DNA of 64,000 nucleotides from an uncultured archaeon (GTDB lineage Archaea; Asgardarchaeota; Lokiarchaeia; Sigyniarchaeales; SOKP01). Positions within the stretch are counted from its first letter, which is position 1. Each line of letters opens with the position of its first letter. The notes beneath the pieces are model-generated. The model ran no database searches and was not told where the DNA came from. It was given only the letters and a program-made list of their open reading frames with translations. The position numbers and the translations under genes are program-made. Below, in pieces: positions 1 through 64,000 of the stretch. The stretch is taken from positions 241,879 through 305,878 of the forward strand of contig CAZALK010000003.1 of NCBI GenBank assembly GCA_964486045.1, in the 5' to 3' direction.

Positions 1-1917
1 ATAATATTTATCGATAGCTTCTTGATAAGTCTCGGTTGGTGAAGTATATCCAAAAGAGAAACTTGACCAACCTGTCAATATAAACTCGTTAGCTGCGTAC
101 ATTCCTAAATCAGTGTAGTAGGTATAATCTGTTATTGACCATGTACCTGTCGTTGAAATAAGTTGGATTAACCCAGCAGGCATCGGAGCAGTACCATAGG
201 TAGCACCATTTGCAGTTTGCATTGGAGGTGCTGGGATGCCATCACCATCAGCTTGTCCTCCCGTGGCATCTGCTTCTGATTGTTGAAAACCAGATTTGTC
301 TACAGCCTCTTCAAAGAATTGTACGAGACGATAATGAGATATTGGTTTATAGGTTGCATTAGCGAGTGCCATTATCTCACGTAAAGCCCCAATGACAGCA
401 CCGATACTTTTTGGTGTATATACATAGGTCGTAGCTCCTTCAGAACTTTTATAAACCCCATTGTTGTCATCCCATAATTGTCTTTCTAAGAAATCGAACG
501 CTAGAAGTGCAGCGTTTTTATATTTTGCATCATTAGTCACCTTATATGCTGCTAATAGACCTCGGATTGCTCCAGCTTGTGTTTCTAAGGTTCTTGCTGA
601 AGTTGAAGCTGAACCTGCTAATAAATCATAGCTGTTTTCAAAACCACCATCAGTTGGATCTTGAAGGTTGTTAATAAGAAAATCTGCTTGATCTGCTATG
701 TACGTATTTTGGCCGAGCATATTCATTGTTACACTACTCCATTCCTCTATTGCAGCAATTGCAAGTCCGGCATCGGCAGTAGATATGATATTTCCAGGAG
801 TTAAAGTCCCAGGGCTGTAAGTAGAAGTATCCACGAATGTGTTGGAAACACTGTTCCAATGACCGCTTAAGAGCGTTGACCATATTGTCATTGCTAGCCC
901 TTTCGATAAGTCCTCTGGACCTGGCATTCCAGTCTGAATCATGTTCCCTGGAAATGGCTGTTGTCCCATTCCAGTTCCATTGAAAATGTCATCCTGTGCT
1001 GGATCAGCAGACCACCCGTGGAATCTTGCGCTCATCCATAATAATGACAATTGATCCCATAGTGTACTTGAACTATCGACCACAGAATAATTTTCAGGTT
1101 TTGGCATCGGCATCATACCACCTTCAGGTACGAAAGTATTGTTGATATCATAGGTGTATCGATGTGGAAAATAATGAGTAGAGGCATCAGTCATCGGGTC
1201 AAGCCCCATGTCAAGCATACCTGAAGAAATATTCACCGCAATCATTCCTTTTAGGAGCTTCATCTTGTTAATAACTTCGGCTGTCAAAACAAAACCACGG
1301 AAACCTTGTGTATTCCAATCCATTCCATTAGTTGGTCCCAAACCTAATGCTATAGTAGCCCCTGCCTGCGTATAATTTAGCATGGGAGATGTATCAGGTG
1401 GTAATTGAGTTACAGAACCATTTGTTATATAATGGTTCCAACCAAGAAAATCTTCCGCCCATAATACATTTTTCAAGCCAGCTTGACCCAAAACAGCTGG
1501 ATAAAGATCCTTATCGGCACCTGAGAGGTCCCATCTCAAAGTCGTGAAATTTTTCGCAGAATTAATAACATCTACAGCTTGGGCATATTTTGGTGTTGCT
1601 GACGCAAATTCCGCAAAAATTACCCAAGCATTTATTGCTGGACCTCCAGCAGTCAGATTTGCGGCAGTACCGACTTTCATCATCATCATCGTCATATTTC
1701 CCATAAAAGACGGATTATATACCATGTGGAGACCCATACCGGACATCATTACCGTATTTCCGAGATAATATCTCGAATACCAGTAACTTTCATTCGCAAC
1801 GACTCCCCAGCTTTTTGTAGGCCCTGTATTTGTAGCTGCAATCGCAAAATTTGATGAGAACCCTTGGATTAAAAAAATGCTAATCAAAACTGTTAAAACT
1901 AATCTATTTCTTTTCAT
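1..1917 (-). CDS. Secreted, Met-rich large protein, truncated by the window edge; C-terminal half may be (alpha/alpha)-barrel/six-hairpin-like
   Basis: Not in ORF track. Manual translation from ATG at 1917 is open to position 1 (639 codons): MKRNRLVLTVLISIFLIQGFSSNFAIAA (signal peptide)...ANESYWYSRYYLGNTVMMSGMG...AIRGLLAAYKVTNDAKYKNAALLAFDFLERQLWD. Confidence 0.85.
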   Translation of the reverse strand, partial: MKRNRLVLTVLISIFLIQGFSSNFAIAATNTGPTKSWGVVANESYWYSRYYLGNTVMMSGMGLHMVYNPSFMGNMTMMMMKVGTAANLTAGGPAINAWVIFAEFASATPKYAQAVDVINSAKNFTTLRWDLSGADKDLYPAVLGQAGLKNVLWAEDFLGWNHYITNGSVTQLPPDTSPMLNYTQAGATIALGLGPTNGMDWNTQGFRGFVLTAEVINKMKLLKGMIAVNISSGMLDMGLDPMTDASTHYFPHRYTYDINNTFVPEGGMMPMPKPENYSVVDSSSTLWDQLSLLWMSARFHGWSADPAQDDIFNGTGMGQQPFPGNMIQTGMPGPEDLSKGLAMTIWSTLLSGHWNSVSNTFVDTSTYSPGTLTPGNIISTADAGLAIAAIEEWSSVTMNMLGQNTYIADQADFLINNLQDPTDGGFENSYDLLAGSASTSARTLETQAGAIRGLLAAYKVTNDAKYKNAALLAFDFLERQLWDDNNGVYKSSEGATTYVYTPKSIGAVIGALREIMALANATYKPISHYRLVQFFEEAVDKSGFQQSEADATGGQADGDGIPAPPMQTANGATYGTAPMPAGLIQLISTTGTWSITDYTYYTDLGMYAANEFILTGWSSFSFGYTSPTETYQEAIDKYY

Positions 1918-2223
1918 AATTTTTTATCAATTTTTAAAATTTTTTAGTGATATTATATATTATTTTAAGGTTCTATATAAACTTAGTTTTTTTAAAGTAT
2001 TATTAATTATTACTTTAAAAAACGATAATGAAAAAAAAAAAGGTATGTGATTTTTAGGTTTTTTTCATGAAATGTTAATTAAAGAAAGAAATGCAAGATT
2101 GATTTTATAAAACTTTAAAACCTTGAAAAAATTTGATCTAATATCAGATTAGGCATTTAAAGAATATAGAAAAGAAGAATTGATAATTAAAAATATAAAA
2201 ATTAATCAGTAAATCCTCAATTT

Positions 2224-3330
2224 ATGAGTTTAGGAAAAGAAATTGAAATAAGGGACGAACTAATAAGAATCTTTAATGAAGTTCAAGGAGATAAGGTTTA
2301 CGATTTCATTCTTGATGTTGTATTAAAAGTCTTAGAAAGCACTTACGGTGTATTTTGCTATCTAAACTACGATCGTAAAATCGTTTGTCTCTCCATAGAA
2401 AAAAATTCTTGGACCGAGCATCAATTACCTGAAAAGGCAATGCTTCTAACTCAAGATGATTGGTTAGATATTTGGGGACGATCTGTTCTTGAAAAAGATA
2501 CATTCGTTTCGCATGATCCATTTAATATGCCCGGAAGTAAAATTATTATTCAAAACCTGCTAGATGTCCCTATTTCGCATCGAAAGACCGTTCTAGGTCA
2601 TATTCTTATAGCAAACAAATCATCAAATTTTACTGATAAAGATACAAGTCTATTAGAAACTATTACAAATTATATTTTTCCTCTGTTAAAGTTAAGATTA
2701 AAACAGGAGAGTACTCAAAAGAAATTAATAGAATCCAAAAGAGCCTTAAAGAAATATAGGGAAAAATTTGATGAAGTCGATAAACAAATAATGTATCAAT
2801 TATATTTAGATGGGAAAAAAAGCCCGCTTCATATGGAAAATGATGTTTTTAAAGCAAATAAGAAAAAAATGAGTCATGTGGGAATAAAGAATCGAATAGC
2901 AAAATTATTGGATTCTAAGACTTTAAACATTCAAGGAAATGTAAATTTTAAAAAAATTGGGGTTAAAGCCGCTTTTATTAAGTTTGAATTTGAAAATTTT
3001 GATTTTATTGATGATTTTATTGAGAAGTATACTCATTGTCCCCGAGTATTTATGATATCAAAAATTACTGGCCAATTTCATATTATAATATGTGTAATGG
3101 GTATGAGTTTAGCAGAGATAAATGATTTTGTTAATCAGCGAATTTTAGAGGATAAAAAACAAATTAAATCTTCAAGCACGGTGTTTGCTTCAGAATTGAT
3201 AAAGCCACAATTCTTTCCTCTAAAGATAGTTGGAGATTTTTATGAAAATATATATTTAAATAAAACTTGCAAAGCATTTTCTAAAAATCTCTGTAATGGA
3301 TGCAATATTTTAAAATTTGATGGAACCTAA
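2224..3330 (+). CDS. GAF domain + Lrp/AsnC-family transcriptional regulator with C-terminal Cys cluster
   Basis: GAF motif (DVPI...LGHILIANK...FTDKD..LL); coiled coil; AsnC-type HTH (FDEVDKQIMYQL..DG...RIAKL); RAM-like domain (HCPRV...ITGQFHII); terminal C-x7-C-x2-C. Confidence 0.8.
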   Translation: MSLGKEIEIRDELIRIFNEVQGDKVYDFILDVVLKVLESTYGVFCYLNYDRKIVCLSIEKNSWTEHQLPEKAMLLTQDDWLDIWGRSVLEKDTFVSHDPFNMPGSKIIIQNLLDVPISHRKTVLGHILIANKSSNFTDKDTSLLETITNYIFPLLKLRLKQESTQKKLIESKRALKKYREKFDEVDKQIMYQLYLDGKKSPLHMENDVFKANKKKMSHVGIKNRIAKLLDSKTLNIQGNVNFKKIGVKAAFIKFEFENFDFIDDFIEKYTHCPRVFMISKITGQFHIIICVMGMSLAEINDFVNQRILEDKKQIKSSSTVFASELIKPQFFPLKIVGDFYENIYLNKTCKAFSKNLCNGCNILKFDGT

Positions 3331-3404
3331 AAAAAGTGGAATGACAATTTCTAAAAAAAATGATAATATATGGATTATTTAAACCACCGCAGAATTTTGT
3401 TATA

Positions 3405-4013
3405 CTATAACAGGCCATCAATTTCAGTTGTAACTTTGCTATAAAAGTTATCGGTTCCAACAATTTTTTTAATAAAATTACCGTTTTTGTCCATAACTAT
3501 TGTTGTAGGAGTATAGGAAACGCTCCATGGACTACGACTACTAATTGAATGCGAAATATCATCTCGTACAATATCCCAATTAGCATTAAGTGTATTCCTC
3601 CAATTATATAAACCACCATTAGAATCCGCGGGATCGATAGTTATAGTTAGGATGTAGAGTTGAGTGTTTGAATAATCATCTTCGATAACTGCCAAATAAG
3701 GATCCGCGACTTTACAGTAAGGACAATTAAGATAAAAGAAATAAAGAAGAACTACTTTTCCTTGATGAGATGATAATTTAATTGTACTTCCATCAATATC
3801 TTGAAAAGTTATACCAGAGGGATTTAATTCCTCCTCAATATTTCTACCAGAATAATCGATTGCAATTCCAATAACAAGTGCGATAGAAATTACTCCAATA
3901 ATGATAAATAAAGGTGTAAATTTCTTAGATAACGCTTTTCCTTCTTTTTTTCGGATTCTACTTTCGTATCTTTTTTTTGCATCTCTTGCTTCCTTAGGGT
4001 TATACTTTGGCAT
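3405..4013 (-). CDS. Membrane-anchored TlpA/ResA-like thiol-disulfide oxidoreductase
   Basis: N-terminal TM helix, GKVVLLYFF-x3-CPYC, YTPTTIVMDKNG. Confidence 0.85.
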   Translation of the reverse strand: MPKYNPKEARDAKKRYESRIRKKEGKALSKKFTPLFIIIGVISIALVIGIAIDYSGRNIEEELNPSGITFQDIDGSTIKLSSHQGKVVLLYFFYLNCPYCKVADPYLAVIEDDYSNTQLYILTITIDPADSNGGLYNWRNTLNANWDIVRDDISHSISSRSPWSVSYTPTTIVMDKNGNFIKKIVGTDNFYSKVTTEIDGLL

Positions 4014-4495
4014 CCTTTATCAATTTTTATTTTATGGTTAATTTTGAACTTTTTTTTTAATTAGACTTAATAACTAAAAAGACAATTTTGTAAATCGTAT
4101 TTAAATGTAATGTTTATACTCCATAATTTCACTCTTGCAGTGTGCGCAAGCAATATTTTCAGCTCAAATGGTTGGAAAACAACTGTTTATAATAATTGCT
4201 CTGTACGCAGTTTTAATGATGATAACCTATATTCACTCTTTGATATTGACTTTCCTCATGACTTAACTTTTCATTAAAGGTTTTATCTAATCTATTCTAA
4301 AATCATTGAAAAATTTCTTGGATATATTTTATTTTTGAGTTATATATAGAAATATATATTCTTTTAATTTTATAAGATAAGGTAATAATTTCAAGTGAAA
4401 AACGCTAAAGTAATCAAAACTTTTAAATATATAGTTTTATATATAATAATTGGAGATTGTTAATAAATCTTAATGGGGTGATAAAGCACAAGAAA

Positions 4496-4600
4496 ATGAA
4501 CGCTAAAATGATGTATGAGATTATTATGGCAGCAATTGGGCTATCTTCACTTGCCATGCTTGGCTATGTCTTGTTGCTACTTCTCGGGATCTTTCTGTAA
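4496..4600 (+). CDS. 34-aa single-TM micro-protein
   Basis: ATG 4496 to TAA 4600, MNAKMMYEIIMAAIGLSSLAMLGYVLLLLLGIFL; higher GC than flanks; GGGGTGA and TATA-like sequence upstream; in-frame GTG at 4478 is an alternative start. Confidence 0.55.
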   Translation: MNAKMMYEIIMAAIGLSSLAMLGYVLLLLLGIFL

Positions 4601-5032
4601 AAATTTAGTTCTGTAAAACTTAATCTATCCTCATAGATAGCTACTGAATTTCTTAATAACCAAAAAAATAGATCTTCAGTTTGAAAAATAATGATCTTTC
4701 TAAAATCAAAATCCTTTTCAATATCAAAATTAAGGAAGGACTAAGGGAACTAGGTTTAATAAAATGATTTCCCCTTTTTCTTCTCCCATCTAATATTAAT
4801 TCTAAGTGCATTAGGTAGTGAACTTATCTTTTTAGCTAATGAGTAGAATGAAATTAAAAAAATTAAAAAGCCTAAGATAAGATCTGATGTGGTTAAATAT
4901 ATCAATAAATCTCCACAAGGAATTAAAGTTGACTCATTCATACAAAGAAATTATCTAATGATAAATAATTAAATTAATTTACAAAAATGAGAGTTGAAAT
5001 TGATTATTAACTTTTACAGCTTCCCTTTTATA

Positions 5033-5770
5033 TCATTTTGGGATTATTCTTGGCTTTATTAAAGCCGTAAGTGAAAGAGGGATTACCCAGATCAGGATTG
5101 AGAAAAGTAACATCCACTCTAATAATGGAGTACTGTCTATTAGATTCAAAATAGAAACAATTAATGGTCCAAATATTCCATAGACCCCTAGAATTTTGGG
5201 AATTTTAGTATCATATAAAACAATTAACCAGCCCATAAAGAAAGCACCAAAAGTAAATCCACCAAAAGCTAGATACGACATAATACCATGAGGTCCCTGG
5301 CCTAAAATGGACAAGACTTCATAGTCACGGTCTGCAGAAAAGATACCTACTCCAATATACCCTATATTTCCGATTATACTGAATAAAAAGGCAAAACTAC
5401 TTAATCGAAAACGCAATCGAGAATGGTGCCGATCTCTCAAATCTGTTTCTTTAGGTAATGGAGCAAGTGTTTTTTCCATGTAGAAAGTAAGCGGAATAGT
5501 CATAGATCCAGCAATTATACATGCAATATCATATAAAATTGGGGCAGGAGTGTGATTGAATGATCCAAGATCAGAAATCCAGTTATCCCAAATAGTATAT
5601 CCATCTGGATCGAAAATCGCAGCTATGAGAACTCCTATTATAAGCAGTGATATATAGCCTACCATAACAACCATGGCGCAGCGTTTCACTAAAGTGGGAT
5701 TAGTAACAACATTGTAGAATCTTGCCCTACCTTTATTAATTGATTGCCGAATTGTCATAACGTATTTCAT
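5033..5770 (-). CDS. DUF998-like multi-pass membrane protein
   Basis: GYTIWDNWISDLG motif, GVGIFS, conserved His, about 6 TM helices. Confidence 0.7.
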   Translation of the reverse strand: MKYVMTIRQSINKGRARFYNVVTNPTLVKRCAMVVMVGYISLLIIGVLIAAIFDPDGYTIWDNWISDLGSFNHTPAPILYDIACIIAGSMTIPLTFYMEKTLAPLPKETDLRDRHHSRLRFRLSSFAFLFSIIGNIGYIGVGIFSADRDYEVLSILGQGPHGIMSYLAFGGFTFGAFFMGWLIVLYDTKIPKILGVYGIFGPLIVSILNLIDSTPLLEWMLLFSILIWVIPLSLTALIKPRIIPK

Positions 5771-6057
5771 AATGTATATAACTTAAATAGAATGTAAAAA
5801 TGTCCTTGCCTTTATAGTAGTAAAATCCTAATTAATGGTAAAAGCATAGAATTAAAACTAAAGAAAAAATGCATTTATTGTAGTTTGATTCAGGTTTTAT
5901 AATCGAATACCACTTAGAAGCACAAATTTCTAACGGATCCAGTAGTAATAAACTGTGGTTATGTCATATTTGGTAAATATTTTTATAGGTCATGATCTAT
6001 TTTGATAATAGTTGAAGCTAAAAATAAAATCTCTCAAAAATACTGTAGGCTTATTGA

Positions 6058-7656
6058 ATGACAAAACCAAAGATTCTCCCAAGTGAAATATACCAGAGAA
6101 TAGAAGAATTTGGATTAAAAACTTCAGTAGGTATGCTAACAGATATAATTGAATTAGATAGAGACGATAAAAGAAGGATAGAATCACTCAAATATTTAGC
6201 ATTAATGAGCCATAACTCGCCATCAATCGAGACCGAGTGCTATGACATATTTGAAAGTATATTAGTGTCTGAAGAAAAGGTTGGAATAAGATGCGAAGCC
6301 GCGAAAGCTTTAGGAACAATAAAACATGAAAAAGGATTAGACCCATTAAAATGGGTATTAGAACAAAACCAAATTAACAATCAAACGAAATTGTCTGTTT
6401 TAAATGCAATTAGAAAAATCAGGTTTCAAGAACCAGAAGCTCAACTCTTTATTAATGAATTAGATAGCAATTTTGGGTCAATAAAGGAATATGTTTCAAT
6501 TCAGTTATTAAGCTTAAATCCTGAAATATTAATACCTGTGCTATTAGATTCGTTAAAAAACAAAGATTATTCAAATCAACACAAAATCGAATTAGTAAAA
6601 TTACTTGGGTTAAAATTAACAAGTATCAATATATCTTCTGATAACGTCAGCGATATAATAGGTGATAATCATCAGATTTTAACTAATCTAATTCAAAACA
6701 AAATAAATTTACTTGACATAATTACATTGATATTAAGAGAAGAAGATAAGGAATTAATGAATTCTGCTATTACAATTTTAAAAATATTGGAAGAAGAAAT
6801 TGAAACTAATTTAATAGAACTGGCATTAATCGATGATTTTAGGGTAAAGAAGAACGCTATTGTTTTAATTGGTAAATTAAAACTTAAGAATGCTGTCGAT
6901 TTACTCATTACTAATTTAGATAATATCTATAATGAGGTTATTATTGCTTCAATTGAAAGTTTAAGCGAAATTGGAGATATATCAGCTGTACCTGAACTGT
7001 TAAATATTTTAGATATTGAAGATGCAAGTTTTGAATTCTTAGATTTTAGTTTTTTTTCATATATTTTAGACGCAGTGAAGAAAATTTATTTAAATAATAA
7101 AAATACTCCCTATGATTATTTGTATGCGTCTTTAGCTAAAGATAATAACGTTCTTAAAGAGAGCATAGCCTATATTTTCGGGGAACTAGGGGAAGACGAG
7201 TTTATCGGTCCATTAACAGATTTATTGAGCGTTCCAAACTTAGATGTGAAAAAAAATGCAATCATCGCATTAGGAAAAATAGGAAATGTCACTCCGTTAG
7301 AGCATTTGATTAATGTATTAACTGATGATAATTCTTATTGGTTGATAAAAAAGGTAACAGTTGATGCAATCTATACCATATTTCAGAATAATTGGTATAG
7401 AGTACAAGACGATGTGAAGGATATCCGAAGAATTTTAAATAAAAATATTGCTGAGTTAGTTGACTATTTAGGAAATTCAGGAGAAGAAAACTTTAAAGTT
7501 AAATTAAGTTTAATTAGGCTATTGGAAACTTATGGAGATGACCATTCATTAAGTGCCTTACTTAAAAGGGTTAACGATTTCCATAGAATTGTCAGGATTC
7601 GTGCTTCTGATGCTATTAAAAGGATCCAAGAAAGACTTGAATTAGAAAATAATTAA
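6058..7656 (+). CDS. HEAT/PBS-lyase repeat protein
   Basis: Repeated VR/KxxAxxALGxIG helices (IRCEAAKALG, VKKNAIIALGKIG). Confidence 0.85.
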   Translation: MTKPKILPSEIYQRIEEFGLKTSVGMLTDIIELDRDDKRRIESLKYLALMSHNSPSIETECYDIFESILVSEEKVGIRCEAAKALGTIKHEKGLDPLKWVLEQNQINNQTKLSVLNAIRKIRFQEPEAQLFINELDSNFGSIKEYVSIQLLSLNPEILIPVLLDSLKNKDYSNQHKIELVKLLGLKLTSINISSDNVSDIIGDNHQILTNLIQNKINLLDIITLILREEDKELMNSAITILKILEEEIETNLIELALIDDFRVKKNAIVLIGKLKLKNAVDLLITNLDNIYNEVIIASIESLSEIGDISAVPELLNILDIEDASFEFLDFSFFSYILDAVKKIYLNNKNTPYDYLYASLAKDNNVLKESIAYIFGELGEDEFIGPLTDLLSVPNLDVKKNAIIALGKIGNVTPLEHLINVLTDDNSYWLIKKVTVDAIYTIFQNNWYRVQDDVKDIRRILNKNIAELVDYLGNSGEENFKVKLSLIRLLETYGDDHSLSALLKRVNDFHRIVRIRASDAIKRIQERLELENN

Positions 7657-7793
7657 TCTAATTTTTTCTAGAAATGTGCTCTCAATTGTTCTAATCTCAA
7701 AAGTGAATTTAACCATAATTTTCTTATGCTCTATTTTATGTTAATTTCGGATTTTGAGATGCAAATCTGGGTTTAGATTATTTCTGGTCCACA

Positions 7794-7860
7794 TTTTCTG
7801 TAGAAATATATTTGTGTGGTATTGTAAAAATTTGTACGGAAAGCTTAAATATTCTGGAGT
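7794..7860 (+). repeat. Promoter-like direct repeat, copy 1 (copy 2 at 9170-9237)
   Basis: TTTTCTGTAGAAATATATTTGTGTGGTATTGTAAAAAT...AAAGCTTAAATATTCTGGA, roughly 80% identical to 9170-9237. Confidence 0.8.
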
Positions 7861-7898
7861 AATTAAAATGCTTACTTGCACTCATTTAAAAACTAGAG

Positions 7899-8948
7899 TT
7901 GAACATGTTTATTCCCAATCACAAGTTCGGTCAAATAACCGTTGCGAAAGTAAACAACTCCGATGAATTAAAGCAGATATTGACTGATCCTTGGCTCGAA
8001 TCCGAGACCATCATTATCAAACCGAACTGGGGGTCAAATCAACCAGCCCAATTCAACGATTCCAAGACTATAAGAATGATTTTAGAGACCTTTGACTCCC
8101 ATATCGTGGTCACGGAGTCACACGTACATTCCTTTAGTCCTCCTAAGGAGGGAGGGAGTATCACCATCGGAGATAAAGAAGTCAACTGGGAATGGGTCCT
8201 AAAGGGTGAGGGATGGAACTGGCTCATCGAAAACCCAGACTGGGATTGGCTCAAGAAAGACGAGTACTGGAATCAGCTCAAAAAGGCGGAAAAAGCCTTC
8301 CTTGACGAATTTGGTTTCACCGATCTCTTTAAAGAGTTCGGTGTCAGCTACATCAATGTGACTGATGAGTTCTGGAATGAAAGGATAGCCGATCCAACAG
8401 AAGTTAAGAGTTTAGTAGAAGCACGCTTCAAACCGGTCAAAATAGATAAGCTTTATAGTATGGTCCCGAAGAAACTTTACGATCTGCGTGGATCGACATT
8501 TATCAGCTTAGCTAAGCTGAAACATTATGCCTCTTTTACTATAAAGAACATTTTTGGAATGATACCTGATCCGATAAGACCTTGGTGGCATGGACCAAAA
8601 AATAGTAGGATTGTTACAAGCATTATCGATATCAACAAAATTTACCATTCTTTATTCAATGTTTATGGGATATGTGACGCTTTGAACGCTACTGCTTTCC
8701 CTCACCCCGAAGGCAAGTTTGAATTTATTGGTAAGTATAACATTATAAAGGCCTTTGGGGTTGTGGCCTTTGGTAGACATCTTGTATCTCTTGACGCTAT
8801 CCTCCTTAACCTCACTGATCAATGGATTACGGTGGTACCAAAGTTAAATAAAGTACCAATTGACATCGCCCAAAAGGAGTTCGGACCCTATGATAAGGAA
8901 TTCCTCAAAGAATCAAAATTGAAGGTGGGGGACTGGTTATCGCCCTAG
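7899..8948 (+). CDS. DUF362-family protein
   Basis: IIIKPN, ISLAKLK, FTIKNIFGMIP, VSLDAI motifs; visibly higher GC than neighbours. Confidence 0.75.
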   Translation: MNMFIPNHKFGQITVAKVNNSDELKQILTDPWLESETIIIKPNWGSNQPAQFNDSKTIRMILETFDSHIVVTESHVHSFSPPKEGGSITIGDKEVNWEWVLKGEGWNWLIENPDWDWLKKDEYWNQLKKAEKAFLDEFGFTDLFKEFGVSYINVTDEFWNERIADPTEVKSLVEARFKPVKIDKLYSMVPKKLYDLRGSTFISLAKLKHYASFTIKNIFGMIPDPIRPWWHGPKNSRIVTSIIDINKIYHSLFNVYGICDALNATAFPHPEGKFEFIGKYNIIKAFGVVAFGRHLVSLDAILLNLTDQWITVVPKLNKVPIDIAQKEFGPYDKEFLKESKLKVGDWLSP

Positions 8949-9169
8949 CTATACTGACGAAATCTAATTGTATTTTTATTTTTATGAAGAATTTAATTGT
9001 CTAATATTGTTGCCTCTTAAAACTTAGAGAAGATCCTCATCTAAATCTTTATTAAATTTCATAAAATGTTTGAGTTATAGTTATGATGCAAATGCGAACA
9101 TCCAGAAGTGATTAGTGGTCAGGATGTCTGTGCTAAAAAGAATTTGAGTGAGGAAGATAGTTTATTAAC

Positions 9170-9237
9170 TTTTCAGTAGAAATATATTAGTGTGGTATCG
9201 TAAAAATCTAAATAAAAAACTTAAATATTTTGGAAGT
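9170..9237 (+). repeat. Promoter-like direct repeat, copy 2 (no downstream gene)
   Basis: TTTTCAGTAGAAATATATTAGTGTGGTATCGTAAAAAT...AAAACTTAAATATTTTGGA. Confidence 0.8.
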
Positions 9238-9325
9238 GTATGACAGTATAATCTAGTCTTCCCCCTGATTTTCGATATTATCTTTTTCAATAGACGCATC
9301 AAAAATATCGAAGATTTTGATTTAT

Positions 9326-10018
9326 CTATATATCTTGCATCCATACTCTAAAGTTTGAAAACTTAATACTAAATTCTTTAAACTTATTTACAACCAGTAA
9401 TAATCCTTTTTCAGGTATAATAAATGAACCCCGTCCTAATTTCATTCCCTGCAATTTTTTTACTATCCCTTCTTTTTTATATTTGTATAATTTCTCTGAA
9501 TATTTCTTAGTAGTTTTATATCCATATAGTATTCTTTTTAGTTTCATTTTATCCGAACTATTAAGTGCTCTTAGATTTAAAGTTATGATTTGATATGGCT
9601 TAAATTCAAGAGTTTTTATTAAAATTTCATAATAATTAGAATTCCCATAAAGCAATTGTCCTTCTGCCAAGATATTTTCAATAAAAATTCTATCCCAGTT
9701 ATTTATATCCTCCGGTAAAAAGAACACACATTGGATGGAGAGGTTTAAATCTTTTCCTAGGCTTAAAAAATAGTTAAAAATAGTATTTTGCAACATTTTA
9801 GGAGTATTTTGCTTAAATAAAATACAGATGTCAATATCACTCTCCTTATTAAATTTTCCTGAAGCCAAAGAGCCAAATAATACAATACTTTCAATCTCTT
9901 TAAATTCGGAGAGTTTGCTGCCTATAAAATTTTTGATTTTATTTATAAGCTTCTCCAATTTTGGATTTTTTCCATAATCTTCAATCTGGTTTTTTTCAAA
10001 TTTTATATTAAGAGCCAA
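9326..10018 (-). CDS. Minimal nucleotidyltransferase (MNT antitoxin-like) with extra C-terminal domain
   Basis: IVLFGSLASGKFNKESDIDI (GS-x10-DxD), ILAEGQLLY, then about 95 extra aa. Confidence 0.85.
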   Translation of the reverse strand: MALNIKFEKNQIEDYGKNPKLEKLINKIKNFIGSKLSEFKEIESIVLFGSLASGKFNKESDIDICILFKQNTPKMLQNTIFNYFLSLGKDLNLSIQCVFFLPEDINNWDRIFIENILAEGQLLYGNSNYYEILIKTLEFKPYQIITLNLRALNSSDKMKLKRILYGYKTTKKYSEKLYKYKKEGIVKKLQGMKLGRGSFIIPEKGLLLVVNKFKEFSIKFSNFRVWMQDI

Positions 10019-10019
10019 C

Positions 10020-10379
10020 TTATAACACCTTTTTACATATCTCTTCTAATTTGTAATATTTCTCCTTTAATTCATTAAAATCATCATCTGTCCAACTAAA
10101 TCCATAAGTAAATTTTGGACGAATTTTATTTTCAATATCTTGAAATAATCGCCATACATTTTCTGTTTCCTTTTCAAAGATATTAGGATTATTTTCTAAA
10201 ACGATCCTTACTTTTTGATGTTTGTTAACATGTATTCGATATTTCGCAGCGCAGCATTCAATTAAATGAAATATCGAAAGAAAATATAATTCTGCTCTAG
10301 AAGGCTTTGAATTAACCTCATTTTCAGCATCTTTTTTAAAATTCAAATATGATTTTTTATGATTTTCAAATTTACTCAT
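10020..10379 (-). CDS. HEPN-like protein, partner of the MNT
   Basis: Helical 119 aa from ATG 10379 (track starts at 10478); ELYFLSIFHLIE, KHQKV, R-x4-YG; abuts the MNT gene. Confidence 0.65.
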   Translation of the reverse strand: MSKFENHKKSYLNFKKDAENEVNSKPSRAELYFLSIFHLIECCAAKYRIHVNKHQKVRIVLENNPNIFEKETENVWRLFQDIENKIRPKFTYGFSWTDDDFNELKEKYYKLEEICKKVL

Positions 10380-10601
10380 ATTTAACATCAATTCATTTTT
10401 CGTAATATAATAATGCGAAAGAATATATAAATATTTACCCTTATTTTTTATGCAATTTAAAGCCATAGGGAAGTGCATAACATAATTTAATATATTCTCG
10501 TAATGAAAATTTGTTTGAAGGAGAACATTCTTTATATCCTTGATTTCATTTTTTTTTATTTAGATTTATAACTCATTTCTAATTAGGAGAGAGTTAGTTT
10601 C

Positions 10602-10710
10602 TTCTCATTATAATAATCTTTTTTTAACATAATCTATAATATTTATTTGAAATTTTTAATTTTGTAATTTCAAACTTTAGTTTACAAGAATTATCATGAC
10701 AGAGGTTAAA
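10602..10710 (+). repeat. Diverged copy of the FrhB-like gene's promoter and first codons (other copy 11628-11735)
   Basis: TTCTCATTAT..TAATCTTTTT..ACATAAT..ATTTATTTGAAATTTT..CAAGAATTATCATGAC shared; ATG ACA GAG GTT AAA vs ATG ACC GAA GAT AAA. Confidence 0.85.
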
Positions 10711-10763
10711 GGTAAAATGAAAGCGATTTTATACGCCAAATACGTTAAATTGGAGAATTCTGT

Positions 10764-11429
10764 ATGAAAGTTGAAATGTTCTTATCTGGTTTTCTCTTTC
10801 TGTTTATTATAATTACAAACATTGCAAGTGTGAGATTTGGGAATAAAACTTTTAGTGATTTGGACTCAGATGCTAAACTGCAGGAGATTAACAATGATCC
10901 AAAAAAATTCAAAATTAGTATCGTGTTAATACTCATAGAGCACGTTAGCATAATATCTCTTGCTGTAACGTTGTTTATTGCTTTTAGTCCATATAACGTA
11001 ATACTTGGAATTGTTTGGGCTATCTTTCGAATAGGAGAAGGTTTGATCCAAATCTACAATAAGAAAAACTTTTGGGGACTTCTCAATATAGCAAAACAAT
11101 ACTCAAGTACTAGTGGTGCTGAAAAAAATGCGTCAATTGATTCAGGTCGTAGCATTCTCAAAACAAAAAACTCTAGTTTCACATTTGCCCAAATCTTATT
11201 CTCCATTGGTACTCTTGCATACTCAATCCTGTTTGCTACATATGGAGTTGTACCCGCATTTATTGGTTGGTTTGGGATTGTTGCTAGCATTCTCTATGGT
11301 GCCGGTGCGGGTATAACACTGGTTAAACCTGACTTTAAAGTCCTGTGGAAAATCGGGGGTTTGTTAATTTTGCTTTATGAAATAGTCTTAGGAGGATGGC
11401 TATTGTTATCTCCACTCTTCGTCCCATAA
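10764..11429 (+). CDS. DUF4386-like membrane protein
   Basis: FRIGEG, VPAFIGWFG, YEIVLGGWLL motifs; about 6 TM helices. Confidence 0.7.
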   Translation: MKVEMFLSGFLFLFIIITNIASVRFGNKTFSDLDSDAKLQEINNDPKKFKISIVLILIEHVSIISLAVTLFIAFSPYNVILGIVWAIFRIGEGLIQIYNKKNFWGLLNIAKQYSSTSGAEKNASIDSGRSILKTKNSSFTFAQILFSIGTLAYSILFATYGVVPAFIGWFGIVASILYGAGAGITLVKPDFKVLWKIGGLLILLYEIVLGGWLLLSPLFVP

Positions 11430-11720
11430 CGGACTTGATAAATGCGTTTCTCCTCCGGGGAAGCTAAAATTTTGATATAGGTTGACCCATCAAATTCTAA
11501 AAAAGTTCAAAAATATTATCTTTTTTACTCATGTTGATAAATACTACCTAAAAAAATACTAAAATTTGCAGGTTTTTTTATTTTTTTTAAGCTTTTAATT
11601 TATTTCTAAAAAAGAGTGAGAAGGTTTTTCTCATTATACTAATCTTTTTCTTACATAATTTATTATATTTATTTGAAATTTTAATTTTCTTAATTCATAT
11701 TCTAGTTTTCAAGAATTATC

Positions 11721-13202
11721 ATGACCGAAGATAAAACTGACGAAGAAAAGACCAAATATGAATATTCATTTGATTATATTCAGAGAAAACTCGAAGGAAA
11801 AAAAGACAGCTACGGACTATTAGTCAAGGATATCATTAGAACAGGAATTTGTACAGAATGTGGGACTTGCGCAGCAGTATGTCCAGTTTTAGAATGGGAT
11901 CAAATTGCAGGGCAACCAAAGCTTATAGGAAAATGTAATGGATGTGGAATTTGTTATAACCAATGTCCTCGAACAATAACGGATCCTGTCCAGCTAATGG
12001 GAGAATTTAAAACTGGTTATGTTTCAAATACTAACATTCCTGAGATAATTGGAGCACAAGACGGTGGGACAGTAACATCTCTTTTATCTTATTTATTTGA
12101 TGAACATCTTATTGATGCTGCAATTGTAACAATGAAAGATCCCAATCATCCATGGAACCCAGCAGCACAAATCATAACTAATAAAACTGACTCGATAAGA
12201 GCTGCTGGTTCAATCTATACTCATTCTCAAACAGTAGAAGCTTTAATGGAAGCTATTCGACAAGAATATCGATCAATAGCCTTTGTTGGCACTCCTTGTA
12301 ATATTGATGCTGTTGATAAAATGATAAATTCACCAGCGGGAATGTTGCGTTATTTTATGCGGGCAAATGTCTTTAAAATTGGCTTATTTTGTATGGATGC
12401 CTTTTCACCAGAAACACTTTATGCAAAATTTGAGAAAGATGGAATCGATTTAACTAAAGTTGTGAAGATGGACATAAATAAGGGAAAATTTCATATATAT
12501 TATGTAAATCAAGAAGAACCTGTAAAATCATACCCTATCGCTTCATTGCATAAGTTTAAATCACCAAGTTGTACTTTCTGTACAGATCTAACTGCGGAAA
12601 ATGCTGATCTCTCAGTTGGATCAGTTGGAAGTGGGGCAAAGAAAAATACAGTTTTTGCAAGAACTGGGATTGGAGCTGAAATTTTAGAAGATGCCGCAAA
12701 AAAAGGTTATATTACAATTGAACCATATAATGCAATTAATTTAAATGCAGTGTTAAATTTATGTAAACGAAAAAAGTCTGCTCAGTACAATATTCAGAAA
12801 AGAAAGGTATTTGTTGTAAGAGACACTCTGGATGATGAGGACGAAGAAGAAGTATCTAACATCGAAACAATGCCCGAAGTTGAGAAACCAAAACCCCTAA
12901 AAGGTACCAGGAGAGCGATAAGCGTGACAAAAAAATTAAACGAAAAAAAGAAAACTTTAGATCTCACTATTACAAATACTGTAGGATTTGCATTAGATGA
13001 TATAAAAATTAGGGTGGCTGCTGTCGACGAAATTTTTGAAACAAAACCATGGATAACTACGATAAAAGAAATGTTTCCATTTGAAACGATTGAAATTCCT
13101 TACCCACTAGAATCATTGGAAGGAAGTGTGTTAGTTGAGGCGACGTCTAAAACGTATGGAAAAATTTTCTCGCGGACATTGAAATATTCACCAGCAAAAT
13201 AA
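11721..13202 (+). CDS. Coenzyme F420 hydrogenase/dehydrogenase beta-subunit (FrhB/FdhB-like) with 2[4Fe-4S] ferredoxin domain and extra C-terminal beta-sandwich domain
   Basis: CTECGTCAAVCP, CNGCGICYNQCP, AQDGG, VGTPC, IGLFC, CTFCTDLTAENADLSVGSVG; acidic linker, then about 95-aa extension. Confidence 0.9.
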   Translation: MTEDKTDEEKTKYEYSFDYIQRKLEGKKDSYGLLVKDIIRTGICTECGTCAAVCPVLEWDQIAGQPKLIGKCNGCGICYNQCPRTITDPVQLMGEFKTGYVSNTNIPEIIGAQDGGTVTSLLSYLFDEHLIDAAIVTMKDPNHPWNPAAQIITNKTDSIRAAGSIYTHSQTVEALMEAIRQEYRSIAFVGTPCNIDAVDKMINSPAGMLRYFMRANVFKIGLFCMDAFSPETLYAKFEKDGIDLTKVVKMDINKGKFHIYYVNQEEPVKSYPIASLHKFKSPSCTFCTDLTAENADLSVGSVGSGAKKNTVFARTGIGAEILEDAAKKGYITIEPYNAINLNAVLNLCKRKKSAQYNIQKRKVFVVRDTLDDEDEEEVSNIETMPEVEKPKPLKGTRRAISVTKKLNEKKKTLDLTITNTVGFALDDIKIRVAAVDEIFETKPWITTIKEMFPFETIEIPYPLESLEGSVLVEATSKTYGKIFSRTLKYSPAK

Positions 13203-13279
13203 ATTTGTCAAAATCCTTTTATTAACAAGCACTATAATAAAGTATTAAATAATAAAAATTTTGAAGATGAAATTCAACA

Positions 13280-14188
13280 ATGAAAATTGCATTAATAGGA
13301 TTGGCTGGTTGTGGTAAAACGAGCCTCTATTTGATAGGATTTACAGAAGCAACCCCAGAACAAACAAAATCATTATCTCCTACAATATTGTATGAGACTC
13401 GGCGCCATCCATTCTTAGGCTTAAATGTGGGCATCTGGGATATGGGTGGTCAAGAACAATACAGAAAGGATTATATGGAACACTCAGAACCCTTAAAAGG
13501 GACTGACATCCTTATTCCTGTAGTAGATTTACACGATCCTGATAATTTTGAAACGGCAAAAGAGTACTTTCTTGGGTTATTGGATATTTATCGAAAGAAT
13601 AATGAGAAACCTAAGATCTTCCTCTTTTTACATAAATATGATACACAAGATTTTCAGAAAGAGCTTTTAGATACAAACGTAAAGAAAGCAAAAGAGATTT
13701 TTTTAGACCTTTTCAAAACATACGATTTTGATTTTACTTTTACAAGTATATATGAACAAGATAAATTAGCTAAAGTATTCCGAAACCTTTTAATGACTTC
13801 ATATACTGAATTGAAAAATAATGTTGAAAGAGCTGATAAACAACTTGAAGAAATTAAAGCAAAGATCATTATTTCTGATATCTCTGGGAATGTACTTTCT
13901 CACAATATTGCTGGTGTAACTAGTGGTTTAACATTAAGAAGTGATCTTAGAGATTTTATTAATGCAAGTAATGTCATACGAGAAAATATTTTTATGAATG
14001 ATTCAGCAAATTTTAAAGGTGAAGATGAAGATGGAAAGCAAATTGAATTGTATATTTTTAAATATATAATATCAGTATTAATAATGAAATCAGGAGAATT
14101 GGATGTGGAATCACAAGAAAAATTAAATTCTTTACTAAAAGATATGAAGTTGTTTGCGGATTTGATTATTTCAGCTCACACAGATTAG
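13280..14188 (+). CDS. Rag/Gtr-like (Arf-related) small GTPase with C-terminal roadblock/longin-like domain
   Basis: G1 GLAGCGKT, G2 PT, G3 WDMGGQ, G4 HKYD, G5 TSIY; C-terminal IIISDISG... domain. Confidence 0.85.
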   Translation: MKIALIGLAGCGKTSLYLIGFTEATPEQTKSLSPTILYETRRHPFLGLNVGIWDMGGQEQYRKDYMEHSEPLKGTDILIPVVDLHDPDNFETAKEYFLGLLDIYRKNNEKPKIFLFLHKYDTQDFQKELLDTNVKKAKEIFLDLFKTYDFDFTFTSIYEQDKLAKVFRNLLMTSYTELKNNVERADKQLEEIKAKIIISDISGNVLSHNIAGVTSGLTLRSDLRDFINASNVIRENIFMNDSANFKGEDEDGKQIELYIFKYIISVLIMKSGELDVESQEKLNSLLKDMKLFADLIISAHTD

Positions 14189-14255
14189 GGTAAAAAAAAT
14201 TTATTAAAATACCATTATAATATAAAAATAATTTTTTAGCTTTAAAGGAATAAGT

Positions 14256-15470
14256 TTGACGTTGATAAAATTACAACTATCCACTTTAGAGAATAGTTCT
14301 ACGGTTATAGGAGATAAATTAAATATTAGAGCAAAATATATTTTTGAAGAAGATACATCTGTTTTATGGAGCGGTGTTCAATTAATAACAAATCCACCAT
14401 GTGCCAAAGAACTTCAAATAGCAAAAGAAGAAATATTTTCAGAAGGAACTTTTGAAGCTGGAGAATATATCCGGGAAAAAAATCTATTAGTAAGTAGTAA
14501 TGTTGTTCCAACTATAAAAAATAGGAATATCAGTTATTTTGTAAACTTAATTTTAAGGCATCCAAATCATAATAAAACCGGTAAAGATTTAATCATTAAT
14601 CAAACTCAAGCTATTGAGTTAAAAAAAAAAAAAAATCTTTCAACAAAATTACCCAATCCAATTTCTTTTTCATTATCAGGATTGAATATTTTACTTACTA
14701 AAGATATATTCAAACCTGGAGAGACGATTAAGATAAGTTTTTCTTCTGAAGTGCTTAAACAATTAGAGATACGATTATTACAAAACGCAAATCTTGTTTG
14801 TTTTTGTAACGCTTACGGTAAAGATTGTAGTTTAGTTGAGGAATTACCCCCTGCAATTGCTGGAGATGCAAAAACAACAGATATGGAAAGGGGATTTTTA
14901 TTGTTAAATGTGCCGGAAATAGCTGAACCAAGTCATAATTATCTTTGGGAACCTATTGAAAAAGAACAATTTGGAGTAAGGTATGGAGATTATACTAAAT
15001 GGTCTCTCCTAATTATGGGAAAAGAAAAGCCCGAATATGGTAAAGAGCCAATAAATTTTGAAATTCCAATTACAATTGTACCAAAACGTTTTATAGAAAA
15101 GAAGGGTGAAATTAACCTATTCTCAAAAGCAAATTCGAGTTCACATTCTTTATTTGATGGCTTATCCTCCAAATTTCAAAAAATATATAAAGTACTTTCA
15201 TTAAATTCAGATTTAAATAATTATAAGTTGAAAGTAAAAAATATTTCACACGCCGATCTCAATGGTGTAACGGTAAAAGTAGCGGGATTACATGAAGGTT
15301 TTTTTGAAACTGCCCCAAACCTAACTGGATTCAATTCATGGAAAATTAACGAGGAAAAAGAGATTATATATAAGACAAAACAAAAAATTTCAGCTGTAAT
15401 TTCTGAAATCTCAGATAACACTCAAAAAAAAATTAAGATTCAAACCCCAATTTCCTCAAATTTTTTTTAA
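14256..15470 (+). CDS. Arrestin-fold protein (N and C domains) plus third beta-sandwich domain
   Basis: FEAGEY...VVPT...ISYFVNLIL resembles arrestin_N; LTKDIFKPGETIKI and FEIPITI resemble arrestin_C. Confidence 0.6.
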   Translation: MTLIKLQLSTLENSSTVIGDKLNIRAKYIFEEDTSVLWSGVQLITNPPCAKELQIAKEEIFSEGTFEAGEYIREKNLLVSSNVVPTIKNRNISYFVNLILRHPNHNKTGKDLIINQTQAIELKKKKNLSTKLPNPISFSLSGLNILLTKDIFKPGETIKISFSSEVLKQLEIRLLQNANLVCFCNAYGKDCSLVEELPPAIAGDAKTTDMERGFLLLNVPEIAEPSHNYLWEPIEKEQFGVRYGDYTKWSLLIMGKEKPEYGKEPINFEIPITIVPKRFIEKKGEINLFSKANSSSHSLFDGLSSKFQKIYKVLSLNSDLNNYKLKVKNISHADLNGVTVKVAGLHEGFFETAPNLTGFNSWKINEEKEIIYKTKQKISAVISEISDNTQKKIKIQTPISSNFF

Positions 15471-15591
15471 GGATATAATCTTTTACAGACTTCCCGAACA
15501 AAATACTCGAAGAAGTAATAAATCTTATTAGAATTTCTAAGTTATATCAAAATAATTATCTTATTTATATTCTCATGAAATGGTGGTGTAG

Positions 15592-16161
15592 ATGGTAAAT
15601 AGATGTAGTTGGGCAAATTACAGTGATTTAATGAAAAAATATCATGATAAGGAGTGGTGCGCACCAGTTCATGATGATCAACTACTTTTTGAATTTCTGG
15701 TGTTAGAAGGGGCTCAAGCCGGTCTGAGTTGGAATACAATTTTGAAAAAACGCGAAAATTTTAGAAAAGCTTTTGATAATTTTGACTACAAGAAGATCTC
15801 GAGATACACAAATCAAAAAATTGATGAATTGCTTAATGATAAAGGTATTATAAGAAATAGACTAAAAATAGAATCTGTGATTACAAATGCTAAGGCGTTG
15901 CTAAAAATTCAAAAGGAATTTGGCTCTTTCAACACATATTTATGGAATTTTGTAAATAATAATACAGTAATGAACAATTTTAAAAAAATGGAAGATTTAC
16001 CATCAAAAACGGACCAGTCAGAAGTAATTAGCAAAGATTTGAAGAAACGTGGTTTTAAATTTGTTGGACCAACAATTATTTATAGTTTTATGCAAGCTAT
16101 TGGAATGGTAAATGACCATTTAGTCGATTGTTTTCGATATAATGAGATAAAAAAGATATAA
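15592..16161 (+). CDS. tag: DNA-3-methyladenine glycosylase I
   Basis: RCSW, YHDKEW, LEGAQAGLSW, IIRNRLKI, GFKFVGPT, NDH..DC. Confidence 0.95.
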   Translation: MVNRCSWANYSDLMKKYHDKEWCAPVHDDQLLFEFLVLEGAQAGLSWNTILKKRENFRKAFDNFDYKKISRYTNQKIDELLNDKGIIRNRLKIESVITNAKALLKIQKEFGSFNTYLWNFVNNNTVMNNFKKMEDLPSKTDQSEVISKDLKKRGFKFVGPTIIYSFMQAIGMVNDHLVDCFRYNEIKKI

Positions 16162-16261
16162 TATCCTCCCTCGTATTCAGAATATTATCCGAGATTTACA
16201 TTTTATTGAGAACTTAATAAAAAAGTTTTTATTCAATTTCATTTATATAATCAACATACAC

Positions 16262-16447
16262 ATGCGATGTGAGGGCTGTTTAAAGCAAGAGAATTTATTT
16301 ATGTGTTTTTTTAATGATAGAAGTAAAGAAGTTTATTATTGCGCCAAATGTTTGGCAAAGTTACTAATCGAAGACCCTTTGCCGATTTACAATATGAGTA
16401 AACTTGGATATACATGGAAATCCACAGACATCGTTAAAAAGATTTAA
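16262..16447 (+). CDS. Small zinc-finger protein
   Basis: CEGC...YYCAKC; TATA-like TTTATATA just upstream. Confidence 0.6.
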   Translation: MRCEGCLKQENLFMCFFNDRSKEVYYCAKCLAKLLIEDPLPIYNMSKLGYTWKSTDIVKKI

Positions 16448-16468
16448 CTTTAACGAGATTAACATTTA

Positions 16469-17062
16469 TTAGTTGATAGTAGAAATCAATTTATGATCAT
16501 AATATTTTTGCAAAACTAATTGTAACATATTTTCAAAACATTCTAAAATACCCTCACCGTTGATAGCAATGGTAGATCTTGTATTTATATTTTTATATTT
16601 ATGAAAATCTATCGCTTTTAAGAATTTTGTTGAAATAAATTTCTCTGGGAGGTCTTGTTTATTAAAGGCAGCAGTAATTGGAAGGTCTTCAAGAGAATCA
16701 CCAAAATATGAGATCAATTCATTCCAGGAAATCAGATTTCGCTCATAAACCTTTTTTTGTGAATCTATTACGAAAATTATACCATCAACTGCTTTTAGAG
16801 TAATTGGTCGCGTAATTAAATAGAAACTCTGGCCTGTAGTAGTATATATACTTATTTTAAGAACCCAATCTTGATTTTGAAATGAAATAATACCATAATC
16901 AAAAAATAATGTTCGATTTACCGTGCTTTCAATACTCAGGATTTTCTCCTCTTTCCCAAAATGAGAAAACAATGTTTTAATGGAGGTAGTTTTACCTGAT
17001 AGAGCAGGTCCAAAATAAACAATTTTAATACTTATAGTTTTGTCAACATGATCTATTATCAA
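16469..17062 (-). CDS. MglA-family small GTPase
   Basis: KIVYFGPALSGKTT, RTLFFD, TTGQ, DGIIFVIDSQ, NKQD. Confidence 0.88.
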   Translation of the reverse strand: MIIDHVDKTISIKIVYFGPALSGKTTSIKTLFSHFGKEEKILSIESTVNRTLFFDYGIISFQNQDWVLKISIYTTTGQSFYLITRPITLKAVDGIIFVIDSQKKVYERNLISWNELISYFGDSLEDLPITAAFNKQDLPEKFISTKFLKAIDFHKYKNINTRSTIAINGEGILECFENMLQLVLQKYYDHKLISTIN

Positions 17063-17175
17063 CTTAGGTACAACTCATTTCATTTTTACTGGTAAGTTAA
17101 AAAATAGCTTTTTAAAAACCAAGTTTTTTTAGGTATAATAAAAGAGAGAGAATATTCTTTCTATTGTAAAGATCT

Positions 17176-17568
17176 TTAATGATGACTAAAAATAAGTTTA
17201 TTTTTTTCTATTTTACAAGATAAAAGATTCCTTAAAATTAGAATCTCAACCTCTCTCCTCAAAATCTCTTCACTAATGAGTAAATTTTCTTTTAATTTTA
17301 ATTTATTACTTAGTTCTTCAAAAGAAATTGAATTATTTCCTGTTGGAATGTCCTTAATTATCTCAAGAATAACTTGTTGATGATGTGCAGATTTGCAATT
17401 GGAATCTAATTGATAGAGCTGATGTACTAAATTGTAGTTAAAATCAGATTCACCATTTTTCTCTATTTCTTTTAAATTCTCTAAAATTGCATTAGCTTCT
17501 ACATATTTTTCTAATCCTATTAGCTCCCTTGATTTATTCAACAATTTGATAAATTCTTTAAGATTCAT
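17176..17568 (-). CDS. Hypothetical protein, helical hairpin + winged helix (PCI-like)
   Basis: C-terminus ISFEELSNKL...VEILILRNLLSCKIEKNKLIF. Confidence 0.5.
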   Translation of the reverse strand: MNLKEFIKLLNKSRELIGLEKYVEANAILENLKEIEKNGESDFNYNLVHQLYQLDSNCKSAHHQQVILEIIKDIPTGNNSISFEELSNKLKLKENLLISEEILRREVEILILRNLLSCKIEKNKLIFSHH

Positions 17569-17660
17569 AGATATTCAAATAAAAGATCAATCTAATTTAA
17601 TTTCTGCTTAAGAAGGTAAAAAAAATGAGTAAATAAAAAAATTTAATGTTTAGGCTTTCG

Positions 17661-17891
17661 TTAAAATGGAACACTGATGACTTCTTTAATTTCTGGTATG
17701 TGAGTTTTTAATGCTCTTTCAATACCGAATTTTACTGTTTGTTGACTCATCGGACATCCAGCACAATGACCCATTAATCGAACCTTAACAGTTCCATCAT
17801 CCTCGATCGAAACTAATTCAACGTCGCCTCCGTCAAGTTGAAGTTGAGGTCGGATTTTTTCAATTACAGCTTTGACTTTTTCTTTATCCAA
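17661..17891 (-). CDS. NifU C-terminal / Nfu Fe-S carrier
   Basis: IRPQLQLDGGDVELV...GHCAGCPMS..T. Confidence 0.92.
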   Translation of the reverse strand: MDKEKVKAVIEKIRPQLQLDGGDVELVSIEDDGTVKVRLMGHCAGCPMSQQTVKFGIERALKTHIPEIKEVISVPF

Positions 17892-18237
17892 AATTTTTTC
17901 ACATAAAAAGGTTATATTCTTTAATAAAGATAAGGTAGTCTACATATTAAAGAGTTGTTTTTATATAATATTAACATTTATTGATAATCCTTTTACACCA
18001 TAATAGGAAAAGTGGATTTTGTAATTAAAATTAGAAAAGGTTCAGTTTCGACGATAAGGATGGTTTTTTATATTAATATCTAAAATATAAAATTATGAAA
18101 TTTTGATACTCAAGCTTAAAAATACTTTTTTATAGGGAGATAAAAAACCTGTTCTTAGAATTTAGAAAATTGAAGTACTTTTTAATATCCTGCATAATTA
18201 ATACCCTTAGACAAAAATATTTATCATATAATTAACC

Positions 18238-18654
18238 ATGAGAAAGATCATACAGAATTTTAGAGACTTAGATCAGTTGATAGCGGAAGATAAGAAAGAA
18301 AAGTTATTTTCTTATCTGCAAACTATAAAGAAGCTTGAGAAAGAAATTCCTGATATTTATGAGTTAATTGCTCAATACTTCATTGATAATGATAAGATTG
18401 AAAATTTTTTTGATAAATTGAAATACTTCTTTTCAAAAAATATTGAAAATTATAACGAGAGGTTATATATCTTTGAATTACAGAATTTTTTGCTTAAAAT
18501 TGTAAGAAATTACCAAAGAAAGATTATAGTATTGGATTTAATTAAGGTATTGTCGAGAACAGGAATTTCAAATTTCTATGATTTGTTATATAATTTTGAA
18601 AGTAAGGTTTTCATTCCTCCGAAAAGACTCATTGATTTTATAGGGAGGGTTTAA
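18238..18654 (+). CDS. Hypothetical protein
   Basis: 138-aa ORF; stop followed by GGGAGG-preceded next ORF. Confidence 0.55.
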   Translation: MRKIIQNFRDLDQLIAEDKKEKLFSYLQTIKKLEKEIPDIYELIAQYFIDNDKIENFFDKLKYFFSKNIENYNERLYIFELQNFLLKIVRNYQRKIIVLDLIKVLSRTGISNFYDLLYNFESKVFIPPKRLIDFIGRV

Positions 18655-18657
18655 ATT

Positions 18658-19194
18658 TTGGTAATAATTAATATTGAAGAAATTTCTGAATTTTATTTCA
18701 AGTTTGTGTTTGATCATCTTAGATCACTCTATAATTCCATTATTCTTGGTTATTACTCTACTGATTTTACTTCATATCTTGATAAGTTAGCTGATTTTTT
18801 TGAATTATACTGGATTCTACTTAATGTAATACCCCATGAAATAGAATTTCGGATAGATCAGCATATAGGAAAATATTATGATAATGGTTATGAAGAGCTT
18901 TGGGATATTTATTCTGAACATGTTTTGAGAAATGATATTTTGTTAAAAATTAACAGCGATCACTTGGAGATTATTTTTAAAGATTATTGGGATGGAACTT
19001 ATGAAGTTGAGGAAATAATCGCTTTTAATAACAGAAGTCCTAAATTTAAATTGAATTTAAAAAAAGTTTTAAACGATCAGGTTTATAGGAAAGATTGGTT
19101 TAAGAAACATATGAAAAGATATTTAACTGAATCAGATTATGATATACTTGACAAAAAACTTTCAAGCTCGAATAAAGAAGTTAATTTTATATAA
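18658..19194 (+). CDS. Hypothetical protein
   Basis: 178-aa ORF directly downstream of the previous one. Confidence 0.55.
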   Translation: MVIINIEEISEFYFKFVFDHLRSLYNSIILGYYSTDFTSYLDKLADFFELYWILLNVIPHEIEFRIDQHIGKYYDNGYEELWDIYSEHVLRNDILLKINSDHLEIIFKDYWDGTYEVEEIIAFNNRSPKFKLNLKKVLNDQVYRKDWFKKHMKRYLTESDYDILDKKLSSSNKEVNFI

Positions 19195-19330
19195 CTGAAG
19201 TGCATAGTTAGGAATTTCTCTTTAGTGATCTTTATAAATAACCTCTATTTTAAATTTTAGTTTAATCCATCAACAATATCAAAAATTTAAATCTTTGTCA
19301 CGATTCTTATAGATTTATATCATAAAAAGC

Positions 19331-19396
19331 AGCATCGAACGAGCTTTAAAAATCCACATTCCAGAGGTTAAAGGAGTCATTAGCGTTCCATTCTAA
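19331..19396 (+). pseudogene. Inverted 3'-end remnant of the nfu/nifU gene
   Basis: Translates SIERALKIHIPEVKGVISVPF* vs GIERALKTHIPEIKEVISVPF* of 17661-17891. Confidence 0.85.
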
Positions 19397-19453
19397 TATA
19401 TAATTCTTTTTATTCTTCTTTTTTCTAACAAAAAAAAGAGCGGATGAGTCTAA

Positions 19454-19787
19454 CTAGGGAAACTCATCATTCAAGAAGAGATCATCGCCTATGTACACAC
19501 TAGATTCATACAGATCTGCGGCGGGATTTAGACTAAAATTTAAACATCGTAACTTGTAGAGATTCTTGAGTCCTTTAACTTCAGTTATTTGATTATGCTT
19601 AACAATCAGATTTGTGAGGTTATTGAGATTATCCAATCCTTTCATTTCAGATATCTGATTTTTCGATAAATTTAATTTCTGTTATATCTTTTAAATCTCT
19701 AACTTGTGCATCAGTTATAACAAGATTTGTGCCTAATAGTCCTGAGGTCTTAATTTTCTCTCCACGAACAACTACATAATCTATCAT
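19454..19787 (-). pseudogene. Frameshifted/internally deleted LRR protein
   Basis: ATG 19787 MIDYVVVRGEKI...LKDITEI, then a frame change into LNLSKNQISEMKGLDNLNNL...NQITEVKGLKNL. Confidence 0.7.
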
Positions 19788-19888
19788 GATATATCTCTAA
19801 TCATGTATTATTATCTAACTAAAATTCCTCATTATATCTAGTGTATCTGATAATATGAGCAAATAGACATTTCAAGAAAATAAGAAAA

Positions 19889-20050
19889 TCAATCCATAAA
19901 AACATTTTTACATTTCGGACATCCAACTAAATTGACACTCCTAACACGATCTTGACCAATTCTCTTAGATAGAGAAGACCCTTCTATTTCGATCCATTGA
20001 TCGTCTTTTCCTTTTGGTTCATAATCACAAGCAGGGCATATCAGTATCAA
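19889..20050 (-). CDS. 53-aa zinc-ribbon micro-protein
   Basis: TTG start behind GAAGTGA; MILICPACDYEPKGKDDQWIEIEG...VNLVGCPKCKNVFMD*; below the track length cutoff. Confidence 0.75.
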   Translation of the reverse strand: MILICPACDYEPKGKDDQWIEIEGSSLSKRIGQDRVRSVNLVGCPKCKNVFMD

Positions 20051-20074
20051 TCACTTCTTTAAAAAAAATTTATC

Positions 20075-20467
20075 TTATTTGATTCTTATGTCTTCTATTT
20101 CTTCAATTACTTGTTCTGCTATTAAAATACATTTATTGCAGAGCAATATATTCATTGATCTGTTTTTTAAATTGCTCAAATAATAATCGGCATCTCTTCT
20201 ATAATCAAACAATTCTAATAATTGATCAGCCATGTAATCCATGTTAATAGATTTTAAAAGATCTCTAACTTTCTTATGTTGACCCTCACTTCCAAATTTT
20301 TTTCCCCCTCTCTCTAATCTTGTTCGGGTTAATAGAAAAGCAGAATAATAAGCTCTTCCTACTGAAGTCCTAAATTTTCCTTTTTCATCTAAATCATTGA
20401 TAAGCAATAATTTCTTAGCAATATTTAAGAATTCATAAGGATCAAAACTATTATTCAAGGATTTCAC
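20075..20467 (-). CDS. HEPN domain protein
   Basis: RTSVGRAYYSAF, H..VR, RRDADY (R-x4-Y). Confidence 0.85.
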   Translation of the reverse strand: MKSLNNSFDPYEFLNIAKKLLLINDLDEKGKFRTSVGRAYYSAFLLTRTRLERGGKKFGSEGQHKKVRDLLKSINMDYMADQLLELFDYRRDADYYLSNLKNRSMNILLCNKCILIAEQVIEEIEDIRIK

Positions 20468-21043
20468 CTATGTTAAATCAAGTTTTATGTAAAATATATT
20501 GTTATAATTAATAAAATCTTTAACTAATTCTTTAGAACCCATATAATCTTCTGTTAATTGTAATCCTTTTCTTACAAAAGAAGAAAGATTTTTCCATAAT
20601 TTTAACTCCTCTTCAAAAGAAATATTGTAAAACTTGATGAGAAGAATTATATTCCTTAATTCTTCAATTTCCCAATCTTGTTGGAAGCTTATTTTAGCAT
20701 TAAATGCTAATCCATATTCTTCTTTAAATAAATAAAGAGTATTTTCTATTTCGGTAATATACTTCCGAAATGAAGTGTTTTCAAACATTTCCTCTTTTAT
20801 ATCCTTATCAAAGGAGATTTTTAGAGTATTTTTTAAAATTATAGGAATATCAATGTCAGGAAATTCATTAAATTCGCCAAATAGGAGTATTTGAGATGAA
20901 GAATCATCTTCTTCTAATATTGGAACATTTATAGAGCTGTTTGCTGAGAGATCATACTTTTCATATATAGATGATTTATTTAATAACCTCTCTTTAACTG
21001 TTTCGCCTACGTAAGTACCTTGATAACTTGTCTCATTACTCAT
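20468..21043 (-). CDS. Hypothetical acidic protein, putative HEPN partner
   Basis: Stop abuts the HEPN start; no GS..DxD motif visible. Confidence 0.6.
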   Translation of the reverse strand: MSNETSYQGTYVGETVKERLLNKSSIYEKYDLSANSSINVPILEEDDSSSQILLFGEFNEFPDIDIPIILKNTLKISFDKDIKEEMFENTSFRKYITEIENTLYLFKEEYGLAFNAKISFQQDWEIEELRNIILLIKFYNISFEEELKLWKNLSSFVRKGLQLTEDYMGSKELVKDFINYNNIFYIKLDLT

Positions 21044-21060
21044 ATTTTTAATTTGAAATA

Positions 21061-21900
21061 TTATTTTTGTTCATTAATATTAGTTTGTTTTAATCCTAAA
21101 GGAATAAGCACATCTCTTTTTATTTGAAGTCCTTTATAGAATATATACATTTCTCGCCATTTCTTTACGATATTCCATAGGTTTTTGTTAAAATCAGTAA
21201 AGTCAATTTCCTTCTTCTCTTTAAAAGAATTAATGTATTCAAGATAAACTGATAAGTCCTCTTTTAGTTTTTCTTTATTTAATTGTTTACTACTAAAATT
21301 TTCATAATAAAAATATTGATATAAATAACCAAGAGATTTAATGTAGATATAAATCATTAATTCTTTAAGATTAAAATAGTGATTTCTAATAACTCTTACC
21401 ATAATATCAAGAATACCTTCAAGAAACTTGTTATTAATCATATATAAATAGTTACTATGACTTTCAATATAGTTTAACAAAAATTCGAATGATTGAGAAG
21501 AAAACTGAGGATTTTTAAGGTAATGTGCATCTATATCACCTCTTAAAAATTCATTGATACTAAGATTATATTTATGGAACTCATTCCAAAGACTTTCTTC
21601 ATTTAGATCTTTAAAAAACTCCTGAATTTTTGAGAGTAGTCCCTCCGCAACAACTTTCGCAGAATTTATTTTTTTAGATTTATCAGGATTATTAATAATC
21701 CCAATATAATCGTTAACCATATCTTTAATAAAGACTCCTGGAAGACATAATTGATATTCATTAAATATAAGGCAGTTTTCTATATATCGGTTAGCTATAA
21801 TATTAATGAGTCGAAAATTGTTTTTATCAAACAAATCTGCACACACATTAATATCTTGGTTTAATATCTTAATCGCTAATTCTAAATTTTTGTCGCTCAT
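21061..21900 (-). CDS. Hypothetical helical protein
   Basis: 279-aa ORF, first gene of a co-oriented run. Confidence 0.65.
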   Translation of the reverse strand: MSDKNLELAIKILNQDINVCADLFDKNNFRLINIIANRYIENCLIFNEYQLCLPGVFIKDMVNDYIGIINNPDKSKKINSAKVVAEGLLSKIQEFFKDLNEESLWNEFHKYNLSINEFLRGDIDAHYLKNPQFSSQSFEFLLNYIESHSNYLYMINNKFLEGILDIMVRVIRNHYFNLKELMIYIYIKSLGYLYQYFYYENFSSKQLNKEKLKEDLSVYLEYINSFKEKKEIDFTDFNKNLWNIVKKWREMYIFYKGLQIKRDVLIPLGLKQTNINEQK

Positions 21901-22392
21901 AAAATCATTAATATAATATGAATTTAGTTTATTTAACTTTCACTGATTTATTAATTTTGTCGAGTATTATATTTGAAACAAGCTATTATACTATTATTAA
22001 TTATTTAACAATTTCTAAGATATCTTGTAGAATTACATAATTTCTAATTTTATTTTTTTATCCTATTCCTGAATAAATTTTGGCAGCTAATTTTTGATCT
22101 CAGAATAAAAATCTTTTTGAATCGAATTACAAGGATGGAAAAGGTAATCTACCTATTAAAGGGTTGTTTTTATATTTTATTACATTTACTTCAAATTTTT
22201 TTTCCTAAATCATTTGAAAATTAGGATTTAGTTTTATTATAAAAAAATAGACAGACTAATTCTCCTTTTTCTATAAGAACGCTTATTAATTTTGAATGGG
22301 TGAAAGTTCTTGATAAAGTCTATTTTGTAAAAGTTAATTATCGGGTAATAATTAAATAGCTTATATTAAAAATTCAAAGTTTATTTAAAATT

Positions 22393-23640
22393 ATGAGTAA
22401 AGTGGAAAACGAAGAAGATAAGAAAGTAGAGCGCTCAGAAAAAAGTAAACAAAAAAAAAAGCGAAGAAAAGTAACGCAAGGCCAGATGATTCAAGAGGCT
22501 CTTGGTTTAAATCCAACAGACATTGAAGAGGTTGAGAAAAAGCTTTTTATCGTTCGCTTCCTTGATTTCTTTTCTGAAGATACTTTGGAATTTATTTTTA
22601 AAAGTCGCATTATGGAACAGAATGTTACCCGACTAGCAACATATATGGATGCATTACAAATTGAAAGGGAGGAAGAAAAATTATTAAAACAATCCTTTGA
22701 GTCTAAAAATATAATAAAAGTAATCGAGAGTGTCAAAAATAAAGCCGAAGAATTTGCCGTTAGTAAAGGAATTAAAAATAACGTTAATAAACGCTTACGT
22801 AGATTAACTTTGTTTATCACGCTACCTTTATTCGCACTACTTATCGTCTTAACATTTTTACCTCTCAACCTAACTTTCGTCTTTTTTCCTATTCTATGTG
22901 TCGTTTGTATCCTACCACAATTGATTAGAGGAAGAGTGGTTAAAAATTGGCAACAATTTAAAGAACAAAACAAAAATGATATTTACACAGAACACAGAGA
23001 AGATTTGTTGGTATTAAAGAGTTTTGCCGGTGAATTATTAAATAATATTAGATCAAGATTATTAGAATTACAAATTCCCCTCCAGTTAATAAAATTTACG
23101 CTTTTTAGTAGAGATTACGAAAATTTGAATTTAATGAACCAAAAAAGTGTTCGAGGATTCATGCAGTACTTCTATACTTTTGAATATCCATCAGGAATGG
23201 ATGCATTTCCGATACCAGAAAAATTACAGAATTATCAACAACCATTAATTCAGAAGAGAAGTGCTGAAAAACCTGAAAAAAATTTCATAGTCTTAACTGA
23301 GATGAAGGGTAAGGATGGAATTATAACATATTTTGTTCCAACTCTTAAAGATCAAATTGCCGATAAAATTAACACTTTGTTAAATGAATCCGAGTTTGCT
23401 AAAGCTCCAAAAGTCTTCAAAAGAATTATTCCTGATTACTCTAAAAGCATGGCAATATACTGTATATGTGGTGAAATTGCTGAAATAGAAAATGTGCAAA
23501 TATGCAACTGGAAAGATCAGTTTAAATTTTATTTATTTGAAGCTAAAGAATGTAAATGTGGAGAAAAAACTTACGCAATTTCATTAATGGATGAATCAGC
23601 TGAAGTTCCTGAAGAATTAAAAGATATCTTCTCCAGTTAA
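22393..23640 (+). CDS. Membrane protein with 2 TM helices and C-terminal Zn-finger
   Basis: Hydrophobic hairpin at about aa 138-178; YCICG...CKCG. Confidence 0.7.
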   Translation: MSKVENEEDKKVERSEKSKQKKKRRKVTQGQMIQEALGLNPTDIEEVEKKLFIVRFLDFFSEDTLEFIFKSRIMEQNVTRLATYMDALQIEREEEKLLKQSFESKNIIKVIESVKNKAEEFAVSKGIKNNVNKRLRRLTLFITLPLFALLIVLTFLPLNLTFVFFPILCVVCILPQLIRGRVVKNWQQFKEQNKNDIYTEHREDLLVLKSFAGELLNNIRSRLLELQIPLQLIKFTLFSRDYENLNLMNQKSVRGFMQYFYTFEYPSGMDAFPIPEKLQNYQQPLIQKRSAEKPEKNFIVLTEMKGKDGIITYFVPTLKDQIADKINTLLNESEFAKAPKVFKRIIPDYSKSMAIYCICGEIAEIENVQICNWKDQFKFYLFEAKECKCGEKTYAISLMDESAEVPEELKDIFSS

Positions 23641-23644
23641 ATTT

Positions 23645-24994
23645 TTATTTCCTTTTTATTTTTGAATACCATTCATAAAGATATTTAAAACCTCTAATAG
23701 CTCTTTCAATTTCATTTTCAAAAACAGGGATTTTTAAATCAGAAGCGGTTTTAATAACTCTTTTAGCACCCTCATGTTCTGCTTGAATTAGGATAACAAT
23801 TATGGGTTTATTTGGGTATGATTCTTTAATACTTTTAAAGATATTAAAATCAAATTCAATTTCAAGAAAAAATTCCAATGCTAAAATTAAACCCTCAACA
23901 GCATCATCTTTCAATAGAGTTTTTGACGATGTATTATAAATTTCACAAATTTTAGTACCAACAAACTTTTCTGGAGGCCAATAATCAACAGGGTTCCCTA
24001 ATTCACGAGTAGAACCTTTTACCTTATCAAGAATGATTTTTCGATTTTTACTATCTAACTTAGCTATTGATAGTCCATACTTTCGCATTTCTTTAGTAAC
24101 GAGTTGAATCGCTCCTGAACTTGGACCTACTAAGCCTAAATTTGGTCCCTTAGGTTCAGGACACCATAAAAATATTTTAGCAAATTCAAATAATTCTATA
24201 TAATTAATTACAGAAATGCCCCCAACTTGTATCAACTCGTCTTCTTTTTTATCATCTTCTCCTACATAAAAAAACAATACCGGTTTAACAAGAACTAATT
24301 TCTTAACAGCCTGAATTATTTCGTCGGTTATATCTTTAAGAAATAACGAAATAACTCTTGTAGTTTCATCATTTTTAAAATATTCGAGGACATCTGCATC
24401 GTTAATATCAAAACCATTACCTAAATGAATGACTTTAGATACTGGTAGATTCTGTGAAGGATTCCACCATCCCATTGCACCTGCCAATCCTCCTGATTGA
24501 GCTATAAAACTAACTCCCTCTTTTATTTTTCTATGTTTTTGCATAAGATATTGTCTTACCGGGATAATTGAGGTCGTAAAGTTATTATTGAAATTAATAA
24601 TGCCTACCATAGAGGGACCCATAAATGAAACATTGTATTTTTCACTTATGAGGATTAATTTTTCTATTATTGCTGAATCAGTTGTCTGCATTCTTATTTC
24701 AGATTCAATTGCAATATTTTTTACTCCAAACTTTGCTAATTCTTCAAAAATAAGGGCGATATTATTACTAAGGACAATTACTGCTAGTTCTGGAATTTCT
24801 GGTAGTTCATTCAAGGAATGATAAGACTTTATCCCTAAAATCTCTTCTGCGTTAGGATTCAAGATGTATATTGTACCACGATAGAATATTTCAAGGAGAT
24901 TTTTTAAAATAGTAGAACTGAATGTATAGGCTTTCCTGGACGCACCAACTATAAGAATGCTTTTTGGATTGAAGAAGGGTTCGAGATCTTTCAA
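23645..24994 (-). CDS. ADP-forming acyl-CoA synthetase alpha-subunit homologue lacking the phospho-His loop
   Basis: FFNPKSILIVGAS, MGPS.VG, SFIAQSGG, HLGN..D, NPVD present; no SHTG. Confidence 0.8.
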   Translation of the reverse strand: MKDLEPFFNPKSILIVGASRKAYTFSSTILKNLLEIFYRGTIYILNPNAEEILGIKSYHSLNELPEIPELAVIVLSNNIALIFEELAKFGVKNIAIESEIRMQTTDSAIIEKLILISEKYNVSFMGPSMVGIINFNNNFTTSIIPVRQYLMQKHRKIKEGVSFIAQSGGLAGAMGWWNPSQNLPVSKVIHLGNGFDINDADVLEYFKNDETTRVISLFLKDITDEIIQAVKKLVLVKPVLFFYVGEDDKKEDELIQVGGISVINYIELFEFAKIFLWCPEPKGPNLGLVGPSSGAIQLVTKEMRKYGLSIAKLDSKNRKIILDKVKGSTRELGNPVDYWPPEKFVGTKICEIYNTSSKTLLKDDAVEGLILALEFFLEIEFDFNIFKSIKESYPNKPIIVILIQAEHEGAKRVIKTASDLKIPVFENEIERAIRGFKYLYEWYSKIKRK

Positions 24995-25219
24995 GGTTAA
25001 TTCTTATTGATAATTTAAAATTATTATTTACAATTAATACTATTTTATAATTTTACTAGGTTTAATTTACTAATTCACATAAATTATAAATAAAATTACC
25101 GCTCTTGTTCTTGAGTTAGGATTAGAAAATTATTACAAATTTTGAATACTTACTGAAGTTATCTAAAAAATCAAAAAATAATTATAATACTCGCCGAAAG
25201 TTTAATTAACATTGTTTTT

Positions 25220-25852
25220 TTAGGTTTCAGCATATTCTAATTCATAAAGAGGAATATCTTTTCTCTTTTTAGCATCATACAACGGTAATCCGGATCGCTT
25301 CAGAAGTTCAGGAGTCTTGTAGGCAAGAATAACTATTTGACATGAACTTGAAACCTTCATTGAAGCTATCCTTAATCGATCTCTCACTAAAGGTAGATCT
25401 TTTATGTAACATCCCAGATCAACTATTACTTGGCCTGCCCTAACTCGAGCACAAACTCCTGATGATCTACCAAAAGAATTTCTCATACCTGATTGAATAC
25501 GATCAGCTCCCGCGACTGCTAACATCCGATTTTCTCGGAATTTTTGAAATGGTTTGGGGCGTATTCGTAACCTAAAATTTAGCCTTCCTAATTTTCGTTG
25601 TAGGACACCGTTTATCGAAATTCTTATAGCTTCAAGTGAGTTTGAGGAAATTTGAATTTGGTGATTAACTTTTAAGCCCACAATTAGTTCCCACAGGGCC
25701 CAGTCCCGTTCCTTGTTTCCTCCCCAGAATCTTTCTATTTTTGATTGAGCTCCACCTCTTGCATATTCTCTTCGATGGTTTGAGCTTCTTTTATGTTGAT
25801 ATGGTCGCCGGGTCCATTTAGAATAACAATGCCAGGGCCGCTTGTGTGCCAA
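25220..25852 (-). CDS. rpl10e: 50S ribosomal protein uL16 (L10e)
   Basis: RPWHCY, LEAIRI, RENRMLAVAGADRIQSGMRNSFG, ARVRAGQ. Confidence 0.95.
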   Translation of the reverse strand: MAHKRPWHCYSKWTRRPYQHKRSSNHRREYARGGAQSKIERFWGGNKERDWALWELIVGLKVNHQIQISSNSLEAIRISINGVLQRKLGRLNFRLRIRPKPFQKFRENRMLAVAGADRIQSGMRNSFGRSSGVCARVRAGQVIVDLGCYIKDLPLVRDRLRIASMKVSSSCQIVILAYKTPELLKRSGLPLYDAKKRKDIPLYELEYAET

Positions 25853-26122
25853 AAGACTTATATCACCAATCTAGTTTACCAATTCTATTATTTCGAACGA
25901 TTAACTCGTTCGGTTAAATTACTTCTAAAACTTAAATTAAAAAATGATAAATTTCTAATAAATTTTATGGTTCTTACATATCAAAACCTTTCATAATCAT
26001 GAATATTTATCAAGGTATATATTTAAATTTGTGAGCAATCTATAATATCCTAAGGATATGATGAAAATATTTATGTAAAGGGGAGAGTTTTTTGAGCAAT
26101 GCAAATTCTTAACAAGCAAGAT

Positions 26123-26152
26123 TTAATCCTAAAAGCTTATATCTAGGATTAA
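26123..26152. promoter_or_regulatory. 9-bp inverted repeat straddling a TATA-like box upstream of the LRR gene
   Basis: TTAATCCTA-aaagcttatatc-TAGGATTAA. Confidence 0.45.
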
Positions 26153-26211
26153 TTATTTTAATCTGAAGGAAAAAAATTCTATTAAAAAGATAAAACGACA
26201 TAGAGTAAGAA

Positions 26212-27159
26212 ATGGATCAATATAGAATAAATGATTTTATTACTCTTAAGTTAGAGGCCGATAAAACAGTAATATATGTCAGGACTATGAAATTTATGGC
26301 ATGTAAACGACTTATTATTAATATTCCAAAAGAAAACCTTGATTCATTTGAATTTAGTGATTCGATCGACGAAATAGTGGAAGAAAACAAACACTACTTA
26401 TACAAAAATAAGATTTATGAGGAATTTGAAGGAGAATTATATGAGGAATCTACTTCACAATATTCTATTACACCTGAAGAAGAATTCTGGGGGCATTGTT
26501 CCAATCTCCAAGCGTGGACGGAGAATAATTATGATACACGATTACTTCGCAATAATCTAGCTTTCCCTCTTTTGAAGAAGTTAACTGATTATGGTGATCC
26601 GCTAGCAAAAACAATGCTAAAAAAGGAGATAGTCAAAAGACTGGCTTCTGGGCATCAACCAACAATAATGTATTTATTCGTTGAGCGTTATGCATGGGAT
26701 TATTTAGAAAACGACGAGATTCTTTCTTGCATATTAGATTTATCCGATTATGATGCGTTAATTGAGGCTTTCCCTCATAAATATAAGGAATTCACATTCC
26801 AGTTAGAATGTTTTGAGTTACATGATTTAGTCATGGGTGGTAGTCATATCGCGATTGTGAATGGAAGGATTGTCGAATTAATGCTAGATGATCTGAATTT
26901 AGACGAATTCCCTGAGGCACTTACAAGATTATCGGCTTTAGAAAAATTATGGATCTCTTACAATAATATTAAAAGCCTTCCTAAAACCTTAGAAAATCTA
27001 AAAAAGCTCAAAGTACTCGATATAAGACAAAATCTCATAAAAGAGCTTCCTGATTCAATAATCAATCTACCTTCTTTAGAAGGAGTCTGGCTTAGCGGAA
27101 ACCAAATTGAGAATATCCCTGAAAAAATAAAAAAAATAAAAAAACCAAGTTCAAATTAA
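26212..27159 (+). CDS. Lokiarchaeal-type LRR protein
   Basis: INDFITLKLE, PEEEFWGHCSNLQAW, LAFPLLKKL; C-terminal LxxLxLxxN repeats. Confidence 0.88.
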   Translation: MDQYRINDFITLKLEADKTVIYVRTMKFMACKRLIINIPKENLDSFEFSDSIDEIVEENKHYLYKNKIYEEFEGELYEESTSQYSITPEEEFWGHCSNLQAWTENNYDTRLLRNNLAFPLLKKLTDYGDPLAKTMLKKEIVKRLASGHQPTIMYLFVERYAWDYLENDEILSCILDLSDYDALIEAFPHKYKEFTFQLECFELHDLVMGGSHIAIVNGRIVELMLDDLNLDEFPEALTRLSALEKLWISYNNIKSLPKTLENLKKLKVLDIRQNLIKELPDSIINLPSLEGVWLSGNQIENIPEKIKKIKKPSSN

Positions 27160-27358
27160 ATTTAGGTTAAAGCCAGATTAAAGGCATAATATCAAAATCT
27201 CCAAGCATCTCACGCTTGTTAATTTAGTTAAATTTTATTTTTAATAAAACTTTAAGTTAAATATCTTAAATATTTTAATTTCATGAAGAATAATTAAAAA
27301 TTTTTATTAAAAAGTGGTTTATAACTAACAAAACCAATTAAATCTAAATTCAACAATT

Positions 27359-28498
27359 ATGATTGATAATCTTCAGGCATTTGAATTAAAAACAGAATTG
27401 CTGTGTAAAGGTTTATATCTTGATGAAAATCTAATCCCACACTACAAAAATCAAGGTATCGAAATTGATTATGGTAGAAAAGGTGGGGCGGGTCCTTCTG
27501 GTGGAAAATATTTCATCTTAGAAGATGGTGTAACTCTAGTTAATGTTGCCTTATGGAATACTCCAGAAAAAAGTGATCTTGTTCTAAAAGAAAACATAAA
27601 CGGTTATTTTGAAATTTACAATAGAACAAAAGAAAAGAATTTTGGGAAATTAAAGCTAGTGATGAATCCTCGATTTTACAGTCCTGAATTTAAAACTTCG
27701 GATGGAATTGAGATGAAAAAGATAGCTTTAGTACATGGGACGGATTGTTTATCCAGTACTATTTATCAAAAGTGTAAATATTGGGCTTGTGGAGAAGCTT
27801 GTGCATTTTGTGGTATTGAATATAGTCTGCAAAACGATGCGACAATTTTAGAGAAGAATGCCCGACAAATGTCAGAAGTTATAACGGCTGCTAAGAAAGA
27901 GGGTCGGTGTAGACATATGGCTCTAACTAGCGGAACGGATGAAAATGATGATAAAGGAGCAATTCGTTATATTGAAATTTTAGAGGAAATAAAGAATAGT
28001 CATCCTGAAATCCCTGTACATGTCCAGATTGAAGCATTAGAAAATGTAGAATATATAGATAAATTAAAAGAGGCTGGAGCAAGCACTATTGGCATCCATC
28101 TTGAAGTCCTTGATGAAAATTTGCGAAGTAAAATTACGCCTGGAAAATTTCATATGAGCTTTGAATTGTTTGAAAAGAATTGGAAGCAAGCCATTGATGT
28201 ATTTGGAAAAAATCAAGTTAGTAGTTATATTTTAACAGGATTCGGAGAAAATATTGAACAATTTTTAGAACGTGTTGAAAAAATTGTTTCAATTGGGGTA
28301 ATCCCTTATATCACTCCTGTAAGGGCTATCGCTGGTAAAAAGAATTTACCTTTTACTGATTTTAAAGAGCTACTTGAGGTTTATAGGAAAAGTGCTGAAC
28401 TAATGAAAGATTATGGGGTTAATCCTTTGGAAAACATCGCAGGTTGTGTTCGATGTGGGGATTGTTCAGCGATTAGTGAAGCATACAAAACTTTGTGA
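27359..28498 (+). CDS. Radical SAM protein, MSMEG_0568-like
   Basis: RKGGAGP, C-x8-CAFC, LTSGT, C-terminal AGCVRCGDCSA. Confidence 0.8.
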   Translation: MIDNLQAFELKTELLCKGLYLDENLIPHYKNQGIEIDYGRKGGAGPSGGKYFILEDGVTLVNVALWNTPEKSDLVLKENINGYFEIYNRTKEKNFGKLKLVMNPRFYSPEFKTSDGIEMKKIALVHGTDCLSSTIYQKCKYWACGEACAFCGIEYSLQNDATILEKNARQMSEVITAAKKEGRCRHMALTSGTDENDDKGAIRYIEILEEIKNSHPEIPVHVQIEALENVEYIDKLKEAGASTIGIHLEVLDENLRSKITPGKFHMSFELFEKNWKQAIDVFGKNQVSSYILTGFGENIEQFLERVEKIVSIGVIPYITPVRAIAGKKNLPFTDFKELLEVYRKSAELMKDYGVNPLENIAGCVRCGDCSAISEAYKTL

Positions 28499-28571
28499 AC
28501 TTATTTATTAATAATGAGATTTGATCTATCTTTATTTCTAATAGATACTATTAATTAATTCACTTACTTTA

Positions 28572-29462
28572 TTGATAATTATGATGTTAAAAGACAAGAA
28601 TATAATTCTAACAGGATCAGGCAGAGGTATCGGAAAAGTAATAGCAATAGCTTGTGCTAAAGAAGGGGCTAATGTTGGGTTGACCTCAAGGACCTTGGAA
28701 CAATTAAGTACCGTTAAAAGCGAGATTGATGAATTAGATCTTGGAGTTAAGGTAATCGTAAAAACTGCTGATATCACAAATTATAACCAAGTTGAAGATA
28801 TCTTTAAGTTATTTAAGGAAGAATTAGGTTTACTAAATGGTGTAATCGCCAATGCGGGGAGATCTTGGAGAGCAAACGCTCATGAAGTTCCTCCGGAAAA
28901 ATTTGCGATGGTGATTAATGCGAATATATTAGGCGTTTTTCATACATTTAGAGCTGCTTATCCATATTTAAAGAAGGATGATAATAATGATAAGGCAAGA
29001 TTTATAATAACCGGAAGTGCTGTATATCCTACAGTAATGGGGGGATTTTCATCATATACGGCTTCAAAATATGGGGTTGTTGGATTACAAAGAGAATTGG
29101 CTACTGAATATAAACGTGAAAATATTCTTGTTAATATGGTACTCCCAATGCAAGTAGACACTAAAATGTTAAGAGGAAGACGCGCGGGAGATGGAAATAA
29201 ACCTCCTGGAGTGTTAGATCCTGAAGATTTGATTGGTTATTATTTATTTCTACTATCTGATGATGCAAACAGAATAAATGATGAATTAATTTATCCGAGC
29301 AATTTTGAGGCAATGAAAATGATCATAAAGAAAGCACCAGAAGAAAAGAGAGAAAACTGGGAGACATTTAAATTGTATCTAGAAGAAATTTCTCCAAACC
29401 TCTATAACGATGTTAAAAAATATGGGAAATTAGGAGAATTTATTTTAAATCATTCAAAATAA
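28572..29462 (+). CDS. Short-chain dehydrogenase/reductase
   Basis: TGSGRGIG, NAG, YTASK. Confidence 0.92.
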   Translation: MIIMMLKDKNIILTGSGRGIGKVIAIACAKEGANVGLTSRTLEQLSTVKSEIDELDLGVKVIVKTADITNYNQVEDIFKLFKEELGLLNGVIANAGRSWRANAHEVPPEKFAMVINANILGVFHTFRAAYPYLKKDDNNDKARFIITGSAVYPTVMGGFSSYTASKYGVVGLQRELATEYKRENILVNMVLPMQVDTKMLRGRRAGDGNKPPGVLDPEDLIGYYLFLLSDDANRINDELIYPSNFEAMKMIIKKAPEEKRENWETFKLYLEEISPNLYNDVKKYGKLGEFILNHSK

Positions 29463-29464
29463 CT

Positions 29465-30769
29465 TTATTTGAAGGGATTTTTCTCATTAAGAATTTTTTG
29501 TTGATACTCTTTTAACGGTGGTGGGCATAATCCTGCTTTGTACGCTTCCTTCTTTAAAGACTTCATAATTTCTCCTAAATTTATAGACACAGGGCACCAA
29601 TGGCGACAATTCTCACAACCTGTACAGAAAAATAGACCGTCTTTAATTGCGGCTTCAATTCCATTGTGGATATAATCTCGAATAATCCCATCAGCCCCTA
29701 ATCCATATTTTGATGCAAATATATTACCAAATGCCCGTGATGCCGTACAGGTATAATTGCAGGTCTTGCAGCTAATACATCTTAAAAAATCTTGATAAAA
29801 TAGATTTTCATTTAAAGCCTTTGTCCTCCAATCATCTACTAGAATCACCACGACTTCTTTAGCACCGTACATCCCAAGAACTTTTTCCCCTTGAATATCA
29901 CCTGTAGCTGAAGGTCCTGAAATTATACTGATATAATTAAAGGAAATATTATTAATCCTTGTTTGTAGTTTTGCAACTAAAATAGCGTCTAAAATTGTAG
30001 GGACTATCTTCGTTATTCCACATAGCACAATATGCTTTTCAGTTGCTCTTGTCAGTAAACTAATATTCCCTTCATTTTCTCCTAACACAATGGCTCCATC
30101 TTCAGCAGAAATTACATTAGCAGACGTAAGAGATACTGTTACATTATTAAGTAATTCTTTACGATACGTTTCTCGAAAATAGTCAACAATCGCTCTAGGT
30201 GTTGGCTCAAGTTCTACGCCATAAACTTCTTTTATTTTTGCAACTATATCTTCTCTCGAAAAATGAATACCTGGTCCAACTCCAAAAGTAGGTAACTTGT
30301 AATCAAACATGTGAACAAGGACATCACCTAAATCTGTTTCTTTAACTTCAATATTATTCTTCTTTAGAACATCGAGAACCCCAATATCTTTTGCTTCATT
30401 TGACTTTGATTTATAGAGTACTTTAGCATCACCAATCTCCTTTAACAAAAAACCATGAGCTTCCTCATTAGTTTTAGCTAGATAGACAGTCATATTATTA
30501 ACTTCTCGCATCACCTTAATACATTTTTCGACATAGTAATCTATATTTTCCAAAAAATCCTCTTTCATAGCCATTAAGCGATCTTTATATTTATCAATAA
30601 ACTCTTGAACTGAATCCTCGTACATATGTCTTAAATTGCGCTGTTTTGATGCAAATCCACATAAAAATTTCCAAAAATTCCCAAATTTATATTCCCAGGT
30701 TCCTTCGGTTTCTAAAACACCTATCCTTTGTTTTACTTTTTCATACAATTCTTTACCTTTATCACTCAA
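29465..30769 (-). CDS. LUD-domain Fe-S protein (LutB/YkgF-like)
   Basis: KSKS, ETDLG, ENEGN, ISGPSATGDI, CISCKTC...C, CTGCENC...CP. Confidence 0.88.
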   Translation of the reverse strand: MSDKGKELYEKVKQRIGVLETEGTWEYKFGNFWKFLCGFASKQRNLRHMYEDSVQEFIDKYKDRLMAMKEDFLENIDYYVEKCIKVMREVNNMTVYLAKTNEEAHGFLLKEIGDAKVLYKSKSNEAKDIGVLDVLKKNNIEVKETDLGDVLVHMFDYKLPTFGVGPGIHFSREDIVAKIKEVYGVELEPTPRAIVDYFRETYRKELLNNVTVSLTSANVISAEDGAIVLGENEGNISLLTRATEKHIVLCGITKIVPTILDAILVAKLQTRINNISFNYISIISGPSATGDIQGEKVLGMYGAKEVVVILVDDWRTKALNENLFYQDFLRCISCKTCNYTCTASRAFGNIFASKYGLGADGIIRDYIHNGIEAAIKDGLFFCTGCENCRHWCPVSINLGEIMKSLKKEAYKAGLCPPPLKEYQQKILNEKNPFK

Positions 30770-31503
30770 CTTATTGGATCAACTCCTTCCATTAATTTAA
30801 CAATAAAGTCTTCGATTTTTATAACCGGTTTCTTAATATTATTTTCTTCTTTTATCCTTTTTAACGCTGTATAGCAAAATGGACATCCGGTAAGTAGGGC
30901 CTTCCCTTTATTCATATTATCAAATATTGATTTAGCGTTATAGTCACTATTTTCTTTAAACACTGAATAAACCCCCCCACCAGCTCCGCAGCAGATACTT
31001 TTTGTTTTATTAAAATCCATTTCAACTAATTCGACGTTTTCAATAGAATTCAGTATAGTTCGCGGTTCATCTATAATTGGAATTGAAGGATTTCGTAAGT
31101 GACAAGCATCATGGTAATTTACCTTAATAGGATTTCCTAGATTTTTTAAATTTAGTTTTTCTAAATTTGAAGGCTCAGCTATAAATTGTAGTAAGTGTTG
31201 TACGTTAACAGAAAAATCAGACCCTGCAAATTCTTTATAATATCGGGTGAAATAAGTATAGCATCCAGCACAAATTGTGACAAGATCAGTTACATTATTT
31301 GTTTTAAACCAACCATTGACAAACTCAACATGTTCTTCCATAGTTTCATCCGGAGTTATATGATACGCTAATGAGCCACAACATGGGGCATCCTCTATTT
31401 CTTTATACTCATCATCTAAAAATTGGATTAGTTTAAGAGCATTTTTGCATGTCGATTCATACTGCCTTTTGCTCAGACACCCAAAAAAAATAAGTTTCGT
31501 CAT
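30766..31503 (-). CDS. CCG-domain Fe-S oxidoreductase (LutA/HdrB-like)
   Basis: CCG, CAGC, YHDAC, CCGAGGG, CPFC; overlaps the lutB-like start by 4 bp. Confidence 0.88.
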   Translation of the reverse strand: MTKLIFFGCLSKRQYESTCKNALKLIQFLDDEYKEIEDAPCCGSLAYHITPDETMEEHVEFVNGWFKTNNVTDLVTICAGCYTYFTRYYKEFAGSDFSVNVQHLLQFIAEPSNLEKLNLKNLGNPIKVNYHDACHLRNPSIPIIDEPRTILNSIENVELVEMDFNKTKSICCGAGGGVYSVFKENSDYNAKSIFDNMNKGKALLTGCPFCYTALKRIKEENNIKKPVIKIEDFIVKLMEGVDPIS

Positions 31504-31963
31504 GATTAATTATATTTTTTTATATATATTAATCTTAAATTACTAGGAGAAAATTAAAATGCAATCCTTTTTTTAACCGATACAGATTTTATAAGCAAAA
31601 TGCTACATATTTAATACATCGCGAAGGAGAGCAAGATATTCCGAAAGATCCTCAAGAACAAGGAATGAGGTTTCTTAAAGAAAGGGGGATTAATCCTATG
31701 GAAGCTTTTACTAAAAATATGTTAAAATAAAAGATGTATAGAAATAATCCTTTTTTTTATATGAATAAAAAGTGTTGATATACTACCATTCAATTTCCTT
31801 TCTCCTTAAGAATATTTAGTAAAAACACAAATTAATAGTTTCATTTTTTTTTTTCATAGAATCTCTAAAAATTAATATAATTACAAACTCTTATCTAATT
31901 TGAGATTAAACACATTATTAGTTATTTCATAGTAATCTTAAATAAATTGATGGTACGAATTTT

Positions 31964-33619
31964 ATGTCAGAATTTGATAAAATAAGAGAAGATATGGAAG
32001 AGTGGCAAACCACCTTTCCAAATAATAAAGAAAGGCAAATTAGTTTCAGAAACCTTTCAGATATAGAAATTAAGCGTCTTTATACACCTAATGATGTAAA
32101 ACAATTAAATTATGGATTGGATTTAGGGTTTCCAGGACAATTTCCTTTTACAAGAGGAGCATATCCTAATATGTTTAGAGGTCAATTATGGACAATGAGA
32201 CAATTTGCCGGTTTTGGAACTGCTGAACAAACTAATAATCGTTATAAATTCTTAATTAAGCATGGTCAAACCGGATTAAGTGTTGCTTTTAGTCTACATA
32301 CTATTTATGGTATAGAAGCAACAGATCAAAGAGCTTTAGGAGAGATTGGAAAAGAAGGCGTTGCAATTGATACTTTGAAGGATATGGAAACTCTTTTTGA
32401 TGGAATTGATCTTTCAAAAATTAGTACATCGATGACAATAAATGCCCCGGCCTCAATATTATTAGCAATGTACATAGTAACTGCAGAAAAACAAGGACAT
32501 GGAGCTGAAAAATTGAGAGGAACTATACAAAATGATATTTTAAAAGAATATGTAGCCCAAAAATCTTGGGTATTCCCACCAGAACCATCAATGCGCTTAA
32601 TAGTTGATACTATTGAATATTGTACTAAACATGTACCACAATGGTATACAATCAGCATCAGTGGATATCATATCAGAGAGGCAGGATCAACTGCCGTCCA
32701 AGAATTAGCATTCACACTAGCTGATGGGTTTGCTTATGTTGAAGCTGCTCTTGAGAGAGGTTTAGACATTGATGATTTTGCTCCTCGATTATCTTTCTTC
32801 TTTAATTCACATAATAATTTCTTTGAAGAAGCATGCAAGTATCGAGCAGCTCGGAGAATATGGGCTAAACATATGAAAAATAAGTATGGTGCAAAAAAAC
32901 CTGAATCTATGCGGTTGAGATTCCATACTCAAACAGCAGGAGTTTCTTTAACTGCTCAAGAACCAGAAAATAATATTGTAAGAACCACAATTCAAGGCTT
33001 AGCAGCAGTTTTAGGTGGTACTCAATCATTGCATACAAATTCTTTTGATGAGGCCTTATGCTTACCAACTGAAAAAGCTGTTAAAATAGCATTAAGAACT
33101 CAACAGATTATCGCTTATGAATCAGGAGTTACAGATACAGTTGATCCTTTAGCTGGTTCATATTATGTAGAATGGCTTACAAATAAAATGGAAGAAGAAG
33201 CTGAGAGTTATTTTAAACAAATAGAGGAATTAGGTGGTGTTATTCCTGCGATAAAAGCAAATTTCCTACAAAAGGAAGTTGCGAATGCTTCCTATAAGTT
33301 TCAACAAGAAGTTGAAAATGCCGACCGAATAATAGTGGCCGTAAATCAATTTCAGCAAAAAGAACAGAATGTTGTGCCATTATTAAAAATTGATGATGAA
33401 GTTGCAGAAAACCAAGTTAAAGACCTATTGAGAATAAAGGAAGAACGAGATAATATTAAAATAAAGGAAAAATTGGAAAGGATAAAACAAGCCGCGAAAG
33501 GTACGGAAAATTTAATGCCTTTAATCATGGATGCGATTAGAGTTTATGCGTCTATAGGAGAAATAATAAATTCATTAAAAGAAGTATTTGGAACATATGA
33601 GGAGGATTCAATTTTTTAA
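31964..33619 (+). CDS. B12-dependent acyl-CoA mutase large subunit with isobutyryl-CoA-mutase-like signature
   Basis: PGQFPFTRG, WTMRQFAGFG, QNDILKEYVAQ, SISGYHIREAG, HTQT, QSLHTNSFDEA. Confidence 0.93.
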   Translation: MSEFDKIREDMEEWQTTFPNNKERQISFRNLSDIEIKRLYTPNDVKQLNYGLDLGFPGQFPFTRGAYPNMFRGQLWTMRQFAGFGTAEQTNNRYKFLIKHGQTGLSVAFSLHTIYGIEATDQRALGEIGKEGVAIDTLKDMETLFDGIDLSKISTSMTINAPASILLAMYIVTAEKQGHGAEKLRGTIQNDILKEYVAQKSWVFPPEPSMRLIVDTIEYCTKHVPQWYTISISGYHIREAGSTAVQELAFTLADGFAYVEAALERGLDIDDFAPRLSFFFNSHNNFFEEACKYRAARRIWAKHMKNKYGAKKPESMRLRFHTQTAGVSLTAQEPENNIVRTTIQGLAAVLGGTQSLHTNSFDEALCLPTEKAVKIALRTQQIIAYESGVTDTVDPLAGSYYVEWLTNKMEEEAESYFKQIEELGGVIPAIKANFLQKEVANASYKFQQEVENADRIIVAVNQFQQKEQNVVPLLKIDDEVAENQVKDLLRIKEERDNIKIKEKLERIKQAAKGTENLMPLIMDAIRVYASIGEIINSLKEVFGTYEEDSIF

Positions 33620-33633
33620 AATGGTGAAATTAT

Positions 33634-34035
33634 ATGTCAGAAGAGAGAAAAATTAAAGTACTCGTTTGTAAACCAGGATTAGATGGTCATGATAGAGGAG
33701 CTAAAGTTATAGCAAGAGCTCTAAGAGATGCCGGAATGGAAGTAATTTACACGGGTATACATCAGACACCTGATGATATTGTAAATACCGTTATCCAAGA
33801 GGATCCTGATGCCGTAATGTTAAGTATTTTATCAGGTGCACATAATGCTCTCTGCCCTGTAATCATGAAAAAATTAAAAGAACAGGATATTGATGATGTC
33901 CTCGTTGCTGTAGGAGGAATTATCCCTGATGAAGATAAACCCTTATTGGAAAAACAAGGTTTGAAAGGTTTTTACGGTCCGGGAACTAATCTGAAAACAA
34001 TAGTGGAATTTGTGAAAAACAATTTAAAAAGATAA
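33634..34035 (+). CDS. Acyl-CoA mutase cobalamin-binding small subunit
   Basis: KPGLDGHDRG, SILSGAH, GGIIP. Confidence 0.95.
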   Translation: MSEERKIKVLVCKPGLDGHDRGAKVIARALRDAGMEVIYTGIHQTPDDIVNTVIQEDPDAVMLSILSGAHNALCPVIMKKLKEQDIDDVLVAVGGIIPDEDKPLLEKQGLKGFYGPGTNLKTIVEFVKNNLKR

Positions 34036-34042
34036 TATTAAT

Positions 34043-35038
34043 ATGGATTACTCCGATTTAACCGAAAACCTATTAAAAGGCAATACTCGGGCTGCTGCTA
34101 GACTAATAACTGTAGTAGAAAATGATATCGTTGCTGCTGAAGAAATTATTAACTCAATTTACAAACACACAGGTAAAGCATATATCATAGGTATAACAGG
34201 AGCACCTGGAACAGGTAAATCTACTTTTATTTCAACATTAATTAAGAATTATGTTGACCAAAATAAAAAGGTTGGAATAATTTGTGTGGATCCAACTTCT
34301 CCGTTAACAGGGGGAGCTCTTTTAGGAGATAGAATTCGTATGAAACAACATTTTTCACTAAATAATGTCTTTATTAGAAGCATGGCAAATCGTGGGCAAC
34401 TTGGTGGTTTAGCAAGAGCAACTGAGGATACGATTAAAATTTTGGATGTGTATGGGTGTGATATAATAATTGTTGAAACGGTTGGAGTTGGACAATCTGA
34501 AGTTGATATCTTTAAGTCCGCCCATACTGTTATCGTGCTTTTAGTTCCAGGGTTAGGTGATGAAATTCAAGCTATTAAGGCAGGAATAATGGAAATTACG
34601 GATATTTTTGTCGTAAATAAGATGGATTTACCAGGATCAGATAAGAAGGTAGCGGATATTATGCAAATGCTGAGATTCAAAAAAAGTTATAAGTATGAAT
34701 CTGAAAGTGTAAGGAAAAAATTTGCGAAAATAAATCAATGGACACCAGAAATCACTAAAGTGAATTCAAAAACAGGAGAAAATTTTGATGCCCTCTTCGG
34801 ACTTATAAAGAATCATAAACTCTTTTTAGAAGAATCTGGAGTAATGGCAAATTACATGGAAAACAGAATTAAAAGTGAAACTGTTCAAATTTTAAAACAT
34901 AAGCTCACCAAGAAAGTTGAAGAATTACTTAATACTGATACAGAAATAGGAAAATATATTGGCCAAACAATTCAAAAATCCTTAGATCCTTATTCTATGG
35001 CAAATTTAATAATAAAAATGTTAGGGCTTGAAAAATAG
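34043..35038 (+). CDS. meaB: Mutase-associated GTPase chaperone MeaB/ArgK
   Basis: GITGAPGTGKST, DPTSP..GGALLGDRIRM, ETVGVGQSE, NKMD. Confidence 0.93.
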   Translation: MDYSDLTENLLKGNTRAAARLITVVENDIVAAEEIINSIYKHTGKAYIIGITGAPGTGKSTFISTLIKNYVDQNKKVGIICVDPTSPLTGGALLGDRIRMKQHFSLNNVFIRSMANRGQLGGLARATEDTIKILDVYGCDIIIVETVGVGQSEVDIFKSAHTVIVLLVPGLGDEIQAIKAGIMEITDIFVVNKMDLPGSDKKVADIMQMLRFKKSYKYESESVRKKFAKINQWTPEITKVNSKTGENFDALFGLIKNHKLFLEESGVMANYMENRIKSETVQILKHKLTKKVEELLNTDTEIGKYIGQTIQKSLDPYSMANLIIKMLGLEK

Positions 35039-35239
35039 TCAAAATTACAATTCTAAAAATTTTGGCTCTCAAATTTAAAAAAAAAATTTATATTTTATTC
35101 AATTTTCTAATTTTAGTTGATAGATTAAATTCATTTCCTTTAAATATAAACCAAATTAATAATAAAATTACTAAAGTCTTAATTAAAATAAAAAAAATTC
35201 TTTTGTAAACTATTTTCCATATTTTTACCTTAAATTCTA

Positions 35240-35655
35240 TTATTTAACAATTGGAAGAGTAAAGTAAAATGAAGATCCTTGATCTTTTCCTCCTGATTCC
35301 ATCCAAATTTTCCCACCATGTGACTCCACAATTCTTTTTGAAATATAGAGCCCTAACCCAGTGCCATCAATTCCTAAATCAAGCCCTTGCCCATAACGTT
35401 CGATTTTTCCGAATTGTTTAAAGATTTTCTTTTTCTGCTCATCAACAAAGCCAATTCCATTGTCTTTTACCGAAATAACTGCAAATTTTTCTTTTAATTC
35501 AGTTTTTATTTCAATTTTACCCATTGGTGGGGTATATTTAATAGCATTAGTTAATAAATTTGAAAGTACATCGTGAATCTCCTCTTTTTCAGCATTTACG
35601 TACAAATTATTATGAATATCTACTTCAATAGATTAATTTCTTCCTTCTGCTAAGG
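35240..35655 (-). pseudogene. Histidine kinase HATPase fragment
   Basis: NLLTNAIKY, DNGIG, GTGLGL present; no HisKA or sensor; in-frame stop upstream (LAEGRN*SIEVDI). Confidence 0.75.
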
Positions 35656-35863
35656 ATATATTTCATGCTCAATTTAGTGTACTGATCAGTCAAATTTTTA
35701 TATAAAATTATTATGTTTTATTTTAGAATAAGAGTTTTGAATATTTTGTCTCCAGACTATAGAAATTTCCAAAATATAAATATTAACATGGTTAATAATA
35801 ATAGTAATAACAATAGAATTAATTGAAAAAAACAAAATTAAAATTGATTAGAAGGGCTTAATT

Positions 35864-37702
35864 ATGATAACAGATAGAATCTTATTAACAACACCGTGTT
35901 ACCCATACCCTACCCTTCCTGCTAACGACAGTTTAACGGATGCTACGGGTCAGCGCTTTACTCATGGAGATGATATTTTTACTATAGTCTCTCATACACA
36001 TTGCTATGCTAATCATATTCTGGCGCAAAATATTAATATTCCCTCAACTCTGCTTGAATATCCTAGATGGAATAATTTTACTGAAGAAGTAGATAAAGGT
36101 TATGCTATAATCGGTATTAGTTCTTTTCCCGTGCATCTTGATACGGTATTAAAAATGTGTAAATATATCCGAGAAAAATTTCCGGAAACAAAAATTCTTT
36201 TAGGAAGTTATGGGGCTCAGGCATTTGATGCACAATATGACGAAGAAACCAAAAAGGAATATGTAGATCATGTAGTACTAGGGGAAGGTGTAGAATTTCT
36301 TCGTGAATTTCTAGGAGAAAGCACAGATCGACCTATTTCACAAAAAGTAATGCCCAAATGTGGGGGCGCCCCAGCTTTTATCAATGAATACCCTAGGGGT
36401 GGCCTGGGATTTCTAGTCACAGGATTAGGTTGCCCCGGTGGCTGTGATTTTTGTTCTACCACTGAAATGTTCAATCACAAAAGGATTGAGATACTTTCAC
36501 CAGAAGAATTTGTTAATCATGTAGAATTGTATCGTAAACACTCTCCGGGTTTGTCATCAATCTTTGTAATCGAAGAAGATCATTTCCGCCATCCCCGATG
36601 GCTTACTAAAACCAGAGAAAAATGGCAAGAAAACAAAGATCTAGTAGAAAATGTTGATTGGACTGGTTTTGGTTCAGTAGATTTTATATGGCATTATGCT
36701 AGTAATTATGGGTGGGATGCCATTCCTGAAACGGGGATGGGTTCAGTTTTTATCGGTGTTGAATCTAAATTTGCTGGTGACCATGGTTACAAAAAAGTTA
36801 AAGAAGCCGATGCTCGAGAGATTTTTCACAAGCTTCATTCAATGGGAATTCGTACACTCGGTGCATGGATATGTGGTTGGGATTATCATAGCCATGCAAA
36901 TATGTATGAAGATCTTAACTATTTTGTCGCTTGTAAACCTACTTATGAACAACTTACTCGCTTATCTCCGTTCCCAGGCACAGAATTATGGCGTAAACTT
37001 AAGGATCAGGGAAGAGTTAGTGAAGTACCGTGGGAAGATGTACATTTCTGGAGTGGTGCACAAAAAAACATTAATTTAGAAACTCATGAAACACTGAATC
37101 TAACAGAATATGGGTATGATTTGCTATATAAAACGTGGGGACCATCAATTCTTAGAAGAATGGAAGTAACTCTTAACGGATATGAATTTTGTATGAATTC
37201 TGACAATCCTATGATGCAAGAAACGAGATCCAAATTATTCAAAGGGAGTTGTGTGACATCATGGGAAATGTTAGGTGCAATGTCTAGATTTGCGCCTAAT
37301 GGCGTTGTGAGACGAAGAGTTCATAAAGCAGACGAAAGGTTTAGGGATCTTGTAGGTGAACCTACTCCGATGATGGAAAAGCTTAGTAAAAGCATAGAAC
37401 AACGGGCTGTGAAATTCAAGAAGAAGCATATGTTTGAACCATATAATCGTTATCCAAGAGAAGAACCCGCTAAACGATATCTCTACAATAAAGATAGTTC
37501 TATAAAAGATGATGATATTCCGTACATAACAGAGTATCCAAACAAAATTCCAAGAAAATTCAAGAGAGCCGTGAGGATGAATAATTTCAAATACAAATTA
37601 TTAAGCAAATTTCTAAGTGCTAGATACAAAGTTAAATCGAATAAACACATAAACGAATTAGATAGTATTCTTTTAAGTGGCAAAGGTTTCGGGGGATTTT
37701 AA
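35864..37702 (+). CDS. Cobalamin-binding-domain radical SAM protein
   Basis: N-terminal IGISS...ILLG...GEG region, GCPGGCDFC, FIGVES, PFPGTELW. Confidence 0.88.
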   Translation: MITDRILLTTPCYPYPTLPANDSLTDATGQRFTHGDDIFTIVSHTHCYANHILAQNINIPSTLLEYPRWNNFTEEVDKGYAIIGISSFPVHLDTVLKMCKYIREKFPETKILLGSYGAQAFDAQYDEETKKEYVDHVVLGEGVEFLREFLGESTDRPISQKVMPKCGGAPAFINEYPRGGLGFLVTGLGCPGGCDFCSTTEMFNHKRIEILSPEEFVNHVELYRKHSPGLSSIFVIEEDHFRHPRWLTKTREKWQENKDLVENVDWTGFGSVDFIWHYASNYGWDAIPETGMGSVFIGVESKFAGDHGYKKVKEADAREIFHKLHSMGIRTLGAWICGWDYHSHANMYEDLNYFVACKPTYEQLTRLSPFPGTELWRKLKDQGRVSEVPWEDVHFWSGAQKNINLETHETLNLTEYGYDLLYKTWGPSILRRMEVTLNGYEFCMNSDNPMMQETRSKLFKGSCVTSWEMLGAMSRFAPNGVVRRRVHKADERFRDLVGEPTPMMEKLSKSIEQRAVKFKKKHMFEPYNRYPREEPAKRYLYNKDSSIKDDDIPYITEYPNKIPRKFKRAVRMNNFKYKLLSKFLSARYKVKSNKHINELDSILLSGKGFGGF

Positions 37703-37731
37703 AATATATCTCAATAAGGGGATCATCGGTA

Positions 37732-38829
37732 ATGGATATAACTTTAAAATCTAATTCAAAATCAATCCCCAGCAATTCACCAGTTAGTACTGTTCCGTCA
37801 GACTATTTTCCTCCGGAGTGCGGATTCTGGTATGAGTTATCAGATGGAATTGATGCAGGTAAAAAGCTGTTCTACAGAGATAGCAATCATGGGGAAGGCG
37901 CTCCTGAGGCTACAATAGTTTTTGTTCATGGTAATCCTGAATCTTCATATACTTATAGAAAAGTAATTGAACGTCTGATAAGCACTGCTACAAAACCTTT
38001 CAGAATTGTAGCGATGGATCACATTGGGTTTGGTTTATCTGATCAAGCTACATTTGAAATGGTTAGTATGGATCACGCAGATAATCTATTTCAGTTAATA
38101 AAGCATCTTGATTTGAAGAGGGTGACACTTATAATACATGATTGGGGGGGTCCAATTGGTATTGGGGCTTTCTTAAAGGTCTCAGATCTGGTATCTAATC
38201 TTGTCATATTAAATAGTACAGTATTTCCTTTTCCAAAATCAGGGATGACGTATGAGAACTATCCAATAAAGCAATTTTCCTGGGCAAACACTCCAAATGT
38301 TATTCCAAACAATTTATGGGGGGCATTTGCTTCATTTGCGATTTTTTATAATCCGGAGGATCCACAAGATTTATTAACAAGATTACCTAGTATGCTTAAA
38401 GTAGCGATGGAAACCGGAAGTTTTTCAGAAAATGAAACCCCAACACAAAAATTCTTTAGGGCTCAGTTCCAATCAGAAAAGAATACGTTGAGTTCAAAAC
38501 GTCTAGTACTTCAAACAAAATCATGGGGTCATGGAAATATCTATAAAGAACCTCTTCTTGGTGAACGAGATACAACTTCCTTTTATCGCTCTATTCAAAA
38601 TAATATCGCTAAGCTCTGGGGGCCAGATGGTCAAAATATTGGAGTTCGAGCTGTAATTGGGAAATGGGATCCATCAGCAAAAGATGAGGTCATGCAACAA
38701 TGGAGTAAGCACCTTCCCCAACTTAAAGGTCGTATTGAAATATTTGAAGATGCTGGACACTTTATAGAAGAAATTAAACCAGAAGCCATAGCAAATGCGA
38801 TAAGTGATGTAGCTAACCTAACTAGATAA
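37732..38829 (+). CDS. Alpha/beta hydrolase, haloalkane dehalogenase/OleB-like
   Basis: HGNPESS, DHIGFGLSD, HDWGG (Asp nucleophile), AGHFIEE. Confidence 0.85.
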   Translation: MDITLKSNSKSIPSNSPVSTVPSDYFPPECGFWYELSDGIDAGKKLFYRDSNHGEGAPEATIVFVHGNPESSYTYRKVIERLISTATKPFRIVAMDHIGFGLSDQATFEMVSMDHADNLFQLIKHLDLKRVTLIIHDWGGPIGIGAFLKVSDLVSNLVILNSTVFPFPKSGMTYENYPIKQFSWANTPNVIPNNLWGAFASFAIFYNPEDPQDLLTRLPSMLKVAMETGSFSENETPTQKFFRAQFQSEKNTLSSKRLVLQTKSWGHGNIYKEPLLGERDTTSFYRSIQNNIAKLWGPDGQNIGVRAVIGKWDPSAKDEVMQQWSKHLPQLKGRIEIFEDAGHFIEEIKPEAIANAISDVANLTR

Positions 38830-38963
38830 AAAAAAAAATTTAAACATTTTAATTTTTAACGATTTAAATGGTTCTACCTTATTTTAGAGGGCATGTAGAT
38901 TGAAAAAATTTAATACTTCCTAATATTATTAATTCTATTAATACTCGATAATAAAGTGATGTC

Positions 38964-40460
38964 ATGGCTTTATCTCCTGAAAAGATCTATGAAGATTTAA
39001 AAAGAAATACCATTGATAAATCATCAGCTGTAGATTTATTAATTTTTTTAATAGGAAATGATAGTAGTTTTGAAATCAAGCTCGAGAGTATTAAAACTTT
39101 ACAAAAAATAAAAGTTTCAAACGAAAGAGTTTTTTCAGTATTAGAGGATTTGCTTGTTTCTGATTTTAGTGAGGAAGTAAGAGAATTAGCGGCTTATAGC
39201 TTAAAGGAATTGTTTCAGGAGAAAGCCTTGTCCCCTCTAAAATGGGCTCTGGAACATGAAAATTCTTTTCAAGTTTTAATGTCAATTATCTCTATTATAA
39301 AAAAAATAAATACTCATAACGCAAAATCAATTTTCATTGATAAAGTTGAGAAATTTGATATTGATAAATTTAGTAACAGCCTTAGAGCTTTCAATATTAA
39401 GAAAGAAATTCAAAGTTTTCAAACTGATGAGTTAGCAAAAATCATCAAAAACTATGCAGTCATTAAACATTTTAAAGAAATTTTAAAAGATGTAAATTAT
39501 CAAATAGAAAAAGGTCTAGTGGGGGAATTAAATCTATCATTTGCAAGTAATGATATAAATGGATGGAAAATTTTAAATCATTTATCTCACTTCTTAAAAA
39601 TCTTAGAAGATCTTAAAAAATTAGAATTAAGGAGTAATCGAATTGGGAAATTTCCAATTTCTATCTCTACTTTATATTCTCTACAATATTTGGATTTAAG
39701 TCACAATAGTATAGATAAAATCCCTGATAGTATTCAATCATTAAAGTCTTTAGAATATTTAAATTTAGAATACAACAACCTAACAGAGATTCCGAGATTA
39801 ATTAACTCATTAACTAAATTAAATACACTAAATCTGAAACATAACAAATTATCAAATCTGCCCTCTACAATTGGGGAAATAACGTCTCTTGAAGAAATTA
39901 ATTTGCACGGAAATCAATTTAACGAGATTCCGTCTTCCCTCGAAAACCTTTCCTCACTTATTAGCCTTAAGCTAGGGTTGAATAGTTTAGAATCTGTACC
40001 AAAATGGATTAAAAATCTCCATTCTCTTAAAGTTTTAGAATTAGGGGGAAACAAATCATTACCAAATATAAATGAATGGTTTGATTTTATACCTCTTGTG
40101 AAAGAGTTGAATTTATATAATGATGAAATAAGAGAATTACCAGAATCAATAGGATCATTAAACTCTTTACAGGTCTTAATAATGCCCAATAATAAAATAA
40201 CAAAGCTACCAGATTCATTTAAAGAATTAACTTCCCTCAAAAAAGTAGATTTAAGCTGGAATGATATCACTCATGTCCCTGAATGGATTAATTCTCTTAC
40301 ATCACTAGAAGAACTAAATTTACGGGGAAATCAACTTGAATCTCTACCTGAGACGATATGTTTACTTCCCTCATTAAAGATTTTAATAATAACTCAAAAC
40401 AAAAAAATGATACAAATTCCTAAAGACTTAAAAAATAGGGGAATACGAATAGAAAAATAA
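38964..40460 (+). CDS. HEAT + leucine-rich repeat protein
   Basis: N-terminal EVRELAAYSL; about 12 repeats of 23 aa (LxxLxLxxNxLxxLP). Confidence 0.9.
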   Translation: MALSPEKIYEDLKRNTIDKSSAVDLLIFLIGNDSSFEIKLESIKTLQKIKVSNERVFSVLEDLLVSDFSEEVRELAAYSLKELFQEKALSPLKWALEHENSFQVLMSIISIIKKINTHNAKSIFIDKVEKFDIDKFSNSLRAFNIKKEIQSFQTDELAKIIKNYAVIKHFKEILKDVNYQIEKGLVGELNLSFASNDINGWKILNHLSHFLKILEDLKKLELRSNRIGKFPISISTLYSLQYLDLSHNSIDKIPDSIQSLKSLEYLNLEYNNLTEIPRLINSLTKLNTLNLKHNKLSNLPSTIGEITSLEEINLHGNQFNEIPSSLENLSSLISLKLGLNSLESVPKWIKNLHSLKVLELGGNKSLPNINEWFDFIPLVKELNLYNDEIRELPESIGSLNSLQVLIMPNNKITKLPDSFKELTSLKKVDLSWNDITHVPEWINSLTSLEELNLRGNQLESLPETICLLPSLKILIITQNKKMIQIPKDLKNRGIRIEK

Positions 40461-40475
40461 GAAGACAGGTAAAGA

Positions 40476-40856
40476 TTATGATGGGGTAATTTCTATATAG
40501 ATTTGTTTTTCTTTTTCCTCAGCATTTCGATTCTTTAAATGACTCAATAATTTAAACATGCGATATTTTTTTCTAAATAGCAATTTTGTACGCTCAGTTG
40601 CATCAGTTGTTAAAATAAGGGCTTCTCCATCAATATATTCAGTGTCGATCTTTCCTCTCGCATTGGTTGGTGCAATTTGAACATGGGAATTACTTCTAAT
40701 ACGTCTAGCTTTAAAGGTATCTCCTCCCGTACAAGCATAGAATTTTAGTTTCTCTTCTACAAACCAAACCTTACTAGCTACTCCTTCTCCATTCTTACGG
40801 TAGGTTTTTAGGCTAATATACTTACCATCTTGTAGTATTGTTAAAATTTCACTCAT
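40476..40856 (-). CDS. PPOX-class F420-dependent oxidoreductase-like protein
   Basis: YISLKTYRKNG....VWF, KARRIR.N..V.IAP. Confidence 0.85.
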   Translation of the reverse strand: MSEILTILQDGKYISLKTYRKNGEGVASKVWFVEEKLKFYACTGGDTFKARRIRSNSHVQIAPTNARGKIDTEYIDGEALILTTDATERTKLLFRKKYRMFKLLSHLKNRNAEEKEKQIYIEITPS

Positions 40857-40891
40857 AAATCTTCACTTTCTGAATATAAGTTAAAATTACC

Positions 40892-41146
40892 TTACTTTTT
40901 TTTTTTTGGATCAATCCATTCAGAATAAATTTCTACTATTGTTAAAGTCTTATTCTGATGACACTTCTCACACTCTTCATCGGAAAGCTTTTTAAACACG
41001 AAATCACCAGCTTTAAATTTTCGTGAAATGTCAGCTTGACAGGCTCCACATTTAATAATACTATGCTTTTTCTCTACAAATCTCTTCTTTCGATCAAGAA
41101 TTTCTCCTATCGCGGGGATTGCAGGGAATTGGGGCTCATCACTCAT
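40892..41146 (-). CDS. Small archaeal zinc-ribbon protein
   Basis: CGAC...RKFKAGDFVFK...CEKC...IVEIYSE. Confidence 0.75.
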   Translation of the reverse strand: MSDEPQFPAIPAIGEILDRKKRFVEKKHSIIKCGACQADISRKFKAGDFVFKKLSDEECEKCHQNKTLTIVEIYSEWIDPKKKK

Positions 41147-41479
41147 TACTTGTTTACCTCATTTATCTTTTTGAAAACTTGGTCATAGTTATTGTTATTA
41201 CTTTACAAAACAAAACAATCCTAATAACTTTTTAGGTTTGCTTCCATAAATAATTTCAAATACAAACAAGTTGAAGTTTTAATAATTAGATCAACAATTC
41301 TTTTTCCGAAACTATAATCAACGTATCTACTTTAAGCTTATCATTAATATCGTTTGGTTGGTGTAAGTATACATTATACATCTAAAAAAGTAAAAAATAA
41401 AATTGTATAAGCTCAAGAATTAAATATTGTTTCTTCTTATTAAGCTGTAATTTAACTTTTTTAGAAAAGTGGGAAAAAT

Positions 41480-43033
41480 ATGAAAAAAAAACTTGCAATC
41501 TCTAAATTTTTAATGGCTCAATTACTATTGTGGGGTGTTTTCTCATTAATTTTGAGTTCTACACCGGTTTCTTTTCAAACTGATACTAGAACTACCGACC
41601 CATTTAATCTTAAGTCTAATGCTGTGGATTTTTTAAATGCTACTGTAATTTCAGACGGATTTGGTAGCATTTATTGGAATGATGGCAGTAGTTATAATCC
41701 CGCAGTTGCGGTCGATAGTGACAACACAGTTCACGTAGTTTGGCATGATGACACTGATGGTCCATGGGGCACGGATACCGAAATTATGTATGCAAACTAC
41801 ACTACTGCAACTGGATTGTCAAATGCCACTGTAATTTCTGATGGATTTGGTGGTGTTTATTGGAATAATGACGATAGCTATAGTTCCGCAGTTGCGGTCG
41901 ATAGTAGCAATGTAGTTCACGTAGTTTGGTATGATTGGACTGATGGTATATGGGGCACGGATATCGAAATAATGTATGTTAACTATACTATTGCCGTTGG
42001 TTGGTCAAATGTTACTGTAATTTCTGATGGATATGGTGGTGTCTATTGGAATGATGGAAATAGCTTTATCCCAGCAATCATAGTGGATAACACTGACACA
42101 GTTCACGTTGCGTGGCATGATGACACTGATGGTGTTTGGGGCACGGATATCGAAATAATGTATGTTAACTATACTATTGCCGGTGGTTGGTCAAATGTTA
42201 CTGTAATTTCTGATGGATATGGTGGTGTTTATTGGAATAATGACGACAGCTTTAACCCAGCAATCATAGTGGATAACACTGACACAGTTCACGTTGTGTG
42301 GCATGATTGGACTGATGGTATATGGGGCATGGATATCGAAATTATGTATGCAAACTACACTATTGCTACAGGTTGGTCAAATGCCACTGTAATTTCTGAT
42401 GGATTTGGTGGTATTTATTGGAATGATGGCGACAGCCGTGACGCTGCAATTACTATTAGCACCACCAATGGAATTCATGTAGTATGGGATGATATGACTC
42501 CTGGGCCTTGGGGTGTAGATAAGGAAATAATGTACGCTGTATACACAACGGGTTGGTCAAATGCCACCGTAATTTCTGATGGACAAAACGGTATTTATTG
42601 GAATGATGGAACTAGTAATGATCCAGAAATCATTATGGATAATAACGACGTAATTCACGTTGTTTGGGAGGATTGGACTGATGATGGATGGGGAACTGAT
42701 TGGGAGATAATGTACGCTGAATTCATAACTGCGACAGGATGGTCTCTACCCTTGGTAATCTCTGATGGATATGGTGGTGATTTTTGGAACGATGGAAACA
42801 GCGTCGCACCTAGTATTGCTACCGGTACCACCACAGTTATGGTAGTCTGGTATGATGGCACTGATGGTCCATGGGGCACGGATGTCGAGATAATGCATAC
42901 ATCAATTCCAATCCCTGCACCCTTCGTCGACAGTACACCAGGAACAAAGGGTATTCCTTTTGGAAACTTTTACCTATTATTTATCTTTGTAGGAATAATA
43001 GGGATTATAATATATACCAAACGTAAGCTGTAA
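41480..43033 (+). CDS. Surface glycoprotein with seven ~62-aa repeats (probable beta-propeller), paralogue 1
   Basis: Signal peptide; repeat WSNATVISDG...YWND..S..P.IAVD....VHVVW.D...G.WG.D.EIMY; C-terminal IPFGN + TM + KRK. Confidence 0.88.
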   Translation: MKKKLAISKFLMAQLLLWGVFSLILSSTPVSFQTDTRTTDPFNLKSNAVDFLNATVISDGFGSIYWNDGSSYNPAVAVDSDNTVHVVWHDDTDGPWGTDTEIMYANYTTATGLSNATVISDGFGGVYWNNDDSYSSAVAVDSSNVVHVVWYDWTDGIWGTDIEIMYVNYTIAVGWSNVTVISDGYGGVYWNDGNSFIPAIIVDNTDTVHVAWHDDTDGVWGTDIEIMYVNYTIAGGWSNVTVISDGYGGVYWNNDDSFNPAIIVDNTDTVHVVWHDWTDGIWGMDIEIMYANYTIATGWSNATVISDGFGGIYWNDGDSRDAAITISTTNGIHVVWDDMTPGPWGVDKEIMYAVYTTGWSNATVISDGQNGIYWNDGTSNDPEIIMDNNDVIHVVWEDWTDDGWGTDWEIMYAEFITATGWSLPLVISDGYGGDFWNDGNSVAPSIATGTTTVMVVWYDGTDGPWGTDVEIMHTSIPIPAPFVDSTPGTKGIPFGNFYLLFIFVGIIGIIIYTKRKL

Positions 43034-43168
43034 TCTAACAACAATTTTTTTTTATTTTTTTCATTAAAACCATATTTTTTTGTATTATCTCCTAGGTGGA
43101 TTTTAATTCAAATTTTCTTACAGTCTTCTTATTGTCATATCTTGACAATAAGTTCTGTTAATTCTTTT

Positions 43169-43237
43169 AAGTTCAATCATATAGTTGATGTTACAGTTTA
43201 AGAGATTTTAAAAAGTGATAATTTAAAAAAGTAAAAA
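43169..43237 (+). repeat. 69-bp direct repeat, copy 1 (copy 2 at 48350-48418)
   Basis: AAGTTCAATCATATAGTTGATGTTACAGTTTAAGAGATTTTAAAAAGTGATAATTTAAAAAAGTAAAAA; 3 mismatches to copy 2. Confidence 0.85.
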
Positions 43238-43497
43238 CCTTCATCACAAAAGCCATGAATTTCATTTTCTTTTTGCATTATTCTTCGCCTTTTTTGTAAA
43301 AATAAAACTTGGTAAATGCAATACTAGCAGCTACCTATAAAAATATTACCATAAGATAATTTTACGCAAATCTAACCTTACAAGTAAAACCAGAATAACT
43401 AATTAAATATTTGATAACTTTTGAACAATATTGAAAAGATTTATATTAACAATCAGTTTAAGAGTATACTATCTTTTAACAAAACAGGTGAAATAAG

Positions 43498-44520
43498 ATT
43501 AATAAAAAAAAACAAAAGAGCCTATCCAAGATATTTTTTATTATTCTCATATTTTCTCTTTCAGGAATTACATTTTCGGGGTTCAATAAGACGCATACTG
43601 AAAATATAGAATTTGATATACAAACTTCCGTTCTTGGAATTGAATTACGAGATAGAGGTTCGGCTTTTAGTGGAATTAGCCCACTTGAAGTTATTCCAAC
43701 TGTATCAAATTTTACTGTTTGGGCAGATATTTGGAATAATGGATCTGACCCTTCTGGTGCTTTTAATGTATCCTTTCGTGCATCTGATAATGGTAACATT
43801 ACCCCCTCTGACACCGAGATAGGGAAAGTAACAGTTTCATCAATCAGCGCTGGAGATAATGCTACTGCTAGTTATACTGGTATATTTCCTGAAATAACAT
43901 TTGTAACATTTGGTCAACCCATTGATTATAGTTTTATAATTGGGTTCATTATTGATGTAGACGATGATGTAGTTGAGGATAATGAAGTAAATAATTGGGG
44001 TTTTTTAAATTATGTAGGATCCGATGTAGTATATGTTGCTAATAAATCCGATCTTAGAGATAGAGGACCTACTTATTCTGGAATGAATGCAACAACCGTA
44101 ATACCGGGAGTTACAGCTTTTTCGGTCTTTGCTGATATAGAAAATAGAGGATTAAAAGAGGCAGAAAGTTCCAACGTGTCTTTCTATGCATCTCTGGATA
44201 CAAATATTACTACATCAGACTATTACTTAGGGTATGATGCTCTACTACCACTCTCAAATGGAACTTTTGCGGATGTTTCCTGGGCGGGAACATTTCCCAA
44301 CATAACAGAGGGATCATACTACATCGGTTGGATTATTGACGTGAATGATGATGTTGACGAAGGGCACGAAGAAAACAACCAAGCCCATATACTCACACAA
44401 TTAATAGTGAGTATACCAGGTGCTTCCGGCGGGATTCCGGGGTATAATATAATTTTATTAGTTAGCATTGGATCTATTATTTCGGTCATCATTGTTATTA
44501 GGAAAATGAAAAGAAAATGA
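43498..44520 (+). CDS. Surface protein with two CARDB/Ig-like domains and IPGY-TM-basic (Loki-CTERM-like) tail; probable ATT start
   Basis: Frame of track ORF 44083-44520 is open back to a TGA at 43489-91; AGGTGA then ATT at 43498 gives a signal peptide (INKKKQKSLSKIFFIILIFSLSG) and two LRDRG...IIDV.DDV.E..E.NN domains. Confidence 0.8.
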   Translation: MNKKKQKSLSKIFFIILIFSLSGITFSGFNKTHTENIEFDIQTSVLGIELRDRGSAFSGISPLEVIPTVSNFTVWADIWNNGSDPSGAFNVSFRASDNGNITPSDTEIGKVTVSSISAGDNATASYTGIFPEITFVTFGQPIDYSFIIGFIIDVDDDVVEDNEVNNWGFLNYVGSDVVYVANKSDLRDRGPTYSGMNATTVIPGVTAFSVFADIENRGLKEAESSNVSFYASLDTNITTSDYYLGYDALLPLSNGTFADVSWAGTFPNITEGSYYIGWIIDVNDDVDEGHEENNQAHILTQLIVSIPGASGGIPGYNIILLVSIGSIISVIIVIRKMKRK

Positions 44521-44808
44521 ATATTAATTTACACTTTTTTTTATTTTTTTATTAAAGCCCCAATTTTTCGGTAATATCTTCTAGGCAAAATTTAAATCAA
44601 GGATTATTACAATCTTTTCACTGTCAAAAGAATTAAAAACACAGAGTATAATTTAATGCTTATTTGGAGAATTGTTGGTGTTTGGCTGCCGTAAGTAAAC
44701 TTTATGACACTAGAGAAGGAGCAAATAAAATTTAATAATCTTAAGAATTAAATATTGTTTTTTCTTATTGATGTATAATTTAACCTTTAACAAAAATGTG
44801 AGAAAAAT

Positions 44809-46362
44809 ATGAAAAAAAAATCTACAATCACTAAATTTTTAATGACTGAATTACTATTGTGGGGTGTTTTCTCATTAATCTTGAGTTCTACACCTGTTTC
44901 TTTTCAAAATGTTACCAGAACTAGCGAATCTTTTAATCTTAAGTCTAGTGCTATGGATTTCTCAAATGCTACTGTAATTTCAGACGGATTTAGTGGTACT
45001 TATTGGAATGATGACAATAGCTATAATCCCGCAGTTGCAGTCGATAGTAGCAACACAGTTCACATTGTATGGTATGATTACACTAGTGGTCCATGGGGCG
45101 TGGACGCCGAAATTATGTATGCTAACTACACTATTGCTACAGGTTGGTCAAATGCCACTGTAATTTCTGATGGATTTGGTGGTGTTTATTGGAATGATGC
45201 CAGTAGCTCTCATCCCGCAATTGCAGTTGATAGTAATAACACAGTTTACGTATTTTGGGAGGATTTCACTGATGGTCCATGGGGTTCCGATTTCGAAATA
45301 ATGTATGCCAAATTCACTATTGCCACAGGTTGGTCCAACGCAACCGTAATTTCTGATGGATACAATGGTGTTTATTGGAACGATGCTGGTAGTTATAAAC
45401 CCACAGTTGCGGTTGATAGTAGCAACACAGTTCACGTTGCGTGGCATGATTACACTAATGGTGTATGGGGCACGGATATAGAAATTATGTATGCTAATTA
45501 CACTATTGCTACAGGTTGGTCAAATGCCACTGTAATATCTGATGGATTTGGTGGGGTTTATTGGAATGGTGGTATTAGCGCGGCTCCCGCAATTGCGGTC
45601 GATAGTAGCAACACGGTTCACGTAGTTTGGTATGATTGGACTAATGGTCTATGGGGCACAGATACCGAAATAATGTATGCGAAACATGTGACTGCAACGG
45701 GATGGTCCAACGCAACTATAATTTCTGATGGATATGGAGGTGTTTATTGGAATGATGGAGGTAGCAGTAATCCTGCAATTGCTATTAATAGCACCAATGG
45801 AATTCATGTAGTATGGGACGATGGGACTAGTGGTGTATGGGGCACAGATAGTGAAATAATGCACGTTGAATACATAACAGAGTGGTCAAATACCACCGTA
45901 ATTTCTGATGGACAAAATAACATTTTTTGGAATGATGGCAATAGTTATGATCCAGAAATCGTTGTGGATGGTAACGACGCTATTCACGTCGTTTGGGTGG
46001 ACGAAACCGATGGTGCATGGGGAACCGATAGTGAGATAATGTACACTGAATTCACAATGGTGACTGGATGGTCTCTACCTTTGGTAATTTCTGATGGATA
46101 TGGTGGTGATTTTTGGAATGATGGAAGCAGTGTCACACCTAGAATTGCTGCCGGCACCATAGCAGTTTACATAGTATGGGAGGATACAACCAACGGTGAG
46201 TGGGGTATCGATTATGAGATAATGCATTCGTCAATTCCAATTCCTGCACCCTTCGTCTACAGTACACCAGGAACAAAGGGTATTCCTTTTGGAAACTTTT
46301 ACCTATTATTTATCTTTGTAGGAATAATAGGGATTATAATATATATCAAACGTAAGATATAA
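44809..46362 (+). CDS. Seven-repeat surface glycoprotein, paralogue 2
   Basis: Same architecture as 41480-43033. Confidence 0.88.
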   Translation: MKKKSTITKFLMTELLLWGVFSLILSSTPVSFQNVTRTSESFNLKSSAMDFSNATVISDGFSGTYWNDDNSYNPAVAVDSSNTVHIVWYDYTSGPWGVDAEIMYANYTIATGWSNATVISDGFGGVYWNDASSSHPAIAVDSNNTVYVFWEDFTDGPWGSDFEIMYAKFTIATGWSNATVISDGYNGVYWNDAGSYKPTVAVDSSNTVHVAWHDYTNGVWGTDIEIMYANYTIATGWSNATVISDGFGGVYWNGGISAAPAIAVDSSNTVHVVWYDWTNGLWGTDTEIMYAKHVTATGWSNATIISDGYGGVYWNDGGSSNPAIAINSTNGIHVVWDDGTSGVWGTDSEIMHVEYITEWSNTTVISDGQNNIFWNDGNSYDPEIVVDGNDAIHVVWVDETDGAWGTDSEIMYTEFTMVTGWSLPLVISDGYGGDFWNDGSSVTPRIAAGTIAVYIVWEDTTNGEWGIDYEIMHSSIPIPAPFVYSTPGTKGIPFGNFYLLFIFVGIIGIIIYIKRKI

Positions 46363-46646
46363 TCTAACTATTTTTTTTTTAATTTTTCAATTAAAACCCA
46401 AATTTTTTTGTAATATCTCCTAGATGGATTTGAATTCAAATTTTCTACATGTCTTCTTATTGCCAGAAGGTATAAAAGCATAAAGCGTAATTTGAAACCT
46501 TATTTGGAAAATTAATGGCGTTTGGTCGAAGTAAGTATTCAGCATGCATCAAAAAAAGTAATAATTAAAATTTCATAAGCTCAAGAATTAAATAGTGTTT
46601 TATCTTATTGAGCTGTAATTTAACTTTTCTTAAAAGGGAGAAAAAT

Positions 46647-48197
46647 ATGAAAAAAAAATCTGTAATAACTAAATTTTTAATGGCTCAATTACTATTATGG
46701 GGAGTTTTCTCGTTAATCTTGAGTTCTACACCAGTTTCTTCTCAAGATGTTACCAGAATTAGAGAATCATTGAATCTTAAGTCTAGCGCTGTGGATTTCT
46801 CAAATGCTACCGTAATTTCAGACGGGTTTGGTAGTATTTATTGGAATGATGACGGGAGCTCTAATCCCGCAGTTGCGGTCGATGGGAGCAACGTCGTTCA
46901 TGTAGTATGGGACGATGAGACTGATGGTGCTTGGGGTACGGATTTCGAAATTATGTATGCTAACTACTCTATTGCCACTGGTTGGTCAAATACCACTGTA
47001 ATTTCTGATGGATTTGGTGGTGTTTATTGGAATGATGGCAGTAGCACTCATCCCGCAGTGACGGTAGATAGTAATAACACAGTTCACGTAGTTTGGGAAG
47101 ATTTCACTGATGGTCCATGGGGAACGGGTATTGATTCAGAGATAATGTATGTCAAATTCACTACTGCCACAGGTTGGTCCAACGCAACCATAATTTCTGA
47201 TGGATATAGTGGTGTTTATTGGAATGATGACAGGAGTCATAAACCCACAGTTGCGGTCGATAGTAGCAACACAGTTCACGTTGCGTGGCATGATTACACT
47301 AATGGTGTATGGGGCGCGGATATAGAAATTATGTATGCTAACTACACTATTGCAACAGGTTGGTCAAACGCCACTGTAATTTCTGATGGATTTGGTGGGG
47401 TTTATTGGAATAATGGCATTAGCGCTGTTCCCGCAGTTGCGGTCGATAGTAGCAACGCAGTTCACGTTGCGTGGCATGATTACACTAGTGGTGTATGGGG
47501 TGCTGATATCGAAATAATGTATACTAAACATACGACTGCAACAGGATGGTCAAATGTCACTGTAATTTCTGATGGATTTGGTGGGGTTTATTGGAATGAT
47601 AGCCCCAGCTTTAATGCTGCGATTGCTATTAACAGCACCAATGGAATTCATGTAGTATGGGACGATGAGACTGATGGTGCTTGGGGCATAGATAGGGAAA
47701 TAATGTACGCTGTATACACAACGGGTTGGTCAAATGCCACTTTACTTTCTGATGGACAAAATAATATTCATTGGAATGATGGGGATAGTAATAACCCAGG
47801 AATCGTTGTCGATGGTAACAACGTAATTCACGTTGTGTGGGAAGATCAAACTAATGATGGTTGGGGAATCGATTCGGAGATAATGTACACTGAATTCACA
47901 ACTGCGACAGGATGGTCTCTACCTTTGGTAATCTCTGATGGATATGGTGGTGATTATTGGAACGATGGAAATAGTGCTGGACCTAATATTGCTGCCGGTA
48001 CCACAGCGGTTCACGTAGTTTGGTATGATTTCACTGTCGGTCCATGGGGTACGGATAGCGAAATAATGCATACATCAATTCCTCTTCCTGCCTCTGTCAT
48101 TGACAGTAAACAAGGTATTCCTTTTGGAAACTTTTACATATTATTTATCTTTGTTGGAATAATAGGGATTATAGTATATATCAAACGTAAGATATAA
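46647..48197 (+). CDS. Seven-repeat surface glycoprotein, paralogue 3
   Basis: Same architecture; start moved to MKKKSV at 46647 by alignment with the paralogues. Confidence 0.88.
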   Translation: MKKKSVITKFLMAQLLLWGVFSLILSSTPVSSQDVTRIRESLNLKSSAVDFSNATVISDGFGSIYWNDDGSSNPAVAVDGSNVVHVVWDDETDGAWGTDFEIMYANYSIATGWSNTTVISDGFGGVYWNDGSSTHPAVTVDSNNTVHVVWEDFTDGPWGTGIDSEIMYVKFTTATGWSNATIISDGYSGVYWNDDRSHKPTVAVDSSNTVHVAWHDYTNGVWGADIEIMYANYTIATGWSNATVISDGFGGVYWNNGISAVPAVAVDSSNAVHVAWHDYTSGVWGADIEIMYTKHTTATGWSNVTVISDGFGGVYWNDSPSFNAAIAINSTNGIHVVWDDETDGAWGIDREIMYAVYTTGWSNATLLSDGQNNIHWNDGDSNNPGIVVDGNNVIHVVWEDQTNDGWGIDSEIMYTEFTTATGWSLPLVISDGYGGDYWNDGNSAGPNIAAGTTAVHVVWYDFTVGPWGTDSEIMHTSIPLPASVIDSKQGIPFGNFYILFIFVGIIGIIVYIKRKI

Positions 48198-48349
48198 TTT
48201 AACTATAATTTTTTTTTTTATTCTATTTCATCATCTCGAGAGAAAAATGTTAAGGTAGATAAAATACAATAAGTTCTGTTGATATTGCTATTTTCTTTTT
48301 TTTTCAAGTAATTTTTATGGATATAGCAAACAAACCCTATTACTCTTTA

Positions 48350-48418
48350 AAGTTCAATTATATAGTTGATATTACACTTTAAGAGATTTTAAAAAGTGAT
48401 AATTTAAAAAAGTAAAAA
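48350..48418 (+). repeat. 69-bp direct repeat, copy 2
   Basis: Matches 43169-43237; lies just 3' of the htpX-like gene. Confidence 0.85.
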
Positions 48419-48428
48419 AAAAAATGAT

Positions 48429-50123
48429 TTAAAATGGTAACCAAAAATACACACAAACTATGCCTAAGGCAAATGCCAAAACTGCCCAGAAATATCGCAT
48501 ATGCTTGGCATAATTTCTATGTCTGCCTCCCGCTTCAGATTCTATGGTATCTACTTGTATGTAAGGAATTGGCCCTCTACGGTACCAACCTTTTATTCTG
48601 ACTCTTTGACCAATTAATCTTCTAACCGTTCTAAGAGAGAAAATCAGATCAACAAATCTAATTCCGAATCTATAATCAACAAACATACGACCAGTGTTGT
48701 CTTGGAATAACATATCCTCACTGAAATAATATCCTGGAACTCCTCTTCCAACAATTTTACCTTCCAGTATTGCAGGTACGGTTCTAATTGGGCTCACTTT
48801 TACGTTTGTTACAAGATCAACTACTTTATGTGGGGTGAATCCACTCTTATACATATATCTCGTCTTAATCAAAGAAGCAAAACCAACTAAATATAATCCT
48901 ACTGCCCATACGAGGAATACATTTTGTGCATTTAAAAACAATATTGCTGTTGGTGTAATCATCCATATAATCGTTAAGACAATCAAAGCTATTAATATCA
49001 GAGTAGGTAGTATTTTCATAAGGATATCTCCAATAAACTCATCCAACAAAGATTTTCCTGCTTGTTCTTCTTTCAATTTTCTGGCAATAGTAAAGTCAAT
49101 TTCAGGTTTTACACCATATGTCTCACATTGCTCATTCAAACGCATAATTCTTTTTGCGGGGAGTGGATGTGTAGATTTAATTTCAAAATATTTTGCCCAA
49201 GGATTAAATAAGTCCCATGCTGCTGCAGCTTGTATTGCATCCATTGACAGAACTCCTGTAGTAGTTACACTTATTATTCCTAATCCTTTTGCTGTACTTG
49301 GATCGAAGATGCCTAATCCTCGGAGTGCTCGAACTCTTGATTTTTTTACTTCTTGAACACTACTTTCAACTAGTAAACCATAGGCAATCTTAACTAGTCC
49401 AGTTGATAACGCATTTGGATTTTCTAACACCTCAGCACTATGTTCATCAGCATAATATTCTCGCACTCTACTAACTATCAATGATATTAGATGTCCTACA
49501 TAATAGGCGATAAAAGATAACACAGCTATCGCAATTAAAGCCATTCTAAGAACATTAGCTTCACCACTATCGCTTGATCTTCGTCTACCAGAAAACCAGC
49601 TAGCATAATATGCCCATCGAGCAACTGTCAATAAGACTAATGGAATTGCAAACACAATAGTCATAATTATAAAATCTGAATGCACAACATGCCCTAATTC
49701 GTGTGAAAATACCGCATTCTGCTCCTTTTTATTTAAGTACTTTAGAATTCCATCTGTAATTATAATTCTCGCTGAATTTTTACTCCAGCCAAAAGTAAAT
49801 GCATTCGGATTGAGATCATGAATAATTCCAAGTCTCGGTTGTCTAATTCCATTAAATGCAACCACTTTATCAAGGGAATCTGCTAAGTGAGGATAATTCC
49901 TCGCAAAATCTTCGTAAGATATCCAATCTATAGCATAAAGCCAATTAACAATTAGCGGAGAAATTCCATATTGGAGTAATACCATTCCTATTGTTAATGC
50001 AACCATTATTAATAATCCGAACAGAGAAGAAGGCAAGAACCACACACCTATAACAAAAATAACTGCATAGAGAAGTGCAAACAAGGCAGTTATTGCTAAT
50101 CCTGAAGCTACTTTTAATCCCAT
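48429..50123 (-). CDS. htpX: HtpX-like M48 zinc metalloprotease with C-terminal TM + OB-fold-like extension
   Basis: PNAFTFG, HELGH, SRVREYYAD, STHP....RI. Confidence 0.88.
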   Translation of the reverse strand: MGLKVASGLAITALFALLYAVIFVIGVWFLPSSLFGLLIMVALTIGMVLLQYGISPLIVNWLYAIDWISYEDFARNYPHLADSLDKVVAFNGIRQPRLGIIHDLNPNAFTFGWSKNSARIIITDGILKYLNKKEQNAVFSHELGHVVHSDFIIMTIVFAIPLVLLTVARWAYYASWFSGRRRSSDSGEANVLRMALIAIAVLSFIAYYVGHLISLIVSRVREYYADEHSAEVLENPNALSTGLVKIAYGLLVESSVQEVKKSRVRALRGLGIFDPSTAKGLGIISVTTTGVLSMDAIQAAAAWDLFNPWAKYFEIKSTHPLPAKRIMRLNEQCETYGVKPEIDFTIARKLKEEQAGKSLLDEFIGDILMKILPTLILIALIVLTIIWMITPTAILFLNAQNVFLVWAVGLYLVGFASLIKTRYMYKSGFTPHKVVDLVTNVKVSPIRTVPAILEGKIVGRGVPGYYFSEDMLFQDNTGRMFVDYRFGIRFVDLIFSLRTVRRLIGQRVRIKGWYRRGPIPYIQVDTIESEAGGRHRNYAKHMRYFWAVLAFALGIVCVYFWLPF

Positions 50124-50402
50124 AATTTTTCACCTTTGAATAAAATTAGTTTTATTACAAATATTTAGATAATCTTCTGTTTTTAATAAATTTGAAAATT
50201 TTTAAGTAATATAGAATTACAATGGTATTAATTCTTTATGCTTAAGATTTCTAAAAAGTCAGTATATTAAGTGAGAACTTTCGTTTACTCTGAATTCTCG
50301 CTTTCTTTCTCTTCTTTATACTTTATTTGCCTTTTTTTTGGTTTTTTCTTCTACCGGTGGTTCTGGTTCAAAAAGTACAGATTAACTAAAAGATGGGGTA
50401 TT

Positions 50403-51626
50403 CTATTTAATTTGAATTTGTTCTAATTTCATTAGAAGAGGATCTATTATATCTAAATCCTTAGTGTGAGTAAATGGGAGGTATTTTTTCATTAATAAAG
50501 TTTGGAAGTGAGAAATAAATCTCTTTTTTAGTTTTTGATAAAAATCTTCTATTAATTTAACAGCTATAAATTGCCAATCCTCGTTAATTTTTTTCATTTC
50601 TTCATTAGAGTAGATATTAAGAAATATTTTACTCTTTAGAATCACAATTCTATCTCCTTCGAAATCAAATTGAGAAGAAATTGAAAAGTTTGATAAATTT
50701 TTTAAATAACTTTGCAATTCCTTTTGTATTATAGATCTATCAGTTAGCTCACTTAATATCCCTACTAAATCGCTAAGAATGTCAATTATTATATAAACTT
50801 GACGCCCTTCCTCCTCCACGATTTTAATATATTCTTTTTTATATAATCTTTCAAGTAAATGTACGATTCTATCACCATGAGATTCAACCAAACTTTTAAC
50901 TCGAGCTACATTTTCTAGATCTTTCAAAATTTTTACAAAATTTAAATACGGGAAGTTATTAATAATCGACATGCACTCTTCATCATTAGATATATAAAAT
51001 TGTTGTATTTTATCAGTAGCGATAATATAATCCCTCTTCTCAATTATGTTTTCAAAATTTATCGCTTTCAGATAATAGGCAAAATTTAACTTTTCATAGC
51101 ATTCAGTTCGGTATTCAGATGAAAAATAATCACATTCTATTATTCGAGTTGTTACACAACAGCATGTCATTGGACACTTTTCATCATTTATTTCTACCAA
51201 TTTATTATTTTCATTCGGAATTACAACCCAATCTTCTGATATTGGAACTCTAAATAAAAGACGAATTAATTTTCTCTGAAAACACTCAAATAGGTGGATT
51301 TTAGGAATTTCTCCATCAATTATATCCAGTCTTTCTAATTCATGAAAAATAGTTTTAACTCGATTCTGTAGATGTAAGACTGGGATATTCGAGATTATAG
51401 TTAAAATATAATTTTCTCCTTTAAATTCTGTTATTTTGTTTTTTCCGTAATCTAATACAAAATGTTTGGATTTAGTTTTAAATATTTCTTCTGAAAAACT
51501 CCCTAAAGCTGATAAAAAACCTGAAAGTAAGGTTTCATCAAGAATTAATGAATTATCATTAAAATCAAATAGCGCAATCGGAAGTCCATAAGTATTAGAA
51601 ACTAAAACTTTCTCTACGACAAGAAT
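50403..51626 (-). CDS. Longin/roadblock-like domain protein with Cys-rich middle; probable ATT start
   Basis: Frame of track ORF 50403-51200 is open to a TGA at 51654-56; AGGAGG (51634-39) lies 7 nt before ATT 51626; adds ILVVEKVLVSNTYGLPI...DETLLSGFLSALGSFSEEIF. Confidence 0.78.
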   Translation of the reverse strand: MLVVEKVLVSNTYGLPIALFDFNDNSLILDETLLSGFLSALGSFSEEIFKTKSKHFVLDYGKNKITEFKGENYILTIISNIPVLHLQNRVKTIFHELERLDIIDGEIPKIHLFECFQRKLIRLLFRVPISEDWVVIPNENNKLVEINDEKCPMTCCCVTTRIIECDYFSSEYRTECYEKLNFAYYLKAINFENIIEKRDYIIATDKIQQFYISNDEECMSIINNFPYLNFVKILKDLENVARVKSLVESHGDRIVHLLERLYKKEYIKIVEEEGRQVYIIIDILSDLVGILSELTDRSIIQKELQSYLKNLSNFSISSQFDFEGDRIVILKSKIFLNIYSNEEMKKINEDWQFIAVKLIEDFYQKLKKRFISHFQTLLMKKYLPFTHTKDLDIIDPLLMKLEQIQIK

Positions 51627-51691
51627 ATTTTTTCCTCCTGTATCTCCTTTGCTTCACAGAAACATGAAAAATATTAATTTCTTAATTTTTT

Positions 51692-51997
51692 CTATTTTTT
51701 CCACCGAGATTTTTTTTTCTTTTTTTCTAATAATTTATCTGGAACTGGAATGTTATTCCTGCGAGCGAGAACAATTGCAGTCATTTTTGAGACCAAATTG
51801 ACAGAGGAGTAATTAACTAACAACTTCTGAACACAAGAAAGATGATCCTCATCAATCCAATCAATTTCAAGCTGATCTGTTAGACCTATACCTGAATCAT
51901 AACAAATTTCACCCATTTTCGTAGAGCCATATAGACCTAAACCTCTTTCCACCATTAAATCTACAAAAGCCTTCAATTTACCATCAGTTAGAGCCAT
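51692..51997 (-). CDS. Small helical hypothetical protein coupled to the ODP gene
   Basis: 101 aa; overlaps the upstream gene by 10 bp; GAGG upstream. Confidence 0.75.
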   Translation of the reverse strand: MALTDGKLKAFVDLMVERGLGLYGSTKMGEICYDSGIGLTDQLEIDWIDEDHLSCVQKLLVNYSSVNLVSKMTAIVLARRNNIPVPDKLLEKKKKKSRWKK

Positions 51998-52707
51998 GTT
52001 CCAACCTCAAAAGTTCTTAATGCTTCCACATATTTTGAGATATCCTTATTAATAATAGAGCCATGTTGGGGACAAATCATGTTTATTTCTAAGTTCTTTA
52101 TCTTATTTATGAAATTTTCAATAGCAGATTTGTGTGGCATATAAGGTTCATGAAAGGCTCTCATCGCTTCGATATAATTTTCATTTGCATAAAGCTCCCA
52201 ATCTATTGAAAATGCAGAGAAAATGTCTGATGAGAAAAGAGTTTTGGTTTGTTTATCATAAGTAGTAAAAGCTCCTGGAAAATGCAAGTATGGTGAAGTA
52301 ATAAACATTAACTCTCTTCCACTCTCCAGTTCTAAAATATCACCATCCATAATAGTTGTAACTTCTGTATAGACATCATAGTAGGGAATGAAAAGTGCAG
52401 TTCTCATAGATGTAATTATTTCAAAATTATCTTTACCGATTATTTCCTCAAATAATGGAATTGAGGCACATAGATCTGGATCTTGGTGGTGTACTAGAAT
52501 GTGCGTTATTTTTTCAACATTAATAATTGATTCTATTTTCTTCTTGACAATACCAAAATGATCTACTCTTCGAGAACCAGGATCAATTAACACTACATCT
52601 TCTCCTTCAACTATTAAATATGGATTATTGGCAAAACCAGCATTAGTATCACTCCAACCTACCCAATATATCCCTTCATTTATTTGTATAGCTTCTTCTG
52701 TCGTCAA
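51988..52707 (-). CDS. Stand-alone MBL-fold di-iron protein, ODP (oxygen-binding di-iron protein)-like
   Basis: NPYLI, IDPG, HQDPD, LHFPG, LFSSD, PQHG; no flavodoxin domain. Confidence 0.85.
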   Translation of the reverse strand: MTTEEAIQINEGIYWVGWSDTNAGFANNPYLIVEGEDVVLIDPGSRRVDHFGIVKKKIESIINVEKITHILVHHQDPDLCASIPLFEEIIGKDNFEIITSMRTALFIPYYDVYTEVTTIMDGDILELESGRELMFITSPYLHFPGAFTTYDKQTKTLFSSDIFSAFSIDWELYANENYIEAMRAFHEPYMPHKSAIENFINKIKNLEINMICPQHGSIINKDISKYVEALRTFEVGTWL

Positions 52708-52725
52708 TTTGAAAAACCTTAAATT

Positions 52726-52762
52726 ATTTTTTGTTTAAACTCCTAATTTCTAAACAAAAAAT
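52726..52762. promoter_or_regulatory. Perfect 12-bp inverted repeat just upstream of the ODP operon
   Basis: ATTTTTTGTTTA-13 nt-TAAACAAAAAAT. Confidence 0.55.
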
Positions 52763-52768
52763 GATAGA

Positions 52769-52960
52769 ATTTTGATTTATGTTTTTAGTTTATAAATTAT
52801 TAAAAAATGAAGAGAAGAATAGATATAATAAACAAATTATGGGAATAACCCAATTTTATTTTTATAAATGATTTAACAGAATGGATACCAAGGATGATAT
52901 AAATTGAAAAAAAAAATTCAATTTTAATTTATATTTTTAGTTTATGAATTATTAAAAAAT
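52769..52960. repeat. 40-bp direct repeat (52769-52808 / 52921-52960), probable duplicated promoter
   Basis: ATTTTGATTTATGTTTTTAGTTTATAAATTATTAAAAAAT vs ATTTTAATTTATATTTTTAGTTTATGAATTATTAAAAAAT. Confidence 0.65.
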
Positions 52961-53090
52961 ATTTAATTAACTGAAAGGTTATGTTTTATTTCAATATTGC
53001 TTGATTCATTTTTACATTCTCTCTTTTCTATTCCATCCTTTTTTTTATGTCTATTTCAGTGTATGAAAAAGATAATCATTAATTTGCAAT

Positions 53091-56000
53091 TCATTTCATA
53101 AACAATCGCAAAATAAATGTAGATCCTTTGTTACGTCCTTTAGATTTTACTAAAATTTCACCTATATGTAATTTAACAATTTCATTTGCGAGATATAATC
53201 CAAGCCCTGGTCCTTCAATATCAACATCCAAACCTTTTCCATATCTCTCGATTTTACCAAATTTTTTAAATAGAGTCGGCAATTCTTTTTCAGTTATTCC
53301 TACACCCGTGTCTCTTATGATTATATCCATAAAATTTTGGTGTTCAATTGATTTGATATAAATATTCCCATTGGGTGTAGTATTTTTGACAGCATTGGAT
53401 AATAGGTTTGAAATTGCTTTTTTAATCATTTCTTTATCTACATCAATATATAATTCATCAAGAAGTTCAATATTTATGAAGATTTTACGTTTCTCGGCCT
53501 GAAACATTAAATTTTCAACACACTCTTTAATAATAAGACTCAGATTTTCTCGTTTTATGTTAAAGACTATTTGCTCAGTTTCTAGTTCATAGGCAGTAAT
53601 TAAATTATCAACCATTTCTTTTAATCTATAACCTCCTTGATGTATAATTTTTACTACATCCTCAACATCATTACTCATCTGTTTATTATGAAAATCTAAA
53701 AGAAATTGAGAGCCATTCAAAATTGAAATTAAAGGTGTATTTAGTTCGTGAGAAATCCTTGATATAAGATCATTTCTTATTTGATCGAGTTTCTTTAATT
53801 GTTTTATTTCTCTTTTTATCATATCATCAATTTTTTTTCTTTCCGTGTTATCACTCAACAATCCAAAAACCTTGGGCTGATTATTAATTTCCACTATGCT
53901 CCATCTAGCACAGATTGGCACAAAATATCCTTTTTTATGTTTTATTCTATAGTCTAAAGACACAGCTTTTTGAGTTTTTATTGCTTTTTTACTCATTTCC
54001 TTAAAATAATGTATATCTTCATTATGTACAAAATCCGCTAAGTTCAACTCGAGTAATTCTCCTGATTGATATCCAATAATATTTTTTATCTGAGGACTAA
54101 TATAAGTAATAAGTCCGTTAGGATCAGCTTCAAAGAGAACATCTGAAATATTTGTTATCAAGTTTTGAATTTTTTCCTCTGATTCCTTTAATTCTATTGT
54201 CCTTTCTTCCACTTTTTGCTCTAAAATATTGCTTAATCTTTTATATTTTTGTTCTGAATTCTCCAAAGACTCGAGTGTTTGGGTATTAAAAAGTGATATT
54301 GAAGCAATTTCAGCGAATGTTGTAGCTAACCTCGCATCTTCCTTATTGAATCCTCCTTCTTTATTTGCTAAACCCATGAAACCTTTTACGTCATCACCAA
54401 TTACTAACGGGGCAATTAATACATTTCTAATATGAATATGACCTTTAGGTAAGAAATCTTTCCATTTACTAGTCATAAAGTCATTATAGTATATTGTTTT
54501 TTTAGATTTGACTATCTCCGCTTGCATTCCTCTGACTGGCATAGATAAATCTGAATTTACCTTGGATAGCAAACTTTCAGGATTAATAAAAATTTTTTGA
54601 TATTTTCCCTTTACCAAGGCTGACAATGCAAGATAACCCACTTCCGCTCCTATTAAATCATTACAAGAATCAAATATCATTTTTTGCGTTTTTTCAAAAT
54701 CACTATATTGTAATACCGCCCTTGAAGCATCAAAAAGGGATGAGATTTCTTTAGTTCGTTGCTGGATCAATTGTTCTGCAATTCTTCTCTCTGTTATGTC
54801 CAATCCGTAAACATTTACATAATTTCCCTCCTTTATTGGTGTAAAGGCAAATGAGTATATTTGATCAATTAATTTTATTTCACTTGTCTTAATTGTATTC
54901 GTGTCTATTATTTCAAAAACTATTTCCTTGAACAGTATCGGGAGATTATCACCTTCTTCAATTTCAAACAAAAGTTGACCTGCTGTATTAGTATAAATAA
55001 CTTTTTCTTTACTGACTCTTAGCACGGGATTCGGATTCTCAGAAGGAAATTTAGCTAAGCTTTTTATTTTAGCTTCCGCCTCTTTACGTTCGTTAATATT
55101 TATCACCATTGATCGAGATTCTACAACTTTACCCTTCTCATTCTTCACAGGTTTTACTGTTAAGCTTACCCAGAAGGGATTTCCATTTTTATGTTTCATC
55201 TGAATTTCCACATCCTCGATAATTTTCCCCTCTACAAATTGTTTAAACAATTTTTTGGCTTTCTGTAAACCTTCTGGAGAATTAGAATATAAATCAAAAA
55301 CATTTAAGTCTAGAATCTCCTTCTTAGTATAACCTAAAAGATCACATGCAGGCTGATTGCAACCCTTTATAGATTTGTCTGGGTGAACTGAGAAATATGC
55401 GCTTGGAGCATTTTCGTACAATTCTCTGTATTTTTCTTCGGATTCTCTTAATTTTTGCTCTGCTTCTTTACTTTCCGTGATATCAGAAACAACTCCATCA
55501 AATCTACGAATATTACCTTTTTCATCAAAAATTGGAACTCCCCGATCTCTAACATATCTAATTTCTCCAGTGTCTTTATGAACTAACCGATATTCGAGAG
55601 TATATTCTGTTTTCTCTCTAAAAGCATCAGTATATTTCTTTAATATACCATCTCTATCTTCTTGATGTATTGATTTTGGCCAAGTTTCATGATCCTTATA
55701 AAAATCTTCTGGAGAATATCCTGTCCAATCTTTCCATCTATTAGACACGAATGTTGCTGTACCAGTTTCATCTGATAGAGCAGAATATATAGCGTCAGGA
55801 ATATTTTCTACTAAGTGACGGTACTTTTCTTCTGATTCTTTTAATTCTTGTTCAATTTTCTTGCGTTCAGTAATATCCATAGAATGGGTAATTAAAGCTA
55901 CTACTTTTTCTGATTGGAATACAGGACCAACCCACATATCAAAATATCTAATTTCACCTTCTTTTGTTATATATTTTGTGGTGATTGAACTAGGCTCTCC

Positions 56001-58529
56001 TGTTTCCCAAACAGAATAATATAAATCTCGTGTAACCTTGTGGAATTCTTGTGGTGTGTAGTTGTATATTGAAGTACCAATGACTTCTTCTTTTGAAAGA
56101 TCTGGAACTGTCCGGTTAATAAAGATGATTTTGTGTTCTGGATCTAACAACAGTACGTGAGCGGGTGAGTTCTCACTAAGAGCCCTCCATTTTTCTTCTG
56201 ATTCTTTTAATTTTTGTTCTGCCATTTTGCGCTCGAAATAGCTTCCTAATACTTCAGCAAGGGCATTAATTAAGTTTCTCTCTTCCTTCAAGAAAGGTCC
56301 CTCATCGAATATAGGCATATTTTTCAAATAATAAACTTCAATAGTTCCTATAATTTCATCTCTTCTTTTTATACCAGCTTTTAGCTTCCATTCAGTCTCC
56401 ATAAAGTTTTTTGTTTTAAATTCTTGTCCGTTAAATGATATTCTTGCACAGGTTATCTCTGAATATTGCCATGCTGGTGGAATTAGATCGAGAGTTCCTT
56501 GCAATATCTCCTCCAATGAATAATCTAGACTTCCAACAAGCTTGGAGAGCTCATATAAGCATGTGAGTTCCTTAACTCGTTCTTTGAGATTATATTCAGA
56601 ATTCTTTAAAGCTTCTTCTACCTCTTTGCGATCGGTGATATTTAGAACACTACCGCGAGTATTAATTAAATTATCCTTATCATCAAATCTTGAAGATGCG
56701 TTAAGGAGCACATCAATAAAATGCCCATCCTTATGGATTAATGTATATTCCAAGTTATTGACAGAGCCATTATCTAGAATATCGTTCCAGTGCTTCTCAA
56801 ACTGAAGTTTCTGCTCTGGAATGATTAAGTCATACCATGTTTTTTTATCGACGATTTCCTCACGACTGTAACCTAGCAAGTCCAACTCATATTTATTCAT
56901 GTCTGTGATAATGCGGTCAGATTTGAAAATATGAAAACCGATGGCGGCACTGTCAAAAAAGTCTCTGAATAATTCCTCGTTCATTCGTAATTTTTCTTCC
57001 ATATAGTACCTTTCTGTGATATCTGTAAAAGTACCTTCAATAGCAATCATTTCTCCATTAGAATTTCTTATTAAATGGGCATTTGCTTGAAGAATAATTT
57101 GTTCACCACTTATTTTCTTGGCATAAACGACAAAATCTTTGATAAAACCATTTTTTGTCAATTCTTTTAAATAATTTTGACGATCCTTTGGATTTTGCCA
57201 AAAATCAATAGTTTTAGATCCCGTTAAATTTTCAAGAGGATTAATCCCCAACATTCTATTAAGTTCAGGATTATGTTCTAAATAAATTCCATCAAGGCTC
57301 ACTGTAAAAAATCCTACATCTAAATTATTCACCATGTTTCTAAATTTTTCTTCAGATTCTTTTAACTTTTGTGCTGTTATTTTACGCTCGGTAATGTCGG
57401 TGGAGCGATTAATTATTCCTATGACTTTACCATCTTTCCATACGGGCCCAGAATGTATTTCAAAATAAAATTGCTTCCCATTCTTGTCAAGATATCCTGT
57501 CTCAAATTGGCGGGGTTCACCGTTATTTAGTATTTTATCATAAACATTTCTTTGTAGTTCTTGATATTCTTTTTGAACAAAATCAAATATAGACATTCCA
57601 ATAACTTCATCAATACTTAAATCGGGTACAGTATAATTAATGAATAAAATTTTTGCATCTTTATCCATCATCAGAATGTGATCAGGAGTATATTTCGTGA
57701 TGGATCGCCATTTCTCTTCGGATTTTTTTAATTTTTGCTCTGCTTCTTTACTTTCAGTGATATCACAAACAACTCCATCAAATCTTTTAATATTACCTTT
57801 TTCATTAAAAATTGGTACTCCTCGATCTCTAACATATCTAATTTCTCCAGTATCTTTATGGACTACCCGATATTCGAGAGTATATTCTGTTTTCTCATTA
57901 AAAGCATCAACAAATTTCTTAATTGTACCATCTCTATCTTCTTGATGTATTGATTTTGGCCAAGTTTCATGATCCTTATAAAAATCTTCTGGAGAATAAC
58001 CTGTCCAATCTTTCCATCTATTAGACATGAAGGTTGTTGTACCAGTTTCATCGGGTAGAGCAGAATATATAGCGTTAGGAATATTTTCTACTAAGTTACG
58101 GTATTTTTTTTCAGATTCTTTTAACTTTTGCTCAGTTTGTTGTTTCTCAGCAATTAAGTGTTGTTTTTCAATAAAATTCTTGATATTTGTTAACAAATTA
58201 TCCATATTAAAAGGTTTTAAGATATATCCTGATGCACCTTCATTCAAAGCCTGTACTGCCGAATTTAAAGAGGCATTTCCGGTCATTATTATAACATCCA
58301 TATTTGGATGTTTATCCTTTAAAGGCTTTAAAAGTTCTATCCCTTCAATATCAGGGAGTTTTATGTCTAAAAGAGCCACGTTATAGAATTCCTTAGTAAT
58401 TTTATTAATTGCTTCTTGTCCTGTTTGAGCAATCTCTGTTTTATAACCTACTTTATTCAAAAAAAGTGATAATGTATCTCGTGTAACAGCATTATCATCA
58501 ATGACGATAATTTTTTCCTTAGCTTCCAT
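53091..58529 (-). CDS. REC - multi-PAS - GAF hybrid histidine kinase
   Basis: REC (IDD, LLDIKLPD, KP); many PAS ending DITERK; GAF; SHELNTPL; NLLSNAVK; DTGVG; GLGL. Confidence 0.93.
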   Translation of the reverse strand: MEAKEKIIVIDDNAVTRDTLSLFLNKVGYKTEIAQTGQEAINKITKEFYNVALLDIKLPDIEGIELLKPLKDKHPNMDVIIMTGNASLNSAVQALNEGASGYILKPFNMDNLLTNIKNFIEKQHLIAEKQQTEQKLKESEKKYRNLVENIPNAIYSALPDETGTTTFMSNRWKDWTGYSPEDFYKDHETWPKSIHQEDRDGTIKKFVDAFNEKTEYTLEYRVVHKDTGEIRYVRDRGVPIFNEKGNIKRFDGVVCDITESKEAEQKLKKSEEKWRSITKYTPDHILMMDKDAKILFINYTVPDLSIDEVIGMSIFDFVQKEYQELQRNVYDKILNNGEPRQFETGYLDKNGKQFYFEIHSGPVWKDGKVIGIINRSTDITERKITAQKLKESEEKFRNMVNNLDVGFFTVSLDGIYLEHNPELNRMLGINPLENLTGSKTIDFWQNPKDRQNYLKELTKNGFIKDFVVYAKKISGEQIILQANAHLIRNSNGEMIAIEGTFTDITERYYMEEKLRMNEELFRDFFDSAAIGFHIFKSDRIITDMNKYELDLLGYSREEIVDKKTWYDLIIPEQKLQFEKHWNDILDNGSVNNLEYTLIHKDGHFIDVLLNASSRFDDKDNLINTRGSVLNITDRKEVEEALKNSEYNLKERVKELTCLYELSKLVGSLDYSLEEILQGTLDLIPPAWQYSEITCARISFNGQEFKTKNFMETEWKLKAGIKRRDEIIGTIEVYYLKNMPIFDEGPFLKEERNLINALAEVLGSYFERKMAEQKLKESEEKWRALSENSPAHVLLLDPEHKIIFINRTVPDLSKEEVIGTSIYNYTPQEFHKVTRDLYYSVWETGEPSSITTKYITKEGEIRYFDMWVGPVFQSEKVVALITHSMDITERKKIEQELKESEEKYRHLVENIPDAIYSALSDETGTATFVSNRWKDWTGYSPEDFYKDHETWPKSIHQEDRDGILKKYTDAFREKTEYTLEYRLVHKDTGEIRYVRDRGVPIFDEKGNIRRFDGVVSDITESKEAEQKLRESEEKYRELYENAPSAYFSVHPDKSIKGCNQPACDLLGYTKKEILDLNVFDLYSNSPEGLQKAKKLFKQFVEGKIIEDVEIQMKHKNGNPFWVSLTVKPVKNEKGKVVESRSMVININERKEAEAKIKSLAKFPSENPNPVLRVSKEKVIYTNTAGQLLFEIEEGDNLPILFKEIVFEIIDTNTIKTSEIKLIDQIYSFAFTPIKEGNYVNVYGLDITERRIAEQLIQQRTKEISSLFDASRAVLQYSDFEKTQKMIFDSCNDLIGAEVGYLALSALVKGKYQKIFINPESLLSKVNSDLSMPVRGMQAEIVKSKKTIYYNDFMTSKWKDFLPKGHIHIRNVLIAPLVIGDDVKGFMGLANKEGGFNKEDARLATTFAEIASISLFNTQTLESLENSEQKYKRLSNILEQKVEERTIELKESEEKIQNLITNISDVLFEADPNGLITYISPQIKNIIGYQSGELLELNLADFVHNEDIHYFKEMSKKAIKTQKAVSLDYRIKHKKGYFVPICARWSIVEINNQPKVFGLLSDNTERKKIDDMIKREIKQLKKLDQIRNDLISRISHELNTPLISILNGSQFLLDFHNKQMSNDVEDVVKIIHQGGYRLKEMVDNLITAYELETEQIVFNIKRENLSLIIKECVENLMFQAEKRKIFINIELLDELYIDVDKEMIKKAISNLLSNAVKNTTPNGNIYIKSIEHQNFMDIIIRDTGVGITEKELPTLFKKFGKIERYGKGLDVDIEGPGLGLYLANEIVKLHIGEILVKSKGRNKGSTFILRLFMK
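56626..57066. repeat. About 440-bp apparently identical PAS block shared with 62777-63217
   Basis: Line-by-line comparison at offset 6151 showed no mismatches in the parts checked. Confidence 0.85.
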
Positions 58530-58760
58530 ATCTTAATCTTACTCTAAAATTTTTTTTTAATATATTCTCATAGAGATTATCTAGTAAACTCATCTTTAGG
58601 GCTTAAAGTACAATATATATAATCGATAACTTTTTTTTTAAACTTTAATATTTTAAATTATATCGTCAATAATAGGGGATTTCATTATCGTTATCAAAGT
58701 TTCCTCCACTTTTCTGCTTAATAACTTAACTCAGCTATAATATAAGAGAAGTAACTATCT

Positions 58761-59870
58761 CTATGGTACTCCTTCTGGAATCAATAACACAAAATTACTT
58801 CCTTTAGTAAAATCTCCTTTCACTCTGTCTTTTACCCAGATTTGTCCATTATAGGTTTCTATGGCTTTTTTAACAAGTGATAATCCTAATCCCATTCCCT
58901 TACCACAGTTATGTTCATTATCCCCTTTTTTAAATATGTTTTCTTTTTTGGCATTTGATATGCCTATTCCATTGTCAATAAACTCCATTTCAATATATAC
59001 TTGTCCTTCTTTTTGTATTTTGGAAATATTAACGTGAATTTCCACTGAAGAATTATTATTATAATGCACAGCGTTATCTAAAATATTTTCAAATACGTCT
59101 TTTAAGAGAATATTGGCTTGAACAAAGATATTTTTATAATTCACATTAATCTGAATATCTACCTCTCGATCTTGAGTCCTATCCTTCAAAGAGAGAATTG
59201 CCTGATTTAAGAGTTTACATACCTCTATTGGTAGAATTGGGATCTTAAATTCTTCAATTTCACAAAGCTTGCGAATATTAGAAATCAAATTAACTCCTCT
59301 GTTGACTTCTGCTGAAATAATGCTCACAAATTCTATAATTTTTTCTTTATTTCCAGGTTGGTTAATAAACATTGTACAAAGCTCGGAAGAGCATGAAATA
59401 TTGTTTAGAATATTATTCATATCATGTGTAAACAAATCTCTATAAAATTTAGCGATATTATATGATTTACGATAATTTTCTTCTGATTTTTTTAATTTCC
59501 TCTCTAGATTTTTTCTTTCACTAATATCTCTTGAAATCACTAGAACTTTTGATTTTTTATCTTTATCAACAATTACTTTTCCAATAGTTTCAACCCAAAT
59601 ATAATGCCCCTCTTTATGACGAAGTCTTACTTCTATACTCCCTTCATTTAATTCAAAAATTTTATTGAATAGTTCCAAAACATTATTTAGATCATCAGGA
59701 TGTAAGAATTGAGATCCTTTTTTACCAACAAAATACTCTCTGGTATATCCTAACATGTTAAGTAAAGCCTCTTCATTTACATATTCAATTATAAATTGAT
59801 GATCAAGAACAGAAATTAAATCCTTAGCGTTTTCAGAGATAAGTTTATATTTTTCTTGCGATATATTCAA
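58761..59870 (-). CDS. PAS histidine kinase
   Basis: LHPDD, RDISERK, THDMNN, NILDNAVHY, DNGIG, GMGLGL. Confidence 0.92.
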   Translation of the reverse strand: MNISQEKYKLISENAKDLISVLDHQFIIEYVNEEALLNMLGYTREYFVGKKGSQFLHPDDLNNVLELFNKIFELNEGSIEVRLRHKEGHYIWVETIGKVIVDKDKKSKVLVISRDISERKNLERKLKKSEENYRKSYNIAKFYRDLFTHDMNNILNNISCSSELCTMFINQPGNKEKIIEFVSIISAEVNRGVNLISNIRKLCEIEEFKIPILPIEVCKLLNQAILSLKDRTQDREVDIQINVNYKNIFVQANILLKDVFENILDNAVHYNNNSSVEIHVNISKIQKEGQVYIEMEFIDNGIGISNAKKENIFKKGDNEHNCGKGMGLGLSLVKKAIETYNGQIWVKDRVKGDFTKGSNFVLLIPEGVP

Positions 59871-60018
59871 TTTTAGTTCACTCCTATACGCTCAGTATTA
59901 TCTATCAGACATCCTATAATCTCCCTTGACACTTCTCCTTTTAACATTCTTTTTATCCTCTTCACTTTTTCTGTTTTATCTTTTTTAATGTAGGCAAAAG
60001 ATAATCACTAATTGCAGT

Positions 60019-63000
60019 TTATTTTATAAACAATCTTAAAATAAATGTTGATCCCTCATTCCGTCCTTTAGATTTTACTAAAATTTCACCTACATGTAAT
60101 TTAACAATTTCATTTGCAATATACAATCCAAGACCTGGTCCTTCAATATCTACATCCATCCCTTTTCCATATCTTTCTATTTTACCAAATTTTTTAAATA
60201 GGGTTAGCATTTCTTTTTTTGTTAATCCTACACCCGTGTCTTTTATGATTATATCCATAAAATTATGGTGTTTAATTGATTTGATGAAAATATTACCATT
60301 GGGTAGTGTGTTCTTAACAGCATTAGATAACAGATTCAAAATTACTTTTTTAATCATTCTTTTATCTACATCTATATTTAAATCGGGTGGAAGCTCAATA
60401 TTTATGAAAACTTTACGTTTCTCGGCCTGAAAAATTAATTCTTCAACACACTCCTTTACAATAGGAATTAGATTTTCTCGTTTTATATTGAATATTATTT
60501 GCTCAGTTTCTAGTTCATAGGCAGTAGTTAAATTATCGACCATTTCTTTTAATCGATAGCCTCCTTGATAAATAATTTTAACAATATCTCCAACTACATT
60601 ACTCATCTGATCATTATACGAATCTAAAAGAAATTGAGAACCATTCAAAATGGAAATTAACGGTGTATTTAATTCGTGGGATATTCTTTGTATAAGGTCG
60701 TTCCTAATTTGATCGAGTTCTTTTAATTGTTTTATTTCCCTTTTGATCATATTATCAATTTCTTTTCTTTCGGTATTATCACTCATTAATCCAATAACCT
60801 TAAATTCATTATTAATTTCCACCAAGCTCCATCTGGCAGAGACTGGCACAAAGTATCCTTTTTTATGTTTCAATCTACATTCTATAGATACAACCTTTTT
60901 AGTTTCTAATGCTTTAGCAGCCGTTTCCTTAAACGAATTTACATCTTCAAGGTGTATCAATTCCATGAAATTCAATCCAATTAATTGTTCTGACTGATAT
61001 CCAATTATATTATTTATTTGAGGACTAATATAAGTAAGAATCCCACTAGGTTCCGCCTCTAACAAAACTTCGGAAATATTGGTTATCATATTTTGAATTT
61101 TTTCCTCTGATTCCTTTAATTCTATAGTCCTTTCCTCTACTTTTTGCTCTAAAATATTGCTCAATCTTTTATATTTCCGTTCTGATTTCTCCAAAGACTC
61201 AAGCATTTGACAATTTAAAAGTGAAATTGAAGCTAATTCTGCAAATGCAGTAGCTAACCTCGCTTCTTCCTCAGTAAATCCGCCTTCCCTATTTACTAAA
61301 CCCATCAAACCTTTTACCTCATCATTAATTATTAATGGGGCAAATAATACATTATTTACGGGAATATGCCCTTCAGGTAAGAAATTTATCCAATCACTAT
61401 TAGAAAAGTTATTTTGGTAAAGAGTTTTTTTGGACTTGATTACTTCACCATGTATCCCTCTAATAGGCACTGGTAAATCTAGATCTACTTCGCATTGTAA
61501 TTTTCCAGGATTCGAAAAAATTATTTGATTTTGTTTCTTGTCTGGGGTTAAAATCCCAATGTAACCAGCTTCTGCTCCAATTAAGGTCATACAAGAATTA
61601 AATATCAGGCTTGCTACTATTTCAAAGTCGTTATATTGTAAAACTGCCCTTGATGCATCTAAAAGCATTGAAATTTCCTTGGTTCGCTTTTGGATCGCTT
61701 GTTCTGCCATTTTTCGGACTGTAATGTCCATTCCGTAAACATTTACATAATTAGTTTCCCTTATTGGATTTATGACAAGTGAATATATTTGACCAGCTAA
61801 TTCTATTTCAGCTGTTTTAGTTATCTTAGTCTTCATTACTTTATCAACCATATCTTTAAGCAACATTGGAGTTTTATCACCTTCTTCAATTTTAAATAGA
61901 TCCTGACTTACTTTATTGGCATAGATAATTCCATTTCTATTAATCCTTAATACTGGATTTGGGTTCTCAGAAGGAAACTTTGCTAAGTTGTTTATTTTTT
62001 CTTCAGCCTCATTGCGCTCGAAATATCTTCCTAAAATTTCAGCACAAGCATTAATTAAGTTTCTTTCTTCCTTTAAGAAAGGTCCTTCATCGAATATAGG
62101 CATATTTTTCAAATAATAAACTTCAATAGTTCCTATAATTTCATTTATTCTTTTTATATCAGCTTTTTGCTTCCATGTAGTCTCCTTAAAGTTTTTAGTT
62201 TTAAATTCTTGTCCGTAAAATGATATTCTTGCGCACGTTATCTCTGGAAATTGCCATGCTGGTGGAATTAGGTCGAGAGTCCCTTGTAATATCTCCTTCA
62301 ATGAATAATCTAGACTTTCAACAAGCTTGGAGAGTTCATATAGACAAGTGAGTTCCTTAACTCGTTCTCTGAGATTATGTTCAGACTTTTTTAACTCTAG
62401 TTCTACTACTTTACGCTCGGTGATATTTCGTGCGATTGTTGAGGTACCAATAATGATATCATCTTTATCCTTGATTGGAGATATTGTCAGGGAGATATTA
62501 ATTTCCTCGCCGTCCTTTCTCACGCGCACAGTTTCAAAATGATCAATAAGGTCTCCCGCTTTAATTCTTTCGAGAATGCCCGACACCTCATCGGGACGAT
62601 CAGACGGAACAAGTATGGAAATAGGCTTTCCTATGATCTCTTTGGATGTGTAGCTATAAATTCTCTCCGCACCTTTATTCCAACTAATAATAGTCCCGTC
62701 TAATGTCTTTCCGGTGATCGCATCGTCTGAATTCTCCACGATGGCTGCCAATTTAAGGTTTATTTCCTCCGCCTTCTTGCGATCGGTGATATTTAGAACA
62801 CTACCGCGAGTATTAATTAAATTATCCTTATCATCAAATCTTGAAGATGCGTTAAGGAGCACATCAATAAAATGCCCATCCTTATGGATTAATGTATATT
62901 CCAAGTTATTGACAGAGCCATTATCTAGAATATCGTTCCAGTGCTTCTCAAACTGAAGTTTCTGCTCTGGAATGATTAAGTCATACCATGTTTTTTTATC

Positions 63001-63921
63001 GACGATTTCCTCACGACTGTAACCTAGCAAGTCCAACTCATATTTATTCATGTCTGTGATAATGCGGTCAGATTTGAAAATATGAAAACCGATGGCGGCA
63101 CTGTCAAAAAAGTCTCTGAATAATTCCTCGTTCATTCGTAATTTTTCTTCCATATAGTACCTTTCTGTGATATCTGTAAAAGTACCTTCAATAGCAATCA
63201 TTTCTCCATTAGAATTTTTTATTAGATGGGCATTTGCTTGAAGAATAATTTGTTCATCACTTTTTTTCTTAACATAAACAACAAAATCTTTGATAAAACC
63301 ATTTTTCGTCAATTCTTTTAAATAATTTTGACGATCCTTTGGATTTTGCCAAAAATAAATAGATTTTGATCCTGTTAAATTTTTAAAAGGATCAATTCCC
63401 AATATTCTATTATGTGCGGGATTGTGATCCAAATAAATTCCATCAAAACTAACTTTAAAAAATCCTATATCAAGATTGTTAATCATATTTCTATACTTTT
63501 CTTCAGATTCTTTTAATTTTTGCTCAGTTTGTTGTTTCTCAGCAATTAAGTGTTGTTTTTCAATAGAATGTCTGATGCTTGCCAACAATTCATCTAAATT
63601 TAACGGTTTATTAATATAGCCTGATGCTCCCTTATGCAATGAATTGATGGCAGAATTAATATCAGCATTCCCAGTAATCATAATTATTTCTATATCAGGT
63701 TGCTTTTCCTTAATCGGAATTATTAGTTCAATTCCATTAATGTCAGGAAGTTTAATATCTAAAAGCACCAAATTATGGAACTTTTCTGCAATTTTTTCCA
63801 ATCCATCTTGACCATCTTTTGCTACCTCCACCCCATAATCTTGCTTCTTTAAGAAAAGTGCTAAAGAATTTCGAATATCTTCATCATCATCTATAATTAA
63901 AATTCTTTCTTTAGCTTCCAT
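60019..63921 (-). CDS. REC - multi-PAS - GAF hybrid histidine kinase, paralogue of 53091-58529
   Basis: Same architecture; start MEAKER chosen by alignment with MEAKEK (track start 63963). Confidence 0.92.
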   Translation of the reverse strand: MEAKERILIIDDDEDIRNSLALFLKKQDYGVEVAKDGQDGLEKIAEKFHNLVLLDIKLPDINGIELIIPIKEKQPDIEIIMITGNADINSAINSLHKGASGYINKPLNLDELLASIRHSIEKQHLIAEKQQTEQKLKESEEKYRNMINNLDIGFFKVSFDGIYLDHNPAHNRILGIDPFKNLTGSKSIYFWQNPKDRQNYLKELTKNGFIKDFVVYVKKKSDEQIILQANAHLIKNSNGEMIAIEGTFTDITERYYMEEKLRMNEELFRDFFDSAAIGFHIFKSDRIITDMNKYELDLLGYSREEIVDKKTWYDLIIPEQKLQFEKHWNDILDNGSVNNLEYTLIHKDGHFIDVLLNASSRFDDKDNLINTRGSVLNITDRKKAEEINLKLAAIVENSDDAITGKTLDGTIISWNKGAERIYSYTSKEIIGKPISILVPSDRPDEVSGILERIKAGDLIDHFETVRVRKDGEEINISLTISPIKDKDDIIIGTSTIARNITERKVVELELKKSEHNLRERVKELTCLYELSKLVESLDYSLKEILQGTLDLIPPAWQFPEITCARISFYGQEFKTKNFKETTWKQKADIKRINEIIGTIEVYYLKNMPIFDEGPFLKEERNLINACAEILGRYFERNEAEEKINNLAKFPSENPNPVLRINRNGIIYANKVSQDLFKIEEGDKTPMLLKDMVDKVMKTKITKTAEIELAGQIYSLVINPIRETNYVNVYGMDITVRKMAEQAIQKRTKEISMLLDASRAVLQYNDFEIVASLIFNSCMTLIGAEAGYIGILTPDKKQNQIIFSNPGKLQCEVDLDLPVPIRGIHGEVIKSKKTLYQNNFSNSDWINFLPEGHIPVNNVLFAPLIINDEVKGLMGLVNREGGFTEEEARLATAFAELASISLLNCQMLESLEKSERKYKRLSNILEQKVEERTIELKESEEKIQNMITNISEVLLEAEPSGILTYISPQINNIIGYQSEQLIGLNFMELIHLEDVNSFKETAAKALETKKVVSIECRLKHKKGYFVPVSARWSLVEINNEFKVIGLMSDNTERKEIDNMIKREIKQLKELDQIRNDLIQRISHELNTPLISILNGSQFLLDSYNDQMSNVVGDIVKIIYQGGYRLKEMVDNLTTAYELETEQIIFNIKRENLIPIVKECVEELIFQAEKRKVFINIELPPDLNIDVDKRMIKKVILNLLSNAVKNTLPNGNIFIKSIKHHNFMDIIIKDTGVGLTKKEMLTLFKKFGKIERYGKGMDVDIEGPGLGLYIANEIVKLHVGEILVKSKGRNEGSTFILRLFIK

Positions 63922-64000
63922 TTGTTGGGATTCACTAACTATCATTTCCTCATAAAATCTCAAAAATTAGTATATCATAGTTCGTAAAACATAAGTTTCC

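Follow-up and report, generated by a model that had tools for sequence, protein, structure and literature searches.

A stand-alone oxygen-binding di-iron protein encoded beside a small helical protein and an NPRL2-like longin protein in Asgard archaea

The Asgard genome studied here, assigned to Promethearchaeota/Lokiarchaeia by the names of its homologues, encodes, in a confirmed three-gene unit on the minus strand of the window (the whole 64,000-nucleotide stretch of DNA that was analysed), a stand-alone oxygen-binding di-iron protein (ODP), an unnamed 101-aa helical protein, and a 407-aa longin protein that resembles NPRL2, a subunit of the GATOR1 complex. The best reading of this cassette, to which a probability of roughly 0.45 can be assigned, is that of an O2/Fe(II) sensor which would act through an adaptor on a longin protein serving as non-catalytic platform for a small GTPase. 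The components of this reading differ in firmness: that the three genes form one functional unit is very likely, and the ODP probably acts as the sensor; passage of the signal to the NPRL2-like protein is somewhat favoured, and a small GTPase as the final target is plausible at slightly under even odds.

The three-gene unit and the start of its third gene

The features of the locus, which includes three histidine kinase genes upstream of the unit, are as follows.

50403 to 51626, minus strand: NPRL2-like gene, 407 aa, predicted to comprise a longin domain, winged helix 1, winged helix 2 and a helical C-terminal domain
50406 to 50816, minus strand: helical C-terminal domain, about residues 271-407, from the secondary structure of the model, to which nothing in NPRL2 corresponds in the matches
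50817 to 51245, minus strand: two winged-helix repeats in tandem, spanning roughly residues 128-196 and 197-270, in the region matching NPRL2 122-326
51099 to 51176, minus strand: Cys cluster (C151, C155-157, C165, C176) in winged helix 1, found in 6 of 59 family members
51249 to 51626, minus strand: longin domain, residues 1-126 (about 120 residues aligned by VIA-align, with Z 10-11.4 and an rmsd of about 3 A)
51624 to 51626, minus strand: inferred ATT (AUU) start codon of the NPRL2-like gene, where Met1 of orthologues aligns
51634 to 51639, minus strand: Shine-Dalgarno motif AGGAGG, 7 nt 5' of the ATT, with similar motifs in relatives
51692 to 51997, minus strand: unnamed helical protein of 101 aa, putative adaptor, sharing 10 nt with the end of the ODP gene and following the ODP in 25 of 25 genomes
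51988 to 52707, minus strand: stand-alone ODP, 239 aa, with a TTG start (Pfam PF19583)
53091 to 63963, minus strand: three co-oriented PAS histidine kinases (context), identified by Pfam, 383 nt upstream of the ODP

A prior, sequence-only reading of this DNA had described an MBL-fold protein with HQDPD, HFPG, SSD and PQHG motifs, an overlapping 101-aa helical ORF, and a third gene whose N-terminal 142 codons were absent from the ORF track. All three elements were recovered: the ODP carries HHQDPD, LHFPG, FSSDIF and PQHG, the small ORF runs from 51997 to 51692 with its 10-nt overlap, and the absent codons extend from the ATT at 51626 to a TTG at 51200, a segment missed by standard callers. The frame of the third gene is free of stops between 51653 and 50403 (416 codons), with the TTG at 51200 as its earliest ATG, GTG or TTG codon, and the database entry for the protein (P0005) is shorter still, at 255 aa.

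The position of the start is indicated by full-length orthologues from three genomes of the order, whose match begins at residue 3-4 of the 407-aa protein, and by the presence of ATT at the equivalent place in six related contigs (L029/L089, L031, L032, L087 and L091), the last of which harbors two in-frame stops two codons 5' of the conserved ATT. A frameshift or sequencing error is ruled out by this conservation in relatives, and by the fact that no indel is found across the region in two DNA assemblies, one of which may be the source. The phenomenon also extends to the rest of the genome, in which 104 long ORFs lack a standard start inside their first 45 codons; among the 26 late-start ORFs that bear a Shine-Dalgarno motif, an in-frame ATT, ATA or ATC is found 5-9 nt from it in 20, compared to 3 and 2 in the other frames, a pattern which indicates that the ATT start is a habit of the organism and not a peculiarity of the NPRL2-like gene. 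Synthesis of the 407-aa protein is thus presumed to initiate at AUU, and starts of this type hide eukaryotic-signature domains from annotation. A scan of the locus for sigma-70 promoters and terminators, which does not cover archaeal promoters, yielded matches at chance level.

The di-iron protein and its small partner

The 239-aa protein is a member of the ODP family that carries a putative di-iron residue set. It matches Pfam PF19583 with 201 bits over model positions 2-194 with no flavodoxin match, and its closest PDB matches are 6qrq (E 7e-31) and 6qnm (E 5e-23), with flavodiiron proteins (FDPs) appearing from 4e-16 or weaker. Residues H74, D76, D78, H142, D161, Q214 and H215, which we take to be the metal ligands from alignment to 6qrq and 6qnm and from general knowledge of FDP sites, do not vary among 26 Asgard ODP sequences. 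The HQDPD motif is devoid of the motif-2 His of FDPs, while the His and bridging-Asp motifs are of the ODP type; furthermore, the motif-5 Gln (PQHG), a reported peculiarity of ODPs (PMC7785958), is invariant in the same 26 sequences.

The FDPs (FprA, flavorubredoxin) possess a homologous di-iron MBL domain, but are proteins of about 400 aa that include a flavodoxin domain and fall in a separate clade. In 400 genomes of the phylum the distribution is bimodal: stand-alone ODP frames, 244-270 codons long, reach 170-205 bits, while FprA proteins (about 400 aa) score at most 117 bits. In a FastTree analysis, a branch with support of 100 splits FprA from the ODPs, and the Asgard ODP clade (support 88) is placed beside Ca. 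Scalindua; the FprA proteins of the same phylum, which carry HxExDH and P[SA]HG motifs, group apart. This split in length and score, together with the separation in the tree, rules out that the protein is an FprA fragment, and its initial recognition as an ODP is upheld by the Pfam score and the ODP-type motifs. The host genome encodes two ordinary, full FprA genes as well. Databases often label Asgard ODPs as FprA or flavorubredoxin.

Bacterial ODPs have been described in Treponema denticola, where TDE2498 pairs with the soluble receptor TDE2496 (Muok et al. 2019, as cited in PMC7666581 and PMC7785958), and in Thermotoga maritima, which provided structures 6qnm and 6qrq (same sources). Like the Asgard protein, they are stand-alone MBL proteins, of about 240-255 aa, which carry no flavodoxin domain, display HQDPD, H-x-x-G, S-x-D and PQHG motifs with the motif-5 Gln, and are encoded by a gene coupled to that of a signalling partner. 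The Asgard system differs in that this partner, in an archaeon, is a small protein plus an NPRL2-like longin protein and not a chemoreceptor, and in that O2 binding is predicted. By analogy with the bacterial ODPs, the Asgard protein could load Fe(II) and bind O2, so that its state would report on both iron and oxygen.

The 101-aa gene is an obligate partner gene of the ODP in Asgard cassettes. Its product displays an RG-x4-G motif and a basic C-terminal tail, is matched by no Pfam or NCBIfam family, and is modelled (pLDDT 89) as a helical protein with a short hairpin. A search for PDB folds identified no clear match (best Z 6.2), H-NOX 6mx5 (Z 5.8) being level with unrelated helical matches, and in the Atlas V4R and HNOB reached TM values of 0.56 and 0.53, respectively. 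The best Atlas shape match (TM 0.67 over 94 residues) is a 369-aa bacterial ODP family whose length suggests an ODP fused to a domain resembling the small protein, the aligned part of the target not being given. In addition, homologues of the small protein are encoded directly 3' of the ODP in Ca. Scalindua and Nitrospinae (pairwise E about 1e-12 and 2e-11), and in Ca. Scalindua the gene pair is followed by a hybrid histidine kinase. The protein would define an unnamed adaptor family common to bacterial and archaeal ODPs and, as its natural fusion to the NPRL2-like protein in paralogues suggests, could serve as a dedicated ODP adaptor that docks on that protein. The possibility that the C-terminal domain of the NPRL2-like protein is a repeat of the small-protein fold is not backed by profile comparison, where the HHalign probability stays under 1, and a 91-aa gene located 5' of homologue P0006 is unrelated to the small protein.

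The NPRL2-like longin protein

Structure prediction of the 407-aa protein (pLDDT 88.8, pTM 0.84 for the whole model) assigns to residues 1-126 a longin fold of five strands and three helices, which agrees with the proposal that the missed codons encode such a domain, and in which a small-residue helix, LSGFLSA, is conserved. The best shape matches of this region are TRAPP subunits, Fuzzy, Mon1 and sedlin (Z 10-11.4, rmsd 2.6-3.5), which rank above roadblocks. The original label of 'longin/roadblock' is correct as to the longin but covers only part of the molecule, which is predicted to be a full NPRL2-like protein, with a pair of winged helices followed by a helical tail. The two winged-helix repeats resemble each other (HHalign probability 93.9, E 1.6e-7), HTH_NPRL3 matches occur in three family members, and weak TrmB/MarR/HTH matches are also seen.

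The relationship to NPRL2 is supported by a profile built from 59 family members, which ranks human NPRL2 (matched over residues 122-326 at E 8e-8) and yeast Npr2 (E 0.004) above all other PDB sequences, with a second, different alignment repeating the match to human NPRL2 (E 3e-7). The best five Foldseek matches are all GATOR1/SEAC chains, aligned over 338-365 columns, the whole-chain TM to NPRL2 being low (0.17-0.21). Together, the profile and Foldseek matches indicate that the 407-aa protein is one of the Asgard NPRL2-like proteins described by Liu et al. (10.1101/2020.10.19.343400), which share its domain plan and are reported from most Thor and a few Loki genomes, a distribution that fits the one seen here. 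The main text of that study ties these proteins to amino-acid starvation and to two-component fusions, and mentions neither lactamase or flavodiiron neighbours nor a small partner.

NPRL2 and NPRL3 (Npr2/Npr3) of GATOR1/SEACIT provide the top structural matches of the Asgard protein and resemble it in having an N-terminal longin domain followed by the region corresponding to NPRL2 122-326, but the Asgard protein lacks a conserved arginine finger and GP motif and has an extra helical C-terminal domain and, in one clade, a Cys cluster. Moreover, the cassette includes neither an NPRL3 or DEPDC5 partner gene nor a second longin gene, unlike GATOR1, and is linked instead to a di-iron protein. In NPRL2 the arginine finger is Arg78, located on a longin loop (PMC8534245), and the GP motif is a feature of GAP longins (PMC12290439). 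In the 59-member alignment of the Asgard family no longin column holds Arg in at least 40% of sequences; the loop between the fourth and fifth strands, whose equivalence to that of NPRL2 follows the strand order of the model and not a residue-by-residue alignment, is short (GEN), and the motif reads G-x-P instead of GP.

The CPMTCCC...C...C stretch recognized earlier is indeed present, at residues 151-176, but it is clade-specific, being found in 6 of the 59 family members, where it replaces the residues of winged helix 1 typical of the family; members without it display an I-D-G helix-turn-helix start at that position. This occurrence rules out a family-wide metal site. The most divergent of these six members retains C151, C155, C165 and C176, and a clade-specific metal site is possible at this cluster.

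Conservation, output and alternative readings

The survey covered 400 genomes of the phylum, with one stand-alone ODP (G282), which falls among bacterial ODPs and is found without the small gene, being left out. The Asgard ODP clade is present in 25 of these genomes, from eight families. The small gene lies next to the ODP in all 25, and the NPRL2-like gene adjoins the pair in 22, the three remaining loci being situated at contig ends; its position is 3' of the pair in 6 genomes, 5' in 15 and divergent in 1. The expectation that the association would be conserved in Asgard archaea has thus been borne out, across Asgard classes. The cassette is nonetheless patchy, with a single occurrence among 135 genomes from the family of the host, and in three Loki's Castle assemblies the ODP and small gene are intact while an in-frame deletion has left 81 aa of the NPRL2-like protein. 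In the tree of NPRL2-like proteins, a quick tree with a midpoint root and long-branch warnings, the ODP-linked members constitute the deeper branches, and the linkage between the ODP and NPRL2-like genes appears to be old within the phylum.

The connection to small GTPases comes from paralogous cassettes of one family, probably Thorarchaeia to judge from Atlas taxa and homologue names, in which there is no ODP and the NPRL2-like and small genes are either separate or fused (about 530 aa). A Ras-family GTPase directly follows the cassette in 22 of the 27 loci where the gene after it can be seen, an arrangement that recalls MglA/MglB-type GTPase-roadblock operons. Those paralogues that are fused or lie beside a GTPase fall into a single clade (support 100) which, under the midpoint root, is nested among ODP-linked members; as they derive from one family, they count as about one event. 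In the host, contig C6 carries an operon of a longin, a Ras-like GTPase and a longin-winged-helix protein, which includes a more distant NPRL2-like paralogue, but single adjacencies of this type are weak, since the genome holds about 79 small-GTPase-like ORFs; 15 Gtr1/RagA-like matches are candidate clients. Within the ODP cassettes of the surveyed genomes no conserved GTPase gene was found. The suggestion of an O2/iron sensor with a GTPase-regulator output is upheld in so far as an ODP lies beside an NPRL2-like protein, but the GTPase link passes through paralogues of one lineage and the protein displays no arginine finger; taken as a whole, the sequence-only interpretation is partly supported.

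The best reading of the cassette would have a bacterial-type two-gene sensor, composed of ODP and adaptor, plugged into a eukaryote-like GTPase regulator. The NPRL2-like protein may dimerise via its longin domain and function as a non-catalytic platform, GEF-like or scaffolding in nature, rather than as an arginine-finger GAP, and its client could be a small GTPase of the Ras/Rab or Rag type that is encoded at another locus. In shape, the longin domain is matched best by the longin GEF platforms Mon1-Ccz1, Fuzzy-Inturned and TRAPP; the Asgard protein differs from these and from MglA/MglB operons in having a single longin combined with winged helices, in a cassette with neither a second longin gene nor a GTPase. 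Complex prediction of the three proteins with the ODP as partner scored 0.06, for a mark of 0.32, with controls not folded, and is given no weight for or against the reading.

The same sensor and adaptor could have an output other than a GTPase, either through the winged helices, by contact with DNA or another partner, or through a histidine kinase modulated by the ODP and adaptor, the longin protein then serving as scaffold. This is a serious if somewhat unlikely alternative, and it draws on the operon of ODP, small gene and hybrid kinase in Ca. Scalindua, on the fusion of NPRL2-like longins to two-component domains (reported by Liu et al., 10.1101/2020.10.19.343400), and on the two winged helices with their weak TrmB/MarR/HTH matches in a protein that has no arginine finger. 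The PAS kinases upstream are also in its favor. They are real and co-oriented, as first noted, but their link to the unit holds only in close relatives, where a PAS kinase with cheD or other che genes is located 5' of the cassette; in distant orthologue loci no PAS kinase is recognisable at the ODP, nor is any kinase recognisable beside the cassette. In addition, the winged helices best match the protein-contact region of NPRL2, and the Ras-like GTPases of the paralogous cassettes point toward the GTPase output. That the NPRL2-like protein is instead a true GATOR1-type GAP employing a displaced arginine, which would make the module an oxygen-gated GAP, is highly improbable: among relatives of known structure the catalytic subunit NPRL2 is the nearest, and a basic residue is common near the hairpin of the third and fourth strands (Arg in 52% of one alignment), yet the broad alignment reveals no longin Arg column at 40%, G-x-P stands in place of the GP motif described in PMC12290439, and the best longin shape matches are GEF subunits.

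Two other explanations concern the ODP itself. It could be protective or metabolic, scavenging O2 or NO or buffering iron, and simply be co-expressed with an NPRL2-like protein that controls or accompanies it and receives no signal. Homology to the O2/NO-reducing domain of FDPs, the patchy, accessory distribution, and the lineage in which the NPRL2-like gene is deleted in frame while the ODP is intact are all compatible with this notion, which is nevertheless improbable in light of cassettes that hold neither a flavodoxin domain nor a redox partner gene, of a host that already possesses two full FprA genes, of HQDPD and PQHG where FDPs carry HxExDH and P[SA]HG, and of the fact that the characterised ODP is a sensor (PMC7666581). 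A Treponema-type route, in which the ODP would signal via a soluble chemoreceptor and CheA, the neighbouring genes being passengers, is very unlikely. The host genome does contain 10 MCP and 3 CheW matches, and in one close relative cheW/cheC, cheR and cheD lie upstream of the cassette; however, no cassette contains a chemoreceptor gene, and in the loci examined neither a chemoreceptor nor a c-di-GMP enzyme gene is coupled to the ODP, whose neighbours are the small and NPRL2-like genes, with linkages of 25/25 and 22/25. Furthermore, genomes G044 (a single contig) and G142, both with the cassette, gave no MCP or CheW match, and the case of G044 indicates that the known partner class of ODPs is not required by the cassette.

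While ODPs and Asgard NPRL2-like proteins have each been described before, their coupling and the small adaptor appear to be new, neither having been found in a literature search in which subscription papers were thinly covered and which, with the same coverage, found nothing on Asgard oxygen sensing by a di-iron protein. Asgard genomes encode many longin proteins and small GTPases for which hardly any input signals are known, and the cassette suggests that a protein related to NPRL2, a regulator of mTORC1, has a specific, testable input in O2/Fe(II). Stated in full, the tentative proposal, about as probable as one chance in three, is that an Asgard small-GTPase switch is gated by O2 and ferrous iron through the ODP, the adaptor and the NPRL2-like longin platform; if true, the sensing of O2/Fe, and not that of amino acids, would have been the role of the archaeal precursor of a GATOR1 subunit. 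The cassette has a bearing on the perception of oxygen by the archaeal ancestors of eukaryotes. The module should be tractable, consisting of three small soluble proteins, and an intact copy of the cassette is present in a genome whose ODP is annotated as that of Ca. Lokiarchaeum ossiferum, a cultured organism.

Surroundings of the cassette

The genes that surround the cassette, which encodes the stand-alone oxygen-binding di-iron protein (ODP), the small helical putative adaptor and the NPRL2-like protein, include the following:

Window 41480-48197: three paralogous secreted proteins in tandem, 517-529 aa
Window 48429-50123, co-oriented with the cassette and 279 nt downstream: HtpX-like peptidase M48 gene
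Window 53091-63963: two giant REC-PAS-GAF-kinase genes, with near-identical PAS blocks common to both

The peptidase gene also neighbours the cassette in three Loki's Castle assemblies (L086-L088, GCA_000986845.1 among them), where the ODP is intact, its gene call having used an internal start (139 aa), and where the NPRL2-like gene is truncated (8358-8616) by an in-frame deletion of ~1 kb that leaves 81 aa. The secreted proteins have a membrane anchor at the C-terminus and contain approximately seven internal repeats, and a CARDB-like gene is interspersed among their genes. Beyond the kinase genes, the end of the window is the contig end.

NPRL2-like paralogues and small GTPases

Longin proteins and small GTPases are encoded at further loci:

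L124 (host genome, G000:C6:13407-15653): stand-alone longin (Fuz_longin_1), Ras-family GTPase and a longin/winged-helix protein of 366 aa that is paralogous to the NPRL2-like protein, in one operon
Window 13280-14188: Gtr1/RagA-like GTPase (E 1.5e-20)
L030:9696-11230 and L027:5735-7039: solitary NPRL2-like paralogues, accompanied by neither the ODP nor the small gene

The Gtr1/RagA-like gene, one of 15 in the host genome, is the middle member of a three-gene unit (window 11721-15470). In L030, the lone paralogue is preceded by the gene of a 91-aa Cys-rich protein. In L109 (G336:C121), the NPRL2-like and small genes are fused, a partial duplicate comes next, and there are two flanking small GTPases.

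ODP and small protein in bacteria

Both proteins are also encoded together in bacteria:

Ca. Scalindua (L094:5001-10738): consecutive genes for the ODP, a homologue of the small protein and a 1721-aa hybrid histidine kinase
L093:5001-6034, Nitrospinae: ODP and small-protein homologue, with a NiFe hydrogenase operon on one side and flagellar genes on the other

Chemotaxis genes adjoin the Ca. Scalindua row. Among named bacterial relatives of the Asgard ODP clade, the ODP of this row is the nearest. A bacterial-type stand-alone ODP, without the small gene, lies on a 4.6-kb contig (L033, G282:C366) of a genome from the archaeal host's own family; this ODP may have been transferred separately, or the contig may be misbinned.

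ATT-type starts in the host genome

Genome-wide, approximately 20 long ORFs have an apparent ATT, ATA or ATC start after a Shine-Dalgarno-like motif; such codons were placed in frame in 20/26 cases, versus 3/26 and 2/26 out of frame. Judged by eye, an actin-like protein and a HIT-like one are among the products of these ORFs.
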